Source: a plasmid. Taken from it: DNA of 64,000 nucleotides. Under the pieces are notes generated by a model, which was given only the letters and a program-made list of their open reading frames with translations, searched no databases and was not told the origin of the DNA. Of this stretch, positions 1 to 64,000 are shown piece by piece. The stretch is taken from the sequence record NZ_CP145916.1; one strand, given 5' to 3'. The position numbers and the translations under genes were made by a program. Positions within the stretch are counted from its first letter, which is position 1; the number at the start of each line of letters is the position of its first letter.

Positions 1-867
1 ATGGAAACTCAACTAGTTATATCTGATGTGTTATTTGGTAACACGGAAGAAAAACAAAAACCATTAACAGTTAATGAACTGAATACAATTCAACCAGTGG
101 CCTTTATGCGCCTTGGCCTGTTTGTGCCTAAACCATCAAGGTCATCTGACTACAGCCCGATGATTGATGTCAGTGAATTAAGTTCTACCTTTGAATTTGC
201 AAGACTTGAGGGGTTTACTGACATAAAAATCACTGGTGAACGTCTTGATATGGATACTGATTTCAAGGTGTGGATCGGCATAGTCAAAGCGTTCAGCAAG
301 TACGGGATTTCGTCAAACCGCATCAAACTAAAGTTTTCTGAGTTCGCAAAAGATTGTGGTTTCCCCGGTAAAAAACTGGACAAGAAACTGAGAGCGCATA
401 TAGATGAATCGCTTCGTAAAATCAGGGGGAAATCGATCTCATTTAAGCGAGGCAAAGATTCACAATCTGCATATCATACCGGCCTCATAAAGATAGCCTA
501 TTTCAATGCCGATACAGACGTTGTGGAACTGGAAGCAGACGAGCGATTATGGGAGTTATACTACTTTGATTATCGTGTTGTTCTTCAACTACATGCAATA
601 AAAGCCCTTCCACGTCTAGAAGTTGCACAAGCCCTGTATACCTTCCTTGCAAGCCTTCCAAGTAACCCGGCTCCTATCTCTTTTGAACGCCTACGTGAAA
701 GGTTGTCTCTGATCAGTCAGGTTAAAGAACAGAATCGAATCATCAAAAAAGCGATTACTAAGCTGATAGATATCGGCTATTTGGACGCTTCTATGGTGAA
801 AAAAGGACAAGAGAATTACCTCATCATTCACAAGCGAAGTCCAAAGCTAAGTGTAATCAACGAATAA
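1..867 (+). CDS. repA: Iteron-type plasmid replication initiator, RepFIB-like RepA
   Basis: Aligns with F-plasmid RepFIB RepA from memory (TIQPVAFMRLGLFVP; RLDMDTDFKVWIG; QALYTFLASLPSNPAPISFERLRERL). Iteron array lies immediately downstream. Confidence 0.8.
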   Translation: METQLVISDVLFGNTEEKQKPLTVNELNTIQPVAFMRLGLFVPKPSRSSDYSPMIDVSELSSTFEFARLEGFTDIKITGERLDMDTDFKVWIGIVKAFSKYGISSNRIKLKFSEFAKDCGFPGKKLDKKLRAHIDESLRKIRGKSISFKRGKDSQSAYHTGLIKIAYFNADTDVVELEADERLWELYYFDYRVVLQLHAIKALPRLEVAQALYTFLASLPSNPAPISFERLRERLSLISQVKEQNRIIKKAITKLIDIGYLDASMVKKGQENYLIIHKRSPKLSVINE

Positions 868-884
868 GTGTGCCTGTGGTTTGG

Positions 885-1290
885 CTGTCAATGAAAAGTG
901 TGTGTCAGGGGGGTTAACAGTCATTGCAAAGGTGTGTGTCAGGGGGGAATGCCACTGGCAAGGTGTGCGTCAGGGGGAAAATTGGTGGTTTTCCCTCCGA
1001 GTGAGTATCACGGGGCGTAATTATCACCGGTAAAGTGTGTGTCAGGGGGAAGGAATTGGCTTTCGTTCGGTGTGTGCCAAGGGGTTTGACGGGAATTCCT
1101 GATAAATCCCCCTCCTAATTTGCTTCTTTTTTAAACATTTCTGTGCGCTGTGCATTACCCGGATCGTGAATGGTGTGTGTCAGGGGGGTTTTTCGTCCTG
1201 CTCGTCGGACTTGCCTCAAATATTGTTGTTTAGTAAAGTCTATATAAATCAATGACTAACTAAATTTGCGGTGTGTGCTGGGGGGAAGAT
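885..1290. repeat. Iteron array: seven or more degenerate ~19-bp direct repeats (A/G)GTGTGTGTCAGGGGG
   Basis: Copies start near 897, 931, 962, 1033, 1070 (variant), 1173 and 1269. The first three are spaced ~32-34 bp. They lie directly 3' of repA. Confidence 0.8.
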
Positions 1291-1606
1291 TCGATTAAAT
1301 AATGCTCAAACAGAAAAAAAGAGGACAAAATCGGGGTATTTCCGACGAGTTTCCCCTCAGCGGACACCTTTTACGGGGAAAAATGAAGGATAAATCCTCT
1401 TCTACTGTTCCGTGGGAGTAATGAATGACATACCTTCCCCTCAGCAGACACCTTTTGATCCGCAATCCACCAGCAAAAGATAGCCCCGAAAAAAAATAGG
1501 CAATCCCATATTATTCATGAATTTAGCTTAGAACACTCGGCAAAGGCGTTCGGTATGACATGTCTGTGTGGGAAAATAGACACAAAACGGTAAAGGAGTA
1601 AAGAAA

Positions 1607-2092
1607 ATGGGCGAAAATAAATTCGAAGAAGCCATTAAGTTTTATGGGGATAATCAGCGTGACGCAAGCAAATGTACTGCCCTCAGTGTGCAGTACACTA
1701 AAAAAGAAAAAACCAGTGAACTGACCGTGAATGTTGAGATGGCAAAAATAATCGACAGCTCGGCAGACTGGGCAAACAAAATCTATCTCCAGCTCTCGAA
1801 GGATGAACTGACCGGGCTATGCGAGTTGCTTTTTGGCCTGCAAAAAACGCTTGATGTGAGCTATCACGGTACGAAAAAAAACAAGGGTCTGAAAGTCCAC
1901 AATAACGATGCTAAAGGCGTTATGCTGATCATCTCCGAAGGGGGAACGACTATTCAGCACATGCTTAGTCATAATCAGCGAATTGAGTTAGGCGTTTTTA
2001 TTATCCGACGTCAGGCAGCTGCATGGCAGATATCAGTCAGTGATGTGCTGGCCGTGTTGCGTCAGTCCGTAGCTATCAGCCGGATCAGTTAG
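1607..2092 (+). CDS. hypothetical protein
   Basis: 161-aa ORF with a plausible SD (aaggag) 8 bp upstream. No recognisable motif. Confidence 0.4.
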   Translation: MGENKFEEAIKFYGDNQRDASKCTALSVQYTKKEKTSELTVNVEMAKIIDSSADWANKIYLQLSKDELTGLCELLFGLQKTLDVSYHGTKKNKGLKVHNNDAKGVMLIISEGGTTIQHMLSHNQRIELGVFIIRRQAAAWQISVSDVLAVLRQSVAISRIS

Positions 2093-2301
2093 GTGGGGTA
2101 TCTTACCAGCGCCGTTCTCCGGCTCGGTCAACCTCTCAACAGGCACAAAGCAAGTTTGTCCCTGTCTCAACGTTATCATTCTTATCGAATTGAGCCGGTA
2201 TGTGCAGGTGCCGGAAACTTGGGCTGATTGCTCTCTGTTTTCATTTGGAATGTATCGAAATGAAAATGTGTGATCGGTCAACAAACAGCCGGGACAGGTT
2301 A

Positions 2302-2940
2302 TCAGCTCATAATCATTGCGATGTTAACTGTGTCTTTATCTTTATTCACTTTCAGCACCAGCCGCTCTTTGGTTGGGGTAAAAATCAGTCGGTCATAGTC
2401 GGGTTTAATTTCATCCGGCTCCCGCACCATCTCGTACAAGCCATCTACCTTCACGACTCGACCGTTGCCTACGACCGCAAAAACCTTGTCGGTTAGCGTT
2501 TCAGGGGAAACGACTACCATTAATTTGTTGGCCTGCTTCTGCTGTTCGTCCGGCAGTTCTTTATAGGCAAAGAGAGGCTTATCGTAACCGATGGGTTTTA
2601 CTTCCATGAATGTCTCCGGGGTGAACCAGTTATGCCACTGCATTTTAGGGTGATGTTCATGGAACTCCACGCAGGCGATCCGCTGGGCAACGAGCGATTG
2701 AAAGATGCCGAGCAGCCCCGGAAAACGCTCAGTGCTCCATCCGTCATTAAGCAGTCTGGCCTCAATGCTTTCCCAGTCTTTCCCGGCAGCGTCCAGATTC
2801 ACGATGATGCTTTTGTTGATGCCCGAGTAGACGTACTCCGTGTTTTCGTTAAACGCGATGTCGAAGAATGCGTTCTGATCCAGTACGTGAGACATAGAAA
2901 CTTTGGCAGTGGCGTAAATATATTTTGCAGATAAGGACAT
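2302..2940 (-). CDS. hypothetical protein
   Basis: 212-aa ORF on the minus strand. Function unknown. Confidence 0.4.
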   Translation of the reverse strand: MSLSAKYIYATAKVSMSHVLDQNAFFDIAFNENTEYVYSGINKSIIVNLDAAGKDWESIEARLLNDGWSTERFPGLLGIFQSLVAQRIACVEFHEHHPKMQWHNWFTPETFMEVKPIGYDKPLFAYKELPDEQQKQANKLMVVVSPETLTDKVFAVVGNGRVVKVDGLYEMVREPDEIKPDYDRLIFTPTKERLVLKVNKDKDTVNIAMIMS

Positions 2941-3778
2941 GGTTTTAGCTCCGGTTTAATTGCATTAACGTGTCGTTCAGATAATGAAATTGTCTCATGG
3001 CGGAATAAGGGGTCGAATAGTGAGGCGGGAATCAATCTGTTATTTATTTCTCTCTCTTTGAATTGAAGATAACGGCGAGCAATCGGGTGCTAACTTTCTC
3101 GCACCGTTAATTCTTTGGTCAGTCTTATCCAGATTAAGTAAGTCCCTTTTGCTGAAAGAATGTGATGTTTAGAGAAGGGGGTTGGTTTTCTTGCCTTTCC
3201 CATTTACTGAAACATGTGGCGTAATTAATTTGAATGGAAGTGACGAGCAATAATAGCTTTGGTGCTTATCGCGGCATTAATCATTCGGGTAAAAACAGAG
3301 TCCTGACGTTGATATTTTTATATTAACAAACTGGTTTTAACTATCAGGTGACTGGATATATCCAGCCAGCGCGACGGAGATAATCAACGAGGCGGATTTA
3401 CGTTGGTGAAACCCCACCAGCAGGGGGCAGATTTGAGGGAAGAAGGGGAAAGGAGTTGGGGGTATTTCCGGCATAAACCTGATAAATTAAACCAACATGC
3501 AATAGAGGGGGGTAAGCCCCTACGCTTCGCTCCGGGGCAGGGAGCTGGACATCACCGCCGTGCCCTTTTGTGAGAAAAACCGCGTACTACTTTTCCCCCT
3601 GAGATCGGGCTTGAGAATGATTCGGTGACAATTCCCACATCCGGTGACGGGTATTTAAAACCCGGTTCGGCCCTGGTCTGAAATTAAGCTGTGGGTGTTT
3701 TATTAAAGAGAGAAAAGAGAGATAGAAAAAAGAACGCCGGGTTTGGCTCCGCACATTCTTCTTGGCGAGCGCCCCCAG

Positions 3779-3820
3779 AGATAAGAAGAGAAAATAAAGA
3801 GATAAGAAGAGAAAATAAAA
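3779..3820. repeat. Tandem direct repeat, 2 x ~21 bp (AGATAAGAAGAGAAAATAAA)
   Basis: Seen directly in the sequence, inside a ~1.1-kb non-coding stretch (3000-4080). Confidence 0.6.
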
Positions 3821-4084
3821 GAGGGTGCAGGGATGCGGAGTTTCAGCCATAAAAAAGGTAAAGGAAAAGACAGGTTTCTCAGCGCGTTAGTCTTTTATCG
3901 CTATATTGCATGTTGGTTTAATTTATCCATAAATGTCGCTGTGATAAAAATAAAAATGAACAATGAAAAGGGTAGGGGGAGAATGTCCCTTGCCGATAAA
4001 ACTGTTCCCGGTTTGTTATTTCTCTGCCCGCTGTTAAAAGTTGAAAGTTGATAACTTTGCAGTAAAATGCCGTTATCATATATA

Positions 4085-4100
4085 CTGTATAAATGTACAG
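4085..4100 (+). promoter_or_regulatory. LexA (SOS) box CTGTATAAATGTACAG for umuD
   Basis: Perfect CTGT-N8-ACAG motif 17 bp upstream of the umuD 5'-fragment ATG, followed by the SD aaggagag. Confidence 0.75.
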
Positions 4101-4116
4101 CTAAGGAGAGGCATTA

Positions 4117-4209
4117 ATGTCACTAAAACCTATGAAATCAGCCCCTGACACCAAAGAAACTATCCCTTTCTTTGGCGAGCTCGTACCCGCAGGTTTCCCT
4201 AGCCCAGCG
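4117..4209 (+). pseudogene. umuD: umuD/mucA-like 5' fragment (N-terminal ~31 codons), interrupted by element insertion
   Basis: Encodes MSLKPMKSAPDTKETIPFFGELVPAGFPSPA, matching the MucA/UmuD N-terminus (…IPFY…ISAGFPSPA) including the Ala-Gly cleavage site. The reading frame then runs into foreign sequence and stops at 4245. Confidence 0.75.
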
Positions 4210-4675
4210 CTTTTCCCATATTGCTCTTTTTTGTCAATGTTCTGAAATCTATTAATAAATAACGAAAAAATAATAAGATAGTAAGATAAATCTCGTTCAT
4301 ACCTACTTTTACGGCGTTGACAACTATCACTCGGTCGAGTTTTTTCACTGATCCCCGCTGGGATCCCCTAATTGGTTGCCTTAGCGCTCATCCGAGCAAA
4401 GTTGAGTTAGGCTAGTTAACTAAATAATATAAATGGCCTTGTCCGACTCAGGCGAGACGGAACAACTTCGGTGGCCTCGATAAGCGCTGGCCCACTCCGA
4501 ACCGTGAGAGTTTTTAAACAAACTGGTAAAGCAGACGCAATTCTCTTTCACTCGAAGCTGCTTTAAACCGCAGGTCGCGACCCATAACAGACGCTAATTC
4601 TTTAATCGATATTCGTTTTGATGTATCATCGCGAGCAGGAAACACCTTTCTTTATATCTAGGAAAAAACTATCGT

Positions 4676-5539
4676 ATGTACTCCAAATTTGTTGTTTTTG
4701 TATCGCTGTTAAGCAGCTTAACCCTCAGCATTCCTGCCAACTCTTCTCCAGACCTGATAGTCAACAGCATCAAAGAGGTAGAGCAAAACCTGGGTGCTAA
4801 AGTAGGAGTCTCAATCTACAGCGTTTCTGATGGTTACCTTTGGCATTACAACGGCGATTCACGTTTTCCGTTGATGAGCACCTTTAAAACTCTTGCATGT
4901 GCGAAATTGCTCCACGATGTTGAAACGGCGAAGCTGTCGATTGATCGATCTGTGAAGATTGAGGAACAAGACCTTATTACTTGGTCGCCGATAACAGAAA
5001 AGCTTGTTGGAGAGAGCTTTTCCCTCAAGCAGGCTTGCACGGCTGCAATGGTTATGAGTGACAACACAGCGGCTAATATAGTACTGGACGGTATTAGTGG
5101 CCCATCTGAATTGACCTTGTTCATGAAAGAACTCGGTGATGAAGTAACGCGACTGGATCGTATAGAGCCTCATTTAAATGAAGCGCGAAGCGGGGATGAG
5201 CGTGATACAACAACACCTAACGCGATTGTAAAAAGCCTCGGGAAACTGCTTTATGGCGAGAAACTCTCAAGTGGCTCTAAAGAACAATTAATTGAATGGA
5301 TGGCTGGCAACAAGGTGTCCGATAGCTTGTTGCGTTCAGTGCTACCAGAGGGGTGGTCAATTGCTGATAGGTCGGGTGCTGGTGGTTTTGGGTCTAGGGG
5401 AATCACCGCTGCGATTTGGTCAAATGAACAGCAGCCATTAATTGTTGCGATATATCTCACCCAGACTGAAGCTTCGTTTGACGAGAGAAATAAAGCTATT
5501 GCCAAAATAGGTAGAGAAATTTTCGCTTCTTATAACTAA
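4676..5539 (+). CDS. blaCARB-like: Class A beta-lactamase, CARB/PSE (carbenicillinase) family, divergent
   Basis: Has STFK, SDN, RLDRIEPxLNE and RDTTTP motifs, and RSG in place of KTG (LLRSVLPEGWSIADRSGAGGFG), as in PSE-1/CARB-2. Roughly half the residues differ from CARB-2 as recalled from memory. Signal peptide present. Confidence 0.85.
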   Translation: MYSKFVVFVSLLSSLTLSIPANSSPDLIVNSIKEVEQNLGAKVGVSIYSVSDGYLWHYNGDSRFPLMSTFKTLACAKLLHDVETAKLSIDRSVKIEEQDLITWSPITEKLVGESFSLKQACTAAMVMSDNTAANIVLDGISGPSELTLFMKELGDEVTRLDRIEPHLNEARSGDERDTTTPNAIVKSLGKLLYGEKLSSGSKEQLIEWMAGNKVSDSLLRSVLPEGWSIADRSGAGGFGSRGITAAIWSNEQQPLIVAIYLTQTEASFDERNKAIAKIGREIFASYN

Positions 5540-5859
5540 GGCAACTTGGCGGGTACTAAGCACCTCAGCATCATAAGATGAGAGGTGTTCTTTCAATCTT
5601 CCTTTATAGCGGCAGCTAAATCGCAGCTAAAGACATCGATCAGGCCGCTCCGTATGTCCGCATTGTGCCGACTCCGGTATATGCGCAGGAAAATCATCTA
5701 ACGTCCGGTTCCGGAAATTTCAGTTGGCTCTGTTAAAGCAACAGTGAGCGTATGCCCTCTCCCCCTTTAACGCTGCTCCTCAGAGACGGCTATACGGTAG
5801 TTATCTGCGGCCGTAGTTGAGCAGTGTGGTCATTTAGCAGTATCTCGCGCTATAAAAAA

Positions 5860-5875
5860 CTGTATGTATATACAG
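5860..5875 (+). promoter_or_regulatory. LexA (SOS) box CTGTATGTATATACAG within a 36-bp palindrome
   Basis: Perfect CTGT-N8-ACAG motif at 5860-5875. It is embedded in the palindrome CTATAAAAAACTGTAT-GTAT-ATACAGTTTTTTATAG (5850-5885), 50 bp upstream of the 5925 ORF. Confidence 0.75.
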
Positions 5876-5924
5876 TTTTTTATAGTAGGCTTATCTTGTA
5901 GAGCAAGGTGAGTGAGATCTCTTT

Positions 5925-8285
5925 ATGAGTCGGGTTTCCCCAAAAAGTTTTCCCCAAGGTATCATTACGAAAGGCCACACAGATAAGAATTTCCAGTTTC
6001 TGGTTCTGTCCGGTAATGTTTTGCTTCTAATTCAATCTCACCTTGCTAATTTACCGCCGTCCCAGCGGCGGAGCGCTAATAGGGCTGTGTTCTACTTCGA
6101 ATGTTTCCTGTGGCTAATCAACCATCCACCTATCACAAGCACTCTAGACCTTCGAACAAATGCTTTTCTGAGCATTCAGCGCCTTTTCTATGGCGCGCTT
6201 TACTCAAACTGTTTTCTGGCTGCTGAAGTAAAATACTCAGGCAGACAGAGACTTGTCCGGTATTTCTTTAAACTCCTCGCTGAGCTGTCTAAATCGTCTC
6301 CTATCAATATTTTTGTATATTCAGACCTTACAGATAGCCAGGTCCGAGAATGCATCGCTCAGTTTGAAGCTATTGGGATTGACCCTGTACGAGCAGCCAA
6401 GCTCATGGGGTGGCAAGTCGCAGACAGAAGCGCGAACTCATTTCGATTAAAGATGGGAGCCATCTTCGATGTTTTTGGGCCTGATTTTACGATGGAATTA
6501 CACCAGGAGAGTAAGAAGCACGCCTTGGCTCATAGTCATTATAGTAACTACGCTAATGTGGTCTCTCGATTTGATGATTTTCTGCGCTGGTATGACGATG
6601 ATCCGATAGACAGACCTTCCTTAAACGCTCACGTGCTCCAAGATCCAGTCTTTGTATATCAGCTTTTCTGGAGCTTTCAGCGCTGGCATTTCGAAGGGTA
6701 CTCCGAGCGGAGCCAAACCCAACCGACGGAACGGGTGTTGGCAAACCTTCAGCGCCAATGGATCAGAATCATCTGTTGGGCAAAGTCTGTTCTGGTTAGC
6801 GGAGGGCTTATGTGTTCCCCGCTTGGCGATGTGTGGCCCGAAGGGAGCAAAAAGCTCACTCGATTCCTCCATGAAGTAGGCCACCATCGATACGCTGATG
6901 GTGAATCCCTTGTATCACAAAAGCTTTTGACCCAGATCCCACTGTCTGTCACAGATAAGGAGGCAACGGAGCTTCTATTCAGACAGATCGAAGACGACTT
7001 CAATAAAGTCGTTCGGTGGGCTCGACGGGAGATTGATCACATAGCTCATCGTTTGAACGTTATTGATCAGGCCTGCGATCAAGGGGATCTGATAACGCTA
7101 GGTTCTCGAATATCTGCTCGGGCTTATGGCCAGCCTGTGATGGGGATGAACAGCCTTATCAGAACTGTAAAAGAAACCCACAACGGATTTGCAATCATCG
7201 ACCACGCTATGCGCGGCCACTTGGTAAGCGCAACAGGGAGTTCTTTTTCAACATCGGAGTTAGCGGCGAATCTGGCTATGCCGACGAAGTATGCGATTGC
7301 TCCCATCGCTCTCTGGCTAGTAGCGCAGCATCCCGTTCTGACCGAGGCATCTCTATTGAAATGCGAGTTATTCGACCGAAACGGTAAGCGAACCGGCTTT
7401 GTTAAGACCGACTCTGGATCTGTGCTTGTTGTGAAGAAAAACCGGAAAGGGAAGCAACAGGAGGTTGTACTGAGCGACGACGCAGCTTCGGTGGTCGAGC
7501 TGCTTATCCAGATCACGGCCCCGGTTAGGCGCTATCTCAAGGAGAAAAGGGATGATGCCTGGCGACGATTGTTCATCGTCGCGGGTGGTCAGGGCTTTCA
7601 GGAACCTTACACTTTCACAAACCAGACCAGCTTCGCCAAGATCCTCCGGCAGAAAGCCTTTATACAAGCTCATAGCGCCGAGTTAGGAGACATGGTCTCC
7701 GTATTGTCGCTGGCCCGGATAAGGGCTACCGCAGGTGTTCTCGTCTACCTCAAGTCGTTAAGCATAGAGAAAATGGCAGAGTCACTAGGCAACTCGAAAC
7801 GAGTCGCCATGAACCATTATCTGCCGCCTACCATCATGCAGTTTTTCCAAGAGCGGTGGGTCAGGATTTTCCAAAACGCGGTGATTGTCCACGCTATGAA
7901 GGACTCTCCTTATCTGCTTGATGCAACGGACTTTAGCAGCATGAGTGAGTTGGATATGTTTCTAGAGGCGCATGCCCTTCGAACGCCGCCTGAAGAACCC
8001 GAACAGCTGAGTAGTTCCTCTGAGCAAATATCTGGTTCGTCAGATCCAGAGATCGTTATTTCTATCGATGAAGGCGTTCTTGGTGTGCTCCTCTCGCTAA
8101 AAATGGCCGTTGAGCAAGCTGGCCCACGTGCGGCGGGAACGGCTGTGTACTGGAGCCAGTTCGCAGCGAAGATAGAGGCTCACATTGAATCTGATGGTTA
8201 TCTAGATCCATATATCCGCGGTTGTCTAGTTAAGGCTAAGGGGATAGCGAATCCTCAACAGTTTGAGGGTCTAGTCTATGGATGA
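5925..8285 (+). CDS. Large tyrosine-recombinase-fold protein, possibly catalytically degenerate
   Basis: The C-terminal region (LSLARIRATAGVLVYLKS…LGNSKRVAMNHYLPP) resembles the R…(H)xxR…Y box of phage integrases, but the conserved His is absent. First gene of an overlapping four-gene operon. Confidence 0.5.
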   Translation: MSRVSPKSFPQGIITKGHTDKNFQFLVLSGNVLLLIQSHLANLPPSQRRSANRAVFYFECFLWLINHPPITSTLDLRTNAFLSIQRLFYGALYSNCFLAAEVKYSGRQRLVRYFFKLLAELSKSSPINIFVYSDLTDSQVRECIAQFEAIGIDPVRAAKLMGWQVADRSANSFRLKMGAIFDVFGPDFTMELHQESKKHALAHSHYSNYANVVSRFDDFLRWYDDDPIDRPSLNAHVLQDPVFVYQLFWSFQRWHFEGYSERSQTQPTERVLANLQRQWIRIICWAKSVLVSGGLMCSPLGDVWPEGSKKLTRFLHEVGHHRYADGESLVSQKLLTQIPLSVTDKEATELLFRQIEDDFNKVVRWARREIDHIAHRLNVIDQACDQGDLITLGSRISARAYGQPVMGMNSLIRTVKETHNGFAIIDHAMRGHLVSATGSSFSTSELAANLAMPTKYAIAPIALWLVAQHPVLTEASLLKCELFDRNGKRTGFVKTDSGSVLVVKKNRKGKQQEVVLSDDAASVVELLIQITAPVRRYLKEKRDDAWRRLFIVAGGQGFQEPYTFTNQTSFAKILRQKAFIQAHSAELGDMVSVLSLARIRATAGVLVYLKSLSIEKMAESLGNSKRVAMNHYLPPTIMQFFQERWVRIFQNAVIVHAMKDSPYLLDATDFSSMSELDMFLEAHALRTPPEEPEQLSSSSEQISGSSDPEIVISIDEGVLGVLLSLKMAVEQAGPRAAGTAVYWSQFAAKIEAHIESDGYLDPYIRGCLVKAKGIANPQQFEGLVYG

Positions 8286-10401
8286 TAGCAGCGCGCTACC
8301 TCGCGAATTGGACTTCATAACGCGATCAGTCGATGCGGATCTAGGACTATTCCGAAGCGCTGAATGGCTCAATTCGAAGTTCGATGACCCAGTATGGAGC
8401 GCTCGTTTTGCCGAAAATGGCAAGAGAGACACTGTTATTGATTTCAGGGTTAGGCTCGATGATGGGCTACTGCTCACCCACCCAAGACATCACAACCTTT
8501 TGGAAAGCATAAAGGCATATTTATGTCTGTCGTCCCATCCGTTGGCCACCGGAGGCAGCCAGCTTGCCCCGAAGACGGTACAGCAAAGGGTTCGTACGAC
8601 CTTAGGTATCATCGACTACTTTCTCCTGAGAGCCGAGCATTTCCAACTGGCATCCCATCAGTTCAAGCTAATTACGCCGCATGACATAACTGAGTTCATG
8701 GCTGTGTTGGCTACTGATCAGTACGCTAAGAACAATCTCTACGCTGCGCGTGAAGAGCTACAGCGTTTCCTTCGCCTCAACAGCCATCAGGTTACGAAGC
8801 TGGAGACACAGTACGTTCTATCAAAGGTTCCTGGAATCGCTATTGTTGATGATGTAGATGAGAGCAACCTTGGCTTATCAGAGTCGGAGATTGTTGCGGC
8901 TAGGATTTTTCTGTGGATCAACGGAAACTACAAACGCATACCGATTAAGGCGGGTAGTCATGGGCATTCATTTTTTAGTCATCAAGTTTCTCCAAACAGT
9001 ATCTACTCTGAAATTTATCATGAGCGAACTTTAGTGACGCCTAAATTCCGGGGGCTGGTGCTGGACGAGCTCCACTTTAGCCCATCCGAGAAGACCTTTA
9101 GAGAGTATCCCATGGTTTCGTCCATGGTTCTGTATGATGATCCACTTCCCTCTGAGGCTGGGGTTGATTTCTACCGACAATCGCTTAAACGGATGGAACT
9201 CCTTAAGCTCTGTGGGCTGGACCATATCAACCATCTTTCGCTAACAGCCTTGGATAATAGAGCTTTCCTCGGGCAACTTAAGATGAAGGGCACCGGGCGT
9301 TACCGGTCGCTGCCTCGGGACGTCGTATTTTCATCGTTTCGGAACGCAGTGGAGTTCTACTTAGATTTGGGTCAGGTCCTTATCGATGGTTATCTGGCCT
9401 TGGCGCGAGAGGCTGATGCACGTGGATGTGCCATCGGGGATTTGACCCAATCTGAAACGATAGAGCTGATCCCAAAGAGGTTGCGAGACATCGGAGTAAG
9501 TATCTGGGATCTCTCGGCAGATTTTCGCGGGCAGAACCGTGGAGGCGGTAGCGCTCTGTTTTTTAAGCGGTTCAGAGAGAATGAGGGACTGCTCCAGCTA
9601 ATTGAGGTACTTTATGGTGCCATCTGGATAATACTCGCTGCGCTTAGTGCCAGACGTTCTGGAGAGCTTAGGGATCTTAAGGCAGATACCTGCCTTGTTA
9701 AGAAGTCCCATGGCTATTATTTACAGTTTGACTTGCGGAAACGGAACTTCGGCAAGACTCGTGAACAGGTCCTTCGTCCCATTCCCAATGTCGCGGCCCG
9801 GTGCATTCTGAGCTTGGGTGATCTTCGTCAGAAGCTCTCCTTGCTTAGTTCAGTTACGATTTCAGATAGGCTGTTCAGCAAGCCTCATTATCGCGAAGTT
9901 GGCCTGTCTGCGATGGGTTCAGTAGACGCGGCCAAGGTGCTAAACCGCTTTTCTGACTATTTCGAAGTCCAACAGGACGCTACTGGGCATCGTTATTACA
10001 TTCGTACCCATCAACTTAGACGCTTCTTCGCTATGACATTCTTCTGGGCCGGCGGATTTGGCGGCCTAGACACACTTCGGTGGTTTTTGGGTCATACGAA
10101 TGTCGAGCATGTTTATCACTACATCACAGAGACCGTTCCAGGAGAGGTGTTGCGAAGAATCGGTGCCGAATACGCATCTGATGCACTTCTCATAGGGCAG
10201 AGCAACACAGAAGATCTGGGTAATCTCCTACGTGAGCGTTACGGATTGTCATCATTTTCCATCATGCAGTCGGATGAAGTCGCAGACTATATCGAAGACC
10301 TAATGATGGAAGGGTTGCTAAAGATAGAGCCAGTCTTCTTCGACACACCGACAGGAAAGCGCCATGAGATCCTCTTTAAAATCACCGGAGAAAATTCATG
10401 A
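8278..10401 (+). CDS. Tyrosine recombinase (phage-integrase family), 707 aa
   Basis: Box I ARRSGELRDL, HxxR in RTHQLRRFFAMTF, and the nucleophile Tyr in LGHTNVEHVYHYIT. The start overlaps the upstream stop. Confidence 0.75.
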   Translation: MDDSSALPRELDFITRSVDADLGLFRSAEWLNSKFDDPVWSARFAENGKRDTVIDFRVRLDDGLLLTHPRHHNLLESIKAYLCLSSHPLATGGSQLAPKTVQQRVRTTLGIIDYFLLRAEHFQLASHQFKLITPHDITEFMAVLATDQYAKNNLYAAREELQRFLRLNSHQVTKLETQYVLSKVPGIAIVDDVDESNLGLSESEIVAARIFLWINGNYKRIPIKAGSHGHSFFSHQVSPNSIYSEIYHERTLVTPKFRGLVLDELHFSPSEKTFREYPMVSSMVLYDDPLPSEAGVDFYRQSLKRMELLKLCGLDHINHLSLTALDNRAFLGQLKMKGTGRYRSLPRDVVFSSFRNAVEFYLDLGQVLIDGYLALAREADARGCAIGDLTQSETIELIPKRLRDIGVSIWDLSADFRGQNRGGGSALFFKRFRENEGLLQLIEVLYGAIWIILAALSARRSGELRDLKADTCLVKKSHGYYLQFDLRKRNFGKTREQVLRPIPNVAARCILSLGDLRQKLSLLSSVTISDRLFSKPHYREVGLSAMGSVDAAKVLNRFSDYFEVQQDATGHRYYIRTHQLRRFFAMTFFWAGGFGGLDTLRWFLGHTNVEHVYHYITETVPGEVLRRIGAEYASDALLIGQSNTEDLGNLLRERYGLSSFSIMQSDEVADYIEDLMMEGLLKIEPVFFDTPTGKRHEILFKITGENS

Positions 10402-10976
10402 AGAAAGCATCACGGCAGGTGTCTGCTCAGCTTGAGATTAGCAACAGATCTGTTCTTTCTCGCGTTGAGTATCTCGAATCGATTATTCACTCACCCGCCG
10501 AGCATCAAGAAAACATAACACTTTTGATCGCTTTGAAGAGCCAAAGTGGACTTGCAAAGCTGGCGGTTAGCGAAGCTTTTATTTCTCCTATGTCTCTCAA
10601 TACGCTTAAGAACAGAGCGAATGACATACTCCCTGGTGGGTTTACGACTATTGATCACCTGAGACGCCAGGCCGCAAAAGCTATTCACGATTCAACCGTA
10701 GTCAAGCCTTCATCGTCCTCTATAACCAAGCAGGACCTCAAAGATAAGATTAAGGCTCAGGAAAGGACCATCTCTCAGTTGTGGGATGAAATCGCACTGG
10801 TTACGAATGTTTTTAGAGAATCAGTAACACTCGCCCAACAGTTTGCCGAGAAATGCCCAGACCCGGCAGATCTGATCCTTTTCAAAAAGCGCCGTAGAGA
10901 GCTGCTTTTAATGTTCTCATTAAGCAAGCGGCCTCAGACGCCTTTACATGAGAGCCCGTCCAATGCCGAAGGATGA
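10398..10976 (+). CDS. Small accessory protein of the recombinase operon
   Basis: 192-aa ORF whose start and stop overlap the flanking recombinase genes (ATGA). Hydrophilic and probably helical. Confidence 0.5.
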   Translation: MKKASRQVSAQLEISNRSVLSRVEYLESIIHSPAEHQENITLLIALKSQSGLAKLAVSEAFISPMSLNTLKNRANDILPGGFTTIDHLRRQAAKAIHDSTVVKPSSSSITKQDLKDKIKAQERTISQLWDEIALVTNVFRESVTLAQQFAEKCPDPADLILFKKRRRELLLMFSLSKRPQTPLHESPSNAEG

Positions 10977-12369
10977 GAAACTCTATAATCTAACGAGCGA
11001 TGTTTTCCGATTACCTTACGGGGTTGATCGAAATAGCCACGTCCTCAGCGTCAGAGCTGATAACATTCCGCTTCTCTGTTGGCCCGATGGCAGGCCGTGC
11101 ACCGAGGCGAACCTATATATGCTGCACTGTTTTGAGCGTGGACTTTCCCGTAAGGAAGGCGGTGGGACACTTACTCAATATGCCAAGCTTCTTTCACACC
11201 TTATTCGCTTTTGCTTTAACAACAACTACTCATTCATAGGGTTGACTGATTCTCGCTTTTCACTATTCATCAGAACGCTCCAAGGAGAAATGGATCCACG
11301 AAAACCAGAGCAGAGAAAACGGAGAGCAGCCCATGTGGCAAACATAGGGAGAACCTGCCTCGGCTTTTTAGGATTCGTTGGAGAACTCTATCTAGAACCG
11401 TCGTTCGTCGGCGCCGCAGGAACGATCAGGGCTGAGACGAAGGAGTTCAAGCTGGCTGGTCAGAGAAAGCAGATAGTCCATACCTATTGGCATCACCATT
11501 CCTTTCCTAACCCCGAGCCTCCAACACGGCGCTTACCTATCAATTCTACAAATATCGCAAAACTGATCGAAGTGATTCCGGATGTGAGCACGACGACCTA
11601 TCAGAGAAGACGGCGTTTCATTCTGGTCAAGCTTTTGGAGATTACTGGGGCAAGGCGAGTTGAGATCGCGAACATCAGAGTCGAAGACATCTATAACGCG
11701 AGGAAGATGAAGCAAGAGCCTGTTCTCAAGGTCTTCACCGCCAAGCGCTCGGGAGGAAGGGAAGAGTACAGATACTTGCCGGTTTCCAAAATGGACCTTG
11801 AATTGATCGTAAATTTCATCGAAAAGTTCCGACACCGGATCATTAAGAAGACCATCGGTAGCGCTAGTGACTTGGGCTATCTGCTGATTTCGGAAAGTAG
11901 TGGACTAAGGCTCGCTACCGAGACGCTGACGAATGAACTACTGCTGCTTGCCAAGGCTGCCAAGATCGAAGAGCAAGCCTGCGCACACATGTTCCGGCAT
12001 AGATTCATTACCAAGCTTTTTGTGGCTTTGATTGAGCAACATGAATTCGAAAATGGGGACGATTTTCGGCGTGCTCTCCTGGATGGTGAGACCCTCAAGA
12101 GAAAGGTTCAAGAGTACACGGGGCATACTTCGATCAGTAGTCTTGAACCGTATATTCACTTGGCTTTCGAGGAAGTGGCGAGGTTTGGAAGTACCTTAGA
12201 CCTGATTAAAGCAAAGCTTGCCGTTGAATCGCTACGGTCCAATCTCAAGGACATTGCTATCGAACTCAGACACGGCAGGAGTCCTACTGAATTGAGCGCC
12301 CTCCTCCGCGACTATATCGACTTGGCGCTGGAGGAACTCAGTAGCGCCTCAATTTCTACAGAGAGCTGA
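10948..12369 (+). CDS. Tyrosine recombinase (phage-integrase family), 473 aa
   Basis: Box I GARRVEIANIRVEDI, HxxR in HMFRHRFIT, and the nucleophile Tyr in GHTSISSLEPYIHLA. Confidence 0.75.
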   Translation: MRARPMPKDEKLYNLTSDVFRLPYGVDRNSHVLSVRADNIPLLCWPDGRPCTEANLYMLHCFERGLSRKEGGGTLTQYAKLLSHLIRFCFNNNYSFIGLTDSRFSLFIRTLQGEMDPRKPEQRKRRAAHVANIGRTCLGFLGFVGELYLEPSFVGAAGTIRAETKEFKLAGQRKQIVHTYWHHHSFPNPEPPTRRLPINSTNIAKLIEVIPDVSTTTYQRRRRFILVKLLEITGARRVEIANIRVEDIYNARKMKQEPVLKVFTAKRSGGREEYRYLPVSKMDLELIVNFIEKFRHRIIKKTIGSASDLGYLLISESSGLRLATETLTNELLLLAKAAKIEEQACAHMFRHRFITKLFVALIEQHEFENGDDFRRALLDGETLKRKVQEYTGHTSISSLEPYIHLAFEEVARFGSTLDLIKAKLAVESLRSNLKDIAIELRHGRSPTELSALLRDYIDLALEELSSASISTES

Positions 12370-12375
12370 CAAGAT

Positions 12376-12753
12376 ATGGGCAGAATGAGTTCATATGGGA
12401 ATCCTGCTGCTGGGTGGGAAGAGGCTGAACTTAATCTTCATACGCTGGTGGTTACTCATCCAGCCAGCACGTACTTCTTGCGCGTGACAGGTGACTCCAT
12501 GCAGGATGCTCGGATACATTCTGGTGACGTGCTGGTGGTTGATCGCTCAGAAACTCCAGAGCAGGGTAGTATTGTTGTTGCCAGCATCGACAACGAATTT
12601 ACAGTCAAGAAACTCATCTTGCGGCCACGTTCATGCCTTATGCCGATGAACCCGGCATACCCACCTATCTATTTTGACCCTGAAAGTAACGACGTTGAAA
12701 TTTGGGGTGTGGTGACTTACTCATTAATGAAGCACAAAAAATGTATGGCCTGA
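12376..12753 (+). CDS. umuD: UmuD/MucA-like 3' portion, re-started by element-derived sequence (UmuD'-like truncated product)
   Basis: …HPASTYFLRVTGDSMQDARIHSGDVLVVDRS…EFTVKKL… (S24 peptidase Ser-Lys dyad). It lacks the N-terminus, which lies at 4117-4209. The new Met sits 6 nt after the recombinase stop. Confidence 0.8.
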   Translation: MGRMSSYGNPAAGWEEAELNLHTLVVTHPASTYFLRVTGDSMQDARIHSGDVLVVDRSETPEQGSIVVASIDNEFTVKKLILRPRSCLMPMNPAYPPIYFDPESNDVEIWGVVTYSLMKHKKCMA

Positions 12754-14006
12754 TCGACATTAATTCCTGCTACTGTGCCTGCGAGCAAGCATTCAGGCCC
12801 GATCTTGCTGGTAAACCCGTAGTAGTTTTGTCAAACAATGATGCCAGCTGCATAGCCCGTAACAAGCAGGCGAAAGCCCTTGGTATAAAAATGGGCGAGC
12901 CATTCTTTAAAATCAAAGATCTCATAGAACGGAACAATGTCGCTGTTTTCAGTTCAAACTATGCCCTTTATTCCGCATTTAGTTCCCGGTTTGCATCTGT
13001 TATAGAGTCACTGACTCCGCGTAGCTCAGTGTATTCAATCGATGAACTTTGGTTTGATGCCACGAATATCACTGGTTTAATGACTCTTGATGCCTATGGC
13101 CGCATGTTGCGAGAAGAGGTACAGCGTCAGACAACGCTTACTTGTGGTGTTGGGATAGCACCGACAAAAACACTCGCGAAATTGTGTTCTCATGCTTCAA
13201 AAACCTATCCGGCAACTGGCGGAGTTGTCGCGCTTGATGATGTTACCCGTTTAGAAAAGCTGATGCGGCTTGTGCCCGTTGAAGACGTGTGGGGTGTTGG
13301 CCCACGGCTGGGTAAAAGGCTTCGGTTTATGGGAGTGGAAACCGCGTTTCAACTATCCTGCCTTGATCCTGTTCGGGTACGAAAGCAGTTCAATGTTGTC
13401 CTTGAGCGTACCGTCAGGGAACTCCGGGGGGAGCCTTGCATGGCGCTTGACGAAAATGATGTGATGAAACAGCAAATAGTCGTTTCCCGCTCCTTCGGTG
13501 AGCGAGTCACCAACCTTCATGAAATGCAGCAAGCCATAACCGATTATGCGGCTCGCGCTGCCGAAAAACTCCGGCAAGAAAAAGGGTATGTCTCTGTAAT
13601 TGGTGTTTTTATACGCACCAGCCCCTACGCAGTAAATGATGTACCTTATTCCAATCAGGCTACTGAAATGCTGGTGACTCCCTCCAACGACAGCAGGGAT
13701 ATTATTAATGCTGCACAACGCGCATTAAAACGGATCTGGAGGCCAGAAGTCCGTTATGCTAAAGCAGGTGTGATGCTTTGTGATATTCGCGAGCGTGAGC
13801 CTCAACTTGATTTGTTCACTGAATCGGCCCAGTACCGCAACAGTGAAAATCTCATGCAATTACTGGATACTCTCAACAAGCAGGGTAGACACAATTTGTT
13901 TTTTGCCGGACAAGGTATAAACCCCGTTTTCGCAATGAAGAGAAATATGCTATCCCCTGCATATTTGACTAGCTGGGATGATTTACCAAAGGTTAGGTTA
14001 GGATAA
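12741..14006 (+). CDS. umuC: Y-family DNA polymerase V catalytic subunit UmuC/MucB-like
   Basis: MYGLIDINSCYCACEQ… start typical of UmuC. Overlaps the umuD stop. ~420 aa. Confidence 0.85.
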   Translation: MYGLIDINSCYCACEQAFRPDLAGKPVVVLSNNDASCIARNKQAKALGIKMGEPFFKIKDLIERNNVAVFSSNYALYSAFSSRFASVIESLTPRSSVYSIDELWFDATNITGLMTLDAYGRMLREEVQRQTTLTCGVGIAPTKTLAKLCSHASKTYPATGGVVALDDVTRLEKLMRLVPVEDVWGVGPRLGKRLRFMGVETAFQLSCLDPVRVRKQFNVVLERTVRELRGEPCMALDENDVMKQQIVVSRSFGERVTNLHEMQQAITDYAARAAEKLRQEKGYVSVIGVFIRTSPYAVNDVPYSNQATEMLVTPSNDSRDIINAAQRALKRIWRPEVRYAKAGVMLCDIREREPQLDLFTESAQYRNSENLMQLLDTLNKQGRHNLFFAGQGINPVFAMKRNMLSPAYLTSWDDLPKVRLG

Positions 14007-14247
14007 GCCCACTAACCATCAAAAAGACATAATTTTTCCTTGGTGTTTCACTTCGCCCCCCTCACTCGTCCGGCAGCGCAATTTGGTTCTCAAGGTTACG
14101 TGTTCAAAAACAGCTATAAGATTATGGTCACGCGCTGTAAGCCATGCCAGAACTAAATAAATTGGATTTTTTCGTAATGAAAATATAGCGACGAACGTTG
14201 CAAAACTGTTTTATTGCTACAATTCCCCTTGTTGGCTAAAATACATA

Positions 14248-14263
14248 CTGTATAAACTGACAG
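14248..14263 (+). promoter_or_regulatory. LexA box CTGTATAAACTGACAG
   Basis: CTGT-N8-ACAG motif 12 bp upstream of the tus-like ATG. Confidence 0.6.
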
Positions 14264-14274
14264 GGGTATCCGCT

Positions 14275-15159
14275 ATGGATTTAAAAAAAACATTTGAACA
14301 GCTTACGGACGATTTACTCGCCCTGAAAATGCTGATCAGCGGTAGCTCGCCTCTGTTTTCCCAAGTCTCCGACATTCCGCCCGTCCTGCGGGGGGATGAG
14401 CATTTACCCATTTCGTATGTTGCCCCTGATCACCTGTACGGCCATGAGGCCATTCAGAAGGCGGTTGATATCTGGAGTGACCTGCACATCAAGCATGATT
14501 TTTCCCAGAAGTCTGCACGTCGTGCATCCGGTGTTCTGTGGTTTCCATCAGAAGATAATGCGTTTACGGTCGAGCTCGTTCGCCTGCTGAGCCAAATCAA
14601 TGCCCTGAAAAAGAGTATTGAGACTCACATCATTACGACCTACCAGACACGTAGCGCACGATTTGAAGCCCTGCATAATCAATGTGCCGGGGTGCTGACT
14701 TTACATCTTTACCGTCAGATCCGCTGGTGGAAGGATGAGCATATATCAGCCGTGAGATTTAGCTGGCAAGAAAAGGAGTCTTTGCTCATTCCTGACAAAG
14801 CTGAGTTACTCGTGCGTATGAGCAAGGAAGGTAGGGAGGATGGGAAAAAAGAGGTGCCGCTTGCGTTGCTGATGAAGCAGATCGTTTCCGTACCGGAAGA
14901 ACGACTGCGTATAAGGCGTCGTCTCAAGGTTCAGCCATCGGCTAACATTTCGTTCCGTAGCGAGCAACACCCGACTGGGAAGCTGACAATGGTCACGGCT
15001 CCGATGCCCTTCATTATTATTCAGAATGAACGGCCAGAGGTGAAAATGCTCAAAATCTATGATGCGAATGAGCGAATCAGCCGTAAGCGACGTAACGACA
15101 AAGTGCATACGGAAATCCTCGGTACGTTTCATGGCGAAAGTATCGAAGTGATTGCCTGA
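14275..15159 (+). CDS. tus: Tus-like replication terminus-binding protein
   Basis: Colinear similarity to E. coli Tus (EDEH(N/L)P; VLTLHLYR ~ LITLNAYR; RLKVQPSA ~ PVKVQPIA; APMPFIIIQNE ~ PTPLIALINRD). Confidence 0.65.
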   Translation: MDLKKTFEQLTDDLLALKMLISGSSPLFSQVSDIPPVLRGDEHLPISYVAPDHLYGHEAIQKAVDIWSDLHIKHDFSQKSARRASGVLWFPSEDNAFTVELVRLLSQINALKKSIETHIITTYQTRSARFEALHNQCAGVLTLHLYRQIRWWKDEHISAVRFSWQEKESLLIPDKAELLVRMSKEGREDGKKEVPLALLMKQIVSVPEERLRIRRRLKVQPSANISFRSEQHPTGKLTMVTAPMPFIIIQNERPEVKMLKIYDANERISRKRRNDKVHTEILGTFHGESIEVIA

Positions 15160-15195
15160 TAAGGTTTTTCTGGACATTATCCTTTGGTAGTATTA

Positions 15196-15211
15196 CTGTA
15201 TATGTATACAG
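15196..15211 (+). promoter_or_regulatory. LexA box TACTGTATATGTATACAGTA (perfect palindrome)
   Basis: Consensus SOS box 19 bp upstream of the dinI-like gene. Confidence 0.75.
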
Positions 15212-15229
15212 TAATTTACCGGGGGGTAT

Positions 15230-15463
15230 ATGTTACGTATAAATGTGTGTTTCGATGCCAGCAAGAAAGTGCCTGCTAAAATCCAGCAGGCATTACGAGC
15301 TGAGATAGAGAAAGAGATCTTGTCTAATTACGAACGTGGTGTGGTAAGTGTGGGGAAGGGAAGCAGCGCAGAAGTGTCGATCAGTGGCGTTGATGATGAT
15401 GAAAAAAAAGTAATAATGCAGAAGCTTGAAGACATCTGGCAAAGTGACAGCTGGTTGCCTTGA
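15230..15463 (+). CDS. dinI: DinI-like SOS protein
   Basis: 77 aa. Aligns with DinI (…VSV…KEDKQ…EILQETWES.DDWF ~ VVSVGKGS…DDDEKKVIMQKLEDIWQSDSWLP). Preceded by a LexA box. Confidence 0.65.
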   Translation: MLRINVCFDASKKVPAKIQQALRAEIEKEILSNYERGVVSVGKGSSAEVSISGVDDDEKKVIMQKLEDIWQSDSWLP

Positions 15464-15485
15464 TCGTTTTATTTTTTGCATGTGA

Positions 15486-15511
15486 ACTGGGCTTCTGGCC
15501 CAGTTTTTTTT
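15486..15511 (+). terminator. Rho-independent terminator (CTGGGCTTCTGGCCCAG plus T9)
   Basis: GC-rich hairpin followed by a T-run after the dinI-like gene. Confidence 0.6.
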
Positions 15512-15531
15512 TGCCCTAAATCTGCACGATA

Positions 15532-15541
15532 GCTATTCGAC
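15532..15541 (+). promoter_or_regulatory. CTATTCGACC promoter-like motif, copy 1
   Basis: Conserved 10-mer followed ~13 nt later by GTGTG, then an ORF start. Confidence 0.45.
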
Positions 15542-15649
15542 CCTCATCCTGAGTGTGTGACCATATTGGACTTACAGATAGGGCTGGCTGTCACGCCCAC
15601 CAGCGGAACCTCATCATTTATCACCATTTCATTAAGTAAAGGAGGTTAT

Positions 15650-16000
15650 ATGAAAAACGATTTCTCTCTCAACATGGGTAGTAAAATGGATGCCATTTTC
15701 AACCAGATGTTTTCAGCGCCAAACTCTTCTTTTCAAAACGCGCCTGCCGCTGGTGGCACGAATGCACGACGCAAAAAAAAGGACATTATCCGCCTGACTG
15801 TTCGCTCCAAAACCGGAGGAACCAACCTTGTTACCATAGCCAAAGATACGCCAGTATTCACGCCCAAACAGGTTAGTGATCTGGCTATTGGCGAACATGG
15901 CCATCTCGACATTTTCATCATCGACTATGGTACTCATCGCACCTTAAATACGAAAAACATCCAGCATGAATCCCCGCTTGAACGGGAAATAATTCAATAA
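15650..16000 (+). CDS. hypothetical protein
   Basis: ATG preceded by the SD ggagg. The ORF track's 15557 start is probably too long. Confidence 0.45.
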   Translation: MKNDFSLNMGSKMDAIFNQMFSAPNSSFQNAPAAGGTNARRKKKDIIRLTVRSKTGGTNLVTIAKDTPVFTPKQVSDLAIGEHGHLDIFIIDYGTHRTLNTKNIQHESPLEREIIQ

Positions 16001-16030
16001 AACTGCTTGATGTAATTGATATTTTCTAAG

Positions 16031-16053
16031 CTGCCTTTGGGCAGTTTTTTTTT
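16031..16053 (+). terminator. Rho-independent terminator (CTGCCTTTGGGCAG plus T9)
   Basis: Hairpin plus T-run. Confidence 0.55.
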
Positions 16054-16072
16054 CAATTTTTTCTCTGCTTTG

Positions 16073-16082
16073 CTATTCGACC
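16073..16082 (+). promoter_or_regulatory. CTATTCGACC promoter-like motif, copy 2
   Basis: Same motif and downstream GTGTGCC. It precedes the 16107 ORF. Confidence 0.45.
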
Positions 16083-16106
16083 CCCTGATCAGGTGTGCCA
16101 ATCTAA

Positions 16107-16469
16107 TTGAAAGACAATCAACACATGAGACAGAAAATGACAGGGACTAATGATTCTAACTATCAGCCAGATGAGCTAAAGGCTATTGCATCGTTTGACG
16201 CACTTGGCATCTTTGCGACGCTAAACAAACTGACTGCATTAAGTAACGTCGCACAAGCTCGCCTCGCGGAGTGTTTCGCACAAAACGACTCTATTCCTAG
16301 TGGATTCACTGCCCTCGATTTTCTTACTCCAGAAGAGCGGGAAGAACATCACATCCTGCGCCTGTCTCTTGCGATCTGCGTCGATGAACAGAGTGAAGCA
16401 AATAAGCGCGTGAATGCGCGTCTGAAAGCCCGACATGAGGAATATAAGGCAAAACGGGGTGCCGTATAG
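16107..16469 (+). CDS. hypothetical protein
   Basis: 120-aa ORF. The true start may be an internal Met (16126 or 16136). Confidence 0.4.
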   Translation: MKDNQHMRQKMTGTNDSNYQPDELKAIASFDALGIFATLNKLTALSNVAQARLAECFAQNDSIPSGFTALDFLTPEEREEHHILRLSLAICVDEQSEANKRVNARLKARHEEYKAKRGAV

Positions 16470-16545
16470 AGAAAGCATCTTCTATCAGCAAGGAACGTCA
16501 GAAAAGGACTGAAACAGTGAAGTATCAGAAGAGGGGGGTATCCCT

Positions 16546-16809
16546 GTGAAAATAGGACAGCGACAACAATCAATTCTTTCCGCTATCTATAAGAATGGTG
16601 GGAAATTCTGGCCCAGTTGTGGAATTGTCTGGCTAAATTTCAGCACGACGAGAACTATTTTAGATTCTCTCGTAAAAAAACGACTCCTGACCGATAAAGG
16701 GAATTGTCGATACACAATCACGGAGAAAGGCAAAGAGCTCGGTGATCCTGACCGTTATTTCAAAGAACTTTTAAACAAACAGTTAAAGTCACGCAAGAGA
16801 AGCTCTTGA
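16546..16809 (+). CDS. Small putative winged-helix DNA-binding protein
   Basis: 87 aa, basic C-terminus, GTG start after a G-rich SD. Confidence 0.35.
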   Translation: MKIGQRQQSILSAIYKNGGKFWPSCGIVWLNFSTTRTILDSLVKKRLLTDKGNCRYTITEKGKELGDPDRYFKELLNKQLKSRKRSS

Positions 16810-16841
16810 GCTGACTTTGAAACCGTAATGATGGAGACAGA

Positions 16842-17030
16842 TTGATGATGAAAAGCATTATGCCCTCTCGCTCGGTAACGTCATTGTTGGCTCGTGAAGT
16901 ATCTCTTCTCGGGGAGAAAATGGGTGAGGCGATGACGCAATGTCGGAACAGCAAAGAAGAGGCTGCTCTTGAAGATGCGCTGCAAAATTTGGCCCGTGTT
17001 AAATCCACTCTGGACAAAGCCGTTAATTAA
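16842..17030 (+). CDS. small hypothetical protein
   Basis: 62-aa ORF. Confidence 0.3.
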   Translation: MMMKSIMPSRSVTSLLAREVSLLGEKMGEAMTQCRNSKEEAALEDALQNLARVKSTLDKAVN

Positions 17031-17066
17031 CGGCTTTACCTCATATTATTTTAAAGGATAGGTGTC

Positions 17067-17411
17067 GTGGAAAAGTTTCTGGAGTACGTAGGCGTCATGG
17101 AGCACCACTACGGAAGTGCTGTAGCTGCGCAGTTTATCAATGCCAATGCTGCCATTATTGCTGCTGATGATTCTGATGATGATTCCGAGTCATATTCGAC
17201 CCGTGTTGAAGAGATCACATCCCTATTGGATGCGGTCAATAAAGCTGGTGGTGTACCTGATCACAGGCTTGTTGTAGAGCGTGTTAGCCCGAACTCTACC
17301 CGCGTTATTTTGAATGGCCCTCATGGTATGGTCTGGCGTTGCTATGTATTTCAGGACGATTTTATGTTCTGCTTTACTCAAACGCTGGCAAGTGTTTTGC
17401 CTGCAAAATAA
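17067..17411 (+). CDS. hypothetical protein
   Basis: 114-aa ORF. Confidence 0.4.
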   Translation: MEKFLEYVGVMEHHYGSAVAAQFINANAAIIAADDSDDDSESYSTRVEEITSLLDAVNKAGGVPDHRLVVERVSPNSTRVILNGPHGMVWRCYVFQDDFMFCFTQTLASVLPAK

Positions 17412-17425
17412 TGAGAGGGGTATTA

Positions 17426-17761
17426 ATGTCACCGATAAAACTGTTTTTGGTCTGCCTGCTTGCTTTTAGCTCTGCGGCTATCGCGTCAGATAACGCCGGT
17501 GGGAAACCAGAAAAAAAAGCAGGAATTCCGCTCGATGTAAAACAGTACAGTGAAGTGGGTAAATTCGACGTGGCTAACCCCACATCACTGAGCGTGGTCA
17601 AGTTCAATGGTAAGACGTATGTCTTGTCTAAAATGCCTGATCGTCGCTTGTACGGCTTGGAGTTAAATGTGGATAAGCAAGGTAGGGAAGTTCTCTGCGG
17701 TAAGTTGGGGGCCAGCCTGAAAATGACGAACTGCTATTACATTTATTTTCGCGAAAAATAA
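17426..17761 (+). CDS. Secreted hypothetical protein (signal peptide)
   Basis: MSPIKLFLVCLLAFSSAAIASDN… N-terminal signal. SD gagagggg. Confidence 0.5.
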   Translation: MSPIKLFLVCLLAFSSAAIASDNAGGKPEKKAGIPLDVKQYSEVGKFDVANPTSLSVVKFNGKTYVLSKMPDRRLYGLELNVDKQGREVLCGKLGASLKMTNCYYIYFREK

Positions 17762-17828
17762 CTGGCCCTGAAAGTGTTCAACGAATAACTATACGTGACA
17801 CTGTAACGTTTATTAAAAGCCGGTTTGA

Positions 17829-17838
17829 CTATTCGACC
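17829..17838 (+). promoter_or_regulatory. CTATTCGACC promoter-like motif, copy 3
   Basis: Motif plus GTGCCGTG and a taatact -10-like element. It precedes the 17884 ORF. Confidence 0.45.
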
Positions 17839-17883
17839 TCATTGGGTGCCGTGTAATACTTTTATTTTAGCCACAAAGCAGGA

Positions 17884-18087
17884 ATGGAAAGAATGAAAAT
17901 ATCTCTGGTCAACGGTGTTGTTCTCAATGTCAGCCGCTTTAATGCCGATTTCTCATTGAAGTCACAAGCAGACGTGATGAAAGAGTCTGCTGAGCGTTGC
18001 TCAAGTTTATTTACTGCTGGTGCGCTGGTGGATGAACGCTATCGCATCGTGGCGCAATTTGATGCTTTCGGTACTGTACTCGCTTAA
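17884..18087 (+). CDS. small hypothetical protein
   Basis: 67-aa ORF downstream of motif copy 3. Confidence 0.35.
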   Translation: MERMKISLVNGVVLNVSRFNADFSLKSQADVMKESAERCSSLFTAGALVDERYRIVAQFDAFGTVLA

Positions 18088-18140
18088 TCATATGCTATAT
18101 GTTTAAGTAATTATCATTTAACGCATCTTGGGGGGGTGCC

Positions 18141-18530
18141 ATGAAAGAGATTTCCAAAGATGTTGCTATCGTATCGTTGATCCACCGCGACTGGTCGTGC
18201 GAGGCGATTTACTACCGGGTAAAAACAATCCCTATGCCGGGTTCTCCTGCTGGTGGTAATCATCTTTTCGTCATCATTGAAGACAAGTGCGAGTTGATGG
18301 ATAACGAAAAAAGTCGTGAGAGTTTTTCACGAATTATCTTATCCCGTTATCCCGGCATCCCTGCGAAGCGTTTGCATCTCATCTTCTTTGTTTCCTGTGT
18401 CGAAAAACCGAACGGAATGACTGTCAAAATGTATAATTTTGACAGAAATGATAATAGGCAGTCCGTGATTAAACCCGATCCTGTTGACTTCTCTGAGAAT
18501 ACAGCTGTGTGCGCAATGGTAATGTTTTAA
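18141..18530 (+). CDS. hypothetical protein
   Basis: 129-aa ORF with a G-rich SD. Confidence 0.4.
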   Translation: MKEISKDVAIVSLIHRDWSCEAIYYRVKTIPMPGSPAGGNHLFVIIEDKCELMDNEKSRESFSRIILSRYPGIPAKRLHLIFFVSCVEKPNGMTVKMYNFDRNDNRQSVIKPDPVDFSENTAVCAMVMF

Positions 18531-18666
18531 TCTTGCTTGTCATCTCATTGAAAGGGGCGTTTAATTCGCCTCTTTTCATTTCTAAAGTCTCGAAATTAAA
18601 ATGCATTACCCATTCAGTTTCTACCCTCTGAACATCCTGATAAAACTTAAAAAAAGTGTCTCTCAA

Positions 18667-18676
18667 CTATTCGACC
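18667..18676 (+). promoter_or_regulatory. CTATTCGACC promoter-like motif, copy 4
   Basis: Motif plus GTGCCTCGTG and a gattatat -10-like element. It precedes the 18733 ORF. Confidence 0.45.
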
Positions 18677-18732
18677 CCCCTGTGCCTCGTGAGATTATAT
18701 TTGTGTAGCCAATAAAATAATGGAGCACACAA

Positions 18733-19170
18733 ATGAAAACCTTCTCTGACATTGTTAACCATATGAATCTGAATAATCACAATATTACTATCGCGCAAGT
18801 ACGTAAAACCGTTACTAGCTGGGGCAAGCGTAATACGCTGGTTCGTAGTGTTGTAAAATATCAAGTCTGGCTGGATAGCAATGATAATAACGACCGTGTT
18901 GTTATCTCAGGTGAGGTTATTCTTAATAACAAAAAAACTGGCCCGGAGAAGGGCGTAGACATGCCGATGGAAATTCATCATTACTCTGACTTTGATACGG
19001 TGAAGCGTACTTTTACTAAAAGCCATCCTGAGCAGTATTTCCGTATCGACGGTCTGGAAAATCCGGCAGACGTTAAATCCATGTATCAGTCACTTGGTAA
19101 GGTTATTGAAGGCATGGTTATCAATGAAAGTTTTCGCGTTCCCGGCATGACAGAATATCTGCCTGCCTAA
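18733..19170 (+). CDS. hypothetical protein
   Basis: 145-aa ORF. Confidence 0.4.
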   Translation: MKTFSDIVNHMNLNNHNITIAQVRKTVTSWGKRNTLVRSVVKYQVWLDSNDNNDRVVISGEVILNNKKTGPEKGVDMPMEIHHYSDFDTVKRTFTKSHPEQYFRIDGLENPADVKSMYQSLGKVIEGMVINESFRVPGMTEYLPA

Positions 19171-19217
19171 CCGACTCGGGGCGCTAAGCCCCATTCTCAT
19201 TGATTTAAGGAGCTGCC

Positions 19218-19559
19218 ATGACGACTAAACAAACACACAAAAATCCTTCTATTCAGCGTGAGATCGTTCGTAATCTTGCGGCTGGAATGCAATTGACCAC
19301 CGTGAAAGAGCTAACTCGAATGGTTAAAGAGGTCGGATATCGTTTTGACCGGGATCTTGATACTCGTAGCACATCCAGAATTATGAGTGGCCCCGGTGCC
19401 GGTGATTCCTATCCGAATTGCTATTTATACGTCGTTCAAGATGATGATGGTTTATCTGCTTATCATTATCAGGCACGCCGTGATGCCAATTATGAAAAAC
19501 TTAAAACAATCAGAAATGATTTCTTTGCTGTGACTAACAACCACGTTGTTGTTTTTTAA
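19218..19559 (+). CDS. hypothetical protein
   Basis: 113-aa ORF with the SD aaggag. Confidence 0.4.
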   Translation: MTTKQTHKNPSIQREIVRNLAAGMQLTTVKELTRMVKEVGYRFDRDLDTRSTSRIMSGPGAGDSYPNCYLYVVQDDDGLSAYHYQARRDANYEKLKTIRNDFFAVTNNHVVVF

Positions 19560-19778
19560 TTGCAGGGGTGACGTATGGAATGTTTAATGAAAAAGCGTGT
19601 TAAATTAAGAGCAAGAATTGCTCGCGCAAGAAGAAATGTTAAGTTCTTTTATTTTGATCACATCCGATATCAGGGTGGCGGGTTTACTCATAGTGAATTG
19701 AAAAGTGCGTTATCTGAAAAGCACCTTTGTGATTCACTGATTAAGCCATTCGACCGATAATGTAGGAGCGGCCATTTA

Positions 19779-20405
19779 TTGACGGGCGTGCTTTTACGCC
19801 CTTTATTGCGCCATGAAAGAATTAAAATAAAAGCGAGAATAGACATGTTTAGTGGTAAGTACGGTTTGCAAACGGGTTCTGAGTATCATGAATGCCTTAT
19901 TTCTTTCGTGAAAAGCGAAAAGATGAATGGTAATCTGTCTCTTCGCAAATATAACTTTATTGCGTGCTTAAAATGGGTTCTGCCCATCCTGATTATTTTT
20001 ACTGGCATATACTTTCTTGGCGCGATCTACCTTTTTATTGTTGAATCTTCTCTTTTGTCGCTGGTTATCGCTATTGCGTTGGGGGCGGCTCTTATCATTG
20101 TGTTATCCATATTAAGCATTTTCCCTTTCGACCTGCAAAGTCAGTTCGATGCGATTGATGGCCGTTTTGATGATGAAAGCCTTTTACGCCTGTGTAAGCA
20201 CAATGCCCCAGATGACGTGATAGACCAGATTATCCGGGCGTTAAAGAACGGTAATACGCTGAGCTTCTCTGAGCTGTATGATATTTTCTGGCTATGTAGT
20301 CGGACAAGTGCTGGCGTTGATGGGGGGAGACTGTTGGCTGAACGTTATGCTCAAATCAAATGTCGTGTCCGGCTCCGCCCTTTCACCAAAGGTCATACAG
20401 AATGA
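19779..20405 (+). CDS. Membrane protein (multiple TM helices)
   Basis: Hydrophobic stretches. The stop overlaps the next start (ATGA). Confidence 0.45.
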   Translation: MTGVLLRPLLRHERIKIKARIDMFSGKYGLQTGSEYHECLISFVKSEKMNGNLSLRKYNFIACLKWVLPILIIFTGIYFLGAIYLFIVESSLLSLVIAIALGAALIIVLSILSIFPFDLQSQFDAIDGRFDDESLLRLCKHNAPDDVIDQIIRALKNGNTLSFSELYDIFWLCSRTSAGVDGGRLLAERYAQIKCRVRLRPFTKGHTE

Positions 20406-21151
20406 GAAGAGAATGGATCTTGACGTTTCCAGAAGTGAAGGCGTGTCTCGCCGCGTCGTGCAGGTATGTCGCACTATCGAAAAACACTTTTGTGGTATCG
20501 CTAATTTGCGTGGCCGGGTTCCTCGCCTGTTGGCTAACTCTCGCCGGAGTGAGCAGGGCATTGCAGCAGGAAGCCACGCTATCGCTATTTGTCTCGTACT
20601 TCGTCTTTATGATTGCGGCAGTGAGCTGGTCGCTGAGGGTGGAGGGTACGCATAAGGGCATGATAATGGTGATCGGGGGTATTTTCATTTCGATACTTTC
20701 GTTCTGGAATTATCAGGGGCTGGGGATGATGTCCGTATTGGAACATTCAGGCGAATCATTCCCGCTTTCCGGGCTCAATGCCTTTATCTCTATGGATGAT
20801 CTGATAGCCACTAGCGCCTTGTCTTCTTTATGGAATGGGTTCTACTGGATACCACTTTGTTTTATCCTTCTGCCCAAGTTCCGGGCTGATAAAACAGTGA
20901 TGATGCACATGGCCTACCGGCTTCTGATTAATTTCCCGGTATGGGTCATACAAGTGTTTGTCTTTTCTTCGCTGTCTCTAGCTCTTTTACTGGCCTCATC
21001 TCTCACTAATTTGCCTGTGATCGTAGTTCCTCTGTTAATGGTATGGAACTGCGTTTTTGTCTTTCTCGTGCTGGTGAGAATTGAGAACGGTACGCCACCA
21101 GCCGTGATAATGGCTCAGATAGCCCGCATAAAATTAACTTTGAGGACATGA
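20402..21151 (+). CDS. Polytopic membrane protein
   Basis: Start MRREWIL… at the ATGA overlap (the ORF track's 20360 start is upstream). More than six predicted TM segments. Confidence 0.45.
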   Translation: MRREWILTFPEVKACLAASCRYVALSKNTFVVSLICVAGFLACWLTLAGVSRALQQEATLSLFVSYFVFMIAAVSWSLRVEGTHKGMIMVIGGIFISILSFWNYQGLGMMSVLEHSGESFPLSGLNAFISMDDLIATSALSSLWNGFYWIPLCFILLPKFRADKTVMMHMAYRLLINFPVWVIQVFVFSSLSLALLLASSLTNLPVIVVPLLMVWNCVFVFLVLVRIENGTPPAVIMAQIARIKLTLRT

Positions 21152-21711
21152 ATATGCGTCGTAGCTTTCATGATAAAAGCGCAGTTGTATCGACCATCGC
21201 AGATGCTGACCTTTCCCCGGTAAAAGAGTGGTTCCCGACCACGCCTACCGGAAATGGCCTGCCGAAAGAGCCGGGCGTGTATCGTTTCAGAATACCAATG
21301 GAACATACCCCTGATGAAAGCATTGAGTTTCTTGCCCTGTTGCGCTGGCGCAGGCATGGGGTGAAGAACATCCTTTTTCCGACGTTTGAATACTTTGTTG
21401 ATGACGAGTTTATTACCATTCCCGAAGGTACTGAATGGTCACACCGGGAGCCGGGCGATCCTGATTTTTTACTTCCTGACGCTTTTCCTATTGCGCAGCC
21501 CGTTAACGATATTGTTCACGCTTGCCCGTTCTGCAAACAAAAGCCTCAAATCAAGGGGCGTAAAATAGACCTTACTACCGGTGACAAATTCTCTACCGAT
21601 TTGCCGTACCGGTTTAATCAATTCTGGTTCGTTTGCTGTGAATGGATCGGCCCTGCAAACAGAAAAACAATTACTGAGCTGATTAGCGACTGGGATAGGA
21701 CGCTAGGTTAG
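21148..21711 (+). CDS. hypothetical protein (Cys-containing)
   Basis: Overlaps the upstream stop (ATGA). 187 aa. Confidence 0.4.
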   Translation: MNMRRSFHDKSAVVSTIADADLSPVKEWFPTTPTGNGLPKEPGVYRFRIPMEHTPDESIEFLALLRWRRHGVKNILFPTFEYFVDDEFITIPEGTEWSHREPGDPDFLLPDAFPIAQPVNDIVHACPFCKQKPQIKGRKIDLTTGDKFSTDLPYRFNQFWFVCCEWIGPANRKTITELISDWDRTLG

Positions 21712-21819
21712 AGCATTGACAATGCTTTGCCAAAGGGCACGGTTTGAAGAAGTGATGTGTTTTAAACAATGTATTGAAAGCAAAAAACTATTACTCATCT
21801 GATGATGTAAGGGGACAAG

Positions 21820-23250
21820 ATGAAAAAGATAATTATGGATGAGTGTCACAACCTCATAGACACAGCATCCTCCAGACTGACCGAAGAACTTCGTCGTATT
21901 GAGGGAGTCCCGGACGTAGCATACCGTGTTGAAGGCGAGAGCGTTTTTGTTTTTGATATCCTCCTTTCCATTGTGAAAAACATCAAGTTGCCTTCTGACC
22001 CGACTGAGCGCGAAGACGTGTTACGTGTCATCGTTCCTGATTTACTGCCCACTGCCTATGTCTCAGCGATAGATGCTGTCACTTCATATGGCATAACACC
22101 TGAACGCTATACCATTGTCGAACGAGACACCGGCTTTTACGTTAAAAATACCGCGCTGAAATCAGTCATCCCGGTAGCCGTCGCATCCGTAGAAGAGGCC
22201 CAAGTTTTACTTGCCGATGTGCTGGTGGGCAAAAGAATCCCCACTGATCACGATGACCTTATTGCAAGTGGTGAAGTGCGCCCTGTCAAAAACAATTTCG
22301 TTCTCGCAGTGAGTGACAGAACAGGTCAACATGCAATGGGTACAACTAAGCCCACTCTTTTTTATGCCTTTGGTGATCAAGTCTTTGAGAATACCCCTAA
22401 CGGGGTAGATGAGTTTGATTTTACGCTCCCTGATACGTGCTCTTTCTTCCTGTTCGATACAACCAGTGTTGCTAACTCAGGAAAGATTGGAGGTGTGCCT
22501 CCTGCTTCATTCCGTGAGGGTTGTTTGCTGTTGTCTCGTGAACGCTACGCAATGATGGTCGAACAAGCGGTACAGTGGTTTTTAGCCTCTGATACTGCGG
22601 TTGGTATTGCCAAATCGATTTATGCTGATAAGCAGGCTTGCCAGTCGCTTTTCACCGCAATCATTTCTGAGACAGCAGGGCAAGTATCCGGCGTTGTATT
22701 CAATGAAGATGAAACGGCTGTGGTCGGGGCTATCCGCCGTGAGTTTCCTGAGCTGTCCGGTATCCACGATGCCGATATTTATGAGCACTATTGCGAGTTC
22801 CGTCGTGTAGAACATTACTTGAGAAGTGTCGATGCCTCTGATGTTTTTCGTGATACAGAATATCTGTTTTATTTTCTCGGTGATTTCTGCCAGTCCGACC
22901 TGAGCGACGAGCAAAAACTTCAAAACAACGTGGCTGTAGGTGCCATAGCGGCTTACTTTTTTAGTCTTGGCCGTAATGTAAATGATGTGAAATTGCTGGC
23001 AAAAATGTACGCGGGTCTGACTAAGACAGTTCATCGAGTGATGTGGGACTGTAGATGCTTGTTCGACTATCTTTTTAAAGTCAGTAATCAAGGCGGGAAA
23101 ATAACATCTGGTAGCCGGGTGAAAACGCTAAACGATATGTTCAGATCAGCGAGAACAACTAACAGCTCAGCCGTATACCTCGAGCAATCCCTGTCAGATT
23201 TTATGGATAGCAGTGCAATGCCAGATATGTCTAAAATCACTAAGCATTAA
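21820..23250 (+). CDS. Large hypothetical protein
   Basis: 476-aa ORF with the SD aaggggacaagATG. Confidence 0.45.
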   Translation: MKKIIMDECHNLIDTASSRLTEELRRIEGVPDVAYRVEGESVFVFDILLSIVKNIKLPSDPTEREDVLRVIVPDLLPTAYVSAIDAVTSYGITPERYTIVERDTGFYVKNTALKSVIPVAVASVEEAQVLLADVLVGKRIPTDHDDLIASGEVRPVKNNFVLAVSDRTGQHAMGTTKPTLFYAFGDQVFENTPNGVDEFDFTLPDTCSFFLFDTTSVANSGKIGGVPPASFREGCLLLSRERYAMMVEQAVQWFLASDTAVGIAKSIYADKQACQSLFTAIISETAGQVSGVVFNEDETAVVGAIRREFPELSGIHDADIYEHYCEFRRVEHYLRSVDASDVFRDTEYLFYFLGDFCQSDLSDEQKLQNNVAVGAIAAYFFSLGRNVNDVKLLAKMYAGLTKTVHRVMWDCRCLFDYLFKVSNQGGKITSGSRVKTLNDMFRSARTTNSSAVYLEQSLSDFMDSSAMPDMSKITKH

Positions 23251-23269
23251 TCGCATTACCGGGGGGTAT

Positions 23270-24160
23270 ATGCAACGAATGTATAACGAGTCACCTTTCT
23301 CTGTACGTCATTACCTTGACGGCTACGAAGGTAGTTTTCTCTGCAAGATGGCCCACCAGCCTGAGTTCGCTGATCCGTGCTCTGCCGATATGACAGAGGC
23401 GGAAATAGCTGCCTGTGTCGATGTCTGGTTATCTGTCCACCACTGGGAAACATTCCCAGAAGTGGCATTAAAAAACCGTGCAAAACGCCCGGATCTCATT
23501 GCCCGAAAAGCACAGTGGCTTCACGTCATTGAGTGCAAAAAAACCTTTGGTCTGCCCGTGATGGAACAGGCATTCAGCTGGCTGAATAGCCACCATAACC
23601 CTAGAGCCGGATTGCCCCACCTGATTAGCATTGCAGTGAAGCGCAATGCCACCAGCAGGCGGAGCGATTTCGGTGTTGAGCTGGTGAAAAAAAGCGGTAT
23701 AGGGCTCATAGAAATTGAGAAGCGGGCGGGTAGCAAGCTGGGTTCTGGTGACGATCTGGAGATTATCCCTCCTACATACGCCCTGATAGTTATTGTTGAG
23801 CCCCGGATTATTCCGGGCTCACGACGCTTAGGCCGTGTTTTGTCAGAACAGTTGAATGCAGATACCCGAATCGCGACAGCGGGCACACCGGGCAATACAG
23901 GCATGTATATGACCGACTGGAAACGCACCATGCTACGCGTGGAGCAGTACCTCCATAACGGCGAGCCTCGCAGTAGCAGCGAATTAGTGACCTATCTGGA
24001 TAGCACGGGCGGGCACCACTGGTGCAACAAAAGCAGTGCCATTAGCGGGATTAATGCCAGTCTGTCACGGCTGGGTTACGTCCGTTGCGGCCACGCACCG
24101 GGGAAGACCAACTTATGGGGTTGGGTAGAGGGTAAAACAAAAAAAATCATTAAGCGCTAA
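23270..24160 (+). CDS. Hypothetical protein with a possible PD-(D/E)xK nuclease motif
   Basis: RPDLIARKAQWLHVIECKK fits PD…ExK. The start shares the 17-mer TTACCGGGGGGTATATG with dinI-like. Confidence 0.35.
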   Translation: MQRMYNESPFSVRHYLDGYEGSFLCKMAHQPEFADPCSADMTEAEIAACVDVWLSVHHWETFPEVALKNRAKRPDLIARKAQWLHVIECKKTFGLPVMEQAFSWLNSHHNPRAGLPHLISIAVKRNATSRRSDFGVELVKKSGIGLIEIEKRAGSKLGSGDDLEIIPPTYALIVIVEPRIIPGSRRLGRVLSEQLNADTRIATAGTPGNTGMYMTDWKRTMLRVEQYLHNGEPRSSSELVTYLDSTGGHHWCNKSSAISGINASLSRLGYVRCGHAPGKTNLWGWVEGKTKKIIKR

Positions 24161-24227
24161 AAGGCTTCGAGTTTCGTTTCAGTGTGTGAGAATAGCTAAG
24201 GCAAGCAAACTCCGGGGGGGAGTGTCC

Positions 24228-24425
24228 ATGTTCTATCCATTTGTTGGTTCACTGAGTTTTATGCTGTTCCTGACCTTTATGGGCGCAAGCAGCATCATTG
24301 TGCTTATCCATAAAGAGGATGGCGTGAAATATACAGTTCGGCATTTATCTTTCCTCGTTGCAAGCTGTGTGATAGCCGCTCTGTTTCTGCTATTAACGAT
24401 ATATTTCGTTTACCAATCGATCTGA
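24228..24425 (+). CDS. Small membrane protein
   Basis: Two hydrophobic helices. SD gggggggag. Confidence 0.35.
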   Translation: MFYPFVGSLSFMLFLTFMGASSIIVLIHKEDGVKYTVRHLSFLVASCVIAALFLLLTIYFVYQSI

Positions 24426-24441
24426 CATTACAGGAGGTTCA

Positions 24442-24900
24442 GTGGATTCATATTATGTGGTTTGGGGATGGGCTATCGTTTGTGCGGTATTTATTTTGGT
24501 CGAGCTTTTCACTTCAACCTTCTTCGGGTTGTGGATGGCAATCGCGGCAATTGTGCCTGCGTTTATCGCGTTCTTCCTCCCGGACGTCTCACTGGTGTGG
24601 CAGATAGGGATATGGATAGTGTCCATGATTGTCTGTTCCTTCGTTTGGGTGAAGGTCAGCAAAAAAACCTATCCAGACCAGACCATAGAAGACAGCATTG
24701 TCGGGCAAATTGGCATTTTGTCTCGTGGATGTTCGCGGGAAACCTGCGGCGTTCTTATTCTGCAAAAACCCGTGGAAGGTTTAACGGAATGGAAATGTTT
24801 TTCTGATGAAGAATTGAAGACCAGTACCCGTGTTGTCGTTTCCCAAAAAGTCAATCCCGGTGTAGTGCATGTTACACCATCCAAAACATCTTTTTTGTAA
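24442..24900 (+). CDS. NfeD-like membrane protein (YbbJ family)
   Basis: N-terminal TM helices plus a C-terminal soluble domain. Lies immediately upstream of an SPFH protein, the usual NfeD arrangement. Confidence 0.55.
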   Translation: MDSYYVVWGWAIVCAVFILVELFTSTFFGLWMAIAAIVPAFIAFFLPDVSLVWQIGIWIVSMIVCSFVWVKVSKKTYPDQTIEDSIVGQIGILSRGCSRETCGVLILQKPVEGLTEWKCFSDEELKTSTRVVVSQKVNPGVVHVTPSKTSFL

Positions 24901-24917
24901 TATAAAGGTTTTGAATT

Positions 24918-25841
24918 ATGTCTATTGGATTAATTGCTATCGTCATCATCCTCGCCGTCGTACTGCTGACTCTGTTCAAATGCGTGCGCATTGTTCCTCA
25001 AGGGCAGCTGTGGCTGGTGGAGCGACTTGGCCGCTACCATAAGCAGTTAAACGCGGGCCTTAACATCGTTATTCCTTTCGTGGACAGTGTGGCCTATCGT
25101 CTCTCGACGAAAGACCAGATCATGAAAATCCCTTCTCAGGAAGTTATCTCAAAAGATAACGCCGTGCTGTCTGTAAATGCTATCACTTACGTAAAAGTAG
25201 TCGATGCTCAGAAGGCCGCGTATGGTGTGGAAAATTATCAGTTAGCCACAGTTAACCTTGCTATGACTTCACTTCGTGCGGCAATTGGTAAGCTTGAGCT
25301 GGATGAGAGCCTGTCACAACGAGATGAGATCCGAGCCGCATTACTAAACTCAATGGCTGACCAGATGACTGACTGGGGGCTTGAGCTCCGTTCTATTGAG
25401 ATTCAAGATATTAACCCGTCTGAGTCTATGCAGGAATCGATGGAAGAGCAGGCAGCTGCTGAGCGTAAACGCAAAGCAACAGAAACTATGGCCGCTGGTA
25501 ACAAGCGAGCTGCAATTCTGGAAGCTGAGGGCGTGAAAGAGTCAACAGTCCTACGTGCTCAGGCCGATAAAGAAGCTGCCGTATTACACGCGGAAGCCCA
25601 CGTATCCGAAGCCGAGGGTATTAAGAAAGCAAACGAACTGCTGGCTGAATTAATGAATAACGCTGGTGGTGAGAAAGCGATGCAATTCCAGTTAGCGACC
25701 CGGTACATCAGTGCGCTGTCTTCTCTAGGTGAGAGCGAAAATGCGAAAATCATTGCGATGCCTGCTGATTTAAATGCTGCGGTTAGCGGCCTTGTGGGAT
25801 CCGGTGTTGCTCTGGGTGCGGGCAGCGAGCTCGCTAAATAA
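24918..25841 (+). CDS. SPFH/Band-7 (stomatin/QmcA-like) protein
   Basis: N-terminal TM helix, a conserved SPFH core (VPQGQLWLVERLGRYHK…) and a coiled-coil Ala/Glu-rich C-terminus. Confidence 0.7.
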   Translation: MSIGLIAIVIILAVVLLTLFKCVRIVPQGQLWLVERLGRYHKQLNAGLNIVIPFVDSVAYRLSTKDQIMKIPSQEVISKDNAVLSVNAITYVKVVDAQKAAYGVENYQLATVNLAMTSLRAAIGKLELDESLSQRDEIRAALLNSMADQMTDWGLELRSIEIQDINPSESMQESMEEQAAAERKRKATETMAAGNKRAAILEAEGVKESTVLRAQADKEAAVLHAEAHVSEAEGIKKANELLAELMNNAGGEKAMQFQLATRYISALSSLGESENAKIIAMPADLNAAVSGLVGSGVALGAGSELAK

Positions 25842-25954
25842 TTCGGGATGATGGGGGCATCTGCCCCCATTCATTTGCAAACTGTTAAGTCATGATGAAA
25901 GTCACCTGAACAAGATTTTCATGATCACTTAATACAAATGAAAATGAGGCCGTA

Positions 25955-26227
25955 ATGAAAGCACTGATTATTGTGCCACTGGTATTTGTTCTGGCGGGTT
26001 GTTCTTCTATGAGCCTTGATGAACAGTACGAGCAGGCATACGCAGACGTAGTGCGCGAGCCTAATGCTGAAAACGTGGCTCGTTACATGCAGCTGAGTAA
26101 GAATGTTGCTGATCGCGATATGGAGAGAGCTAATCGTGCAGCAGAGGCCGCTACCATCGAAAGTGACAAAGGTTTCACTGAATATTTCAAAAGATATGGC
26201 AGTGATGAGTTCAAAAAAAGTCGCTAG
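25955..26227 (+). CDS. Small lipoprotein
   Basis: Lipobox LAGC after the signal peptide. Confidence 0.45.
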   Translation: MKALIIVPLVFVLAGCSSMSLDEQYEQAYADVVREPNAENVARYMQLSKNVADRDMERANRAAEAATIESDKGFTEYFKRYGSDEFKKSR

Positions 26228-26253
26228 TCAAAGACTGGCAATAGGATGAAATT

Positions 26254-26694
26254 ATGGAAAAAAATCAAGAAAACACTTTTTTCGTGGGCGCGTTGTGGGC
26301 TGCGTCCGTTGTCTGGCGCTGTCACACTGACCGCATCATCGTGGGTGATTTGTTGAAAGAGATCCCGGACATCGACGATGTAGCCAAAATCAGCAAAGAA
26401 TACGACATTCAGCCATTGCGGCGGAACGTGATGCAGACTCTCCCTCTCGCTCAGGATGCCACGTATGAAAGCATTAGCTATGGCCCGCTGGACAGAATGG
26501 GACGGCTGATTTGCGACCACACCGACGTGACAGGGAAGGACGAGGGTGATTTTGATTCATTCTGCGTGTATGCCGTTGAAGGCAATAACGACTGTCAGGT
26601 GCTGGTGGATGACCTGTATTCTAAAGAAGAGGCAGAAGACCGGGCGCGGATTTTTTCCGAACAGTTAACGCAGATTCTGGCCGCTAAACAGTAA
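26254..26694 (+). CDS. hypothetical protein
   Basis: 146-aa ORF. Confidence 0.4.
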   Translation: MEKNQENTFFVGALWAASVVWRCHTDRIIVGDLLKEIPDIDDVAKISKEYDIQPLRRNVMQTLPLAQDATYESISYGPLDRMGRLICDHTDVTGKDEGDFDSFCVYAVEGNNDCQVLVDDLYSKEEAEDRARIFSEQLTQILAAKQ

Positions 26695-26706
26695 CCGGGG
26701 GTTCAA

Positions 26707-27003
26707 ATGTCAGTTGCGCTAAAATGTACATTCAGCATTCCTGTTAACAATGATGAATTTGTCGTTCTCATCGATAAAGATCAGGGGGCTTCTGTAACCA
26801 ACGATGCCAATAACGTGATCAGCTGGCTTGTTGAGAACCTTGATAACGGCTTGGGTGAGCGTAAGGTCTATTACCGTGACACGACCGGCTCATATGATGA
26901 GATGGAGCATGAGAAGGGCGTCTTCGTTTCATTCAGTGCGTGCCCGTCGCATGTCAAAGAAGCACTGGCTGCGATGGTGGCGAAAGTATCCCCGGAGAGC
27001 TGA
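26707..27003 (+). CDS. hypothetical protein
   Basis: 98-aa ORF. Confidence 0.35.
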   Translation: MSVALKCTFSIPVNNDEFVVLIDKDQGASVTNDANNVISWLVENLDNGLGERKVYYRDTTGSYDEMEHEKGVFVSFSACPSHVKEALAAMVAKVSPES

Positions 27004-27005
27004 TA

Positions 27006-27554
27006 ATGATTGGTCAAAAGTGCCCTTCTTCACTTGCTGTCGGTACGGTGCTTTACAGTGCGTATTTTAATGTCGATTATCCGTCCGGCAAAGTGTCCGG
27101 GGATATTTATGAAGAGGTTGTACGTAGTATTAAGCGTTCACCCAACACCGGGAATGACTCAAAAAAGTACGTTCATGTTGTGAGAAAAATCGACGGCGTG
27201 ACGTGGGTCGATACGACTAAGCCACCAGCCACGCGATACGGTAAGAAGACTGAAAAAACGGAAGGCTGGGCATCAAGCATTCCGTCTTACTATCGCACAA
27301 AGTTTGTACTCAGTGACAACCTTCCGATGGGGTTTTGCACTACAAGGCTGTTAGCCATTAAATCCGCTATCAGTGGGATTAAAAGGAGCTTGCTTTGGTA
27401 TGACGCTGAGTTAGCCATTTACCGTAAGGATGGCACGGATCAGAAGCATATTGATGAGCTTATCAAGGAAAAGCAGGGGGTCGAGCGCTCGTTAACCCTT
27501 GCTAAATCGTTCCTTACCAAAGAAAAGAATAAACGGGAAAAGGCAACTAAATAG
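27006..27554 (+). CDS. hypothetical protein
   Basis: Starts MIGQK… 2 nt after the upstream stop. Followed by a hairpin terminator at 27551-27582. Confidence 0.4.
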   Translation: MIGQKCPSSLAVGTVLYSAYFNVDYPSGKVSGDIYEEVVRSIKRSPNTGNDSKKYVHVVRKIDGVTWVDTTKPPATRYGKKTEKTEGWASSIPSYYRTKFVLSDNLPMGFCTTRLLAIKSAISGIKRSLLWYDAELAIYRKDGTDQKHIDELIKEKQGVERSLTLAKSFLTKEKNKREKATK

Positions 27555-27785
27555 AAAAGGCTGGGGTTATACCTCAGCCTTTGAATCTTTCCCCCACCAG
27601 ATAGCGGCCACTCCCAACCTGATAAAAACACCGGCTTTTGGATGCCTCGCTATCTATCAGACCCAGCCTCTTATTCGTGTCTAAAACTGTTTTTTACGGT
27701 CATTAATGCTTCGGCCTCATTCTGTTAATGGTAAAATGTTTGTTACAAACAGCATATTTATTCATTGATTAATGAGGTATTAATT

Positions 27786-28373
27786 ATGGCTTCTCGTGGT
27801 GTCAATAAAGTTATTTTAGTGGGTAATGTTGGGCAAGACCCAGAGGTTCGTTACATGCCGAATGGCGGGGCCGTTGCTAACCTGACGCTGGCTACATCAG
27901 AGACATGGCGCGACAAGCAGACTGGCGAGTCTAAAGAGAAAACTGAATGGCACCGTGTAGTTCTCTTTGGAAAACTTGCTGAAATCACGGGTGAGTTCGT
28001 GAAAAAAGGTTCACAAATTTATATTGAAGGTGCTTTGCAAACCCGTAAATGGACAGACCAGGCCGGGGTGGAAAAGTACACCACAGAGGTAGTGGTCAAT
28101 GTGGGTGGCACCATGCAAATGCTGGGTGGCCGTCAAGGCGGAAATGACAATCAGAACAATAATGCCGGTTCTAATCAGGGCTGGGGTCAGCCGCAACAAC
28201 CGCAGCCGAATAATAACCAAACGCCAGCCCAGCAACTGAATCAACGGTCACAGGGTCAGAATCAACCTCAAGGGCACGGCAATTCATCGCAACCTATTGA
28301 TTTTAATGATGATATTCCTTTTGCTGGTTTGGGTGCGTCATTTGGGAAGCATACTATTCACGCCATTTGTTAA
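27786..28373 (+). CDS. ssb: Single-stranded DNA-binding protein with an atypical C-terminal extension
   Basis: OB-fold N-terminus ([28 protein letters not shown]…), a Gly/Gln-rich linker, and …FNDDIPF followed by 16 extra residues ([16 protein letters not shown]) before the stop. Confidence 0.85.
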
Positions 28374-28441
28374 CGTTTTTAACGCCCCGGTTTTAACCGG
28401 GGATCACACAGCATCTTGTCAGTTAAAATGATTTTAATGTT

Positions 28442-28804
28442 ATGCCGGGGGGCAAAATGAATGAGCTTCAAACTGCATTGGAGACAATGGCAAATAACGG
28501 GAGCTGGAAGACCGCTCTGATGTATGGCGGAATGGCTCTGGTCGGTTTCATGGTGGTATCGGCTCTGTTGCGAAGTGGGTTCATGCTTCTTATCGGAGCG
28601 ATCGCTGTCTTCTACATCGTTTCTATCCAAAGCCCCGATTCTAAACCTGACCTCAGTGCTGCCGCAGCGGAAAACGTCATCAATATGATGGTAGAGAAAA
28701 GTACCTGTGCGGCTGATAGTGTCGGTGAGATAAAAAATATTGGCAAAGTCATCAGAAACGGCGATGTGCTTAATATTGCAAAGAAATGTGGGTTAATGCC
28801 CTGA
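28442..28804 (+). CDS. Small membrane protein
   Basis: Two TM helices. The start could be 28442 or 28457. Confidence 0.35.
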   Translation: MPGGKMNELQTALETMANNGSWKTALMYGGMALVGFMVVSALLRSGFMLLIGAIAVFYIVSIQSPDSKPDLSAAAAENVINMMVEKSTCAADSVGEIKNIGKVIRNGDVLNIAKKCGLMP

Positions 28805-29075
28805 TTTTGGCACGAAGGGTTAGAGTGTTATTCTATTCTCAGAACACTACAGGGGTGCGATAACGCATCTCTGAATAACAAATTGATGGGGTAAAGATGT
28901 TTTCTAGTAAGTCTGGTGTGAAAAATAAAGTAATGGGTTTTTTACGTGCAATGAACCGTTGTAAAGAAGAAAAAAAGACAGTCTCACGTCGAGAGCATAA
29001 CGATACGCTCTACTTCCTTCGACACGGAAAAGCACCTGTTTATACCCATCCAGATGACATGGTGGGGTAAGCAAC

Positions 29076-29714
29076 GTGGAATTAACAGAACTGGATTTAC
29101 TGATTGAAGCAGAGCAAATGCGGGTGATCCTGTCATCCGTGAAACAGCTAAGTGCGCAATCAGACGGCGTGATGATAGATGGTAAAGTGGTGCCTTGGGA
29201 TGAGGCTCTTCCGCTTATGAGTGCCTACCCGGACTTTAACGCAACTGAGCAGAAAAAGGCTGAGTGGATGGGGCTCGCTGCCGTCGCGTGGCAGGAGGAC
29301 TATCATGCGAAGGTTACAGAGATCACTTCTCGGGCTATCTCTGAAAACAGCACCCTTGAAAATGACAATCTCTACTTCTGGAGCCTTCTAAACGTCACGA
29401 CTCACACCTTGAGTAAACTGCTTCGTTTTGTGAACAGGAAGGCAATCGAAGAAAAAGCACCTAACATCCTGAGCGTGTCAAATGATTTACTGGTTGCATT
29501 GAACAGTGTCACCAAAGGGACACAATCCACCAGCCGGATCCGCGATGAAATATTCTTGTCCGGGATGGAAAATGTCTGGATGGAATTTCATATGCTCTAT
29601 TTGAAAGCTAAAGAGGAAGGGCGTGAGGAAGATTCCGCCATATACGTCGATACGCTATCAATTATCAAACAGGTAAAATCTGACTTCATTAATCAACCGA
29701 AGAGTCATAGCTAA
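29076..29714 (+). CDS. hypothetical protein
   Basis: 212-aa ORF. Confidence 0.4.
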   Translation: MELTELDLLIEAEQMRVILSSVKQLSAQSDGVMIDGKVVPWDEALPLMSAYPDFNATEQKKAEWMGLAAVAWQEDYHAKVTEITSRAISENSTLENDNLYFWSLLNVTTHTLSKLLRFVNRKAIEEKAPNILSVSNDLLVALNSVTKGTQSTSRIRDEIFLSGMENVWMEFHMLYLKAKEEGREEDSAIYVDTLSIIKQVKSDFINQPKSHS

Positions 29715-29817
29715 TATACGACAGCTGGTGCGCGCGAAAAAATAAACAAATCTCGGTGGCGGTGATGGAAAAAATATTGTTGAAAGGGGTGAAATTGCCG
29801 GTGAATACCGGCTTTTT

Positions 29818-30084
29818 TTATTCTTCTTCAAGGGACTTGAGATATATATCAGATAGCACTTTTCCATCAACTTTTCCCGCTTCGGTTAAGCGATATGCTA
29901 CCTTCAACGTCCTCTTATCCCGGTACTTCGTCAGATAGCCCCGCTCGTTGAGTGTTTTGCAGGACACAGCGAAGTTTCCGCGCTCCAGCAATGGCTCTTC
30001 AAGTGAGGCTCTGTTTGTGTTGATGATCCGCCTCAAATCGCTTATGGCTATGGGCTCTTTAAGTTTTTTTTCCAGAAGATACAT
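29818..30084 (-). CDS. Small putative DNA-binding protein; ATG abuts transposon IRtnp
   Basis: 88-aa ORF whose start codon lies 3 bp outside the 38-bp Tn21-family IR. Confidence 0.35.
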   Translation of the reverse strand: MYLLEKKLKEPIAISDLRRIINTNRASLEEPLLERGNFAVSCKTLNERGYLTKYRDKRTLKVAYRLTEAGKVDGKVLSDIYLKSLEEE

Positions 30085-30120
30085 AGAGGGGTCGTCTCAG
30101 AAAACGGAAAATAAAGCACG

Positions 30121-33093
30121 CTAAGCCGGTGGCAGCGGTCGCAATGGCCTAAACTTCCCCGCACCGACCTTGGCGCTGCTGCGCCATAGGTAATCGCCGG
30201 TCAGGTTGATGTGCTCCCACCCCAGCGGCGACAGATATTGCAACAATGTGTCGTCCAGCGCCGTGCCGTTGCCACGCAAAGCACTGGTGGCACGCTCCAG
30301 ATATACCGTGTTCCACAACACGATGGCCGCCGTCACCAGATTGAGGCCGCTGGCCCGGTAGCGCTGCTGCTCAAAACTGCGGTCGCGGATTTCACCCAAT
30401 CGGTAGAAGAAGACCGCCCTGGCCAGCGCGTTGCGCGCCTCGCCCTTATTCAGCCCCGCATGGACGCGGCGGCGCAGCTCCACGCTTTGCAGCCAATCCA
30501 AAATGAACAGCGTGCGCTCGATGCGCCCCAGCTCGCGCAACGCCACGGCCAAGCCGTTCTGGCGCGGGTAGCTGCCGAGTTTGCGCAGCATCAGCGAAGC
30601 CGTTACCGTGCCTTGCTTGATGGAGGTGGCCAGCCGCAGAATTTCATCCCAATGGGCGCGTATTTGCTTGATGTTCAGCCTGTCGCTGCTAATCATCGGC
30701 TTGAGCGCGTCATAGGCGGCATCGCCCTTGGGGATGAATAGCTTGGTTTCGCCCAAGTCACGGATACGCGGCGCGAAGCGAAATCCCAGCAAATGCATCA
30801 AGCCAAACACGTGATCGGTGAAGCCTGCCGTGTCGGTGTAGTGTTCCTCGATGCGCAAGTCCGACTCGTGGTACAGCAGGCCATCAAGCACGTAAGTTGA
30901 ATCACGAATGCCCACGTTGACCACCTTGGCACTGAAGGGCGCGTACTGGTCGGAGATATGGGTGTAGAAAGTCCGTCCTGGACTGCTTCCATACTTCGGG
31001 TTGATATGACCAGTGCTTTCTGCTTTGCTGCCGGTTCTGAAGTTCTGGCCGTCCGACGATGACGTGGTGCCGTCACCCCAGTTGCCGGCGAAGGGTTGCC
31101 GAAACTGCGCATTCACCAGCTCGGCCAGCGCCGTCGAATAGGTTTCATCGCGGATGTGCCAGGCTTGCAGCCAAGACAGCTTGGCGTAGGTGGTGCCAGG
31201 GCAGGACTCGGCCATTTTGGTCAGACCCAGGTTGATCGCGTCGGCCAGGATCGTCGTCAACAGCAAGGTTTTGTCCTTGGCCGTGTCGCTGGTCTTCAGG
31301 TGTGTGAAGTGGCGGGTGAAGCCCGTCCATTCATCGACCTCCATCAGCAACTCGGTGATTTTGAGGTGCGGCAGCAGCATAGCTGTCTGGTCGATCATGG
31401 CTTGCGCGGCGTCTGGTACTGCCGCGTCCAGCGGCGTGATCTTCAGGCCTGACGCGGTGGTGATGATGGCATCCGGTAAGTCGTTGGCCGCAGCCATGCG
31501 GTTGACTGTGGCGAGTTGCGCCTCCAACAATTCCAACCGGTCATGCAGGTATTGGTCGCAGTCGGTGGCCACTGCCAGCGGCAATTCGCTGGCCAGCTTC
31601 AAAGTGGCGAACTTCTCGACCGGCACCAGGTATTCGTCGAAGTCCTTGAACTGGCGAGAACCCTGCACCCAGACATCACCGGAGCGCAGCGCGTTCTTCA
31701 GCTCCGACAGGGCGCATAACTCGTAGTAACGCCGGTCGATGCCGTCGTCGGTCAGAACCAGCTTTGCCCAGCGCGGCTTGATGAATGCGGTTGGCGCATC
31801 GGCGGGCACCTTGCGCGCGCTGTCGCTGTTCATGCCGCGCAGCATGTCGATGGCATCGAGCACACCCTTGGCGGCGGGCGCAGCCCGCAATTTGAGCACG
31901 CCCAGGAACTGCGGCGCGTAGCGGCGTAGCGTGGCATAGCTTTCACCGATGTGGTGCAGGAAATCAAAGTCGGCAGGCCGCGCCAATGTTTGCGCTTCGG
32001 TGACGCTGGCGGCGAAGGTGTCCCAGGGCATAACGGCCTCGATGGCGGCGAACGGATCGCTGCCGCTTTGCTTGGCCTCAATCAACGCTTGACCGATGCG
32101 CCCATACATCCGCACCTTGTCGTTGATCGCCTTGCCGGAAGCCTGGAACTGCTGCTGATGCTTGTTCTTGGCCGCGTTGAACAGCTTGCCGATGATGCGA
32201 TCGTGAAGGTCGATGATTTCATCGGTGACGGTGGCCATGCCTTCGATGGCCAGCGCTACCAGCGTGGCATAGCGTCGTTGCACCTCGAACTTTGCCAGAT
32301 CAGCAGGCGTCATCTGGCCACCTTCACGAGCGATTTTGAGCAGGCGGTTCTGGTGAACCTGCCGCTCGATGCCTGCGGGCAGATCAAGTGCTTGCCAGGA
32401 TTTCAGGCGCTCAATATGTTCGAGCATGTGGCGAGAGTTCGGTTTGGCAGGCGACTGGCGCAGCCATGCCAGCCACGTCACTTTACTGCCGTCCTTGCGC
32501 TTGAGAAGTTCGTCCAGGCGCTGACGGTGGGGTGATAACAAAGAATCGGTCAGCGCCGCGTAAATGCGTCGGTTGGCACGGGTGATGGCCTCGGCGCTTG
32601 CGCGCTCGATGGCATTCATGGCGGGCAGGATAATGCTCTGCCGCCGCAGATTCTCGACAAGTGCGCTCGCCAGCACGATGCCTTTGTCGGTCTGCAAGGC
32701 CAGCTCGGTCAATGTATGCACGGCTTGCCGATAGTGGCTCATGGTGAAGGGCTTGAACCCAAAAACCGTTTGCAGCTCGACCAAGTGCTCCCGCCGTGTC
32801 TGTTCGCGCTGGCCGTACTCGCTCCAACTTTCCACTGGCATCTTGAGTTGCGCGGCCACCATGCGCAACAGGGGCGGAAACGGAGGCTCATCGACGCCCA
32901 AAAAGGTGCCAGGGAATCGCAAGTAGCAAAGCTGCACAGCGAAGCCCAATCGATTCGCGGCGCCGCGACGCTGACGGATCACCGATAGGTCGGTTTCGTT
33001 GAACGTGTAGTGCCGTATCAGTTCGTCTTTGGCATCTGGCAGTGCCAGCAGGCTTTCGCGCTCGGTGGCGGACAGGATTGAGCGGCGTGGCAT
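30121..33093 (-). CDS. tnpA: Tn21-subfamily transposase TnpA
   Basis: 990 aa. N-terminus [37 protein letters not shown]… matches Tn21/Tn1696 TnpA. The stop lies inside the IR. Confidence 0.95.
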
Positions 33094-33095
33094 GG

Positions 33096-33656
33096 TCAGT
33101 CTTCCCGCAGGTACTGGTACAAGGTTTCGCGGCTGATGCCGAAGTCACGGGCCACCAAGGTTTTTTGGTCGCCTGCCGCAACTCGCCGTTTCAACTCGGC
33201 AATTTGTTCGCTGTTCAGCGATTTCTTTCGTCCCCGGTAGGCACCGCGCTGCTTGGCCAGCACGATTCCCTCGCGCTGACGTTCGCGGATCAGGGCGCGC
33301 TCGAACTCAGCGAAGGCTCCCATGACCGACAGCATCAGATTGGCCATCGGTGAGTCCTCGCCGGTGAACTTCAGCCCTTCTTTGACGAACTCCATGCGCA
33401 CGCCCCGTTGTGTCAGCCCTTGGACGATGCGGCGCAGGTCATCAAGGTTGCGTGCCAGCCTGTCCATGCTATGCACCACCACGGTGTCGCCCTCGCGGAC
33501 GAAGGCCAGCAGCCTTTCCAGCTCGGGACGCTGGGTGTCCTTGCCAGAAGCCTTGTCGGTGAACACCCGCGCCACCTGAACACCCTCCAATTGCCGTTCC
33601 GGGTTCTGGTCGAAGCTGCTGACGCGGACATAGCCGATGCGTTGACCTTGCAAGAT
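33096..33656 (-). CDS. tnpR: Tn21-subfamily resolvase TnpR (probable TTG start)
   Basis: …[23 protein letters not shown]… is near-identical to Tn21 TnpR. The ORF track's extended start at 33713 is unlikely. Confidence 0.9.
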
Positions 33657-33713
33657 GCCTCCAAAGGCAAAAGTGTCAGGATGAAATCTATTACCTTTGA
33701 CGGAATATGTCAA

Positions 33714-33756
33714 TCAATAGGAAATTTAACTCTATTCTGACATCGTTTGCACATGG
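33714..33756. promoter_or_regulatory. Residual res-site segment between tnpR and integron IRi
   Basis: ~100 bp between the tnpR start and IRi. The integron interrupts res, as in Tn1696. Confidence 0.5.
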
Positions 33757-33781
33757 TGTCGTTTTCAGAAGACGGCTGCAC
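33757..33781 (+). repeat. Class 1 integron 25-bp IRi (TGTCGTTTTCAGAAGACGGCTGCAC)
   Basis: Exact IRi sequence. Confidence 0.9.
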
Positions 33782-33958
33782 TGAACGTCAGAAGCCGACT
33801 GCACTATAGCAGCGGAGGGGTTGGATCCATCAGGCAACGACGGGCTGCTGCCGGCCATCAGCGGACGCAGGGAGGACTTTCCGCAACCGGCCGTTCGATG
33901 CGGCACCGATGGCCTTCGCGCAGGGGTAGTGAATCCGCCAGGATTGACTTGCGCTGCC

Positions 33959-34972
33959 CTACCTCTCACTAGTGAGGGGCGGCAGCGCATCAAGCGGTGA
34001 GCGCACTCCGGCACCGCCAACTTTCAGCACATGCGTGTAAATCATCGTCGTAGAGACGTCGGAATGGCCGAGCAGATCCTGCACGGTTCGAATGTCGTAA
34101 CCGCTGCGGAGCAAGGCCGTCGCGAACGAGTGGCGGAGGGTGTGCGGTGTGGCGGGCTTCGTGATGCCTGCTTGTTCTACGGCACGTTTGAAGGCGCGCT
34201 GAAAGGTCTGGTCATACATGTGATGGCGACGCACGACACCGCTCCGTGGATCGGTCGAATGCGTGTGCTGCGCAAAAACCCAGAACCACGGCCAGGAATG
34301 CCCGGCGCGCGGATACTTCCGCTCAAGGGCGTCGGGAAGCGCAACGCCGCTGCGGCCCTCGGCCTGGTCCTTCAGCCACCATGCCCGTGCACGCGACAGC
34401 TGCTCGCGCAGGCTGGGTGCCAAGCTCTCGGGTAACATCAAGGCCCGATCCTTGGAGCCCTTGCCCTCCCGCACGATGATCGTGCCGTGATCGAAATCCA
34501 GATCCTTGACCCGCAGTTGCAAACCCTCACTGATCCGCATGCCCGTTCCATACAGAAGCTGGGCGAACAAACGATGCTCGCCTTCCAGAAAACCGAGGAT
34601 GCGAACCACTTCATCCGGGGTCAGCACCACCGGCAAGCGCCGCGACGGCCGAGGTCTTCCGATCTCCTGAAGCCAGGGCAGATCCGTGCACAGCACCTTG
34701 CCGTAGAAGAACAGCAAGGCCGCCAATGCCTGACGATGCGTGGAGACCGAAACCTTGCGCTCGTTCGCCAGCCAGGACAGAAATGCCTCGACTTCGCTGC
34801 TGCCCAAGGTTGCCGGGTGACGCACACCGTGGAAACGGATGAAGGCACGAACCCAGTTGACATAAGCCTGTTCGGTTCGTAAACTGTAATGCAAGTAGCG
34901 TATGCGCTCACGCAACTGGTCCAGAACCTTGACCGAACGCAGCGGTGGTAACGGCGCAGTGGCGGTTTTCAT
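33959..34972 (-). CDS. intI1: Class 1 integron integrase
   Basis: 337-aa IntI1 sequence ([44 protein letters not shown]…). Confidence 0.97.
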
Positions 34973-35117
34973 GGCTTGTTATGACTGTTTTTTTGTACAG
35001 TCTATGCCTCGGGCATCCAAGCAGCAAGCGCGTTACGCCGTGGGTCGATGTTTGATGTTATGGAGCAGCAACGATGTTACGCAGCAGGGCAGTCGCCCTA
35101 AAACAAAGTTAGGCCGC

Positions 35118-35651
35118 ATGGACACAACGCAGGTCACATTGATACACAAAATTCTAGCTGCGGCAGATGAGCGAAATCTGCCGCTCTGGATCGGTGGGGG
35201 CTGGGCGATCGATGCACGGCTAGGGCGTGTAACACGCAAGCACGATGATATTGATCTGACGTTTCCCGGCGAGAGGCGCGGCGAGCTCGAGGCAATAGTT
35301 GAAATGCTCGGCGGGCGCGTCATGGAGGAGTTGGACTATGGATTCTTAGCGGAGATCGGGGATGAGTTACTTGACTGCGAACCTGCTTGGTGGGCAGACG
35401 AAGCGTATGAAATCGCGGAGGCTCCGCAGGGCTCGTGCCCAGAGGCGGCTGAGGGCGTCATCGCCGGGCGGCCAGTCCGTTGTAACAGCTGGGAGGCGAT
35501 CATCTGGGATTACTTTTACTATGCCGATGAAGTACCACCAGTGGACTGGCCTACAAAGCACATAGAGTCCTACAGGCTCGCATGCACCTCACTCGGGGCG
35601 GAAAAGGTTGAGGTCTTGCGTGCCGCTTTCAGGTCGCGATATGCGGCCTAA
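35118..35651 (+). CDS. aadB: Aminoglycoside 2''-O-nucleotidyltransferase ANT(2'')-Ia
   Basis: [36 protein letters not shown]… The first cassette after attI1. A ~60-bp attC follows (35652-35711). Confidence 0.95.
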
Positions 35652-35731
35652 CAATTCGTCCAAGCCGACGCCGCTTCGCGGCGCGGCTTAACTCAGGTGT
35701 TAGACGGCAAGAAAAGGTTCCACGAACTCTG

Positions 35732-36364
35732 ATGAAAAACTACTTTGACAGCCCTTTCAAAGGGGAGCTTCTTTCTGAGCAAGTGAAAAATCCAAACATC
35801 AAAGTAGGCCGTTATAGCTATTACTCTGGCTACTATCACGGCCACTCATTTGATGAATGCGCGCGATACTTGCATCCAGATCGTGATGACGTTGATAAAT
35901 TGATCATTGGCAGCTTTTGTTCTATAGGAAGCGGGGCTTCCTTCATCATGGCTGGCAATCAGGGGCATCGGCATGACTGGGCATCATCCTTCCCCTTCTT
36001 CTATATGCAAGAGGAACCTGCTTTCTCAAGCGCACTCGATGCCTTCCAAAGAGCAGGTGATACCGCCATTGGCAATGATGTCTGGATAGGCTCGGAGGCA
36101 ATGATTATGCCCGGAATCAAAATTGGAGACGGTGCCGTGATAGGTAGTCGCTCGTTGGTGACAAAAGATGTAGTGCCTTATGCCATCATCGGAGGAAGTC
36201 CCGCAAAGCAAATTAAGAAGCGCTTCTCCGATGAGGAAATCTCATTGCTCATGGAGATGGAGTGGTGGAACTGGCCACTGGATAAAATTAAGACAGCAAT
36301 GCCTCTGCTGTGCTCGTCAAATATTTTTGGTCTGCATAAGTATTGGCGCGAGTTTGTCGTCTAA
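35732..36364 (+). CDS. catB: Xenobiotic-type chloramphenicol acetyltransferase CatB (catB3/catB8 group)
   Basis: [47 protein letters not shown]… hexapeptide-repeat CAT. An attC lies at 36365-36424. Confidence 0.92.
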
Positions 36365-36432
36365 CAATTCATTCAAGCCGACGCCGCTTCGCGGCACGGC
36401 TTAATTCTGGCGTTAGCCACCAAGAAGGTGCC

Positions 36433-37233
36433 ATGAAAACATTTGCCGCATATGTAATTATCGCGTGTCTTTCGAGTACGGCATTAGCTGGTTCAATTAC
36501 AGAAAATACGTCTTGGAACAAAGAGTTCTCTGCCGAAGCCGTCAATGGTGTCTTCGTGCTTTGTAAAAGTAGCAGTAAATCCTGCGCTACCAATGACTTA
36601 GCTCGTGCATCAAAGGAATATCTTCCAGCATCAACATTTAAGATCCCCAACGCAATTATCGGCCTAGAAACTGGTGTCATAAAGAATGAGCATCAGGTTT
36701 TCAAATGGGACGGAAAGCCAAGAGCCATGAAGCAATGGGAAAGAGACTTGACCTTAAGAGGGGCAATACAAGTTTCAGCTGTTCCCGTATTTCAACAAAT
36801 CGCCAGAGAAGTTGGCGAAGTAAGAATGCAGAAATACCTTAAAAAATTTTCCTATGGCAACCAGAATATCAGTGGTGGCATTGACAAATTCTGGTTGGAA
36901 GGCCAGCTTAGAATTTCCGCAGTTAATCAAGTGGAGTTTCTAGAGTCTCTATATTTAAATAAATTGTCAGCATCTAAAGAAAACCAGCTAATAGTAAAAG
37001 AGGCTTTGGTAACGGAGGCGGCACCTGAATATCTAGTGCATTCAAAAACTGGTTTTTCTGGTGTGGGAACTGAGTCAAATCCTGGTGTCGCATGGTGGGT
37101 TGGGTGGGTTGAGAAGGAGACAGAGGTTTACTTTTTCGCCTTTAACATGGATATAGACAACGAAAGTAAGTTGCCGCTAAGAAAATCCATTCCCACCAAA
37201 ATCATGGAAAGTGAGGGCATCATTGGTGGCTAA
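36433..37233 (+). CDS. blaOXA-10: Class D beta-lactamase OXA-10 family
   Basis: [76 protein letters not shown]… matches OXA-10. Confidence 0.95.
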
Positions 37234-37249
37234 AACAAAGTTAAACATC

Positions 37250-38041
37250 ATGAGGGAAGCGGTGATCGCCGAAGTATCGACTCAACTATCAGAGGTAGTT
37301 GGCGTCATCGAGCGCCATCTCGAACCGACGTTGCTGGCCGTACATTTGTACGGCTCCGCAGTGGATGGCGGCCTGAAGCCACACAGTGATATTGATTTGC
37401 TGGTTACGGTGACCGTAAGGCTTGATGAAACAACGCGGCGAGCTTTGATCAACGACCTTTTGGAAACTTCGGCTTCCCCTGGAGAGAGCGAGATTCTCCG
37501 CGCTGTAGAAGTCACCATTGTTGTGCACGACGACATCATTCCGTGGCGTTATCCAGCTAAGCGCGAACTGCAATTTGGAGAATGGCAGCGCAATGACATT
37601 CTTGCAGGTATCTTCGAGCCAGCCACGATCGACATTGATCTGGCTATCTTGCTGACAAAAGCAAGAGAACATAGCGTTGCCTTGGTAGGTCCAGCGGCGG
37701 AGGAACTCTTTGATCCGGTTCCTGAACAGGATCTATTTGAGGCGCTAAATGAAACCTTAACGCTATGGAACTCGCCGCCCGACTGGGCTGGCGATGAGCG
37801 AAATGTAGTGCTTACGTTGTCCCGCATTTGGTACAGCGCAGTAACCGGCAAAATCGCGCCGAAGGATGTCGCTGCCGACTGGGCAATGGAGCGCCTGCCG
37901 GCCCAGTATCAGCCCGTCATACTTGAAGCTAGACAGGCTTATCTTGGACAAGAAGAAGATCGCTTGGCCTCCCGCGCAGATCAGTTGGAAGAATTTGTTC
38001 ACTACGTGAAAGGCGAGATCACCAAGGTAGTCGGCAAATAA
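37250..38041 (+). CDS. aadA1: Aminoglycoside 3''-adenylyltransferase AadA1
   Basis: MREAVIAEVSTQLSEVVGVIERHLEPTLLAVHLYGSAVDGGLKPHSDIDLLVTV… There is only a 16-bp gap after blaOXA-10, making this a fused cassette. An attC lies at 38044-38103. Confidence 0.95.
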   Translation: MREAVIAEVSTQLSEVVGVIERHLEPTLLAVHLYGSAVDGGLKPHSDIDLLVTVTVRLDETTRRALINDLLETSASPGESEILRAVEVTIVVHDDIIPWRYPAKRELQFGEWQRNDILAGIFEPATIDIDLAILLTKAREHSVALVGPAAEELFDPVPEQDLFEALNETLTLWNSPPDWAGDERNVVLTLSRIWYSAVTGKIAPKDVAADWAMERLPAQYQPVILEARQAYLGQEEDRLASRADQLEEFVHYVKGEITKVVGK

Positions 38042-38204
38042 TGTCTAACAATTCGTTCAAGCCGACGCCGCTTCGCGGCGCGGCTTAACTCAAGCGTTAG
38101 ATGCACTAAGCACATAATTGCTCACAGCCAAACTATCAGGTCAAGTCTGCTTTTATTATTTTTAAGCGTGCATAATAAGCCCTACACAAATTGGGAGATA
38201 TATC

Positions 38205-38552
38205 ATGAAAGGCTGGCTTTTTCTTGTTATCGCAATAGTTGGCGAAGTAATCGCAACATCCGCATTAAAATCTAGCGAGGGCTTTACTAAGCTTGCCCCT
38301 TCCGCCGTTGTCATAATCGGTTATGGCATCGCATTTTATTTTCTTTCTCTGGTTCTGAAATCCATCCCTGTCGGTGTTGCTTATGCAGTCTGGTCGGGAC
38401 TCGGCGTCGTCATAATTACAGCCATTGCCTGGTTGCTTCATGGGCAAAAGCTTGATGCGTGGGGCTTTGTAGGTATGGGGCTCATAATTGCTGCCTTTTT
38501 GCTCGCCCGATCCCCATCGTGGAAGTCGCTGCGGAGGCCGACGCCATGGTGA
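38205..38552 (+). CDS. qacEdelta1: Truncated quaternary-ammonium efflux protein QacEdelta1 (3'-CS)
   Basis: [115 protein letters not shown]. Confidence 0.95.
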
Positions 38553-39385
38553 CGGTGTTCGGCATTCTGAATCTCACCGAGGACTCCTTCTTCGATGAGA
38601 GCCGGCGGCTAGACCCCGCCGGCGCTGTCACCGCGGCGATCGAAATGCTGCGAGTCGGATCAGACGTCGTGGATGTCGGACCGGCCGCCAGCCATCCGGA
38701 CGCGAGGCCTGTATCGCCGGCCGATGAGATCAGACGTATTGCGCCGCTCTTAGACGCCCTGTCCGATCAGATGCACCGTGTTTCAATCGACAGCTTCCAA
38801 CCGGAAACCCAGCGCTATGCGCTCAAGCGCGGCGTGGGCTACCTGAACGATATCCAAGGATTTCCTGACCCTGCGCTCTATCCCGATATTGCTGAGGCGG
38901 ACTGCAGGCTGGTGGTTATGCACTCAGCGCAGCGGGATGGCATCGCCACCCGCACCGGTCACCTTCGACCCGAAGACGCGCTCGACGAGATTGTGCGGTT
39001 CTTCGAGGCGCGGGTTTCCGCCTTGCGACGGAGCGGGGTCGCTGCCGACCGGCTCATCCTCGATCCGGGGATGGGATTTTTCTTGAGCCCCGCACCGGAA
39101 ACATCGCTGCACGTGCTGTCGAACCTTCAAAAGCTGAAGTCGGCGTTGGGGCTTCCGCTATTGGTCTCGGTGTCGCGGAAATCCTTCTTGGGCGCCACCG
39201 TTGGCCTTCCTGTAAAGGATCTGGGTCCAGCGAGCCTTGCGGCGGAACTTCACGCGATCGGCAATGGCGCTGACTACGTCCGCACCCACGCGCCTGGAGA
39301 TCTGCGAAGCGCAATCACCTTCTCGGAAACCCTCGCGAAATTTCGCAGTCGCGACGCCAGAGACCGAGGGTTAGATCATGCCTAG
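38546..39385 (+). CDS. sul1: Sulfonamide-resistant dihydropteroate synthase Sul1
   Basis: [35 protein letters not shown]… 279 aa. Confidence 0.95.
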
Positions 39386-39789
39386 CATTCACCTTCCGGC
39401 CGCCCGCTAAATATCTCCTTTTGGGTTGTTAATAAAACATCCAATAAGTTGACTGTGCGTGAAAAAGAAAGTTTTGTGTGATGGCGTTGAAGATCGCACC
39501 GTTAAGCTCTTATGTGGGATGGTGCAGAGCTCGACGACTACCGATAAAACGCAACCGCCGCAAACAGACAAGAAAAAGCCCCAACTGATAACAGTTGGGG
39601 CTTCAGTATTGTGATTGGTGGAGCAATAGCACCCTGAACCCAAAACCTTCTCGCTCAACCGGTAGTGGCTGATAACAACTCGTGAGGGCTATTGCGGGTT
39701 AAGCATTTAGCGATGTCTAGGGCCAGACTGGACGTCTGAACGCAAGCCGCTGATACTGTACATAACCACAGTATCAGCGGAGGATACCC

Positions 39790-41331
39790 ATGTCGCTGGC
39801 AAGGAACGCCACGGCGAGTCAATCGCCCACTCAAACAAACGGTTACGAACGCCACCAACCCGACCAGACGCTGCTCTACCAGCTGGTTGAGCAGCACTAC
39901 CCAGCCTTCAAAGCCTCACTCGAAGCCCAAGGTCAACACCTGCCTCGCTACATCCAACAAGAATTCAACGACCTCCTCCAATGTGGCCGTCTGGAGTATG
40001 GTTTCATGCGGGTTCGCTGCGAGGATTGTCATCACGAGCGTCTGGTCGCCTTCAGCTGTAAACGACGCGGCTTTTGCCCTAGCTGCGGTGCCCGCCGGAT
40101 GGCCGAGAGTGCGGCGCTGCTGATAGACGAAGTCTTCCCCAAGGAGCCCATTCGCCAGTGGGTGCTCAGCTTTCCTTTCCAGCTACGCTTTTTGCTGGCT
40201 CGCCATCCCCAGCTGATGGGCCAGGTCTTGAGTATCGTCTATCGTACACTCTCAACTCATCTGATCAAAAAAGCCGGTTACACCAAAGCCTCTGCACAAA
40301 CTGGCTCAGTGACTCTTATCCAACGCTTTGGCTCCGCGCTAAATCTCAATGTCCACTACCACATGCTGTTTCTCGATGGTGTCTATGCCGAAGATGACTA
40401 TGGCAAGCAACGCTTCCATCGTGTCAAGGCACCCACTTACGATGAGCTGAATACGCTCGCTCACACCCTCAGCCATCGCATCGCTCGCTGCATGGAAAAG
40501 CGTGGGATTTTGGAGCGTGATGCCGAGAATACGTGGTTGACACTGGAAGAGGGCGAAGACGATACGCTGACTCAATTACATGGTGCTTCGGTTACGTATC
40601 GCATTGCCGTCGGCCCCCAGCAAGGGCGCAAAGTCTTCACCCTGCAAACCTTGCCAGGGCGTGAGGATAAAGCCGACTCAAGCAGTCGAGTAGCCAACCA
40701 TGCTGGTTTCTCGCTACACGCCGGTGTGATGGCCGAAGCGCATCAGCGGGATAAGCTTGAGCGCTTGTGTCGCTACATTAGTCGGCCAGCGGTTTCAGAA
40801 AAACGTCTGGCATTAACCGCCAATGGGCAGGTGCGTTACGAGCTCAAAACTCCGTACCGCAATGGCACCACCCATGTGATCTTCGAGCCGCTGGACTTCA
40901 TCGCCAAACTCGCTGCGTTGGTACCTAAGCCGCGAGTCAACCTCACACGCTTCCACGGCGTCTTTGCACCGAACAGCAAACACCGAGTTCAAGTAACACC
41001 CGCCAAGCGGGGCAAGAAGCCCGACAAATCGGAAGGTCTCGATACTAACTGGCGTGACAAGAGTCCTGCAGAGCGCCACCGCGCCATGACCTGGATGCAA
41101 CGCCTCAAGCGGGTCTTCAATATTGATATTGAAGTCTGCGAACACTGCGGCGGTCACGTCAAAGTGATTGCCAGCATCGAAGATCCGAAGGTCATTGAGC
41201 AGATTCTCAAGCATCTGAAACAGAAAACAGCCAAGGCGAATGCCGCCAAGCAGCGTGAGCTGCCACCAGAACGAGCGCCGCCACTGACTCCCAGCCTGTT
41301 CGATCCATCACAGAGTCGTCTCTTTGACTGA
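39790..41331 (+). CDS. ISCR1 rolling-circle transposase (Orf513, IS91 family)
   Basis: 513 aa. Zn-finger CEDCHHERLVAFSCKRRGFCPSCGARRM and HUH-type motifs. Lies directly downstream of sul1, as in complex class 1 integrons. Confidence 0.93.
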   Translation: MSLARNATASQSPTQTNGYERHQPDQTLLYQLVEQHYPAFKASLEAQGQHLPRYIQQEFNDLLQCGRLEYGFMRVRCEDCHHERLVAFSCKRRGFCPSCGARRMAESAALLIDEVFPKEPIRQWVLSFPFQLRFLLARHPQLMGQVLSIVYRTLSTHLIKKAGYTKASAQTGSVTLIQRFGSALNLNVHYHMLFLDGVYAEDDYGKQRFHRVKAPTYDELNTLAHTLSHRIARCMEKRGILERDAENTWLTLEEGEDDTLTQLHGASVTYRIAVGPQQGRKVFTLQTLPGREDKADSSSRVANHAGFSLHAGVMAEAHQRDKLERLCRYISRPAVSEKRLALTANGQVRYELKTPYRNGTTHVIFEPLDFIAKLAALVPKPRVNLTRFHGVFAPNSKHRVQVTPAKRGKKPDKSEGLDTNWRDKSPAERHRAMTWMQRLKRVFNIDIEVCEHCGGHVKVIASIEDPKVIEQILKHLKQKTAKANAAKQRELPPERAPPLTPSLFDPSQSRLFD

Positions 41332-41543
41332 CGACCCCAAATCCAACACTGCTCAACACTGCCAACTTTTAAACGGGGCGGTGGGGCAGTTTGTATCTCT
41401 CGAGCTATCAGGCTAGAGATTTTACCGCCAAATCGAACCTTATTAGAGCGGTTTAGGCTGGACCGGCAGTTAAAATTGGGGCTTGAGCGGTAAACGAGTG
41501 AGGGAATTTCAGGTAAGATACTTCGGATGAGGAGCAAAAAGGT

Positions 41544-41563
41544 GGTTTATACTTCCTATACCC
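41544..41563 (+). repeat. ISCR1 oriIS, copy 1 (GGTTTATACTTCCTATACCC)
   Basis: Characteristic ISCR1 terminus ~210 bp after the orf513 stop. Confidence 0.8.
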
Positions 41564-42710
41564 CATCGTGTCAAGGCACCCACTTACGATGAGCTGAATA
41601 CGCTCGCTCACACCCTCAGCCATCGCATCGCTCGCTGCATGGAAAAGCGTGGGATTTTGGAGCGTGATGCCGAGAATACGTGGTTGACACTGGAAGAGGG
41701 CGAAGACGATACGCTGACTCAATTACATGGTGCTTCGGTTACGTATCGCATTGCCGTCGGCCCCCAGCAAGGGCGCAAAGTCTTCACCCTGCAAACCTTG
41801 CCAGGGCGTGAGGATAAAGCCGACTCAAGCAGTCGAGTAGCCAACCATGCTGGTTTCTCGCTACACGCCGGTGTGATGGCCGAAGCGCATCAGCGGGATA
41901 AGCTTGAGCGCTTGTGTCGCTACATTAGTCGGCCAGCGGTTTCAGAAAAACGTCTGGCATTAACCGCCAATGGGCAGGTGCGTTACGAGCTCAAAACTCC
42001 GTACCGCAATGGCACCACCCATGTGATCTTCGAGCCGCTGGACTTCATCGCCAAACTCGCTGCGTTGGTACCTAAGCCGCGAGTCAACCTCACACGCTTC
42101 CACGGCGTCTTTGCACCGAACAGCAAACACCGAGTTCAAGTAACACCCGCCAAGCGGGGCAAGAAGCCCGACAAATCGGAAGGTCTCGATACTAACTGGC
42201 GTGACAAGAGTCCTGCAGAGCGCCACCGCGCCATGACCTGGATGCAACGCCTCAAGCGGGTCTTCAATATTGATATTGAAGTCTGCGAACACTGCGGCGG
42301 TCACGTCAAAGTGATTGCCAGCATCGAAGATCCGAAGGTCATTGAGCAGATTCTCAAGCATCTGAAACAGAAAACAGCCAAGGCGAATGCCGCCAAGCAG
42401 CGTGAGCTGCCACCAGAACGAGCGCCGCCACTGACTCCCAGCCTGTTCGATCCATCACAGAGTCGTCTCTTTGACTGACGACCCCAAATCCAACACTGCT
42501 CAACACTGCCAACTTTTAAACGGGGCGGTGGGGCAGTTTGTATCTCTCGAGCTATCAGGCTAGAGATTTTACCGCCAAATCGAACCTTATTAGAGCGGTT
42601 TAGGCTGGACCGGCAGTTAAAATTGGGGCTTGAGCGGTAAACGAGTGAGGGAATTTCAGGTAAGATACTTCGGATGAGGAGCAAAAAGGTGGTTTATACT
42701 TCCTATACCC
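41564..42710 (+). mobile_element. Tandem partial duplicate of ISCR1 (3' 1147 bp: delta-orf513 plus a second oriIS at 42691-42710)
   Basis: 41564-42710 is an exact repeat of 40417-41563. ORF 41639..42478 duplicates the C-terminal 279 aa of Orf513. Confidence 0.9.
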
Positions 42711-42714
42711 CTGG

Positions 42715-43551
42715 ATGGACGAACAAGCCATTAAGCAGTGGCATTGCCTGGTCCACCATGGCCGCCGAGGGAGAGGTTTCCACTACAGTGACACCGCCAT
42801 TGAGACGGCCCTGATGCTAAAAGGCTTGTTCAAGTTGCCGCTGCGGGCGCTAGAAGGCTTCATTAACTCGTTGTTCCAACTGATGGCGGTGCCTTTGCAG
42901 TCGCCGGACTATAGCTGTATCAGCAAGCGCGCCAAGACCGTCGACATCAAGTACCGCCTCCCCAGCCAAGGCCCGGTGGCTCACTTGGTCATTGATGCCA
43001 CCGGCCTCAAGGTCTATGGCGAAGGCGAATGGAAAATTCGCAAACACGGCAAGGAGAAGCGACGAGTGTGGCGCAAGCTCCACTTGGCGGTGGATGCCAC
43101 AACCCATGCGGTCATCGCTGCCGAAGTCAGCCTGGAGACGGTGGCGGATAACGAGGTGTTACCGACGTTGCTCAACCCCTTACGACGCAAGATAAAACAG
43201 GTCAGCGCCGATGGTGCGTATGACACCAAGGCCTGTCATGCGCTACTGAAGAAAAAGGGGGCGAAAGCCACCATACCGCCGAGAAAAAATGCGGCACCGT
43301 GGGAGGAAGGCCATCCCCGCAACGAGGCGGTGACGGCGCTCAAGGCCGGTGAACTGAAGCAATGGAAGAAAGACTCCGGCTATCACCAGCGCTCGATAGC
43401 CGAGACCGCCATGTACCGGTTCAAGCAACTCATCGGGCCAACGCTGAGCCTGCGGAACTACAACGCCCAGGTGGGCGAAATCCTGGCTGGCGTGAAGGTG
43501 ATGAACAAGCTGATAGGGCTTGGTATGCCTGTTCGCCAGCCAGTGAATTGA
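42715..43551 (+). CDS. IS5-family transposase (ISEc28-like, tnpU of the armA region)
   Basis: 278-aa DDE transposase immediately after oriIS. This is the position ISEc28 occupies in Tn1548-type armA regions. Confidence 0.75.
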   Translation: MDEQAIKQWHCLVHHGRRGRGFHYSDTAIETALMLKGLFKLPLRALEGFINSLFQLMAVPLQSPDYSCISKRAKTVDIKYRLPSQGPVAHLVIDATGLKVYGEGEWKIRKHGKEKRRVWRKLHLAVDATTHAVIAAEVSLETVADNEVLPTLLNPLRRKIKQVSADGAYDTKACHALLKKKGAKATIPPRKNAAPWEEGHPRNEAVTALKAGELKQWKKDSGYHQRSIAETAMYRFKQLIGPTLSLRNYNAQVGEILAGVKVMNKLIGLGMPVRQPVN

Positions 43552-43876
43552 GTGGTATCAACGGGTTGGGGAACGGCCATCCAGCGACGGATTTGGTCAA
43601 CAACGCCGATAACACCTCGAAATCGGAGTTTATATGGCTTCGTGGGGGAGTTATGTGTTTGAGCTTTGTCGCATTAACGCGAATCAGGGGTTGACGGCAG
43701 AAATGGACTGGAATTACACTTCTTAGAGTCGGCGTTGCCGGAAAATTCTGATTGGATTAGTTGTTCGGGGTGCGAAAACAGTCGTAGTTCGGGGGAAAAA
43801 CCGAATTTTGACCCGAAACCGCAAAAAACCCGAAATGACAGTTCCTATCAAATACTTAACTTGTAGGTTCTTTCAA

Positions 43877-44650
43877 ATGGATAAGAATGATGTTGTTAAG
43901 AAGATACTTGAATCAAAAAAGTACGAAAACCTTGATTCAGATATTGTTGAAAAGGTTGTTTCCATTTCTGAGAAGAAATATAAATTAAAGGAAGTTGAGA
44001 ATTATTCTAAAAAGAAATTGCATCAAATATGGGGGTCTTACTATTCTGCCTATCCTAATTGGGATAAATTATTAAAAAAGTACAATCAGGGGCAGTTATC
44101 AATAGAAGATTTACTAAAGATTCATTCTTCGACGAATGAAAGAGTCGCAACATTAAATGACTTTTACACTTATGTATTTGGAAATATCAAACATGTCTCA
44201 TCTATTTTAGATTTTGGTTGTGGCTTCAATCCATTAGCTTTATACCAATGGAATGAAAATGAAAAAATAATATATCATGCATACGATATTGATAGAGCTG
44301 AGATAGCTTTTTTGAGTAGCATTATTGGGAAGTTAAAGACGACGATAAAGTATAGGTTTTTGAATAAAGAGAGTGATGTCTACAAAGGTACTTATGATGT
44401 AGTATTCCTTTTAAAGATGCTTCCTGTGCTAAAACAGCAAGATGTAAATATCTTGGATTTCCTACAGCTTTTTCATACTCAAAACTTTGTAATATCTTTT
44501 CCAATAAAGTCTTTATCTGGAAAGGAGAAGGGAATGGAAGAGAATTACCAGCTATGGTTTGAATCTTTTACAAAAGGTTGGATAAAAATCCTTGATTCGA
44601 AGGTTATAGGGAATGAGTTAGTATATATTACTAGTGGATTTCAGAAATAA
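43877..44650 (+). CDS. armA: 16S rRNA (guanine1405-N7)-methyltransferase ArmA
   Basis: MDKNDVVKKILESKKYENLDSDIVEKVVSISEKKYKLKEVENYSKKKLHQIWGSYYSAYPNWDKLL… 257 aa. The ORF track's 43808 start is too far upstream. Confidence 0.95.
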   Translation: MDKNDVVKKILESKKYENLDSDIVEKVVSISEKKYKLKEVENYSKKKLHQIWGSYYSAYPNWDKLLKKYNQGQLSIEDLLKIHSSTNERVATLNDFYTYVFGNIKHVSSILDFGCGFNPLALYQWNENEKIIYHAYDIDRAEIAFLSSIIGKLKTTIKYRFLNKESDVYKGTYDVVFLLKMLPVLKQQDVNILDFLQLFHTQNFVISFPIKSLSGKEKGMEENYQLWFESFTKGWIKILDSKVIGNELVYITSGFQK

Positions 44651-45365
44651 CTCCGCCTCCAAGGCACTCATTTTCTTGGAAAAGTACTAAACTCTGTCCA
44701 ACGGCTGGAGCCCATTGTGGTGCAGAAAATTCAAATATATATCCATTTTCATTCTGGGTTACTTTTACTGGTGTATCCTGACTTCTATAACGGATAGATG
44801 CTGTATAGTTATTATTAAGTAATGAAGTTTCGTTTATCAAGTGCAATTCTGAAACACTTACTATGTTTTTCCAAAGTTTTGGATTATCTTTTCCTTGGAC
44901 AACATAGAGGATATTTTGAGGAAAAGATAGGTTTCAACTACAGTTTAGAAGGTTAAAAACAAATGCATGCATGGCTCAAAAGCAATCTAGGGAAGGTGCG
45001 AATAAGCGGGGAAATTCTTCTCGGCTGACTCAGTCATTTCATTTTTTCCTGTTTGAGCCGTTTTTTCTCCCGTAAATGCACTGTATACCGATATGGGCAG
45101 GGCGAAGCGCTAAAGTACAACAATCTTATTGTTAGCTATTGTCTTGGCGTTCCAGAAAATCTTTAAACTCAATAGTATAAAGCCGTAACAGCACCATGGT
45201 TAACGCAAAAATAATTGGCCCATAAATCAAACCAATTAAACCAAAGAGTTGCAAACCACCTGAGGTATCCCCAGAAATTCTGTAGTTAAAATAAAATGTT
45301 AGTTGATTGGGGAACATTCATGGCGGTTCCTGATCTGATCATTCGCCAAAACTCCCACACCGCGG

Positions 45366-46550
45366 ATGCTCACCATGAATGTAAAAGCTATGCTCGCTGA
45401 TTTCCTCACCTTTGTCACGCCAAAATCAATGCATAAAGCCCGATTTTCGGTTTTGCTAGATGCGGTAACCGCCCTGGCAAAGGATGCGTGTTGCACCGTT
45501 ACTGCGATTGGCCGGGCGATGCCTGGCTCTTCAGATAAGGTCAGTATCAAACGGGCAGATCGTCTACTCAATAATCCTAACCTGCAACGAGAGCTGCCAT
45601 TGATTTATGCTGCGCTGACGGCTTCTATTGTTGGCCATAAAACTAAGCCGATGATTTTGGTTGACTGGAGCAATGCCGATACTGCCAAGCGACACTTTAT
45701 CCTGCGTGCCAGCATTGCCGCTGACGGTAGAGCGTTGACTCTGCTACAGAAGATTGCCGCCGCAGAAGATTATACCTGCCCACACCTACACGGGGCGTTT
45801 TTAAAGCAGCTTAAAGCCATGCTACCCAAGGACTGTAAGCCCGTAATTGTCACTGACGCGGGGTTTAAAGTTCCATGGCTGAAACAAGTGCGTAAGCTGG
45901 GATGGCATTATGTAGCTAGAGTTCGAGGCAATGTGAAGCTTAAATTGGCAGAGCAGGACAAGTTTATCAGTGTTAATCAGCTTTATCGGCAAGCGAAGAA
46001 GGATCCAAAAAGTGTAGGAAAAATCATGCTTGCCCAAACACAACACTATGAAACGCAGGCCGTCCTGGTTGGCAAAGGTTATAAGCTATTGAAACGCGAT
46101 AAAAATAAGACGTATAAGGAACCATGGTTGTTGGTGTCATCCTTAGCTGACTGCCATGGGTATGCGGATAAAATTGCTAAGTGCTACAGTAGCCGAATGC
46201 AAATTGAAGAAAGCTTCCGTGATCAGAAAAGTCACCGCTATGGCCTGGGTAGCGATTTGCATGGTACCAAGAAGAAATCTCGCTTAGAGATACTGCTACT
46301 ACTGGCCGCATTGGTTAATTGGTTTCATTACCTGCTAGGTAGCGCAGCGGAGAAAGCGGGTTTGCACCTGCGTTATCAAGCTAACACCGTTAAAAATAGG
46401 CGGGTATTGGCCCTGAATTTCCTTGGGATATTACTTTGCAAAGAACCCAAACAGCGAATACGCAGGCAATATTATCAGCAGGGACTTAAACAAATACTAC
46501 AGTGGGTGGTTCAGTGGGACTGGGCAGTAATCAAACAGGCTGATAGCTGA
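45366..46550 (+). CDS. IS4-family transposase (ISEc29-like, tnpD of the armA region)
   Basis: 394-aa DDE transposase downstream of armA. Confidence 0.75.
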   Translation: MLTMNVKAMLADFLTFVTPKSMHKARFSVLLDAVTALAKDACCTVTAIGRAMPGSSDKVSIKRADRLLNNPNLQRELPLIYAALTASIVGHKTKPMILVDWSNADTAKRHFILRASIAADGRALTLLQKIAAAEDYTCPHLHGAFLKQLKAMLPKDCKPVIVTDAGFKVPWLKQVRKLGWHYVARVRGNVKLKLAEQDKFISVNQLYRQAKKDPKSVGKIMLAQTQHYETQAVLVGKGYKLLKRDKNKTYKEPWLLVSSLADCHGYADKIAKCYSSRMQIEESFRDQKSHRYGLGSDLHGTKKKSRLEILLLLAALVNWFHYLLGSAAEKAGLHLRYQANTVKNRRVLALNFLGILLCKEPKQRIRRQYYQQGLKQILQWVVQWDWAVIKQADS

Positions 46551-46948
46551 TTGTATGAATGGAAATTTTGTGGGGATCCCTCAGGTTGTCTAGACTTCTT
46601 TTAACAGTAAAGTTATCATAAAACTGAATTTTATTTTTTAGGTAAGTTTATGCATTCTATCCGCATTCGTTAAGACACAACTATTTGCATAGTGACACTA
46701 TTTTATAATGGTGGGCTTTTGTTGTGTCTTTAAGAATATATGCGGATATATAAAGTAAAAGTATGCTTAATTTATAAGTATGCTTTTAGTGCATAGTTTC
46801 CAGTTATAACTTAATTGACTAGCTATTTGTCCACCCTGTGGATGAATAGCTTTTTTTTTGGGAGGACACTGTGATGCTAGCTTTTGTTTTCACCTAAATC
46901 CTGTTTGCTGCATAAAAAATTTCAAGAGCTAAACAGGAGTAAATAAAA

Positions 46949-48424
46949 ATGAGTTTAATTATTAAAGCGAGAAACATACGCTTGGATTATGCTGGGCGTG
47001 ATGTTTTGGATATTGATGAATTGGAAATTCACTCTTATGACCGTATTGGTCTTGTGGGTGATAACGGAGCAGGAAAGAGTAGTTTACTCAAAGTACTTAA
47101 TGGCGAAATTGTTTTAGCCGAAGCGACATTACAGCGTTTTGGTGATTTTGCACATATCAGCCAACTGGGCGGAATCGAAATAGAAACGGTCGAAGACCGG
47201 GCAATGTTATCTCGCCTTGGTGTTTCCAATGTACAAAACGACACAATGAGTGGCGGAGAGGAAACTCGTGCAAAAATTGCTGCCGCATTTTCCCAACAAG
47301 TACATGGCATTCTAGCGGATGAACCAACCAGCCACCTTGATCTCAATGGAATAGATCTACTTATTGGTCAACTTAAAGCATTTGATGGAGCATTACTTGT
47401 TATCAGTCATGACCGATATTTTCTTGATATGGTTGTAGACAAGATATGGGAGTTAAAAGACGGTAAAATTACGGAATATTGGGGTGGTTACTCGGATTAC
47501 TTGCGTCAAAAAGAAGAAGAGCGACAACACCAAGCCGTAGAATATGAGCTGATGATGAAGGAACGGGAGCGATTAGAATCTGCTGTGCAAGAAAAACGCC
47601 AGCAAGCTAATCGATTAGACAATAAGAAAAAAGGAGAAAAATCCAAAAACTCTACCGAAAGTGCTGGACGACTTGGGCATGCAAAAATGACTGGCACCAA
47701 GCAAAGAAAACTGTATCAGGCAGCTAAGAGTATGGAAAAGCGTTTGGCTGCATTAGAAGATATTCAAGCACCAGAGCATTTGCGTTCTATTCGTTTTCGT
47801 CAAAGTTCAGCCCTAGAACTGCACAATAAGTTCCCGATTACGGCAGATGGTCTGAGCTTAAAATTTGGTAGCCGTACTATCTTTGATGACGCTAACTTTA
47901 TAATACCGCTTGGCGCTAAAGTCGCTATAACTGGATCGAATGGAACAGGGAAAACGTCCTTGTTAAAAATGATATCAGAACGTGCTGATGGATTAACCAT
48001 ATCTCCAAAAGCTGAAATTGGCTACTTTACACAAACAGGATATAAATTTAACACGCATAAATCTGTGCTCTCCTTTATGCAGGAAGAGTGCGAGTACACA
48101 GTTGCGGAAATTCGTGCAGTATTGGCTTCAATGGGGATCGGAGCGAATGATATTCAAAAAAACTTATCCGACTTATCGGGAGGTGAAATCATCAAACTGC
48201 TTTTATCCAAAATGCTTTTAGGAAAATATAATATTTTGCTTATGGATGAACCAGGAAACTATCTTGACCTAAAAAGTATTGCCGCATTAGAAACAATGAT
48301 GAAGTCCTATGCAGGAACTATTATCTTCGTATCTCATGACAAGCAATTGGTCGATAATATTGCTGACATTATCTACGAGATCAAAGACCACAAAATCATC
48401 AAGACTTTTGAGAGAGATTGTTAA
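46949..48424 (+). CDS. msr(E): ABC-F ribosomal protection protein Msr(E)
   Basis: Two ABC domains (GDNGAGKSS…; GSNGTGKTS…), 491 aa, matches Msr(E). Confidence 0.93.
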
Positions 48425-48479
48425 TGATAGCCAATCTAATCCGAACATTAATTATTGAACTCTTTAAAGGAAATTAAAA

Positions 48480-49364
48480 ATGACAATTCAAGATATTCAA
48501 TCACTTGCTGAAGCACACGGCTTGTTGCTTACGGACAAAATGAATTTCAATGAAATGGGCATTGATTTTAAGGTCGTTTTTGCTCTTGATACAAAGGGGC
48601 AACAATGGTTGCTGCGTATTCCTCGTCGTGATGGCATGAGGGAACAAATCAAGAAAGAAAAACGCATTTTAGAATTGGTAAAAAAACATCTTTCTGTAGA
48701 GGTTCCTGATTGGAGAATTTCATCTACAGAATTAGTGGCTTATCCCATACTTAAAGATAATCCTGTTTTAAATTTGGATGCTGAAACCTATGAAATAATT
48801 TGGAATATGGACAAAGATAGCCCGAAATACATAACATCTTTGGCAAAAACCTTATTTGAAATCCATAGTATTCCTGAAAAAGAAGTTCGGGAAAATGATT
48901 TGAAAATTATGAAACCTTCAGATTTAAGACCTGAAATAGCAAACAATTTGCAGTTAGTAAAATCTGAAATTGGTATAAGTGAGCAATTGGAAACCCGCTA
49001 CAGAAAATGGTTGGATAATGATGTTCTATGGGCAGATTTCACCCAATTTATACATGGCGATTTATATGCTGGGCATGTACTAGCTTCAAAGGATGGAGCT
49101 GTTTCAGGCGTTATTGATTGGTCAACAGCCCATATAGATGACCCAGCGATTGATTTTGCTGGGCATGTAACTTTGTTTGGAGAAGAAAGCCTCAAAACTC
49201 TAATCATCGAGTATGAAAAACTAGGGGGTAAAGTTTGGAATAAACTATATGAACAGACTTTAGAAAGAGCAGCGGCCTCTCCTTTGATGTATGGTTTATT
49301 TGCCTTAGAAACTCAAAATGAAAGCCTTATCGTTGGAGCAAAAGCTCAGTTGGGAGTTATATAA
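48480..49364 (+). CDS. mph(E): Macrolide 2'-phosphotransferase Mph(E)
   Basis: MTIQDIQSLAEAHGLLLTDKMNFNEMGIDFKVVFALDTKGQQWLLRIPRR… 294 aa. Confidence 0.93.
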   Translation: MTIQDIQSLAEAHGLLLTDKMNFNEMGIDFKVVFALDTKGQQWLLRIPRRDGMREQIKKEKRILELVKKHLSVEVPDWRISSTELVAYPILKDNPVLNLDAETYEIIWNMDKDSPKYITSLAKTLFEIHSIPEKEVRENDLKIMKPSDLRPEIANNLQLVKSEIGISEQLETRYRKWLDNDVLWADFTQFIHGDLYAGHVLASKDGAVSGVIDWSTAHIDDPAIDFAGHVTLFGEESLKTLIIEYEKLGGKVWNKLYEQTLERAAASPLMYGLFALETQNESLIVGAKAQLGVI

Positions 49365-49722
49365 TTTAAAAATATGATTGCTGAGAACTGCCTTGTTTTG
49401 AAACTTGGTTGGCTTTAATTAGTTTTTAGTATTCTTTATAGAAAATGCCTCGATCAAGGGGCATTTCTAACAATCATTTAACATAAAATTTCTTATACGA
49501 AATGCTTGATATTTCTCTTTAAATATCATTATATTAACGTAAGCCGTTCTGGAGTATAGGGCACCAGAACGGCTTTTTATTGATTATTCATGTTCCACGA
49601 TCACTAATTGAGCGATGTTCCACGGTTTTATTCAGTTTTAATAAACATCATCCGGTTTTTTGAGGAGTCATTATTTCAAGTGCTTGCACTGAAATTGGCT
49701 CTTCAAAAAACTGGAGTCTTGG

Positions 49723-50265
49723 CTAACCATATGGAAGGAAAAAGCGGCTTAGGAAGCCTCTCTTCTTCTGTTCTGGTTCAACATGCTCCGGGATAGGAAT
49801 ACGCTTATTGTCTTGCTGAGGAGTAGTCAATTCGTCATAGTTCGTTGCTAGTTCCGACCGAGGATCCGTTGCTATATCCTGTTTAAAGCTCTGATCGGTA
49901 AAGGTAGTCATATTGGCTTTTGGTGCTTCTAGTAAGCGCTGCATAGCTTCAATCTGTTCTTGATAAAACGATTCACGTTCTAAAGATTGATTTTCTCTCT
50001 GTATTGCCTGATTTAATTGTTTTTCCAGTATGTCAACTTGACGTTTTAGTAAGTCAACTTCTGTCAAGTTTTGACTGTTAATTGATTGACTTTGATTGAC
50101 TGTATCCTCTTTTTTTTGTGGTTCCCCAAAAACTCTTAGGGCCTCTGAAAAGTCAATTAATCCATCAGATCCTTTAGATAAATTTCCTTTGTTTATATGT
50201 GCATATATGGCTTGTCTTGAATATCCATAAAGCTTAGCTAACTCTGAAACTGACAGTTTTTTCAT
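49723..50265 (-). CDS. HTH DNA-binding protein commonly linked to msr(E)-mph(E) in Acinetobacter modules
   Basis: N-terminal HTH MKKLSVSELAKLYGYSRQAIYAHINKGNL, then a coiled-coil/Gln-rich C-terminus. Confidence 0.6.
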   Translation of the reverse strand: MKKLSVSELAKLYGYSRQAIYAHINKGNLSKGSDGLIDFSEALRVFGEPQKKEDTVNQSQSINSQNLTEVDLLKRQVDILEKQLNQAIQRENQSLERESFYQEQIEAMQRLLEAPKANMTTFTDQSFKQDIATDPRSELATNYDELTTPQQDNKRIPIPEHVEPEQKKRGFLSRFFLPYG

Positions 50266-50331
50266 TATGTAAACCAGTTTTCAACTTGTGTTAATACCTG
50301 ACTGTTAACTTAACAATTTCAATTAACAATG

Positions 50332-51086
50332 TCATTGAAATCCTAATTTTCTGAGTAAAGGAAGTAATTCCTTAAATTTCTCTGCATCTTGCAGCATGGC
50401 AGCTATACGTACAGCAAACTGCTGATAGCTTTCTGTGCCTTGTGAATATTTACTCATCTCAGGAAGCTCTGAGAGCTTGTTGGCGAATAGATGGCGTTGT
50501 TTATCTGTTATTTTTGAAAAGAGGTCTAATGTATTCGGATCTCTTTTAGATTCGACTGAATGCGTGGCTGATTTTTTCTGTTTAAAGCTAAATGAAAAAC
50601 CAGTAATAGATCTACCTGTTTTATGCTGTTCAACTTTGACAATAATATCGGTATGTTCATTTACTTGTTTTAATGCAATGTCTAAAACATATTTTTTAAA
50701 ATCATACATTCGTTTGTATTCAGTCTCGAGTACACCTATTTTTTGTCTAAAATCATACATAGTTATGAGAGGCGTTTTTCCAGTACTACGCCATGCAATC
50801 AATATTTCATATAAACGAACAGCATAAGCACTTGTTAAATTACTTATTTGTTGTATTTCATACTTTGTAAATTGTTCTTCTAACCTAGTAATTAAAGGCA
50901 CAATAGCAGGGGCAAAAATAAGTCTAACGACAGCTTCATTATCAATATAAGCCACCTCGCTCACCCATCTTGATTTGTGATTAATAGTGTTACCTTTTTC
51001 ACTAAGACTCTGATAACTGAATTGTCTTGCAAACAAGTCATCGCAAGCATCTTTTAACGCCTGATAAGCCGTATTTCGATGTACAC
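50332..51086 (-). pseudogene. Rep_3-family plasmid replication initiator (RepAci-like), 5'-truncated by IS26
   Basis: Rep_3-like core (…LYEILIAWRSTGKTP…). The N-terminal part of the ORF runs into the IS26 IR, so the apparent start is an artefact. Confidence 0.7.
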
Positions 51087-51906
51087 GGCACTGTTGCAAA
51101 TAGTCGGTGGTGATAAACTTATCATCCCCTTTTGCTGATGGAGCTGCACATGAACCCATTCAAAGGCCGGCATTTTCAGCGTGACATCATTCTGTGGGCC
51201 GTACGCTGGTACTGCAAATACGGCATCAGTTACCGTGAGCTGCAGGAGATGCTGGCTGAACGCGGAGTGAATGTCGATCACTCCACGATTTACCGCTGGG
51301 TTCAGCGTTATGCGCCTGAAATGGAAAAACGGCTGCGCTGGTACTGGCGTAACCCTTCCGATCTTTGCCCGTGGCACATGGATGAAACCTACGTGAAGGT
51401 CAATGGCCGCTGGGCGTATCTGTACCGGGCCGTCGACAGCCGGGGCCGCACTGTCGATTTTTATCTCTCCTCCCGTCGTAACAGCAAAGCTGCATACCGG
51501 TTTCTGGGTAAAATCCTCAACAACGTGAAGAAGTGGCAGATCCCACGATTCATCAACACGGATAAAGCGCCCGCCTATGGTCGCGCGCTTGCTCTGCTCA
51601 AACGCGAAGGCCGGTGCCCGTCTGACGTTGAACACCGACAGATTAAGTACCGGAACAACGTGATTGAATGCGATCATGGCAAACTGAAACGGATAATCAA
51701 CGCCACGCTGGGATTTAAATCCATGAAGACGGCTTACGCCACCATCAAAGGTATTGAGGTGATGCGTGCACTACGCAAAGGCCAGGCCTCAGCATTTTAT
51801 TATGGTGATCCCCTGGGCGAAATGCGCCTGGTAAGCAGAGTTTTTGAAATGTAAGGCCTTTGAATAAGACAAAAGGCTGCCTCATCGCTAACTTTGCAAC
51901 AGTGCC
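51087..51906 (+). mobile_element. IS26, copy 1 (820 bp)
   Basis: 14-bp IRs GGCACTGTTGCAAA / TTTGCAACAGTGCC. tnpA at 51150-51854. Confidence 0.97.
51150..51854 (+). CDS. tnpA: IS26 transposase Tnp26
   Basis: MNPFKGRHFQRDIILWAVRWYCKYGISYRELQEMLAERGVNVDHSTIYRWVQRYAPEMEKRLRWYWRNP…. Confidence 0.97.
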   Translation: MNPFKGRHFQRDIILWAVRWYCKYGISYRELQEMLAERGVNVDHSTIYRWVQRYAPEMEKRLRWYWRNPSDLCPWHMDETYVKVNGRWAYLYRAVDSRGRTVDFYLSSRRNSKAAYRFLGKILNNVKKWQIPRFINTDKAPAYGRALALLKREGRCPSDVEHRQIKYRNNVIECDHGKLKRIINATLGFKSMKTAYATIKGIEVMRALRKGQASAFYYGDPLGEMRLVSRVFEM

Positions 51907-52221
51907 ACTGAACCAACTGTGAGTCCTTTACTGACTTTTTGCAATAAGGATGCTTTTTTATGAGCAGTAGACATAAATCTAACCTTGAGTGTAGAGATTT
52001 AAAAAAATGTTCCAACTATAAACAACGGAAATTGAAATACAATTGTATATTTGAAGATGTTGACATTTTTTATGGATTTACCCATTTTCTGCAATTTTAA
52101 TCCACTTTATCATAAGTGAAGCATTGGTATTTGGTGTATAAAGTTCTTAAAAACTTTTATTGAAACATATATCTCATGTTTTTAGAAATCCGATAAATTG
52201 AAAACAATGGAGGGCAGAGTA

Positions 52222-53288
52222 AAACTTGAAGTGCGACATAAACCACCTAATTAATTTAAAGGGTTTATGGAGTATATAAAATTGTCATACCATCATCTTA
52301 ACTTTGAAGATCGTACTGCATTAATGCTTGAGTCAAGAAAAGAAGGCTTTTCAGCCAGAAAATTTGCTGAACTCATTAAAAGACATCCTAGTACGATCTA
52401 TCGTGAGCTTAAAAGAAATAGCATCAATGACGTTTATCAAGCTCAATATGCTTCTGATAACACTTTTGCTAGACGTAGACGTGGTCACAGAAAACTCAAA
52501 ATCGATTCAATCCTCTGGAAATTTATTGTTGAAGCGATCCGTTGTTTATGGTCTCCTCAGCAAATAGCAAAGCGTTTAAAGACATTTCCTGATTTGGATC
52601 AAACAATGAATGTAAGCCATACAACGATTTATTCAACGATACGAGCATTACCCAAGGGTGAGTTGAAAAAAGACTTATTATCCTGTCTACGTCATGAAAA
52701 TAAAAAGCGAAAAGCTAACGGTGAACCTAAAAAAGATTCTATATTACAGGATATTAAAACTATTCATGAGCGCCCAGCCGAAGTTCAAGAAAGAAAAATA
52801 CCGGGTCATTGGGAAGCTGATTTAATTAAAGGTAAAGACAATAAAAGTTCGATAGCAACACTTATTGAACGAAATACACGGCTCTGTATCTTGGCAACAT
52901 TACCTGATGCAAAGGCAGAATCAGTGCGCAAGGCTTTAACTGAAGCTCTGAAATATTTACCTGCAGAACTGCGTAAAACGTTGACCTATGACCGTGGACG
53001 TGAGATGTCAGAACATAAAATACTCGAAGAAGATTTAGGCATAGATGTATATTTCTGTGACCCACATTCACCCTGGCAAAAAGGCACATGCGAAAATATG
53101 AATGGTTTAATTAGGCAATATTTACCTAAAGGGATTGATTTAAATCAGGCAGATCAGCATTATTTAAATCAAGTTGCCATGTCACTGAATACTCGTCCTA
53201 GAAAGGCGTTAGATTGGCTTACACCATTAGAGAAATTTGCTCAGCTTGTTGATTATCATATGGCTTTTGAAACTGTCGCACCTCATGT
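52222..53288 (+). mobile_element. ISAba125 (IS30 family) upstream of blaNDM-1
   Basis: IRL AAACTTGAAGTGCGACA at 52222. IRR TGTCGCACCTCATGTTTG near 53265-53282. Transposase at 52267-53292 (341 aa). Confidence 0.85.
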
Positions 53289-53292
53289 TTGA
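52267..53292 (+). CDS. ISAba125 transposase (IS30 family)
   Basis: MEYIKLSYHHLNFEDRTALMLESRKEGFSARKFAELIKRHPSTIYRELKRN… IS30-type DDE domain. Confidence 0.88.
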   Translation: MEYIKLSYHHLNFEDRTALMLESRKEGFSARKFAELIKRHPSTIYRELKRNSINDVYQAQYASDNTFARRRRGHRKLKIDSILWKFIVEAIRCLWSPQQIAKRLKTFPDLDQTMNVSHTTIYSTIRALPKGELKKDLLSCLRHENKKRKANGEPKKDSILQDIKTIHERPAEVQERKIPGHWEADLIKGKDNKSSIATLIERNTRLCILATLPDAKAESVRKALTEALKYLPAELRKTLTYDRGREMSEHKILEEDLGIDVYFCDPHSPWQKGTCENMNGLIRQYLPKGIDLNQADQHYLNQVAMSLNTRPRKALDWLTPLEKFAQLVDYHMAFETVAPHV

Positions 53293-53392
53293 ATTCGCCC
53301 CATATTTTTGCTACAGTGAACCAAATTAAGATCATCTATTTACTAGGCCTCGCATTTGCGGGGTTTTTAATGCTGAATAAAAGGAAAACTTG

Positions 53393-54205
53393 ATGGAATT
53401 GCCCAATATTATGCACCCGGTCGCGAAGCTGAGCACCGCATTAGCCGCTGCATTGATGCTGAGCGGGTGCATGCCCGGTGAAATCCGCCCGACGATTGGC
53501 CAGCAAATGGAAACTGGCGACCAACGGTTTGGCGATCTGGTTTTCCGCCAGCTCGCACCGAATGTCTGGCAGCACACTTCCTATCTCGACATGCCGGGTT
53601 TCGGGGCAGTCGCTTCCAACGGTTTGATCGTCAGGGATGGCGGCCGCGTGCTGGTGGTCGATACCGCCTGGACCGATGACCAGACCGCCCAGATCCTCAA
53701 CTGGATCAAGCAGGAGATCAACCTGCCGGTCGCGCTGGCGGTGGTGACTCACGCGCATCAGGACAAGATGGGCGGTATGGACGCGCTGCATGCGGCGGGG
53801 ATTGCGACTTATGCCAATGCGTTGTCGAACCAGCTTGCCCCGCAAGAGGGGATGGTTGCGGCGCAACACAGCCTGACTTTCGCCGCCAATGGCTGGGTCG
53901 AACCAGCAACCGCGCCCAACTTTGGCCCGCTCAAGGTATTTTACCCCGGCCCCGGCCACACCAGTGACAATATCACCGTTGGGATCGACGGCACCGACAT
54001 CGCTTTTGGTGGCTGCCTGATCAAGGACAGCAAGGCCAAGTCGCTCGGCAATCTCGGTGATGCCGACACTGAGCACTACGCCGCGTCAGCGCGCGCGTTT
54101 GGTGCGGCGTTCCCCAAGGCCAGCATGATCGTGATGAGCCATTCCGCCCCCGATAGCCGCGCCGCAATCACTCATACGGCCCGCATGGCCGACAAGCTGC
54201 GCTGA
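53393..54205 (+). CDS. blaNDM-1: Metallo-beta-lactamase NDM-1
   Basis: [53 protein letters not shown]… Val88 (LAVVTH) and Met154 (QEGMVAA) are both present, which indicates NDM-1 rather than NDM-5. Confidence 0.95.
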
Positions 54206-54208
54206 GCC

Positions 54209-54574
54209 ATGGCTGACCACGTCACCCCCAATCTGCCATCGCGCGATTTCGATGTGACAGAGGCGTTTTATGCGAAGCTGGGCTTTGCGACGAGTTGGAA
54301 GGATCGCGGCTGGATGATCCTGCAGCGCGGCGGTTTGCAGCTCGAATTCTTCCCCTATCCTGACCTCGACCCAGCTACGAGCTCGTTCGGCTGTTGCCTG
54401 CGGTTGGATGATCTCGATGCCATGGTGGCATTGGTGAACGCGGCGGGAGCCGAGGAAAAAAGCACCGGCTGGCCGCGCTTCAAAGCTCCGCAACTGGAGG
54501 CGAGCGGCCTGAGGATCGGCTACCTGATCGATCCCGACTGCACGCTGGTGCGGCTGATCCAGAACCCCGACTGA
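54209..54574 (+). CDS. bleMBL: Bleomycin-binding protein BleMBL
   Basis: MADHVTPNLPSRDFDVTEAFYAKLGFATSWKDRGWMILQRGGLQLEFFPYPDLDPATSSFGCCLRLDDLD…. Confidence 0.93.
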   Translation: MADHVTPNLPSRDFDVTEAFYAKLGFATSWKDRGWMILQRGGLQLEFFPYPDLDPATSSFGCCLRLDDLDAMVALVNAAGAEEKSTGWPRFKAPQLEASGLRIGYLIDPDCTLVRLIQNPD

Positions 54575-54578
54575 CCGC

Positions 54579-55217
54579 ATGCCCGCGAAAATCAAGATTT
54601 GCGGGATCAGCACACCCGAGGCGCTCGATGCGACCATCGCGGCGCGGGCGGACTATGCCGGGTTGGTGTTCTATCCAGCGTCGCCCCGTGCGGTTACGTC
54701 GAATGTCGCGGGCGCTTTGACATCGCGCGCAGCTGGCCAGATCGCCATGGTCGGTTTGTTCGTCGATGCGGATGATGCTGTCATCGCCGACGCACTGGTG
54801 GCAGCCAAGCTGAACGCGCTGCAGCTGCACGGTTCGGAATCGCCCGAACGCGTGGCCCAGTTGCGCGCGCGGTTTGGCAAGCCGGTGTGGAAGGCGCTGC
54901 CCGTCGCCAGCGCCAGCGATGTCGCACGCGCCGCAGCCTATGCCGGGGCGGCGGACTTGATCTTGTTCGACGCCAAGACCCCCAAAGGCGCGCTGCCCGG
55001 CGGCATGGGGTTGGCGTTCGACTGGTCGCTGCTGGCCGGATATCGCGGTGCCTTGCCGTGGGGGCTGGCAGGCGGGCTAAATCCGACGAATGTTGCCGAG
55101 GCGATTGCGCGCACCGGAGCGCCGCTGGTCGATACCTCCAGCGGCGTCGAAAGCGCGCCGGGCGTCAAGGATACCGACAAGATTACCAATTTCGCCTTTG
55201 CGGTGCGCTTGGCCTAA
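54579..55217 (+). CDS. trpF: Phosphoribosylanthranilate isomerase
   Basis: MPAKIKICGISTPEALDATIAARADYAGLVFYPASPRAVT… The usual trpF of the NDM-1 context. Confidence 0.9.
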   Translation: MPAKIKICGISTPEALDATIAARADYAGLVFYPASPRAVTSNVAGALTSRAAGQIAMVGLFVDADDAVIADALVAAKLNALQLHGSESPERVAQLRARFGKPVWKALPVASASDVARAAAYAGAADLILFDAKTPKGALPGGMGLAFDWSLLAGYRGALPWGLAGGLNPTNVAEAIARTGAPLVDTSSGVESAPGVKDTDKITNFAFAVRLA

Positions 55218-55227
55218 ATCGCGTCGA

Positions 55228-56259
55228 TCAATAGGCGTCGTTCAGCGCAAAGATCGGCTTGCGGGTGCGCCACTGCCCTCGGGTGAAGTCGGGAAAATCT
55301 AACGTGCGATTGCCCTCAGCAATCGATTGTTCCGACAGAGGCGTGATCGCGCTCCAGGCCAGCGCGTCGTAAATGTCGATTGGCATCGGGGCCTTGGCCT
55401 TCAGCGCCTCGACAAAAGCGTGGATCACGAACCAGTCCATCCCGCCATGCCCGGCCCCTGCCGCCAGATCGGCGTAGCGTTTCCATAGCGGGTGATCGTA
55501 TTTCGCAAACCAGCCCTCGGCAGGCTCCCAGCGGTGCGGCTGTGGGCTCTTGCCCTCCAGATAGATCGACTTGTTGACGTCCATCCACAGCCCCTCGGTG
55601 CCTTGCACCCGAAAGCCGAGAGAATAGGGGCGCGGCAGCGAGGTGTCGTGGCACAGCATGATCGTTTCACCATTAGTGCAGCCGATCATGGTGTTGACCA
55701 CATCACCCAGTGCGAATTTCACCTCGGCGTTGGGATGATCGGCAGAGCCGTTCTTGACGACATAATCATGCAGCCCGCGCGCCTTACAGCCGAAGCCGCC
55801 AGCGCCCGCTTCGCCCGGCAACGCGACCTTCAGGGTGCGGGTCTGCGGCGGGTAGCACACGCCGGCATCGGCGCAGCCCTGGTACTTCACGGTCAGGGTG
55901 GTCGCGCTCGCGCCGGCCGCGGGCGTGCCGGTGAGGGTGCCGAGCAATTCCTTGCGGTAGGTTTCGACGTCGCCGAAGAATTCGTCGCGGTAGGCCTTGC
56001 CCTTCGGCAGCGCCATGGTCGCGCCGGTGAAGGCGGCATCGGCCTTGACCGAGGTGCGGTGCCGGTACAGGTAATAGCCGTCGGCGATCCGCCAGCGCAC
56101 CTCGATGCGGTCCGGCGCGGTGGCCTGCGCGGACAGGACGAAGACCTCGTCGACCGGCGGCAGTTCGAAGTCCTGGGCGACGGCCGAGGTCGCGGGCAGC
56201 GCAAGCAGCAGGGCGAGCCCGGCCAGCCAGCGGCGCAGGCGGATCGTGGATGCGGTCAT
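55228..56259 (-). CDS. Twin-arginine signal protein (annotated tat or dsbD in NDM contexts)
   Basis: 343 aa with an RR-type signal peptide (MTASTIRLRRWLAGLALLLALPATSAVA). Conserved downstream of trpF in the blaNDM region. Confidence 0.8.
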   Translation of the reverse strand: MTASTIRLRRWLAGLALLLALPATSAVAQDFELPPVDEVFVLSAQATAPDRIEVRWRIADGYYLYRHRTSVKADAAFTGATMALPKGKAYRDEFFGDVETYRKELLGTLTGTPAAGASATTLTVKYQGCADAGVCYPPQTRTLKVALPGEAGAGGFGCKARGLHDYVVKNGSADHPNAEVKFALGDVVNTMIGCTNGETIMLCHDTSLPRPYSLGFRVQGTEGLWMDVNKSIYLEGKSPQPHRWEPAEGWFAKYDHPLWKRYADLAAGAGHGGMDWFVIHAFVEALKAKAPMPIDIYDALAWSAITPLSEQSIAEGNRTLDFPDFTRGQWRTRKPIFALNDAY

Positions 56260-56263
56260 TGGC

Positions 56264-56593
56264 TCAGTTTACCGGTCGGCTCTCGGCGGCCAGCCATTGC
56301 AGGTATTCGGGCAGGCCGGACGCGGCTTCGACCGCGAGCAGCTCCGGGAGTTCGTAGGGATGCAGTTGGCGCAGGCGTTCCTGCAGGGCGGGGTAGGCCT
56401 CGGCACTGGTCTTGACCAGCAGCAGGACCTCGGCCGCGGCCTCGACCTTGCGTTGCCAGCGATAGACCGAACGCAGGCCGGGCAGGAGGTTGACGCAGGC
56501 GGCCAGGCGCTCGGCCACCAGCGCGGTGGCGATGCGCTCGGCGCTGTCGGCGTCGGGACAGGTGCAGAAGCAGATCAGGGCGCTCACCGGCAT
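56264..56593 (-). CDS. cutA: Divalent-cation tolerance protein CutA1
   Basis: MPVSALICFCTCPDADSAERIATALVAERLAACVNLLPGLRSVYRWQRKVEAAAEVLLLVKTS… ~110 aa. The ORF track's longer 5' extension is unlikely. Confidence 0.85.
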   Translation of the reverse strand: MPVSALICFCTCPDADSAERIATALVAERLAACVNLLPGLRSVYRWQRKVEAAAEVLLLVKTSAEAYPALQERLRQLHPYELPELLAVEAASGLPEYLQWLAAESRPVN

Positions 56594-56786
56594 AGGGTAG
56601 CGGCTGCCCCGATCCGGCGGGCCTGGCGGACATCCGCGTGCGGCCCTTGAAAGTCGGCGGGCCCGCCCCATCTCGGTGGCATGCCGGGTTCGCCCGGTTC
56701 TGTTGTCCGCGGTTTGGCACTCGCTTCGCGCGACTGCTAAAATCGCCGGGTTTTTCCACGTCAATCAACCATTTACCGAGGTTGCC

Positions 56787-57077
56787 ATGTCCAATATCAA
56801 GCCGCTGCACGACCGCGTGGTCATCAAGCGCATGGAAGAAGAGAAGCTGTCCGCCGGCGGGATCGTGATCCCGGATTCGGCCACCGAGAAGCCGATCAAG
56901 GGCGAAGTCGTCGCCGTCGGCACCGGCAAGGTGCTGGACAACGGCCAGGTCCGCGCGCCGCAGGTCAAGGTCGGCGACAAGGTGCTGTTCGGCAAGTACA
57001 GCGGCACCGAAGTGAAGCTGGACGGCGTCGAGCTGCTGGTGGTGAAGGAAGACGACCTGTTCGCGATCCTCGGCTGA
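56787..57077 (+). CDS. groES: Co-chaperonin GroES
   Basis: [48 protein letters not shown]…. Confidence 0.93.
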
Positions 57078-57126
57078 TCGCGCGTCGCTCCCACACATTT
57101 CTCATCCGAATAATTTTTCGAGGTAA

Positions 57127-58773
<1,647 letters not shown>

Positions 58774-58961
58774 GCCCCGCGATCCATCAAGCAAGACCAC
58801 AAAGCCCGGCCTCGTGCCGGGCTTTGTGCGTTCTGGCGTCCGAGGCGGGAGACTTCCTACCCGCCCCGCGGCAATGTCTGACGCGAAGATCAGAAAACGC
58901 CGATATGAACGCGTGCTCGCGGGCGCAACCCTGAGCAGCCGTCCCTGCAACGGAGCGCTGC

Positions 58962-60491
58962 GTGCCGCGCCTGACCGCACCCCGGCGGCAGGCCGAGGTG
59001 TGCGCGCCACTGCCGGCCGCCCACGCCGCTGCGCGTTACGCGCGCCACCTGCCCGAGCGCACGCTGCTGTACGCGCTAGTGCAGGCGCACTACCCGGACT
59101 TCATCGCGCGTCTTGAGGCCGAAGACCGCCCGCTGCCCGAGTATGTGCGCGAGGAGTTCGAGACCTACCTGCGCTGCGGCGTGCTCGAGCACGGCTTCCT
59201 GCGCGTGGTCTGCGAGCACTGTCGTGCCGAGAGGCTGGTGGCGTATTCCTGCAAGAAGCGCGGGCTGTGCCCGAGCTGCGGCGCACGGCGCATGGCCGAG
59301 TCGGCGCGGCATCTGGTGGACGAGGTGTTCGGCCCGCGGCCGGTGCGGCAATGGGTGCTGAGTTTCCCGTACCCGTTGCGCTTCCTGTTCGCCAGCAAGC
59401 CTGAGGCGATCGGCCCGGTGCTGGGCATCGTGCATCGTGTGATCGCCGGTTGGCTTGCCGATCAGGCCGGCGTGCCGCGGGATACGGCGCAATGCGGCGT
59501 GGTGACCCTGATCCAGCGCTTCGGCAGCGCGCTGAATCTCAACATCCACTTCCACATGCTGTGGCTCGACGGCGTGTACGAGGACACCACCGAGCGTCCG
59601 CAGCGCAAGCCGCGCCTGCACCGCACCCGTGCGCCCACATCGGCGCAACTGACGGAACTGGCCAACACCATCGCGCATCGCGTGTGCCGGCACCTGTCGC
59701 GCCGCGGCTGGCTCGAAGGCGAAGACGAATCCGTGTTCCTGTCCGACAGCGCGGGTAGCGACGACGGCATGGATGGGCTGCGGATGAGTTCGATGACCTA
59801 CCGCATCGCCACCGGTCGCGACGCTGGCCGCAAGGTCGTCACGCTGCAAACGCTGCCTGGCGACGCCGGTCCGCTGGAGGGCGACGCCGGCAAGGTCGGC
59901 GGCTTCTCGCTGCATGCCGGCGTGGCCGCGGAAGCACACGAAAGCCACAAGCTCGAAAAGCTGTGCCGCTACATCACGCGCCCGGCGATCAGCGAGCAGC
60001 GGCTATCGATCTCGCCACAGGGCAGGGTGCGTTACCAGCTCAAGACGCCGTGGCGCAATGGCACCACGCATGTCGAATGGGATGCGGTGGACTTCATCGC
60101 CAAGCTGGCGGCACTGGTCCCGCCGCCACGCGCGCATCTCACCCGCTTCCACGGCGTATTCGCCCCGAATGCAAACCTGCGCGCGCAGCTGACGCCCTCG
60201 GGGCGCGGCAGGCGGCCTGCGGGCGATGCGGCGCCAGTGGACGTCAGCGCCCACGACGAGCCGCGCAGCCCCGAGCAGAAGCGCCGTGCGATGAGCTGGG
60301 CGCAACGGCTCAAGCGGGTCTTTTCCATCGACATCACCACCTGCGCCCACTGCGGCGGCGCGGTGCGGATCGTCGCCAGCATCGAAGACCCCAAGGCCAT
60401 TCGCGCCATCCTCGCCCACTTCGAGAAACACGGCGCGCTGGAGCAAGCGCACTACCGGCCCGCAGCGCGCGCCCCGCCGCCCGCCGCGTGA
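58962..60491 (+). CDS. ISCR27 rolling-circle transposase (IS91 family)
   Basis: 509 aa. Zn-finger CEHCRAERLVAYSCKKRGLCPSCGARRMAES, a homolog of ISCR1 Orf513. An oriIS-like GGTTGAACTTCCTATACCC sits at 60727-60747. Confidence 0.88.
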   Translation: MPRLTAPRRQAEVCAPLPAAHAAARYARHLPERTLLYALVQAHYPDFIARLEAEDRPLPEYVREEFETYLRCGVLEHGFLRVVCEHCRAERLVAYSCKKRGLCPSCGARRMAESARHLVDEVFGPRPVRQWVLSFPYPLRFLFASKPEAIGPVLGIVHRVIAGWLADQAGVPRDTAQCGVVTLIQRFGSALNLNIHFHMLWLDGVYEDTTERPQRKPRLHRTRAPTSAQLTELANTIAHRVCRHLSRRGWLEGEDESVFLSDSAGSDDGMDGLRMSSMTYRIATGRDAGRKVVTLQTLPGDAGPLEGDAGKVGGFSLHAGVAAEAHESHKLEKLCRYITRPAISEQRLSISPQGRVRYQLKTPWRNGTTHVEWDAVDFIAKLAALVPPPRAHLTRFHGVFAPNANLRAQLTPSGRGRRPAGDAAPVDVSAHDEPRSPEQKRRAMSWAQRLKRVFSIDITTCAHCGGAVRIVASIEDPKAIRAILAHFEKHGALEQAHYRPAARAPPPAA

Positions 60492-60926
60492 TGAGGCGCC
60501 GGCCACACAGCCGGCAGCCAAGCCAGAGTCCGATCCGATGCGGCCACGACCCCGCAGGGCTGCGCTCGGCCCTGTGCCGGGATTCGGTGAGAAATGGCTA
60601 CGCACTGAGCCGCTGCGTGGCCCCGCGATGTCGAAAACCCACGCATGAACCCCCGATCTGTGCCCGATCTGTGCCCAAAGCGGCGCTTGCGCGGCCGCTT
60701 CCTACCCGCCAGACTCGCCAAAAAGGGCGGTTGAACTTCCTATACCCATATCCCACTTTAGGTTTGGCAGCACCTTTTCAATCAGGTGGTTGTTTACACC
60801 AATCCAGCTATTGGCCAATTGAATATTGGTTTCGTCTACTTTTTTTGATTTTTTAAACAGCTTGGTAAAACCGAGTGCCAAAACAGGGGGACCATGTAAA
60901 AACGTGCTTCCTGTAATGACTGAACC

Positions 60927-61746
60927 GGCACTGTTGCAAATAGTCGGTGGTGATAAACTTATCATCCCCTTTTGCTGATGGAGCTGCACATGAACCCATT
61001 CAAAGGCCGGCATTTTCAGCGTGACATCATTCTGTGGGCCGTACGCTGGTACTGCAAATACGGCATCAGTTACCGTGAGCTGCAGGAGATGCTGGCTGAA
61101 CGCGGAGTGAATGTCGATCACTCCACGATTTACCGCTGGGTTCAGCGTTATGCGCCTGAAATGGAAAAACGGCTGCGCTGGTACTGGCGTAACCCTTCCG
61201 ATCTTTGCCCGTGGCACATGGATGAAACCTACGTGAAGGTCAATGGCCGCTGGGCGTATCTGTACCGGGCCGTCGACAGCCGGGGCCGCACTGTCGATTT
61301 TTATCTCTCCTCCCGTCGTAACAGCAAAGCTGCATACCGGTTTCTGGGTAAAATCCTCAACAACGTGAAGAAGTGGCAGATCCCACGATTCATCAACACG
61401 GATAAAGCGCCCGCCTATGGTCGCGCGCTTGCTCTGCTCAAACGCGAAGGCCGGTGCCCGTCTGACGTTGAACACCGACAGATTAAGTACCGGAACAACG
61501 TGATTGAATGCGATCATGGCAAACTGAAACGGATAATCAACGCCACGCTGGGATTTAAATCCATGAAGACGGCTTACGCCACCATCAAAGGTATTGAGGT
61601 GATGCGTGCACTACGCAAAGGCCAGGCCTCAGCATTTTATTATGGTGATCCCCTGGGCGAAATGCGCCTGGTAAGCAGAGTTTTTGAAATGTAAGGCCTT
61701 TGAATAAGACAAAAGGCTGCCTCATCGCTAACTTTGCAACAGTGCC
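60927..61746 (+). mobile_element. IS26, copy 2 (820 bp, same orientation as copy 1)
   Basis: Terminal IRs identical to copy 1. tnpA at 60990-61694. Confidence 0.97.
60990..61694 (+). CDS. tnpA: IS26 transposase Tnp26
   Basis: Identical to the copy-1 protein. Confidence 0.97.
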   Translation: MNPFKGRHFQRDIILWAVRWYCKYGISYRELQEMLAERGVNVDHSTIYRWVQRYAPEMEKRLRWYWRNPSDLCPWHMDETYVKVNGRWAYLYRAVDSRGRTVDFYLSSRRNSKAAYRFLGKILNNVKKWQIPRFINTDKAPAYGRALALLKREGRCPSDVEHRQIKYRNNVIECDHGKLKRIINATLGFKSMKTAYATIKGIEVMRALRKGQASAFYYGDPLGEMRLVSRVFEM

Positions 61747-62015
61747 TGCTCAACCACCATTTCGCAGCAGCCGCCTGATCGGCGCAGAGCGACAGCCTAC
61801 CTCTGACTGCCGCCAATCTTTGCAACAGAGCCTCCGTCGCCATGCTCACCTCGCTTTGGTGCACACGAGTATTGAGCATAGTCGAGATTGGTGCAGATCA
61901 CTTCTGATATTGAACTGTCAGGAGCTGGCTGCACAACAGCCATTACGCCCAATCAACTGGTGCAGTCGTCTTCTGAAAATGACACATGGCATCTGACATC
62001 AAGTTAGGGTATGCC

Positions 62016-62228
62016 TCAATCTGACGGCTGCGAACCGCCAGGGACAGGCGCAATGTCAGATTCTGTCGCGGCCTTGGCGCGTGCCTGGAAGCGTTCATAG
62101 CAATCCAGCCCGCAGAAATGTTCGACGTATTCCGCGCCTTCCGGGGTGAAGGCGGCATCGAGCGGAATTTCTTTGCAGCATACGCAGCAGGTGGTGCAAC
62201 TGGCAGTGTTCGGGGCGTTTGCGTTCAT
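62016..62228 (-). CDS. Small Cys-rich conserved hypothetical protein of the mer-distal (urf2) region
   Basis: 70 aa with a CTTCCVCC…C…C cluster. Its position downstream of merE is typical of Tn21/Tn501-family mer modules. Confidence 0.5.
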
Positions 62229-62293
62229 GGTGGTACTCCTCCAGATTGGTAGCGAAGCTCAAAGCTGCCCACTCTCGGCTGGCTGGGAAGCGG

Positions 62294-62530
62294 TCATGAT
62301 CTTCCCTTGAAGGCCCGCAGCAGCCGCGTCACAGACAGGACAAACAAGCCGGTCAGCGTGAGGGCTGCAATACCCCAGTGCTCCCCGATGAACGCGCCGG
62401 CCGTCGTGCCGGCTAGCACAATGGCGAGAATCGGCAAATGGCAGGGACAGGTGAGCACGGCCAGCGCGCCCCACAAGTAGCCGGTGATCGGTTTGTGCGT
62501 CTCAGACGGCAAGTGCTCTGGGCTGTTCAT
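62294..62530 (-). CDS. merE: Mercury resistance membrane protein MerE
   Basis: [78 protein letters not shown]. Confidence 0.9.
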
Positions 62531-62892
62531 GGCAGACTCTCCGCGTGCTGTGCCGGTTCGGTTGGCATGGCGGCCAGTTGCATTTCGAGGCTGGCCAGGG
62601 CCTCGCGCCGACGCTCGACGAGTTGCCGCAACACGGCAAGCTGCGCAGACGCACCGTCACCGTCCGCAGCATCCAGCGCCCGGCACAGCCGCGCCAGTGC
62701 GTCCAGGCCGATACCCGCTTCGAAGGCAGCCCGTACAAAGCGCAGCCGTTGCAACGCGGTGTCATCGAACAAGCCGTAGCCGCCCGTGGTGTACGCGACC
62801 GGCCGTAGCAATCCGCGCAGCAGGTAGTCGCGCACGATATGCACGCTCACCCCGGCATCAAGGGCCAGCCGGGACACTGTGTAGGCGCTCAT
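62527..62892 (-). CDS. merD: Mercury resistance co-regulator MerD
   Basis: [64 protein letters not shown]… (MerR-family HTH). Confidence 0.9.
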
Positions 62893-62909
62893 TGAACACC
62901 TCCTTTTCC

Positions 62910-64000
<1,091 letters not shown>

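Follow-up and report, generated by a model that had tools for sequence, protein, structure and literature searches.

According to Murphy's work, the element Tn554 brings a 6-bp core with it from its previous insertion site; PMC10214605 gives a summary to the same effect. In the elements termed SEs, the hexamer (6 bp) of the donor's recombinase-proximal junction turns up, after the move, at the new distal junction (PMC10214605; PMC9345347); SE-6283, SE-6945 and SE-PaeBT2436 (Nonaka/Idola/Yano; PMC9345347; PMC10214605) were the examples compared here. GInts are ginABCD islands (Bardaji et al., 2017; PMC5385486). Integron-like elements or SEs, including the tmexCD-toprJ SEs, have also been reported in rulB, rumB and umuC, and it was explicitly stated that interruption of a rulA-like gene was not found (Rhodes et al., 2014; PMC4542609). 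In 2022, "an IME Tn6912 (containing blaHMS-1)" was listed, without analysis, inside an SXT/R391 ICE (PMC9058013).

Here we describe an 8.2-kb mobile element with blaHMS-1 that precisely interrupts umuD, an SOS-mutagenesis gene, on an Rts1-type plasmid, within a window of 64,000 nucleotides (the whole stretch of plasmid DNA analysed, NZ_CP145916.1; Table 1). A first-pass annotation had recognized two umuD halves 8.2 kb apart, the first behind a LexA box and a Shine-Dalgarno sequence and the second followed by an overlapping umuC, and had suggested looking for an empty site in plasmid databases; all of its sequence statements held. Positions 4117-4209, preceded by the Shine-Dalgarno sequence AAGGAG, encode MSLKPMKSAPDTKETIPFFGELVPAGFPSPA, and eight PLSDB plasmids (Rts1, NC_003905, and seven others) hold an intact annotated umuD with nothing between the flanks, both window flanks matching them at 97.5-99.7%. 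As the same annotation expected, deletion rebuilds umuD: once 4204-12402 is removed, every base agrees with Rts1. Base-level comparison of the empty site (...CCCTAGC CCTGCT GCTGGG...) with the left (...CCCTAGC CCAGCG CTTTTCCCATAT...) and right (...ATATGGGAAT CCTGCT GCTGGG...) junctions sets the inserted DNA at 8,199 bp, that is, a hexamer (4204-4209) plus an 8,193-bp element (4210-12402), and it bears out both the absence of a target-site duplication and the imperfect terminal inverted repeat noted earlier, the latter with a perfect 9-bp core (TTCCCATAT/ATATGGGAA). The extra hexamer still codes for Pro-Ala in frame and would be the footprint of a previous insertion site that travelled with the element. 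In relatives L096 and L097 the left terminal repeat is kept as [C/G]TTTTCCCAT, and the right terminal region is almost invariant among relatives at 66-87% protein identity, even with cargo between this region and gene A.

Table 1. Features of the interrupted umuD locus, with positions in the window.
Feature	Position	Strand	Remarks
LexA (SOS) box of plasmid umuD promoter, CTGTATAAATGTACAG	4085..4100	+	Upstream of umuD fragment
umuD 5' fragment	4117..4203	+	29 codons, ends at Ser of GFPS; identical to Rts1
Extra hexamer CCAGCG	4204..4209	+	Rts1 has single hexamer CCTGCT here
Left terminal repeat CTTTTCCCATATT, core TTCCCATAT	4210..4222	+	First base unlike empty site
blaHMS-1, class A beta-lactamase (cargo)	4676..5539	+	Pfam Beta-lactamase2 E 4e-38
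36-bp perfect palindrome	5850..5885	+	Holds LexA box CTGTATGTATATACAG at 5860-5875
T, 786-aa tyrosine-recombinase-fold protein (Tfp/GinC analogue)	5925..8285	+	
B, 707-aa large tyrosine recombinase (IntB/TnpB analogue)	8278..10401	+	8-nt overlap with T
S, 192-aa small protein	10398..10976	+	4-nt overlap with B; positional analogue of Srap/GinD/TnpC
A, 473-aa ordinary tyrosine recombinase, 468 in RefSeq (IntA/TnpA analogue)	10948..12369	+	Pfam Phage_integrase E 2e-12
Right terminal region CTGACAAGATATGGGCAGAATGAGTTCATATGGGAAT	12366..12402	+	Has ATATGG twice; inverted repeat partner is terminal ATATGGGAA
UmuD'-like ORF	12376..12753	+	Peptidase_S24 E 1e-25; encodes MGRMSSYGN-PAAGWEEAELNLH...
Target's own hexamer CCTGCT (attB crossover region)	12403..12408	+	Identical to Rts1
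umuC, plasmid, intact	12702..14006	+	Pfam IMS, IMS_C, DUF4113; overlaps umuD 3' end

The window insertion is not a chance event, since the same 8,193-bp element (0-3 mismatches) recurs at the same codon in nine other umuD/rumA alleles, in line with the discrete, site-specific integrative element first proposed. The ten distinct attB alleles are spread over IncT and other plasmids, SXT/R391 ICEs and the chromosomes of Providencia, Vibrio, Thalassolituus, Serratia and Cedecea, and all are entered at the Ser|Pro-Ala codon boundary in one orientation; the target is the stretch of umuD or rumA that specifies GFPS|PA, a motif conserved in UmuD-family proteins. Nine full copies show 0-3 nt differences over the 8,193 bp. 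Among near-identical copies the left (bla-end) hexamer reads CCAGCG, CCAGCC or CCTGCA, all of the form CCNGCN, and the right (A-end) hexamer is the local target's own in every copy. The two hexamers are unlike in 6/12 copies, and only these junction pairs are informative, because most copies have CCAGCG at both ends. By analogy, a variable bla-end hexamer opposite a target-own A-end hexamer fits the carry-over of donor hexamers known from Tn554 and SEs. Since CCAGCG, the footprint in the window, is native to SXT/R391 rumA, the donor was, judged from these six bases, probably an SXT/R391 ICE; at least one chromosomal umuD (L011) natively has this hexamer as well.

The first-pass annotation had taken the element for new and unnamed, which has to be given up. 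Its bla segment shares 99.9% DNA identity with the R997 locus, where the gene is named HMS-1 (PMC5561048; PMC5124997), and hundreds of public assemblies contain the element, 396 blocks being indexed for its exact 192-aa S protein. It is very likely the Tn6912 of PMC9058013. blaHMS-1 is an ampicillin-resistance gene; its nearest NCBIfam models are CARB, PSE and GMA, each under its cut-off. We consider with good confidence that 4204-12402 is a copy of Tn6912, and that Tn6912 is non-conjugative, integrates with site and orientation specificity and is moved by its own T-B-S-A module.

The stop and start codons of these four genes overlap, so we regard them as an operon, and their order is kept in 80/80 loci among 142 species-level relatives across Proteobacteria, which extends to the whole family the earlier remark that gene order and sizes are unlike those of SEs. 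Full catalytic sets are present in A (invariant R236, K266, H347-x-x-R350, H393 and Y402) and in B (R-K-H-R-H-Y: invariant R460, K488, H578-x-x-R581, H606 and Y615), and 5/25 B family members match Pfam Phage_integrase weakly. T has the tyrosine-recombinase fold, lacking Arg I and His II and keeping Lys, Arg II and Tyr, residues assigned by manual alignment and a weak profile match (prob 10%). In S the N-terminal ~95 aa are conserved and the C-terminal half is variable and heptad-rich; Pfam and NCBIfam searches gave no family match for this protein.

Could Tn6912 simply be an SE family member with intA shifted to the operon end, so that SE biology suffices? The four functional roles are the same, T-B-S-A is a cyclic permutation of intA-tfp-intB-srap, and A is detectably homologous to SE IntA (hhalign prob 93% against that of L014). 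B shares an HQLRR box with SE IntB together with a weak N-terminal profile match (hhalign prob only 25%, over 80 residues), and the 6-bp footprint rule, target selectivity, short imperfect terminal repeats and a CARB/GMA-like class A beta-lactamase as cargo, as in SE-6945, are all held in common. We nevertheless find this unlikely. The defining SE arrangement, with the operon starting at the motif C end, gives way to another order fixed in every locus, B is without the Cys-rich C-terminal part of SE IntB, and T, B and S have no BLASTP match and no significant hhalign similarity to SE proteins; the mechanistic analogy is therefore drawn from architecture and the hexamer pattern. Published tfp-srap and ginC-ginD PSI-BLAST surveys screened V. 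parahaemolyticus NZ_CP007004, which carries this element, and gave for it one SE elsewhere and no GInt, the element's proteins being absent from the survey tables. SEs were found in Gammaproteobacteria only, whereas the hosts here include Beta- and Alphaproteobacteria.

A conventional IME, in which A alone would integrate and excise the element conservatively at identical att cores, an oriT would have escaped recognition and T, B and S would be accessory or unrelated, seems improbable. Such a view would agree with A being the sole recognisable phage-type integrase and with the IME label of PMC9058013, which came without supporting analysis; however, conservative recombination at an identical core would not yield junction hexamers that differ in half of the copies, the four genes are translationally coupled and co-conserved in all 80 loci, and Pfam and NCBIfam searches of every element ORF gave no relaxase or other mobility domain.

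Damaged copies do occur: those of R997 and one E. coli break off at or within T, L010 carries an IS within A and L008 an IS66, L014 is without bla and T, and L015 has lost 8 bp at the left junction. These would suit an element that is now an inactive fossil in the window plasmid, with split umuD merely inherited, yet we give this very little weight, as the window copy, with its four ORFs intact, agrees at 100% of 8,193 bp with those in V. parahaemolyticus CP007004 and GCA_003112715, and the finding of the IncT umuD insertion in 0/72,556 PLSDB plasmids, against an empty site in eight, points to a recent event. Spread of a single insertion by homologous recombination or gene conversion between umuD flanks deserves hardly any credence: although umuD, rumA and umuC flanks are homologous and often in one cell (L010 and L011 come from one genome), on either side the flanks turn local at the exact same nucleotide in all ten alleles, which are highly divergent in DNA, the window Ser codon left of the hexamer is the AGC of Rts1 and not the TCA of rumA, and donor flank beyond 6 bp is never co-transferred.

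For Tn6912 moved by its own module we propose, by analogy with Tn554 and SEs, that the element ends would be joined at their cores into a circular form that carries off the 6 bp adjoining the A-proximal (right) end. On integration, this hexamer would be left at the A-distal (bla) end and that of the new target would remain A-proximal, without duplication and with heterologous hexamers tolerated. The circle, the hexamer-donating end and any copy-out or strand bias are all putative, and an exact search for joined ends in JGI metagenome contigs and 98 fetched loci found none, which is weak negative evidence. Since umuDC-type operons are frequent on conjugative plasmids and SXT/R391 ICEs, the element may spread by riding these carriers.

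CTGT-N8-ACAG sites number 6 in the window against 0.73 expected, and promoter-like hexamers lie at 4041-4068, near the umuD LexA box. The palindrome with the second LexA box, 50 bp ahead of the recombinase operon, suggests that the SOS response may switch on movement. This box also occurs in close relatives L016 and L017 but in just 4/65 family loci, and it does not extend past the close Tn6912 subgroup. At the right end, the start codons of the UmuD'-like ORF (12376 or 12385) lie within the element, and the ORF is an in-frame fusion to umuD codons from Pro-Ala on, 4 codons past the Ala-Gly self-cleavage site; the element would thus put a UmuD'-like protein back in front of intact umuC. In pPROV073-3, RefSeq calls the equivalent ORF umuD. 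Neither the creation of this UmuD'-like ORF, nor the operon LexA box, nor the donor hexamer figured in the first-pass annotation.

Among multi-tyrosine-recombinase elements of the Tn554/SE/GInt kind, Tn6912 falls in a widespread, apparently undescribed branch, and we found no literature description of a T-B-S-A branch. Among the analogues first suggested, Tn554 and SEs are indeed closest, together with GInts, and RIT trios were not borne out. SEs likewise combine two tyrosine recombinases (one ordinary, one large), a protein of recombinase fold whose active site is incomplete and a small auxiliary protein, duplicate no target, use few specific targets, have no transfer genes and carry class A beta-lactamase or other resistance cargo. 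In Tn6912, however, the operon runs toward and abuts the element end, T keeps the tyrosine and Arg II, and the target is umuD. GInts also have three recombinase-type proteins and a small fourth one in a single operon, resistance and fitness cargo, high insertion specificity and non-identical att sites, with circles that take up a few host nucleotides; GinC is missing the first arginine and keeps the rest, and T appears alike. Unlike Tn6912, they are bordered by 10-11-nt imperfect direct repeats and place ginA-ginB-ginC-ginD at the island 5' end with all cargo downstream, a separation made from their description. Tn554 shares site- and orientation-specific insertion without target duplication, and is set apart, again by description, as a Firmicutes (Staphylococcus) element with target att554 and the order tnpA-tnpB-tnpC, without a T/Tfp/GinC-type protein. 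The multi-recombinase elements in rulB, rumB and umuC resemble Tn6912 in entering an SOS-mutagenesis operon on plasmids or ICEs downstream of a LexA box, and in L014 a tmexCD-type SE in umuC directly adjoins a Tn6912 remnant in umuD; those elements, however, strike the polymerase gene (rulB/umuC), whereas Tn6912 strikes the umuD-type gene.

The first-pass annotation had proposed a precise insertion inside a plasmid umuD gene, and every detail of this proposal was confirmed. When positions 4000-12900 were searched by megablast against 72,556 plasmids, eight plasmid records, among them the IncT plasmid Rts1 of Proteus vulgaris, matched both flanks at 97.5-99.7% with a gap of zero, and all eight carry an intact annotated umuD, the uninterrupted allele that the annotation had suggested looking for. 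Base-level comparison gives CCCTAGC-CCTGCT-GCTGGG for the Rts1 empty site, CCCTAGC-CCAGCG-CTTTTCCCATAT for the left junction of the window and ATATGGGAAT-CCTGCT-GCTGGG for the right one, and deletion of 4204-12402 restores the Rts1 sequence exactly. The inserted DNA consists of the 8,193-bp element and one extra hexamer, CCAGCG, that was brought in with it. Its two ends have in common a 9-bp inverted core without mismatches (TTCCCATAT / ATATGGGAA), and the stop codon of the last gene, A, lies 33 bp from the right terminus; searches for subterminal repeats returned nothing beyond this core and an ATATGG doublet at the right end. The annotation had seen no target-site duplication, and this holds: Rts1 has a single hexamer, the two at the element's junctions are not the same, and since 6 of 12 junction pairs have unlike hexamers, duplication of the target is excluded. 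The features of the window are collected in the table.

Features of the umuD region, the inserted element and its surroundings (window coordinates)
Feature	Coordinates	Description
Tandem repeats upstream of umuD	894-977; 3777-3819	31 bp x 2.6; 21 bp x 2.0
LexA box upstream of umuD fragment	4085-4100	AAGGAG ribosome-binding site also precedes umuD
umuD 5' fragment	4117-4209	translation: first 31 residues, ending GFPSPA
Extra hexamer	4204-4209	CCAGCG
Element proper	4210-12402	8,193 bp
blaHMS-1	4676-5539	cargo
LexA box upstream of T	5860-5875	perfect, CTGTATGTATATACAG; inside a 36-bp palindrome, 50 bp upstream of T
B		707 aa, large recombinase; R460, K488, H578-Q-L-R581, H606, Y615
S		192 aa; N-terminal 95 residues conserved, C-terminal half variable and heptad-rich; position of Srap, GinD or TnpC
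A		473 aa, phage-type integrase, Pfam E 2e-12; invariant R236, K266, HxxR347-350, H393, Y402
Right-end ATG codons	12376; 12385	7 and 16 nt past the A stop
Remainder of umuD	from ~12403	Peptidase_S24, E 1e-25; overlapping umuC next
LexA-box matches	14248-14263; 15196-15211	perfect; flank the Tus-like gene
Tus-like gene	14275-15159	replication-terminus-binding protein, Pfam Ter E 2e-45

The annotation had also put the element forward as putatively new and could not match it to a named one; it is very probably already catalogued, though uncharacterised: a 2022 paper names an 'IME Tn6912 (containing blaHMS-1)' as part of the SXT/R391 ICE Tn6860 and leaves its genes, ends, target and mechanism undescribed (PMC9058013). 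The copy in pPROV073 has appeared as a 'blaHMS-1-related region' (PMC12184191), and papers on R997 and on Proteus ICEs place blaHMS-1 simply in 'variable region III' (PMC5561048, PMC5124997). Rhodes et al. described multi-recombinase elements that target rulB and found no interrupted rulA-like genes (PMC4542609). The module formed by the four operon genes T, B, S and A (T-B-S-A) was described in no open-access paper searched. The mechanistic reading was largely right and the claim of novelty is narrowed; what appears to be new is the family-level architecture, the umuD target, the in-silico evidence of hexamer carry-over and the links to the SOS response.

The cargo, blaHMS-1, encodes the beta-lactamase known from R997, a Proteus element of 1977 (PMC5561048, PMC5124997). 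HMS-1 is CARB/GMA-like and stays under the model cut-offs of those families; after the generic CARB/PSE model its best family model is blaGMA, at 329 bits for a cut-off of 600. SE-6945 has blaGMA-1 as cargo, so two different multi-recombinase lineages carry related beta-lactamases. Downstream of blaHMS-1 lie four translationally coupled genes, T (786 aa), B, S and A, and every gene of the element has the same direction as umuD. T has a recombinase fold that, by manual alignment, keeps the tyrosine Y632 and is without Arg I and His II; its AF2 model reached a pLDDT of 52 with 20 close homologues and succeeded only with 80 distant representatives. Because hhalign gave no significant match for T against A, T against B or S against the SE protein Srap, the mapping of the catalytic residues of T rests on motif order and fold. 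Sequence-profile searches of Pfam, NCBIfam and PDB returned no match for T, B or S, and a scan for sigma-70 promoters and terminators inside the element gave nothing useful. The IME label of PMC9058013 (integrative mobilizable element) implies a relaxase and/or oriT of its own; domain searches detected no relaxase or other transfer domain in any ORF of the element, and an oriT may still be present.

In the public assembly collection the exact 192-aa S protein is indexed in 396 blocks, and in 10 of the 10 places listed the last recombinase gene is followed by a fragment of a Peptidase_S24 gene. Junctions extracted from all loci show that Tn6912 and relatives of 66-87% identity occupy ten distinct umuD/rumA alleles: those of the Rts1-type plasmid of the window, of pPROV073-3, of SXT/R391 ICEs from Proteus, Providencia and Vibrio parahaemolyticus, and chromosomal umuD genes of Providencia, Thalassolituus, Serratia and Cedecea, together with a further chromosomal umuD (L008). 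The insertion always falls between the Ser and Pro codons of GFPS/PA, in a single orientation, and in all alleles both flanks turn into the local allele at exactly one nucleotide position; as this switch nucleotide is identical on both sides, spread by homologous recombination is excluded. The right flank in the window, AAGWEE, is strongly unlike the usual QDYVE, which suggests that recognition is mainly via GGNTTNCC-N4-CCNGCN. Identical elements stand in SXT/R391-type contexts in three Providencia genomes (L006, L010, L013), and it is just such an element, in an SXT/R391 ICE of Providencia, that PMC9058013 reports as Tn6912. Among 5,426 complete E. coli genomes there was one copy, and that truncated, so E. 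coli is no reservoir of Tn6912.

Several loci hold damaged or compound arrangements. In R997 (L003, NZ_KY433363) the element ends exactly at the T start codon (L003:5723, window 5924/5925), cut there by an ISVsa3 (IS91-like) region, so that the historical source of HMS-1 holds the left 1.7 kb only. The copy on the E. coli chromosome NZ_CP069386 is truncated within T. An SXT/R391 copy (L015:3803-3840) has lost 8 bp where its left end meets rumA (TCACCA/CCCATATTG, without GCGCTTTT), and since part of the hexamer and part of the terminal repeat are lost with it, this copy is probably immobilised. In the same locus and in one other (L015:12780-14048, L007:12780-14730), where Tn6912 lies in rumA, rumB is also broken after ~100 codons by a recombinase distantly related to SE IntA (21% identity, E 1e-8), which looks like the remnant of another element. 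One SOS-mutagenesis operon (L014:11979-20579; GCA_000752335.1, CCFB01000003.1) has even received two multi-recombinase elements, its umuD containing a Tn6912 remnant made of B-S-A and the right end, without bla and T, and the umuC immediately downstream containing a four-gene SE-type module (429, 576, 687 and 154 aa) with an RND efflux cluster behind it.

Nine complete copies are within 0-3 bases of the window copy across 8,193, and two of the nine, including that of V. parahaemolyticus UCM-V493, are identical to it. The bla-side hexamer of these near-identical copies is CCAGCG, CCAGCC or CCTGCA; three alleles in 6 bp beside a nearly invariant 8 kb rule out point mutation as their source, and all three are Pro-Ala codon pairs resembling natural umuD alleles. 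The A-side (right) hexamer is always the local target's own, namely CCTGCT, CCCGCT, CCAGCG or CCGGCC in Tn6912 copies, CCTGCG in the truncated L014 copy, and CCGGCA and CCTGCA in the Cedecea (L097) and Hafnia (L018) relatives. In SEs and Tn554, the circular form takes up six bases flanking the recombinase-proximal end; at the next site these are left at the distal junction, and the proximal junction keeps the hexamer of the new target (PMC10214605, PMC9345347). Tn6912, whose proximal end is the right one, beside gene A, has the same hexamer pattern, as expected of a 6-bp carry-over with no target duplication; all its movement steps, and the junction that donates the hexamer, are inferred by analogy. 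The circular joint (right end-N6-left end) had 0 matches in metagenome contigs and the fetched loci. SXT/R391 rumA natively has the very hexamer left as a footprint in the window, CCAGCG, so the window copy probably came from an SXT/R391 ICE, although at least one chromosomal umuD (L011) has CCAGCG as its native hexamer too.

Besides its target, the element has two possible connections with the SOS response. The LexA box before T is found in the closest relatives too but in 4 of 65 loci overall, so it is rejected as a family-wide trait; its occurrence is consistent with the umuD-targeting subgroup having specialised. At the right end, an ORF joins MGRMSSYGN to umuD from Pro-Ala on, and RefSeq calls the equivalent fusion ORF of pPROV073-3 umuD. 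UmuD cleaves itself, at Cys-Gly in E. coli, and its activated form is UmuD'. Since the insertion point lies four codons past the Ala-Gly self-cleavage site, the predicted fusion product resembles UmuD'. A more ambitious proposal, to which we give rather less credence than doubt, is that T-B-S-A elements are a distinct, hitherto overlooked third lineage of multi-tyrosine-recombinase transposons of the Tn554/SE/GInt kind, whose umuD subgroup is doubly wired to SOS, through a LexA-repressed operon and a pre-activated UmuD'. Antibiotics and other causes of DNA damage would then set the element moving onto conjugative plasmids and ICEs resident in the same cell, and a short element-encoded leader would replace the self-cleaving N-terminus of UmuD, making RecA-mediated cleavage unnecessary. 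If this were true, error-prone polymerase V would be rewired by the element, not destroyed. Elsewhere in the window, perfect LexA-box matches flank a Tus-like gene, and the tandem repeats upstream of umuD may be iteron-like.

The wider family was scanned with one genome per species, which gave 142 relatives of B, and 80 loci were kept. The order T-B-S-A is found in 80 of these 80, bearing out the earlier remark that gene order and sizes are unlike those of SEs. The hosts include Pseudomonas, Stutzerimonas, Marinobacter, Photobacterium, Legionella, Methylophilus, Polaromonas and Kordiimonas, the same order occurs in Pseudomonas megaplasmids, and clustering of T at 50% identity leaves 657 representatives. 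Where the module lies in the element varies: Tn6912 has its cargo upstream of the operon, the Hafnia, Serratia and Cedecea relatives carry CBASS, Gabija and KAP-NTPase cargo on both sides of the module (flanking it in L018 and L096), and in a Stutzerimonas group T begins ~80 bp from the left boundary.

The relatives in Serratia (L096:2279-21717), Cedecea (L097:5657-21407) and Hafnia (L018:7645-19772) occupy the same umuD codon at 66-77% protein identity; the first two elements are 15-19 kb, and for the Hafnia copy no left end was found. Their cargo consists of anti-phage systems with no bla, including a SMODS/HORMA/Cap17 CBASS in Serratia (with a Cap17-like gene in Hafnia too); each of the three has Gabija-like OLD-TOPRIM and UvrD genes, and L097/L098 a KAP NTPase. 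In Stutzerimonas azotifigens (L065:5491-7632 and 14667-17216) a T-B-S-A element adjoins a 5'-truncated hrpB helicase gene, and a second, full-length hrpB of 77% DNA identity lies just downstream of A, with Gabija-like genes next. This arrangement is repeated in five further loci (L064, L068, L073, L086, L087), and such elements may bring a replacement copy of the disrupted hrpB.

blaHMS-1 has been known since the 1970s, and we found no description of its moving vehicle, which is now defined by its exact ends, target and likely mode of movement. The target is a six-codon motif of a gene family borne by conjugative plasmids and SXT/R391 ICEs, and because this family sits on conjugative vectors, a non-conjugative element can load resistance or defence genes onto almost any of them, be it blaHMS-1 or, in relatives, the anti-phage CBASS and Gabija. 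T-B-S-A is a third gene order beside those of SE and GInt, with hundreds of members in Gamma-, Beta- and Alphaproteobacteria, and gives comparative leverage on the need for several recombinase-type proteins and on the tolerance of heterologous 6-bp cores. Through the LexA box and the UmuD'-like fusion, antibiotic-induced SOS would be tied to transposition and mutagenesis, and each of these links is directly testable.

Among known multi-tyrosine-recombinase elements, SEs (strand-biased circularizing integrative elements) carry intA-tfp-intB-srap at the motif C (left) end, whereas T-B-S-A (Tfp-like, IntB-like, Srap-like, IntA-like) is a cyclic permutation of that order. In SEs, recombination of attL with attR yields a circle from a single strand, and the donor site is not left empty. 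Both have two RHRY recombinases, one ordinary and one large, plus an incomplete recombinase-fold protein, although SE Tfp is described without the Tyr that T keeps. With the authentic tmexCD-type SE in umuC of L014 as reference, BLASTP gave zero matches for all four proteins and hhalign nothing for T and S against Tfp and Srap; hhalign aligned A with IntA at a probability of 93%, and B with IntB in a weak N-terminal match (25%, E 8e-4), IntB having the HQLRR box in common with B and a Cys-rich C-terminal part that B lacks. Published SE and GInt surveys screened NZ_CP007004, a Tn6912 carrier, and recorded an SE elsewhere, no GInt and none of the Tn6912 proteins, the SE survey relying on PSI-BLAST synteny of tfp-srap and the ginC-ginD survey scoring this genome as 0. 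GInts place ginA-ginB-ginC-ginD at the 5' end with cargo downstream, so that gene order and cargo side differ from Tn6912; GinC is a recombinase-like protein without the first Arg, and GinD is a small protein. Tn554 has only tnpA-tnpB-tnpC and uses att554, while Tn6912 adds a fourth large protein, T, with another order and target. The likeness to RIT trios raised in the first-pass annotation is rejected, as ritA, ritB and ritC encode three adjacent recombinases of ordinary size, while those of Tn6912 measure 786, 707 and 473 aa and have a 192-aa non-recombinase among them, and RIT elements are flanked by long inverted repeats, whereas the terminal repeats of Tn6912 are only the 9-bp core. We conclude that T-B-S-A elements lie outside SE, GInt and Tn554 as now defined, GInt and Tn554 being compared by description, and that, by analogy, they would work like all three.

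Follow-up and report, generated by a model that had tools for sequence, protein, structure and literature searches.

The class A β-lactamase gene at positions 4676..5539 of the window, by which we mean the entire stretch of 64,000 nucleotides of plasmid DNA analysed, is blaHMS-1, and very probably it constitutes the sole cargo of a umuD/rumA-specific tyrosine-recombinase transposon which has moved from a rumA gene into the umuD gene of an IncT plasmid. The gene itself is of little import, as it encodes a named narrow-spectrum β-lactamase which is overshadowed by blaNDM-1 on this plasmid. The element is of greater interest than the gene. It provides the complete ancestral context of blaHMS-1, appears to be a clean natural example of footprint-leaving movement between replicons (from rumA in an SXT/R391 ICE into the umuD gene on an IncT plasmid) and exhibits hitherto undescribed SOS-related features which are directly testable.

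Identity of the β-lactamase gene

The open reading frame (4676..5539, plus strand) starts with ATG, encodes 287 amino acids and lies exactly where the preliminary description of this DNA had placed it. Likewise, every motif listed there (STFK, SDN, E166, RSG, RDTTTP and LLRSVLP) is found in its translation. STFK begins at residue 68 (equivalent to ABL S70) and SDN at residue 128 (ABL 130), the glutamate of the RLDRIEPHLNE block corresponds to ABL 166, and the RSG triad at residue 232 (ADRSGAGGFG) to ABL 234-236. The protein matches Pfam Beta-lactamase2 with E = 3.7e-38 and scores 296.8 bits against the NCBIfam model bla_class_A (NF033103), well above its cut-off of 200. Its best match in the PDB is PSE-4 (321 bits, E = 3.7e-95). 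Motifs and score alike assign the product to the class A (Ambler) serine β-lactamases and support an intact reading frame of the RSG type, the nearest named families of which are CARB/PSE. The enzyme would act as a secreted penicillinase relying on the S70/K73/S130/E166 machinery and endowed with the R234-S-G triad which is typical of carbenicillinases.

While the preliminary description regarded the gene as a novel, divergent allele, 864 of 864 nucleotides agree with the bla gene of pR997 / ICE R997, and identity is also 100% over the 287 amino acids (NZ_KY433363 / WP_025441399.1). A perfect match to a gene already named is, in spirit, what that description had itself given as an end to novelty. 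The bla gene of R997 has been named HMS-1 (PMC5561048; PMC5124997, citing GenBank KX228735; PMC7046756), blaHMS-1 is listed in ARG tables (PMC10654056), and R997 possesses a single bla gene by which ampicillin resistance is conferred (PMC5561048). The present sequence receives this name because R997 is the type source and contains only one bla gene. Sequence identity hence shows the gene at 4676-5539 to be the known blaHMS-1 instead of a new CARB allele, and the label “novel CARB” is to be corrected to HMS-1. Exactly this protein is encoded by 342 public contigs from several genera, its RefSeq annotation reads merely “class A beta-lactamase”, and NCBIfam contains no HMS model. As HMS-1 carries no label in reference HMM sets, it will go on being flagged as new. 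HMS-1 has been associated with resistance to ticarcillin and piperacillin, and its activity has been likened to that of TEM and SHV (PMC5561048; PMC7046756).

The first description of HMS-1 concerned the IncJ element R997, an SXT-R391 ICE, of Proteus mirabilis (India, 1977). The enzyme is probably a member of Bush group 2b and not of group 2c, whose enzymes hydrolyse carbenicillin about as fast as benzylpenicillin.

Relationship to carbenicillinases and probable origin

The placement of HMS-1 within CARB/PSE, as proposed in the preliminary description, holds insofar as these are the named families closest to this RSG-type class A enzyme, but every curated cut-off is missed. NF000481 (carbeni_gen, covering CARB/PSE/RTG) is the best NCBIfam model, its score of 403.6 bits being below the cut-off of 430. 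The narrower models remain below their cut-offs as well (PSE 343.0, cut-off 580; CARB 324.0, cut-off 600; RTG 294.5, cut-off 600). Because of these scores we do not include HMS-1 in the CARB family, although it does carry Arg at ABL 234 (RSG/RTG instead of KTG/KSG), the residue by which carbenicillinases are recognised. HMS-1 shares about 55% identity with CARB-2, CARB-4 and GMA-1, and 55-56% with CARB/PSE over the mature protein. A tblastn comparison with CARB-2 yields 55.3% over residues 32-286, close to the earlier estimate that about half of the residues differ. The signal peptide had been called unrelated and, indeed, this region hardly aligns. The CARB/PSE enzymes (PSE-4/CARB-1, PSE-1/CARB-2, CARB-4) share with HMS-1 the class A fold, STFK, SDN, E166 and R234-S-G. 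In contrast to them, HMS-1 travels on a tyrosine-recombinase transposon and not as an integron cassette.

GMA-1 (SE-6945 / SE-Pda04Ya311, Vibrio and Photobacterium), which is 54.9% identical to HMS-1, is likewise a class A enzyme of narrow spectrum and, as HMS-1 would, originates from a marine source. It is carried by an element of about 7 kb which, as the carrier of HMS-1, combines several tyrosine recombinases with a small cargo, but no protein similarity is detectable between the two elements. At the MIC level, inhibitor combinations do not restore susceptibility in the case of GMA-1, which resembles reports on HMS-1 (PMC5561048; PMC7046756). HMS-1 nevertheless lies outside the GMA family, its score against the NCBIfam model blaGMA being 329 at a cut-off of 600.

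The closest natural relatives of HMS-1 (60-73% identity) come from Motiliproteus, Amphritea, Thalassotalea, Colwellia and Pseudoalteromonas, all of them marine genera of the Oceanospirillales or Alteromonadales type. A search for a natural progenitor of at least 90% identity returned none, the best relative reaching 73%. The origin of blaHMS-1 therefore likely lies in marine Gammaproteobacteria, and not in the Vibrio-, Acinetobacter- or Proteus-like donor originally supposed. The gene had also been described as AT-rich compared to the recombinase operon. This is true, yet the difference is modest (GC 44.9% versus 49.0%; GC3 43.8% versus 48-55% in the four genes of the module). We consider it highly improbable that the gene represents a new divergent CARB/PSE carbenicillinase acquired from one of those three donors. 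Such a reading can draw on carbeni_gen as top-scoring model, on PSE-4 as best solved structure and on the RSG triad and several further sequence blocks held in common with PSE, but its novelty is already refuted by the identity to blaHMS-1, and the four missed cut-offs, the identity of only about 55% to CARB-2, CARB-4 and GMA-1 and the exclusively marine relatives at 60-73% all argue against it.

Architecture of the 8.2-kb element

The element carrying blaHMS-1 extends approximately from 4204 to 12408 (8.2 kb) and is located inside umuD of an IncT (Rts1-like) NDM-1 plasmid. Compared to the empty site of Rts1, the insertion amounts to 8,199 bp. blaHMS-1 is its sole cargo gene. The earlier notion that bla is the cargo gains support from a relative of the element (86% nucleotide identity) in which a TetR-MFP-RND cluster occupies the corresponding place.

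On the left side, the promoter region of the plasmid (4041..4102) contains the umuD promoter TTGAAA-16-TAAAAT (4041-4068, plus strand) and a LexA box, TACTGTATAAATGTACAGCT, whose CTGT-N8-ACAG core occupies 4085-4100 (plus strand). The truncated umuD (4118..4246, plus strand; stop codon 4244-4246) encodes 42 amino acids and consists of 29 native codons which are continued by the left end of the element. The same 42-aa reading frame is called at a further locus (L009). The left core or spacer CCAGCG (4204..4209; possibly 7 bp, CCAGCGC) is foreign to this umuD and adjoins the left terminal inverted repeat CTTTTCCCATATTG with its core TTCCCATAT (4210..4223, plus strand).

The recombinase module, arranged in the order X-IntL-small-IntS, comprises three proteins with tyrosine-recombinase fold and one small protein. 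Its first gene, X (5925..8285, plus strand; 786 aa), is preceded at a distance of 50 nt by a second LexA box, CTGTATGTATATACAG (5860..5875, plus strand). X has no match in Pfam or NCBIfam. The top 12 PDB matches of its predicted structure, however, are all tyrosine recombinases. Its catalytic set is degenerate, with ARIR replacing HxxR and LGN replacing LGH, while R600 and Y632 are retained. The X family comprises 657 clusters at 50% identity. IntL (8278..10401, plus strand; 707 aa) is a large tyrosine recombinase showing the R..HxxR..H..Y motifs, which read ARRSGEL, HQLRR, LGH and YHY, and is 29-30% identical to annotated integrases. Neither IntL nor the small protein (10398..10976, plus strand; 192 aa, no known domain) finds anything in Pfam or NCBIfam. 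The latter adjoins the large recombinase and thus holds the position which is taken by TnpC, Srap or GinD elsewhere. IntS (10948..12369, plus strand; 473 aa, or 468 aa if the ATG at 10963 is the start) is an ordinary tyrosine recombinase matching PF00589 with 47.5 bits as well as proteins of the XerC/XerD type. Assignment to the tyrosine recombinases is accordingly based on PF00589 for IntS, on sequence motifs for IntL and on the predicted fold, with its degenerate catalytic set, for X. The gene order X-IntL-small-IntS is also present on megaplasmids of P. aeruginosa at 28-35% identity.

The right terminal inverted repeat, TTCATATGGGAAT (12390..12402, plus strand), is accompanied by a second copy of ATATGGG at 12374 and is followed by the right core CCTGCT (12403..12408), which is native to the Rts1-type umuD target. 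At this end the element contributes an ATG and nine codons to which the umuD 3' portion is fused in frame (MGRMSSYGN-PAAGWEE...). The resulting fusion ORF of 125 codons (12376..12753, plus strand) scores 133.6 bits against PRK10276 (cut-off 110) and encodes a UmuD'-like product from which the cleavable N-terminus is missing. It is followed by umuC (12741-14006).

Target site, footprint and further copies

At ten of ten further loci, umuD or rumA is split into a 5' and a 3' part with the arrangement bla-X-IntL-small(-IntS) in between. In all copies examined (n = 11 including that of the window) the insertion point is one and the same umuD/rumA codon (GFPSP|A), and the orientation is invariable. 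Tabulation of the junctions reveals identical element ends, while the left and right cores differ from one another in three independent insertions. In the window, the left core CCAGCG does not correspond to the native umuD core CCTGCT but equals the rumA core of SXT/R391 and is therefore a footprint carried along from an earlier site. The reconstructed empty rumA site with the core CCAGCG exists uninterrupted in three records. As judged from these alignments, which show the boundaries of the element, its target specificity and its footprint, the element would have moved from an SXT/R391-type rumA into umuD of the IncT (Rts1-like) plasmid, leaving there the carried core of 6-7 bp.

The copy in R997 consists of the left end and bla only (corresponding to 4204-5925 of the window) and is devoid of the recombinase module. 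It agrees with the window in the 470-bp arm upstream of bla, in the sequence down to 5925 and in the codon of the umuD homologue at the left junction. Whereas the window harbours a complete element in an IncT umuD, R997 contains a remnant in the rumA of an ICE. On an IncQ plasmid, bla together with the same left arm forms a remnant inside sul2. Its orientation is presumably that of sul2, if the gene order repA-repC-sul2 of RSF1010 is taken as a basis. Judged by this shared sequence, the blaHMS-1 copies of R997 and of the IncQ plasmid are truncated remnants of the present element. A literature search on elements inserted in umuD or rumA yielded nothing relevant, and a preprint on tmexCD-SE mentions neither umuC nor umuD.

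Comparison with known mobile elements

[quoted passage not shown] Also in common are short imperfect terminal inverted repeats, a 6-bp core carried from the prior site, site-specific integration and the lack of mobilization genes. In SE, however, the genes are ordered intA-tfp-intB-srap and located at the motif-C end, while the order here is X-IntL-small-IntS, with the module placed away from the cargo and transcribed outward. Moreover, the carried core of the HMS-1 element lies, unlike that of SE, on the cargo side. BLASTP against the SE proteins of pAQU1 gave no match to Tfp or Srap and only a single one overall, with E = 0.026, in the recombinase catalytic region, and hhalign aligned the X family to the Tfp family with a probability of 1.95%. 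The PSI-BLAST survey by the SE authors does not list the present element in V. parahaemolyticus CP007004.1. On account of the missing tfp-srap homology, the different gene order and this omission for CP007004.1 we rejected a classification as SE.

Tn554 (tnpA-tnpB-tnpC), compared by its description, resembles the HMS-1 element in that a large recombinase is followed by a small auxiliary protein, in the footprint of 6 bp taken over from the preceding site and in its strong target specificity, but it possesses no counterpart of X and its host range is Firmicutes. GInts (ginABCD) combine, as the present module does, three recombinase-like proteins with a small fourth protein and require all four for mobility. 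They feature ginABCD at the 5' end, then the cargo, an AT-rich 3' end and direct repeats of 10-17 nt, whereas in the HMS-1 element, if the descriptions are compared, the module comes after the cargo, with the small gene in third instead of fourth place. Among the entries of the ginC/ginD list accessible to us none is CP007004. By analogy, X-IntL-small-IntS elements may function like SE, Tn554 and GInts, with no sequence kinship to SE being detectable.

A catalogue from 2022 names “IME Tn6912”, an integrative element with blaHMS-1 residing within ICE Tn6860 of Providencia rettgeri PROV275. According to its description, this setting, an SXT/R391-type ICE of Providencia, is that of loci L007-L016. 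In the passages of this catalogue-style paper available to us, the name is given without boundaries, target site or mechanism.

Expression of blaHMS-1

A LexA-boxed promoter is present upstream of bla in every context examined. In agreement with the preliminary description, bla of the window is situated downstream of the LexA-controlled umuD promoter, and our scan detected no terminator-like site between the two. A GAG-T6 motif at about 4337-4346 was dismissed as intrinsic terminator, its stem-loop being too small to count. The distance of about 430 bp from the promoter given previously was imprecise: 429 nt separate the stop codon of the truncated umuD from the bla ATG, while the left junction of the element is found about 470 nt, and the end of the LexA box 576 nt, upstream of this ATG. 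As each copy examined occupies the same umuD/rumA codon in the same orientation, bla always comes to lie behind a LexA-boxed promoter, which renders SOS read-through from the umuD promoter into bla structurally plausible.

Transcription of bla would mainly start from a promoter within the co-travelling 470-bp left arm, to which read-through from the LexA-controlled promoter of umuD might add an SOS-dependent share. Two consensus matches in this arm are candidate sigma-70 promoters, namely TTGAGT-17-TAATAT (4402..4430, plus strand; PWM 11.16) and TTTAAT-17-TATCAT (4601..4629, plus strand; PWM 10.87), both of which belong to the best 0.05% of the scores in the window. The latter ends 47 nt 5' of the ATG, in front of which the RBS AGGAAA is found (4660-4665). 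Searching the bla leader for RNA elements produced sub-threshold noise only in Rfam and a fold z-score of -0.03, so no unusual structure.

It is also conceivable that bla is without a dedicated promoter and is expressed solely by read-through from the host gene, which would make it strictly SOS-inducible in umuD/rumA sites. This would fit the observation that in 11 of 11 umuD/rumA insertions bla runs parallel to umuD, with a LexA box located 120-160 bp plus 470 bp upstream. Also the IncQ remnant which, going by the known RSF1010 gene order, is parallel to sul2, the lack of a terminator-like site and a strict consensus scan of 4206-4675 in which no promoter was found are in line with it. We nevertheless regard exclusive read-through as rather unlikely, since it is opposed by the two promoter-like sites described above and by the untranslated leader of 429 nt, in which C exceeds G (GC skew -0.11 to -0.16) and which could thereby favour Rho termination of uncoupled transcripts. 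Furthermore, R997 was reportedly scored as ampicillin-resistant, and its enzyme typed, in a survey from 1979 without SOS induction. Alternatively, bla might be a functionless passenger, silent or irrelevant on a plasmid where blaNDM-1 (53393-54205) and the blaOXA-10 of a class 1 integron, which is likewise part of the window, already span its spectrum. Because of these two genes the phenotypic contribution of HMS-1 is probably masked here. A passenger devoid of function is nonetheless quite improbable, as the reading frame is intact and identical on the 342 contigs across several genera, all catalytic motifs are preserved and the same gene, being the only bla of R997, gives rise to ampicillin resistance (PMC5561048). 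We thus favour expression from the left arm, possibly supplemented by read-through.

Putative links to the SOS response

Tentatively, the carrier may be the first member open to characterisation of a large, mechanistically undescribed family of four-gene tyrosine-recombinase transposons, its own lineage being apparently wired to the SOS response in three ways, a proposal that we put forward as a possibility of limited likelihood. By inserting only at GFPSP|A of umuD/rumA and in one orientation, the element appears to position its cargo behind the LexA promoter of the host. At its right end, the in-frame ATG appears to rebuild a UmuD'-like protein next to an intact umuC. Since this protein has no cleavable N-terminus, it would need no RecA-mediated cleavage. 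Finally, the recombinase operon appears to be equipped with a conserved LexA box of its own. If all three held true, DNA damage, including that triggered by β-lactams, would jointly raise expression of the resistance gene, mobility of the element and error-prone repair. In diverged relatives the LexA box 5' of X is kept, albeit at a somewhat different distance, and the window contains six CTGT-N8-ACAG sites compared to 0.73 expected.

Identity and origin of the beta-lactamase gene

The open reading frame at 4676-5539 of the plus strand starts with ATG and comprises 287 codons. A megablast search with this ORF against 72,556 plasmid records matched five of them. One, pR997, representing the SXT/R391 ICE R997 of Proteus mirabilis, is identical at 864 of 864 positions, while the other four are Providencia plasmids sharing 99.7-99.8% identity with the ORF. 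The HMS-1 enzyme reportedly goes back to Matthew, Hedges and Smith (1979), who defined it from R997. According to Ryan et al. 2017 (PMC5561048), the single bla gene of R997 is that of HMS-1, a name also used for it by Li et al. 2016 (PMC5124997), who report the same gene for nine Proteus ICEs and cite GenBank KX228735 as well as V. parahaemolyticus UCM-V493 for it. Furthermore, blaHMS-1 is listed among known resistance genes in a review of 2020 (PMC7046756) and in a survey of 2023 (PMC10654056), and the exact protein is present on 342 contigs of public assemblies. Judged by its complete identity with the R997 gene, the ORF is blaHMS-1, a gene which is already known, and not a new divergent CARB-type carbenicillinase as had been assumed in the preliminary description. 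The 100% match to a numbered allele that was named there as the check on novelty does exist, yet it bears the name HMS-1 and not a CARB number.

All sequence motifs originally ascribed to the product are found in it. These are S-T-F-K at residue 68 (ABL S70), S-D-N at residue 128 (ABL 130) and RLDRIEPHLNE containing the glutamate at ABL 166, all hallmarks of class A, in addition to R-S-G at ABL 234-236 (within ADRSGAGGFG) and the blocks RDTTTP and LLRSVLP. The product matches Pfam Beta-lactamase2 (E = 3.7e-38) as well as crystal structures of PSE-4 (E = 3.7e-95), and the NCBIfam model bla_class_A scores it at 296.8 bits (cut-off 200). The top NCBIfam model, the generic CARB/PSE/RTG one, assigns it 403.6 bits, which is below its curated cut-off of 430, and the scores of the PSE, CARB and RTG models (343, 324 and 294 bits) likewise fall below cut-offs of 580-600. 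In tblastn, mature HMS-1 shares 55.3% identity with CARB-2, 55.5-55.9% with CARB-4 and 54.9% with GMA-1. Because of these sub-cut-off scores and identities of about 55%, we regard HMS-1 as an enzyme with carbenicillinase-like motifs which lies outside the curated family. The resistance spectrum given for it in secondary sources comprises ampicillin, piperacillin, ticarcillin, ticarcillin-clavulanate and cephaloridine, and its activity is likened there to that of TEM and SHV (PMC5561048, PMC7046756).

Among 5.8 billion proteins searched there is no homologue of the bla product between 99% and 73% identity. Its relatives at 60-73% identity belong to Motiliproteus, Amphritea, Thalassotalea, Colwellia, Pseudoalteromonas and Marinobacterium. 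The donor, initially thought to be Vibrio-, Acinetobacter- or Proteus-like, was most likely a marine gammaproteobacterium instead, as it is in marine Gammaproteobacteria that these relatives occur.

Insertion of the element into umuD

Positions 1 to about 4200 and about 12400 to 30000 of the window are 99.8-100% identical to IncT plasmids, namely Rts1 of Proteus vulgaris and plasmids of Providencia rettgeri. Between the rep region and umuD, at about 3780-3825, a GAGATAAGAAGAGAAAATAAAG-like sequence of about 22 bp occurs twice in tandem in this backbone; the two copies may be iteron-like. A multidrug-resistance region at about 30100-62000 harbours, in this order, a class 1 integron with blaOXA-10, sul1 (38546-39382), ISCR1, armA (43877-44647), msr(E), mph(E), blaNDM-1 (53393-54205) and ble; groEL is also located in this region. 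Together with blaHMS-1, blaOXA-10 and blaNDM-1 bring the number of beta-lactamase genes on the plasmid to three.

Relative to the intact umuD of Rts1, the window contains an insertion of 8,199 bp. The empty target in Rts1 reads TAGC-CCTGCT-GCTGG and the junctions in the window read TAGC-CCAGCG-CTTTTCCCATATTG ... TTCATATGGGAAT-CCTGCT-GCTGG, the element ends forming an imperfect inverted repeat with the core TTCCCATAT. The same layout is present at ten of ten further loci encoding an identical X protein (the first protein of the recombinase module), where a short 5' piece of umuD or of its SXT/R391 homologue rumA is followed by bla-X-IntL-small(-IntS), the Peptidase_S24 3' part and umuC or rumB. 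One of these insertions is at a second chromosomal umuDC locus and one lies in an IncT plasmid like the present one; the others belong to SXT/R391 ICEs, from Providencia, Proteus, Morganella, Shewanella and V. parahaemolyticus. The element ends are identical at every site. The left and right cores of 6-7 bp are unlike in three independent insertions. In the window, the left core CCAGCG(C) (4204-4209) is foreign to the plasmid umuD and the right one (12403-12408) is CCTGCT; other copies exhibit the pairs CCAGCC/CCAGCG and CCTGCA/CCAGCG. The reconstructed empty rumA site, ...TTCA-CCAGCG-CAGG..., is found uninterrupted in three public records. Since the left core in the window equals this native rumA core, an SXT/R391 rumA core appears to have been carried into the IncT plasmid, and this footprint, as far as sequence can tell, shows that the element came there from an ICE.

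R997 (11530-13250) retains only the part corresponding to 4204-5925 of the window and breaks off precisely at the ATG with which X begins. The IncQ plasmid p2_000369 (2272-3693) retains only 4204-5627, ending 88 bp past bla, and its copy is inserted in sul2 at a look-alike of the umuD target (CCTATGCC|TTGT). Judged by these boundaries, the classical contexts of blaHMS-1 are truncated remnants of the element. A whole copy, 99.9% identical, is present in the marine bacterium Thalassolituus marinus; at 8472-8734 of that locus, a MITE-like insert of 262 bp with the terminal inverted repeats GGGAGCCTCTGAATAACTC separates the candidate bla promoter from the RBS.

At its right end the element contributes an ATG plus nine codons, which read in frame into the 3' remainder of umuD. 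The resulting ORF (12376-12753; 125 aa, MGRMSSYGN-PAAGWEE...), after which umuC follows (12741-14006), encodes a product which passes the NCBIfam UmuD model with 133.6 bits (cut-off 110). As it starts five residues past the predicted Ala-Gly self-cleavage site and the cleavable N-terminus is absent, the predicted product is similar to UmuD', the activated form. This fusion, M(G/A)RMSSYGN-PA..., is kept at the right junctions in Thalassolituus, in a MAG and in Hafnia psychrotolerans.

The recombinase module and its relatives

Within the insertion, bla is followed by four genes of the same strand, encoding X (5925-8285, 786 aa), IntL (707 aa, with readable R/HxxR/H/Y motifs), a small protein of 192 aa and IntS (473 aa, with a Phage_integrase match). 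X has no match in Pfam or NCBIfam. An AlphaFold model of X built on 36 homologues (mean pLDDT 84.9) finds tyrosine recombinases as 12 of its 12 best PDB matches (XerH, XerA, VchIntIA, Cre and Tn1549 Int), so that X is predicted to contain a tyrosine-recombinase fold. In the X of the window two usual catalytic positions are replaced, and R600 and Y632 are invariant throughout the X family. This family comprises 657 cluster representatives at 50% identity, which makes the module a sizeable family; the order X-IntL-small-IntS also occurs on Pseudomonas aeruginosa megaplasmids at 28-35% identity.

Module relatives of 76-89% nucleotide identity carry other cargo. In the MAG (L020, 4415-9202) genes for TetR, MFP and an AcrB-type RND pump occupy the slot of bla, and in Hafnia psychrotolerans (16376-22130) IntS is separated from the conserved right end by about 5.7 kb. 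Such variation in cargo is in favour of a separate acquisition of bla. The lower GC content put forward for this gene is real in direction, albeit modest in extent (44.9% versus 49.0% in the module).

With respect to parts list and footprint the element matches SEs (strand-biased circularizing integrative elements; intA-tfp-intB-srap), GInts (ginABCD) and Tn554 (tnpABC), Tn554 and SEs likewise carrying along the core of the previous site (PMC10214605). We considered membership in the SE family, against which several tests argue. Compared to SEs, the genes are arranged in a permuted order, and the module occupies the end that is remote from the cargo. BLASTP reveals no similarity of the element's proteins to the pAQU1 SE, and hhalign gives a probability of 1.95% for the X family versus the Tfp family. 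For V. parahaemolyticus CP007004.1, the exhaustive tfp/srap list of the SE authors has a block at 2.98 Mb as its only entry, the HMS-1 element of this genome (0.76-0.78 Mb) being absent from it. A catalogue paper names a blaHMS-1 element "IME Tn6912" without analysis (PMC9058013); the element of the window, which corresponds to it by description, thus probably has a name already. How the element relates to SEs, GInts and Tn554 merits separate study, as does its putative SOS wiring.

Possible SOS control

A LexA-controlled umuD promoter had been placed about 430 bp upstream of bla. Promoter and LexA box (4085-4100) are indeed present upstream, but the distance was misplaced, as it separates the stop codon (4244-4246) of the truncated umuD ORF from the ATG of bla, whereas the LexA box ends 576 nt upstream of this ATG. 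A LexA box precedes the left junction by 120-160 bp, whether the target is rumA, the second chromosomal umuD or the IncT-borne umuD. Since the element is site- and orientation-specific, the geometry of LexA box and bla is the same in every context examined, and because it recurs, the hypothesis of an SOS-inducible bla is structurally sound and reaches beyond one plasmid.

Strict SOS dependence would require bla to be transcribed by read-through from the umuD promoter, which agrees with the LexA-boxed promoter upstream and with a simple scan having detected no terminator-like site between promoter and bla. Yet the left arm of the element, which always travels with bla, contains two good promoter-like sites, the candidates TTGAGT-17-TAATAT (4402-4430) and TTTAAT-17-TATCAT (4601-4629), both speaking against SOS as the main route. 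So does the untranslated leader of 429 nt, in which C exceeds G and which might, by inference, invite Rho termination. Strict dependence therefore seems improbable to us; some contribution of SOS to bla expression is conceivable, if rather doubtful.

A second LexA box, CTGTATGTATATACAG, a perfect CTGT-N8-ACAG, is located at 5860-5875, 50 nt upstream of X. In relatives with modules of 78-89% identity, found in Vreelandella, Pseudomonas saliphila and an uncultured gammaproteobacterium, X is also preceded by a LexA box, with different internal bases and at a distance of about 125 nt from the ATG (L019 9861, L020 9864 and L023 9862). Its preservation in diverged relatives suggests that the recombinase operon of the element is under SOS control. 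Altogether, the window contains six LexA boxes versus 0.73 expected. Two reside in the IncT backbone, at 14248-14263 just upstream of the gene for a Tus-like replication-terminus protein (14275-15159) and at 15196-15211 just upstream of a dinI-like gene (15230-15463); further ones are found at 34985 and 39756.

Follow-up and report, generated by a model that had tools for sequence, protein, structure and literature searches.

An integrative element of ~8.2 kb (~4206–12402, + strand), harbouring the β-lactamase gene bla HMS-1 and a four-gene module with two tyrosine recombinases, was found precisely inserted within umuD of an Rts1-like plasmid, in a 64,000-nt window (the whole stretch of plasmid DNA that was analysed; NZ_CP145916.1). 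Between the native LexA-controlled promoter and the 3′ portion of umuD, with umuC behind it, there are thus 8.2 kb of inserted DNA. Judged from the sequence of the element and of its relatives, an SOS operator borne by the element probably keeps these hijacked Pol V genes under LexA control and, in the lineage of the window, controls the recombination genes too. An earlier reading of the sequence alone had proposed the operator as a probable switch for element mobility, yet it missed the umuD context, that is, an insertion in a LexA-controlled gene whose native operator lies at 4085.

The element boundaries were located by comparison with the empty site of Rts1, which is split at 4205/12403 (window 1204–4211 corresponds to positions 1–3009 of Rts1 locus L002), with a 2-bp CC common to both junctions. 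Window 4194–12408 is 99.9% identical in pPROV073-3 but is flanked there by a different umuD, and the element was also found in a Thalassolituus chromosome (L013); overall, the same element occupies three other umuD/rumA genes besides that of the window. Directly 3′ of four different umuD/rumA sequences (window, L003, L001 and L013) stands the same AGCGCTTTTCCCATATTG, so that the AGCGC spacer at the left end is carried along and is identical across the four targets. The terminal inverted-repeat arms read ATATGGGAA / TTCCCATAT; AGCGC/CAGCGC adjoins the left arm in all four targets, and the right junction retains target bases (n=4 attL and 3 attR). The right end is near-identical in 12 loci of different hosts, and the umuD codons P-A-x-D-Y always come next. 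The insertion point is at the codons for GFPSP|A in umuD-family genes, directly after the UmuD self-cleavage site. Feature coordinates are collected in Table 1.

Table 1. Features of the element and of the interrupted umuDC locus (window coordinates)
Feature	Coordinates	Strand	Basis or remark
Native umuD promoter TTGAAA-16-TAAAAT (4041–4068) and LexA operator TACTGTATAAATGTACAGCT	4041..4103	+	promoter scan and box search; outside element
5′ umuD fragment, first ~29 codons, MSLKPMKSAPDTKETIPFFGELVPAGFPSP	4117..4205	+	Rts1 match and translation; truncated by insertion
Element left end: AGCGC and terminal inverted-repeat arm TTTTCCCATAT	4206..4226		junction comparison
bla HMS-1, class A β-lactamase cargo	4676..5539	+	Pfam and NCBIfam matches
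Inverted repeat, 16-nt arms, around candidate LexA box	5850..5885		repeat search, box search, orthologues
ORF1, 786 aa, large uncharacterised family	5925..8285	+	ORF call
ORF2, 707 aa, large tyrosine recombinase	8278..10401	+	motifs ARRSGELR ... HQLRR ... GHT ... YHY
ORF3, 192 aa, small protein	10398..10976	+	ORF call
ORF4, 473 aa, tyrosine recombinase	10948..12369	+	PF00589
Conserved right end CTGACAAGATATGGGCAGAATGAGTTCATATGGGAATCC, with inverted-repeat arm ATATGGGAA and in-frame start codons	12366..12402		
′umuD, with element-supplied ATG at 12376 or 12385	12376..12753	+	in-frame fusion to umuD codons
umuC, full-length Y-family polymerase	12702..14006	+	Pfam IMS, IMS_C, DUF4113

Relatives abutting umuD were found in Marinobacter, Serratia, E. 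coli, Cedecea, Hafnia, Raoultella and Pseudomonas profundi, the umuD-targeting relatives spanning at least eight genera. The ORF1 family comprises ~690 clusters; the genome-contig scan for the element family gave five loci, which makes for thin family-wide statistics. Searches of open-access literature on umuD-inserted elements, on LexA and such modules and on the HMS-1 context gave no account of this family or of its LexA box.

In native umuDC and rumAB, a LexA operator precedes umuD-umuC, and UmuD is processed to UmuD′ in a RecA-mediated reaction. At the right end of the element, the umuD codons that follow the supplied ATG begin just past the Ala-Gly self-cleavage site and retain the GDSM and FTVKK motifs; the translation M(GRM)SSYGN-PAAGW... 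aligns from P30 of Rts1 UmuD, four residues beyond the cleavage-site Gly. The predicted product is thus UmuD′-like, with an N-terminus placed as in UmuD′ and the Ser-Lys dyad present, and it would need no RecA*-dependent cleavage, unlike native UmuD. The likely umuC start is an ATG near 12741, overlapping the end of ′umuD. Only 6 nt separate the ORF4 stop from the in-frame ATG, and the terminator scan found no terminator-like site between ORF4 and ′umuD and no convincing one from ORF1 to umuC. The predicted unit therefore runs past 12369 into ′umuD-umuC, and the box at its head precedes six genes, not four. The re-started ′umuD ORF is intact in 8 of the 10 assessable loci (it is broken in L008 and L009), and in L006, L011 and L019 a further recombinase module splits the umuC beside the element; Pol V is thus not always preserved.

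Upstream of the module lies the cargo gene, whose HMS-1 identity was taken from published descriptions (PMC5561048, PMC5124997); window 4189–5925 matches the R997 region around bla HMS-1 at 99.7% identity. The cargo precedes the module in the lineage of the window and sits between ORF4 and the right end in a sister clade. The module itself consists of two catalytic tyrosine recombinases (predicted), a large protein that gave no fold match and a small one. ORF2 carries, besides its motifs, a PHROG integrase match (7.7e-5) and the PGAP label ‘site-specific integrase'. ORF3 showed no domain by Pfam, NCBIfam or PHROG; every relative has a version of it, the one in L004 at 35% identity. For ORF1, no recombinase match was obtained in Pfam, NCBIfam or PHROG, nor from the PDB by HMM search, whether the profile held 16 or 100 sequences; profile alignment with ORF2 and ORF4 (hhalign) was negative or uninformative, and Foldseek found no fold match for an AlphaFold2 model that was itself poor (pLDDT 53.7). 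A tyrosine-recombinase fold for ORF1 is thus unsupported by these searches. The spacing R600...H623 (N in the window protein)...Y632 in the 100-sequence alignment resembles the R-H-Y spacing of XerD, a likeness that we do not count as evidence.

The sequence-only reading had taken this module for a tyrosine-recombinase trio, which does not hold since only ORF2 and ORF4 possess tyrosine-recombinase motifs; with the small ORF3 interposed between them, assignment as a recombinase-in-trio (RIT) element was rejected as well. The gene overlaps that it listed (8278/8285, 10398/10401 and 10948/10976) are exactly as found, yet the single four-gene operon deduced from them stops short, as the tight series continues 6 nt later into ′umuD and then umuC. 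Similarly, its distance of 50 bp from box to first gene stands closely enough (49 nt from the box end to the ATG of ORF1), whereas that first gene is not recombinase-like by any match. BLASTP of ORF1-4 against the SE/GInt-like module in L006 and L011 found no similarity.

The repeat ahead of ORF1 reads CTATAAAAAACTGTAT-GTAT-ATACAGTTTTTTATAG, with two 16-nt arms (5850–5865 and 5870–5885) that are 100% complementary and 4 nt apart. It had been described as a 36-bp perfect palindrome; the arms are indeed perfect, but the GTAT centre is non-palindromic, leaving 34 of 36 positions self-complementary. At its middle is the consensus SOS box already pointed out by the sequence-only reading, with core CTGTATGTATATACAG at 5860–5875 and 20-mer AACTGTATGTATATACAGTT at 5858–5877, which ranks as the best LexA-like site of the window: its heterology index of 1.6–2.9 is the lowest of any 20-mer in the 64 kb (5.2 for the native umuD operator), values that are approximate and come from a matrix of E. 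coli boxes. CTGT-N8-ACAG occurs six times in the window versus 0.73 expected, none of 100 shuffles reaching six, and the remaining boxes are at expected SOS genes (native umuD, dinI and intI1). The site at 5860 shows the CTGT-N8-ACAG core, AT-rich spacer and low heterology index of Gammaproteobacterial LexA boxes. A −10-like TATAAA (5852–5857) abuts the box, with TAAAAT or GATAAT there in L017 and L014. Searches for other genomic contexts of the palindrome (distant blastn, plasmids) returned nothing beyond the same element, and an Rfam search of 4000–6100 returned only a meaningless miRNA match (E=0.7). The sequence evidence thus supports a near-consensus gammaproteobacterial LexA box heading a coupled four-gene module beside a β-lactamase gene.

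The box is not a displaced native umuD operator, because it travels with the element into four different targets; moreover, the native operator, of different sequence, is still in place outside the element. Its core (4085–4100) lies 1.8 kb upstream of the 5860 box and is intact after insertion, and the native promoter/operator region is identical to that upstream of Rts1 umuD.

Comparison with the boxes of related elements had been proposed by the sequence-only reading. Four relatives whose ORF1 is 79–87% identical carry canonical boxes in the same alignment columns: CTGTATAAACGTACAG in L014 and L018, CTGTATAGGCGTACAG in L019 and CTGTATACATGTACAG in L017; in L006 an IS has left half of the box. 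Across the orthologous boxes the CTGT/ACAG arms never change while the spacer and the upstream flank vary, a pattern that argues for a functional operator. The box forms the 5′ edge of the conserved core module: homology with L017 begins at 5710, and small Providencia plasmids carry bla without the box, their match to the window stopping at ~5627–5631. By this comparison the box is part of the core module and not of the bla cargo.

A second arrangement was found in the sister clade (L007, L008, L009, L011 and L016; ORF1 66–75% identical), which has no box within 320 nt upstream of ORF1. Instead, a conserved TACTGTAyAyAAAyACAGTT faces ′umuD from ~126 nt inside the right end, past both ORF4 and the cargo. 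In both clades, an element-borne box would head whichever unit runs into ′umuD-umuC, and its position in the sister clade suggests that what recurs is control of the hijacked Pol V genes. The family as a whole hence does not share the SOS-controlled recombination genes that the earlier reading had put forward for the element. Moreover, no box at all was found in L020 (74% identical), L012 (57%) and the Pseudomonas relative L004 (27%), implying that the box is dispensable for the recombination module.

These observations bear on the earlier reading, taken to mean that the box serves only SOS-inducible mobility of the element and that the link to umuD-umuC is incidental. Such a restricted role would suit the location of the box directly before ORF1 (at −65 here and −137 to −140 in the four relatives), and there is precedent in LexA-controlled integron integrases (PMC3108266), including an intI1 with its own box at 34985 of the same window. 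Yet it leaves unexplained a sister-clade box that faces ′umuD only, with none before the recombinase genes, an in-frame umuD restart that is conserved throughout the family and an operon that enters ′umuD terminator-free after 6 nt; we consider it rather unlikely.

The main role of the palindrome might alternatively be to stop bla transcripts, as an intrinsic terminator of bidirectional type, or to insulate against them; the LexA resemblance would then be secondary or incidental. As RNA it would form a 16-bp hairpin (−20 kcal/mol, z=−5.3) with an inner CUGUAU/AUACAG stem, A6 before and U6 after, downstream of bla on the same strand; furthermore, the promoter scan called no sigma-70 promoter with ≥9/12 matches overlapping the box, only the −10-like TATAAA upstream of the box and a weak TATACA-17-TATCTT being read by eye. 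The stem, however, has just two G-C pairs per arm, fails the terminator scan and is 311 nt from the bla stop codon, and bla is mobile elsewhere without the palindrome. The extended A6/T6 arms, which give the resemblance to a terminator hairpin, are confined to the lineage of the window, whereas a canonical box stands at the corresponding position in relatives that have neither bla nor the extended arms or U-tract. Termination as the main role is therefore improbable, while a combined function, with termination at the RNA level and an operator at the DNA level, would fit the element-borne operator for Pol V. That the box is a non-functional relic (for example, part of a former umuD-type promoter that the element captured) or an AT-rich palindrome arisen by chance, as the box-less L020, L012 and L004 and the lack of recognisable upstream promoter elements in the scan might suggest, is very doubtful given its top score in the window, a chance expectation of ~0.004 per 320 nt (derived from the window count), CTGT/ACAG arms kept perfect in five diverged lineages despite changing spacer and flanks, and a sequence that differs from the native umuD operators adjoining each insertion.

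The favoured explanation, an element-borne operator for the hijacked Pol V genes, can be put as a mechanism. The element would compensate for the interruption of umuDC in two ways: the in-frame ATG at its right end would re-start umuD as a UmuD′-like protein, and its own LexA operator would head the co-directional, terminator-free series ORF1-ORF2-ORF3-ORF4-′umuD-umuC. In undamaged cells, LexA bound at the box, next to a putative promoter, would hold this co-transcribed unit off. Upon DNA damage, LexA would be cleaved with stimulation by RecA, so that the recombination proteins and a pre-activated Pol V would be induced together, and the former may then drive excision or copy-out of the element with its β-lactamase, the attL × attR joint of which would read CATATGGGAATCC-AGCGC-TTTTCCCATAT. 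Against this explanation stand the lack of a called sigma-70 promoter at the box, the relatives that have no box, the loci in which ′umuD or umuC is disrupted and the terminator-like extended arms; transcription could instead enter the unit from bla or from the native umuD promoter.

This arrangement can be set against several known systems. Compared with native umuDC, a predicted LexA operator again stands ahead of umuD-umuC, but both this operator and the start codon come from a mobile element, and four recombination genes are interposed. LexA control of intI is reported by Guerin 2009 and Cambray 2011. Integron integrase genes are LexA-controlled (PMC3108266), and the element resembles them in having a canonical CTGT-N8-ACAG box before a tyrosine-recombinase module on a resistance element, the coupling of recombination to damage being predicted here. 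Unlike intI, which shuffles cassettes, the box of the element heads a four-gene module that moves the whole element site-specifically; in addition, the predicted transcription unit runs on into host Pol V genes, and box presence and position vary between clades of the family.

GInt and integron-like elements are inserted in rulB, a umuC homologue (PMC4542609, PMC5385486). They share with the window element a set of four genes (two catalytic tyrosine recombinases, a third large and a small protein) as well as site-specific targeting of an SOS mutagenesis operon, cargo carriage and read-out into the target gene (predicted for the window element). The rulB-inserted elements have been postulated to have an SOS-controlled integrase (PMC4542609, PMC5385486), which is said to have no LexA site of its own and to depend on the host rulAB promoter (PMC4542609), whereas the window element carries its own box. 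The target is rulB/umuC for GInt-type elements versus umuD here, the GInt-type operon lies at the 5′ end and reads inward while the present module occupies the 3′ end with outward reading, and its order of genes, large-large-small-integrase, is unlike that of GInt. With bla upstream of the module and the module abutting the far end, the element was not assigned to GInt.

A parallel in junction structure is with SEs, strand-biased circularizing integrative elements of Gammaproteobacteria (PMC10214605, PMC9345347). Like these, the window element combines two tyrosine recombinases (RHRY in SEs) with two further proteins, is bounded by imperfect terminal inverted repeats and bears a small class A β-lactamase as cargo, the SE cargo blaGMA-1 being related to HMS-1 by NCBIfam. 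SEs bring a 6-nt spacer from the previous site to the recombinase-distal junction, and their recombinase-proximal junction keeps target bases (PMC10214605, PMC9345347); similarly, CAGCGC was carried to four targets, giving a 6-nt spacer together with terminal repeats in a small sample of junctions (4 attL and 3 attR). The SE order intA-tfp-intB-srap from the element end is, however, permuted in the window element and the orientation is opposite. Assignment as an SE, which calls for that operon and for Tfp/Srap cluster sequences, was rejected on this large-large-small-integrase order and on the lack of BLASTP similarity to the SE-like module of L006. The SE papers make no mention of umuD, LexA or SOS.

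A wider reading is advanced tentatively: a previously undescribed family of umuD-targeting integrative elements may land just past the UmuD cleavage site, make a pre-cleaved umuD′-like gene with an element-encoded ATG, bring in a LexA operator that keeps the captured Pol V genes SOS-controlled and so rewire SOS mutagenesis. In the HMS-1 lineage, the operator would also control the recombination genes and, indirectly, the spread of the β-lactamase; the RecA*-dependent UmuD cleavage checkpoint would be removed and movement of the element tied to the same signal.

The target of the present family is one short, conserved peptide-coding motif of umuD, an unusually informative site that is available both empty and filled. 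At least two recombinase modules that are unrelated to each other use umuDC as a landing pad. If LexA controls the unit, DNA damage, including that caused by antibiotics, would switch on two things at once: first, the machinery that moves a β-lactamase element among plasmids, SXT/R391 ICEs and chromosomes; second, an error-prone polymerase whose UmuD subunit would be freed from its second, RecA-dependent activation.

Comparison with plasmid Rts1 placed the LexA-like box inside an integrated element. Window 1204-4211 corresponds to 1-3009 of the Rts1 locus (L002) and window 12403-13728 to L002 3001-4326 at 100% identity; thus, an intact Rts1 umuD is split by an insert of ~8.2 kb (4206-12402) that carries bla HMS-1. 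The native promoter, LexA operator and start codon of umuD are retained at the left junction. The idea that the box at 5860 is the displaced native operator was rejected, because the two sequences differ and the box sits within the insert. The four genes of the insert, ORF1-ORF4, overlap as a sequence-only reading had described, with coordinates in agreement.

Coordinates of the features (window positions unless a locus is named; negative values are relative to ORF1)
Feature	Position	Remark
Native umuD promoter TTGAAA-16-TAAAAT	4041-4068	left junction side, retained
Native umuD LexA operator, core	4085-4100	left junction side, retained
Native umuD ATG	4117	retained with first 29 codons at left junction
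Box core CTGTATGTATATACAG	5860-5875	inside inverted repeat 5850-5885
ORF1	5925-8285	
ORF2	8278-10401	
ORF3	10398-10976	
ORF4	10948-12369	
umuD-like Peptidase_S24 ORF	12376-12753	directly downstream of ORF4
umuC, full-length Y-family polymerase gene	12702-14006	after umuD-like ORF
Box CTGTATAAACGTACAG	-140	L014, L018
Box CTGTATAGGCGTACAG	-140	L019
Box CTGTATACATGTACAG	-137	L017
~77-nt leader	about 60-135 nt upstream of ORF1	hairpin-forming in relatives
Second module in umuC	L006 17097-22123; L011 17442-22364; L019 9678-12844	

The insert recurs at three other places: pPROV073-3 (window 4194-12408 at 99.9% identity; another umuD, interrupted at the same codons), the Thalassolituus marinus chromosome, and the SXT/R391 element R997, from which the name HMS-1 for the beta-lactamase comes (PMC5561048, PMC5124997) and in which ISCR2 removed everything right of window 5925. 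There, the ISCR2 (ISVsa3) end meets the element exactly where the ORF1 start codon begins (R997 4427/4428); bla and the LexA palindrome are kept, and the whole recombination module is gone.

Homologues of ORF1 (57-87% identity) were found in Marinobacter, Serratia, E. coli, Cedecea, Raoultella, Hafnia, Vreelandella, Pseudomonas profundi and metagenomes, every traced one having the same four-gene module (about 786, 707, 192 and 470 aa). A distant module (27-35% identity) resides on a Pseudomonas megaplasmid, and the whole ORF1 family comprises ~690 clusters at 50% identity. The left end starts AGCGCTTTTCCCATATTG, right after umuD codons G-F-P-S-P; the right end, CTGACAAGATATGGGCAGAATGAGTTCATATGGGAAT(C/T)C, hardly varies over 12 loci and always has umuD codons P-A-x-D-Y after it, with ATATGGGAA and TTCCCATAT as the inverted-repeat arms. 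The bases beside the left arm, (C)AGCGC, are identical in four different targets and match what umuD genes of the Thalassolituus type natively have there, and the right junction retains the bases of each target; elements of the strand-biased circularizing integrative type (SEs) show the same footprint, compared here over few junctions (PMC10214605). Defence cargo occurs in the sister clade: L007 has CBASS-like genes (SMODS, bacHORMA, AAA and Cap17-like; 1609-9050) left of the module, and in L007 (16943-21059) and the Cedecea locus L009 (16640-20759) ORF4 is separated from the right end by a Gabija-like OLD/UvrD pair. In three hosts (L006, L011 and L019) the umuC adjoining the element is broken by a second, unrelated multi-recombinase module, which in L006 is SE/GInt-like, with ORFs of 379, 548, 617 and 136 aa (DUF6262 in the 136-aa one); thus, umuDC is a double landing pad.

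At the right end, the element has ATGGGCAGAATGAGT... in frame with the remaining umuD, so that in the product, M(GRM)SSYGN-PAAGWEE..., residues 1-29 of Rts1 UmuD are replaced. UmuD becomes active, as UmuD', when RecA stimulates its cleavage at Cys24-Gly25. The re-started product begins four residues past the Ala-Gly cleavage site, with GDSM and FTVKK both retained; its activity would thus be UmuD'-like. The re-started ORF ('umuD) is intact in 8 of the 10 assessable loci and broken in L008 and L009, which are decaying copies. A nonsense codon (AADYV*) lies in the L008 ORF (E. coli chromosome, 17047-17085); in L009 the module and 'umuD are both fragmented. The ORF4 stop and the 'umuD ATG are 6 nt apart, and two weak intragenic matches were the only terminator-like sites found from ORF1 to umuC.

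The sequence-only reading had centred a consensus box in a perfect 36-bp palindrome. The box is there, but 5850-5885 (CTATAAAAAACTGTAT GTAT ATACAGTTTTTTATAG) is a perfect inverted repeat only (in a repeat search, two 16-nt arms, 100% complementary, gap 4 nt), because the central GTAT is not self-complementary. CTGT-N8-ACAG occurs six times in the window versus 0.73 expected from shuffles. On an approximate heterology index, built from ~20 E. coli operators, the 20-mer AACTGTATGTATATACAGTT scores 1.6-2.9, the best of all 20-mers in the 64 kb; the plasmid's native umuD operator scores less well (5.2).

Boxes also lie elsewhere in the window. Two are on the backbone: one (14248-14263) 27 nt upstream of a gene for a Tus/Ter-like replication-terminus protein (14275-15159; promoter-like site TTGCTA-17-TAAAAT), the other (15196-15211) 34 nt upstream of a dinI-like gene (15230-15463); SOS control of a plasmid tus homologue, if true, would be unusual. 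A canonical CTGTACATAACCACAG box (39756-39771; approximate index 5.1) stands 34 nt upstream of the gene for an IS91/Y2-type transposase of 513 aa (ISCR1-like orf513, 39790-41331), which suggests that this rolling-circle transposase may also be LexA-controlled. The box CTGTTTTTTTGTACAG (34985-35000) is immediately upstream of a class 1 integron integrase-like gene (intI1; 33959-34972, minus strand), the textbook case of a LexA-controlled recombinase.

Integron integrases are an established case of tyrosine-recombinase genes under LexA control (PMC3108266). GInt/integron-like elements have rulB, the umuC homologue, as their insertion target; it has been proposed that they use the host's rulAB LexA promoter, their integrase being said to have no LexA site of its own (PMC4542609; PMC5385486). 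The set of proteins seen here (two catalytic recombinases, plus a large third protein and a small one) is shared by SE and GInt modules, but gene order and orientation differ, and no sequence similarity between the modules was detectable. The membership tests run placed the element in none of RIT, SE and GInt; it would work most like an SE/GInt-type element. No description of umuD as target, of the four-gene module or of its LexA box was found in the open-access literature.

Comparison with related elements, a check that the sequence-only reading had suggested, yielded orthologous boxes in the nearest clade and none before ORF1 in the sister clade. In the former (ORF1 identity of 79% or more), canonical boxes align to one set of columns, at the conserved core module's 5′ edge, with CTGT and ACAG constant and the spacer and upstream flank variable; L006 has a half-box cut by an IS1595-family insertion. 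Extended A6/T6 arms are found in the window lineage alone. A conserved ~77-nt leader with inverted repeat AAGGGTGAG...CTCACCCTT separates box and ORF1 in L014, L017, L018, L019 and L006; the window lineage lacks precisely this segment, which a deletion between GGTGAGTG-like repeats seems to have removed, so that its box is at -65. In small Providencia plasmids bla occurs without the box (matches stop at about 5627-5631), and L017 homology to the window starts at 5710: the box is part of the core module, not of bla.

In the sister clade (66-75% identity; L007, L008, L009, L011 and L016), the 320 nt upstream of ORF1 contain no CTG-N10-CAG. A TACTGTAyAyAAAyACAGTT is conserved instead, ~126 nt inside the right end and facing 'umuD, in a segment of ~230 nt that is itself conserved and lies downstream of ORF4 and of any cargo; L011 has no leftward gene that this box could regulate. 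After this box, a short leader ORF (~27 codons; L007 21628-21711 and homologous positions in the other four) terminates in an ATGA that overlaps the start codon of 'umuD, suggesting that the two are translationally coupled. L020, L012 and the Pseudomonas relative L004 have no box.

In both clades, then, an element-borne predicted LexA operator would head a transcription unit leaving the element into 'umuD-umuC: putatively co-transcribed ORF1-ORF2-ORF3-ORF4-'umuD-umuC in the HMS-1 clade, and 'umuD-umuC only in the sister clade. This recurrence points to SOS control of the captured Pol V genes as the shared function. Control is probably dual, the box governing the Pol V genes and, in the window lineage, the recombination genes, through predicted LexA binding at a putative promoter. 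The earlier proposal of SOS-controlled recombination genes, with mobility that may be inducible, is thereby kept for this lineage, but, judged by the sister clade, control of the Pol V genes is more likely the recurrent function. That the box serves mobility alone is unlikely, given its placement in the sister clade and the conserved umuD restart. A terminator or insulator for bla is still less likely: the RNA hairpin reaches -20 kcal/mol and its inner stem is followed by U6, but it is GC-poor, far from bla and absent in relatives that keep the box. A dual terminator and operator role is possible and, if true, would block constitutive bla read-through, making LexA control meaningful. Least probable is that the box is a relic or arose by chance.

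Under dual control, the recurrent selected role would most simply be that the captured Pol V genes stay SOS-regulated once severed from their own operator; lacking such regulation, the form they encode would not depend on RecA for its activation. Recombinase modules under SOS control and integrative elements targeting an SOS mutagenesis operon are already known kinds; new here is that the element gives the interrupted gene both its start codon and a predicted operator.

Follow-up and report, generated by a model that had tools for sequence, protein, structure and literature searches.

A site-specific element inserted in umuD of a Providencia plasmid forms a UmuD'-sized reading frame in front of umuC

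A short umuD-like reading frame at 12376-12753 of the window, by which we mean the whole stretch of 64,000 nucleotides of plasmid DNA analyzed here (NZ_CP145916.1), is the outcome of a site-specific element inserting into umuD/rumA-type genes, and its product is probably an SOS-controlled substitute for UmuD'. The element of 8193 bp (~8.2 kb) interrupts umuD in a Providencia plasmid of the IncT/Rts1 type. Besides a beta-lactamase gene it encodes a pair of tyrosine recombinases as well as two accessory proteins, and its last bases provide the start of the new reading frame. The features are collected in Table 1.

Results and Discussion

Both junctions were fixed by sequence comparison with the uninterrupted umuD of NZ_MW864328. 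Against this empty site the left junction reads ...CCTAGC, CCAGCG, CTTTTCCCATAT and the right junction ...CATATGGGAAT, CCTGCT, GCTGGG. The left CCAGCG recurs unchanged in a further insertion (L001) and differs from the empty site, indicating that it was brought by the element from an earlier site; the same six bases form the right flank in L019, L023 and L030. [quoted passage not shown] The left end of the element now lies downstream of the host umuD SOS promoter, which reads into it, and the displaced umuD 5' reading frame continues into the element up to a stop at 4243-4245. In agreement with a previous sequence-only reading of this DNA, this part (4117-4209) kept the N-terminal arm together with the site of cleavage, behind its own promoter and LexA box. 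The right arm contains two ATATGGG repeats (12374 and 12393) with one ATG inside each, and the TGA stop of the last recombinase falls within it. The repeats are probably recombinase-binding sites.

Table 1. Features of the umuD insertion; positions refer to the window.
Feature	Position	Strand	Remarks
Host umuD SOS promoter	4041-4100	+	-35 TTGAAA 4041-4046, -10 TAAAAT 4063-4068
LexA box of host umuD promoter	4085-4100	+	CTGTATAAATGTACAG
Displaced umuD 5' fragment, codons 1-29	4117-4203	+	N-terminal arm and Ala25-Gly26 cleavage site (4189-4194)
Left-junction ~6 bp, CCAGCG	4204-4209	.	unlike empty site CCTGCT; boundary ambiguous by 2 nt
Integrative element	4210-12402	+	terminal inverted repeat TTCCCATAT 4213-4221, ATATGGGAA 12393-12401
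Class A beta-lactamase, CARB/PSE/GMA-like (cargo)	4676-5539	+	under all named-family cut-offs
Element-borne LexA box (predicted)	5860-5875	+	CTGTATGTATATACAG; perfect; inside 36-bp palindrome; 65 nt upstream of ORF786
ORF786, first recombination-module gene	5925-8285	+	no recognizable domain or catalytic motif
ORF707, large tyrosine recombinase	8278-10401	+	invariant R460, H578-x-x-R581, H606, Y615
ORF192, small accessory protein	10398-10976	+	no recognizable domain
ORF473, last tyrosine recombinase, Pfam Phage_integrase	10963-12369	+	468 aa from ATG 10963, 473 aa from ATG 10948
Right arm, 36 bp	12367-12402	+	TGACAAGATATGGGCAGAATGAGTTCATATGGGAAT; encodes MGRMSSYGN
Right-junction target-derived 6 bp, CCTGCT (Pro-Ala)	12403-12408	.	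equals empty site
Fusion ORF, 125 aa	12376-12753	+	nine element codons (12376-12402) and umuD codons 30-145
umuC, 421 aa, intact	12741-14006	+	13-nt overlap with fusion ORF; own Shine-Dalgarno absent

The final 27 bases of the element encode MGRMSSYGN in frame with umuD from Pro30. The fusion start was previously described as element-derived and located 6 nt after the recombinase stop, and both the reading frame and the TGA (12367-12369) are present. Of the stretch MGRMSSYGNPA assigned to the element, the nine codons of MGRMSSYGN do belong to it, the following Pro-Ala being target sequence. A start about eight residues past the cleavage point, as also proposed, is not compatible with the junction, since umuD resumes at Pro30, four residues past the Ala25-Gly26 cleavage site. 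An alternative start, ATG2 at 12385, would give 122 aa; both versions occur in NCBI records, and gene callers as well as PGAP label the fusion as UmuD.

Retention of the S24 core was confirmed by the match to Peptidase_S24 (Pfam PF00717, E 1e-25) and by 133.6 bits against the NCBIfam UmuD model PRK10276 (cut-off 110). The catalytic Ser and Lys are kept, with the GDSM serine at 12496-12498 and FTVKK also being present. Upstream of the core, neither Ala-Gly nor Cys-Gly is found at the aligned position of the fusion; the site stayed in the displaced 5' fragment. Alignment to the E. coli UmuD' chains 1I4V and 1UMU pairs Y7-G8-N9-P10-A11 with F26-P27-S28-P29-A30, by which the fusion corresponds to UmuD' plus five residues (ATG1) or plus two (ATG2). 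At UmuD' positions 25-28 it reads S-Y-G-N in place of G-F-P-S, and it is native from Pro29-Ala30 on. The overlapping umuC, for which intactness had been claimed, reaches 568 bits against the UmuC model. By a rough estimate, a random insert would carry an in-frame ATG with no stop after it within its final ~36 nt with a probability of ~0.1, which taken alone is not rare. The significance of the fusion stems from family-wide features in relatives.

Twenty junctions carrying the same right end as the window element were surveyed. An in-frame S24 reading frame of normal length was found in 18 of them; one of the remaining two runs off the contig in frame, and in the other umuD is rearranged after 18 residues. 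At least 14 distinct alleles of umuD, with identities of 30-74% and from many genera, have been hit, and hosts of the same in-frame fusion are Enterobacterales, Pseudomonas and marine bacteria. Left junctions lie at the same codon in six elements. As judged from the junction sequences, recombination in the family always involves the Pro-Ala codons within the conserved GFPSPA, and the orientation is always the same. A blastn search of E. coli genomes with the recombinase and the right end gave no match. The last 27 nt of the element (12376-12402) are nearly invariant across the 20 junctions, and the wobble positions of the nine element codons, which were left free in the collection scan, exhibit no variation at all. 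With both ATGs located in the ATATGGG repeats, constraint at the DNA level alone could explain this invariance.

In the long form of the element the right arm contains an outward sigma-70-type promoter (-35 TTGATY, 17 bp, -10 YATAAT) followed by a perfect LexA box at a fixed distance of 109-110 nt before the ATG. The short leader ORFs of these arms possess a good Shine-Dalgarno sequence, and their stop either overlaps ATG2 (ATGA) or is a TGA located 6 nt ahead of ATG1, the latter being the same geometry as that of the recombinase stop in the window. Comparison of the arms indicates that the compact lineage to which the window element belongs lost the SOS-promoter arm by deletion. A recent deletion private to the window was ruled out, as the diverged compact elements L022, L023 and L042 share the same junction. 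The compact form is mobile, having inserted into at least eight different alleles since the deletion.

SOS control of the recombinase operon, as claimed in the sequence-only reading, is in accordance with the perfect predicted LexA box at 5860, which is kept in the compact relatives L001, L030, L031 and L044. In the window six LexA boxes were found compared to 0.73 expected; promoter hexamers near the 5860 box were not clear in a consensus scan. An intrinsic terminator as explanation for the surrounding palindrome was ruled out, since the L030 version is without a T-run yet has the LexA box. Between 5925 and 14006 the genes overlap or are separated by gaps of at most 6 nt, and no convincing terminator was found between them. 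This results in an operon without gaps, ORF786-ORF707-ORF192-ORF473-umuD'-umuC, in which six genes are headed by the predicted LexA box. The tight linkage to the recombinase genes noted before holds as well, with the stop 6 nt before the fusion ATG. The Shine-Dalgarno sequence at the fusion start is weak (-2.9 kcal/mol) in comparison to that of native umuD (-9.1 kcal/mol). Profile searches with ORF707 and ORF786 against PDB sequences gave no significant match, hhalign comparison of ORF786 with the other module proteins gave no match, and that of ORF707 with ORF473 gave a match restricted to the GHT..Y motif region.

Among 12 evaluable related junctions, umuC is truncated in three (L001, L022, L026) and absent in one (L021); the intact operon is thus not always retained. 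In occupied loci of the Serratia proteamaculans group, dN/dS amounts to 0.09-0.21 for the umuD part and 0.05-0.12 for umuC, and the divergence of the element arms tracks that of the host genes. This suggests purifying selection after one ancestral Serratia insertion, and the low dN/dS suggests that the operon stays functional in these loci, an argument that presumes the Serratia insertions to be a single old event.

As seen from the sequence comparison, the element uses a four-gene tyrosine-recombinase module (ORF786, ORF707, ORF192, ORF473), and recombination takes place at the Pro-Ala codons, four codons beyond the point of RecA*-dependent cleavage. As the right arm supplies an ATG and in-frame codons, the displaced 5' part retains the arm with the cleavage site, and a UmuD'-sized protein is encoded by the 3' part, with umuC after it. 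In the mechanism that we propose, the fusion may be translated via termination-reinitiation coupling, and it would dimerize and act with UmuC in place of UmuD', being already pre-cleaved. Pol V subunits would thereby arise under SOS control, bypassing both the slow cleavage step and full-length UmuD. The latter normally provides a checkpoint, mediates the removal of UmuD' by ClpXP and retains UmuC at the membrane. Assembly of the Pol V mutasome needs RecA*, and RecA* would still be required here for an active mutasome. We infer, in line with the earlier proposal, that Pol V may be active without the cleavage checkpoint and that induction of the element may be mutagenic for the host. That a widespread family of mobile elements has evolved to turn umuDC/rumAB into SOS-controlled operons making a pre-activated UmuD' mimic directly is a possible but tentative extension, about which we are doubtful.

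The reading frame could also be an incidental by-product, with ATGs stemming only from the recombinase-binding ATATGGG, a frame match by luck that was fixed by site-specific insertion, and a umuD remnant that is poorly expressed or silent. The outward SOS promoter of the long arms would then serve the element, for example by reading across the joined ends of the excised circle into the left arm and on to the recombinase genes, thereby mirroring the host umuD promoter in the integrated state. The invariant wobble positions of the terminal 27 nt and the location of both ATGs within the repeats fit this explanation, as do the weak Shine-Dalgarno sequence of the fusion, the estimated chance of ~0.1, and the loss or truncation of umuC in four of the 12 relatives. 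The host LexA promoter does face the left end after integration, and such a promoter driving an inserted element was proposed before for integron-like elements (ILEs) in rulB (PMC4542609). However, a circle-junction promoter needs no leader ORFs, whereas those observed have strong Shine-Dalgarno sequences and stop exactly at the fusion start in two geometries. In the compact lineage another LexA box stands ahead of the whole operon after deletion of the SOS arm. Together with the low dN/dS in the occupied Serratia loci and the full-length S24 reading frame in the umuD 3' part of 18 of the 20 junctions, these findings lead us to regard a mere by-product as rather unlikely.

A different concern is that the fusion is made, yet is not equivalent to UmuD', so that Pol V would be damped or re-tuned and not pre-activated. 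Inactive or altered complexes with UmuC, or poison heterodimers with chromosomal UmuD/UmuD', might form; the former are conceivable because the N-terminus differs (SSYGN for GFPS, up to five extra residues). The element-coded ..SSYGN standing where the conserved GFPS would be is a caveat for UmuD' equivalence, with three of the first four UmuD' positions changed in the alignment. [quoted passage not shown] UmuD without residues 1-17, keeping seven extra uncleavable residues, is weakly mutable (PMC5342242). On the other hand, an aromatic residue is preserved at the F26 position (Y7), the sequence is native from Pro29-Ala30, the insertion leaves the arm from residue 30 on as well as the entire globular domain unaltered, and purifying selection on umuC in occupied loci favors a working polymerase. 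We therefore consider a non-equivalent fusion improbable and keep the UmuD' substitute as the preferred explanation.

Compared to known systems, the element resembles ILEs and SEs, which are multi-recombinase tyrosine-recombinase elements with one fixed position and one orientation in an SOS-regulated Y-family polymerase operon and carry antimicrobial-resistance and defense cargo. A LexA-controlled host promoter proposed to drive the integrase is shared with the rulB elements. The target is umuD here in contrast to umuC/rulB in ILEs, whose authors found no insertions in rulA-like genes; UV tolerance was not reduced by insertion into rulB, which hints at a functional rebuilt gene (PMC4542609). 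The order ORF786, large recombinase, small protein, ordinary recombinase differs from intA-tfp-intB-srap of SEs, and the module of the compact form is directed outward, towards the right end, whereas the SE core lies next to attL and reads inward. In a tblastn search of 72,556 plasmids (E 1e-3) all matches to ORF707 belonged to its own family, and SE-bearing plasmids of Vibrio or Klebsiella were not among them. A tblastn search with the bla gene, aimed at SE plasmids, returned matches swamped by TEM. Unlike in ILEs and SEs, an SOS promoter, a leader ORF and a start codon are supplied by the element itself.

With GInts the element has in common a four-gene recombination operon of tyrosine recombinases and a small protein as well as a high target specificity, and outward transcription into a neighboring host gene is documented for them (PMC5385486). 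It is set apart by gene order, the small gene being third here and last in ginABCD, where it follows three recombinase-like genes, and by the position of the module, which is at the element 3' end in the window and at the island 5' end in GInts. For GInts there is also no reported umuD insertion.

SXT in prfC, described by Hochhut and Waldor in 1999, reportedly rebuilds the 5' end of its target gene and keeps its expression. Islands specific for dusA insert in the 5' part of the gene and replace the displaced 5' coding sequence and promoter, so that the gene stays expressed (PMC4482086). Similarly, the end of our element gives in-frame 5' coding sequence (18 of the 20 junctions), with an SOS promoter in the long arms. 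While those elements restore an equivalent full-length protein, the regulatory pro-peptide is missing here, pointing towards a mimic of the activated form. Engineered umuD' alleles (e.g. pRW134, UmuD'C) start approximately at the cleavage site, bypass RecA* cleavage and are in standard laboratory use (PMC4552617, PMC5342242). The fusion likewise has a start codon near the cleavage site and a UmuD'-sized product, but it would be natural and element-made, with a predicted MGRMSSYGN-PA or MSSYGN-PA instead of (M)GFPS-PA. Literature searches found no published account of a umuD-targeting family, of umuD/rumA as insertion target or of such an effect.

Conclusion

The survey defines a umuD-specific integrative element family that complements the known umuC/rulB hotspot. 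'UmuD' annotations of ~118-127 residues may represent element-made fusions, and the idea of pre-activation is open to direct standard umuDC genetics. SOS mutagenesis stems mainly from Pol V, whose best-known safety delay is the cleavage of UmuD. If the tentative extension to an evolved conversion of umuDC/rumAB is true, the cleavage timer, the full-length-UmuD checkpoint and the ClpXP-mediated shut-off would all be removed, and every SOS response would bring faster or stronger mutagenesis of host or plasmid. SOS induction of a compact element would, in addition, turn on its recombinases. Should umuD routinely be replaced by a pre-cleaved mimic under LexA-controlled signals of the element, plasmids, ICEs and chromosomes would have their mutagenic response rewired by the same elements that spread beta-lactamases, efflux pumps and phage-defense systems.

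Results and Discussion

Compared with the uninterrupted umuD of plasmid NZ_MW864328 (L002; ...VPAGFPSPAAGWEE...), which was used as the empty site, umuD on the IncT/Rts1-type Providencia plasmid backbone in the window is interrupted by 8.2 kb. The left junction reads ...GGTTTCCCTAGC / CCAGCG / CTTTTCCCATAT and the right junction ...CATATGGGAAT / CCTGCT / GCTGGG. The middle block on the right is empty-site sequence, whereas that on the left differs from it. The element is inserted site-specifically at the Pro-Ala codons, with about 6 bp carried over from the previous site, and it brings an in-frame start. Its contribution to the fusion ORF is only nine codons, MGRMSSYGN (12376-12402). The first umuD residue is Pro30, so the cleavage site lies four residues before, not about eight as the sequence-only reading had it. 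That reading was otherwise right on the anatomy, which is near certain: the fusion ORF with its element-derived start is real and matches S24/UmuD proteins (Pfam E 1e-25; NCBIfam PRK10276 133.6 bits vs. a cut-off of 110), the N-terminal arm and the cleavage site remain in the displaced fragment, the S24 core is kept, and umuC is intact and overlapping.

All element genes between the junctions lie on the + strand (Table). From 5925 to 14006, consecutive genes overlap or are at most 6 nt apart, and no convincing terminator was predicted within this run. Short inverted repeats form the element ends; a second ATATGGG is present in the right arm, and both alternative starts of the fusion (ATG1 and ATG2) fall within end repeats.

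Table. Features of the split umuD locus, the inserted element and the adjoining backbone (window positions)
Feature	Position	Strand	Remarks
Original umuD promoter and LexA box	4041-4100		precede displaced 5' fragment
Displaced umuD 5' fragment	4117-4203	+	N-terminal arm and Ala25-Gly26 cleavage site
Left junction, middle block	4204-4209		CCAGCG
Left end repeat	4213-4221		TTCCCATAT
Class A beta-lactamase gene (bla)	4676-5539	+	CARB/GMA-like
Region of the 36-bp palindrome	5842-5886		CTATAAAAAACTGTATGTATATACAGTTTTTTATAG; contains LexA box upstream of ORF786
ORF786	from 5925	+	large protein; no fold could be assigned
ORF707		+	large tyrosine recombinase; invariant R460, H578xxR581, H606, Y615
ORF192		+	small protein between ORF707 and last recombinase
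ORF473, last tyrosine recombinase		+	468/473 aa; Pfam Phage_integrase
Fusion ORF	12376-12753		125 aa; ATG1 12376, ATG2 12385
Right end repeat	12393-12401		ATATGGGAA
Right junction, middle block	12403-12408		CCTGCT
umuC	12741-14006	+	intact; overlaps fusion ORF
Backbone LexA boxes	14248-14263, 15196-15211, 34985-35000, 39756-39771		perfect CTGT-N8-ACAG
Tus-like gene	14275-15159		Ter-binding, Pfam PF05472; one backbone LexA box 11 nt 5'
ORF	15230-15463		another backbone LexA box just 5'

After insertion, the host umuD SOS promoter reads via a 42-aa umuD remnant into the left end of the element (4041-5539). It also points towards the co-oriented bla 430 nt downstream, so that bla expression in the window might be SOS-inducible. 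The left end with bla (4204-5925) recurs at >99% identity without the recombinase genes in NZ_KY433363, NZ_CP031119 and NZ_OL964512, a Proteus mirabilis plasmid and small Providencia plasmids; one of the three plasmids also includes the LexA-box region.

A further copy of this element, likewise with CCAGCG on its left, occupies the same codon of another umuD allele on Providencia plasmid NZ_CP096356 (L001); the PGAP annotation there calls the fusion umuD and starts it at the second ATG. Exact copies of the window recombinases were found in Proteus, Morganella, Vibrio cholerae, Colwellia, Shewanella, Acinetobacter and Klebsiella records. Identity to the last recombinase grades from 97% down to about 25% among its homologues. 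Relatives at 80-85% (a Yersinia-type plasmid, Cedecea, a Raoultella/Klebsiella-type chromosome) share the four-gene order, and both the umuD codon they interrupt and their orientation match those in the window. At about 49% the target is a comM-like gene instead of umuD; the four-gene modules of these loci (L011-L018), which also bear an RND efflux pump cluster, lie directly 3' of a truncated comM-like Mg-chelatase gene, pointing to sub-families with different conserved target genes. The 25-38% relatives reside on Pseudomonas megaplasmids. A right-end motif scan of species-representative genomes and metagenomes added 14 true junctions, besides one chance match. Together with the window, L001, L006-L008 and L030, M(G/A)RMS(S/A)YGN is in frame with an S24 ORF of normal length at 18 of 20 junctions; of the others, one is in frame but runs off the contig end, and in the second a rearrangement of umuD sets in after 18 residues. 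At least 14 target alleles, 30-74% identical, are involved, in Providencia, Serratia, Hafnia, Cedecea, Pseudomonas, Thalassolituus and uncultured marine bacteria. On metagenome contig ERZ1026892 NODE-2 (L041, 1676-11515), two umuD junctions enclose an element of ~9.8 kb with the SOS right arm and the fusion start. None of the four recombination genes has a homologue inside it, and it is probably a non-autonomous derivative.

Two forms of the element can be distinguished. In the long form, cargo including CBASS, Gabija-like and TIR defence genes separates the last recombinase from the right end, and the right arm contains a promoter (-35 TTGATY, 17 bp, -10 YATAAT) followed by a perfect LexA box (e.g. 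TACTGTATATAAACACAGT) at a fixed distance of 109-110 nt from the ATG. The stretch from box to ATG contains a leader ORF, of which there are two versions; its peptide looks conserved. Version 1 (seven arms: L008, L021, L025, L026, L028, L041, L043) is located ~71 nt 5' of the fusion ATG and has 27 codons, a Shine-Dalgarno sequence rated good (-5.7 to -12.7 kcal/mol), a peptide end ...IFS..DKIWAE and a TGA overlapping ATG2 as ATGA. Version 2 (five arms: L006, L007, L020, L027, L040) has 19-21 codons (MYKASSSTTV.NQKQLYFL). Its stop is either a TAG (15 nt upstream of ATG1) or the TGA 6 nt before ATG1, and the ORF ends 6 or 12 nt before ATG1. In the compact form (window, L001, L019, L022, L023, L030, L042, L044), the recombinase stop (GCTGA) directly abuts CTGACAAGAT of the arm. 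The recombinase C-terminus is homologous between both forms, and the compact join is a deletion of cargo, promoter and leader. Since compact members are mutually diverged and occupy eight different alleles, this deletion is old and the 36-bp arm suffices for mobility. In Serratia marcescens MSU97 (L026, 516-2200), ~250 nt without cargo connect the last recombinase to the SOS-promoter arm, a layout that may represent the minimal ancestor of both forms.

In compact elements a LexA box instead precedes ORF786 by 64-65 nt (window 5860); it is kept in L001, L030, L031 and L044 and absent at this position from long forms. In every architecture a LexA box heads the predicted fusion-containing transcript, and an upstream ORF ends at the fusion start; this operon layout suits coupling. 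Both points support, for the window, the proposed SOS control of the recombinase operon and the proposed translational coupling. Strict LexA boxes number six in the window vs. 0.73 expected; besides those of umuD and ORF786, the backbone has four perfect ones. In L030 and L031 the flanks of the ORF786 palindrome are altered on both sides (CCATAATAACTGTACAGATATACAGTTATTATGG) and symmetry is kept beyond the LexA consensus.

Residues Y7-G8-N9-P10-A11 of the fusion pair with F26-P27-S28-P29-A30 of the E. coli UmuD' chains 1I4V and 1UMU. The product equals UmuD' plus five (ATG1) or two residues (ATG2), prior to any methionine removal. The catalytic Ser and Lys and the entire globular domain are native and position 26 is still aromatic, but G25, P27 and S28 are changed. 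Published work counts against use as UmuD': the N-terminal end of UmuD' is described as conserved, as lying beside the active site of UmuC in models and as affected by changes of single residues (PMC11791011), and UmuD without residues 1-17, which is uncleavable and keeps seven extra residues, is only weakly mutable (PMC5342242). So do the weak Shine-Dalgarno sequence of the fusion start (-2.9 vs. -9.1 kcal/mol for native umuD) and the state of umuC, missing in L021 and cut at about residue 76-102 in L001, L022 and L026. A further point against is that the terminal 27 nt of the element show no variation, wobble positions included, so they are constrained as DNA. In favour of use are the design of promoter, leader and start, and acceptance of the ORF by gene callers. 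In three occupied Serratia proteamaculans-group loci, the umuD part has a dN/dS of 0.09-0.21 and umuC one of 0.05-0.12; dS reaches 0.31 and stops are absent. Element-arm divergence (1-4%) there tracks host-gene divergence (3-6%), as expected for one ancestral insertion followed by purifying selection. On this sequence evidence, functional equivalence of the fusion to UmuD' is about evenly balanced.

The umuC cuts lie near residue 76-77 in two unrelated loci and near 102 in a third (among L001, L022 from Pseudomonas profundi and L026). This suggests a second site-specific insertion hotspot within umuC, where SEs and integron-like elements have been reported to insert. Multi-recombinase elements have a documented hotspot in umuC/rulB; among them are the integron-like elements of Pseudomonas (PMC4542609) and the tmexCD-toprJ-carrying SEs (10.1101/2022.09.22.508988, PMC13491359). 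For the former, the integrase was proposed to be LexA-controlled via the host promoter, UV tolerance was retained after insertion, and no rulA-like gene was seen to carry an insertion (PMC4542609). Similar to SE/GInt elements, the umuD family combines a small protein with two catalytic tyrosine recombinases, and has the large ORF786 in addition, but in a different gene order (PMC10214605, PMC5385486); it shares the 6-bp carry-over with SEs (PMC10214605). No BLAST-level similarity to SE-bearing plasmids was found. SXT in prfC rebuilds the 5' end of its target with element sequence and promoter. The same is described for dusA islands (PMC4482086). The umuD family also rebuilds a 5' end, but its outcome mimics the activated form and not a restored proprotein. 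Our literature search found no paper on a umuD-targeting family or on such a mimic.

Conclusion

The observation of a ready-made UmuD'-like ORF is confirmed, and its interpretation is partly supported. In the window, SOS induction would co-transcribe the recombinase module, the UmuD' mimic and umuC from an operon without full-length UmuD. The fusion would be translated by termination-reinitiation and could partner UmuC without RecA*-mediated cleavage; active mutasome formation would still require RecA*. Overall, we consider this mechanism somewhat more probable than its failure. New are umuD as target, an SOS promoter, leader and start brought by the element, and the activated-form mimic as outcome. 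What makes the feature highly interesting is that it is conserved, looks purpose-built and is directly testable.
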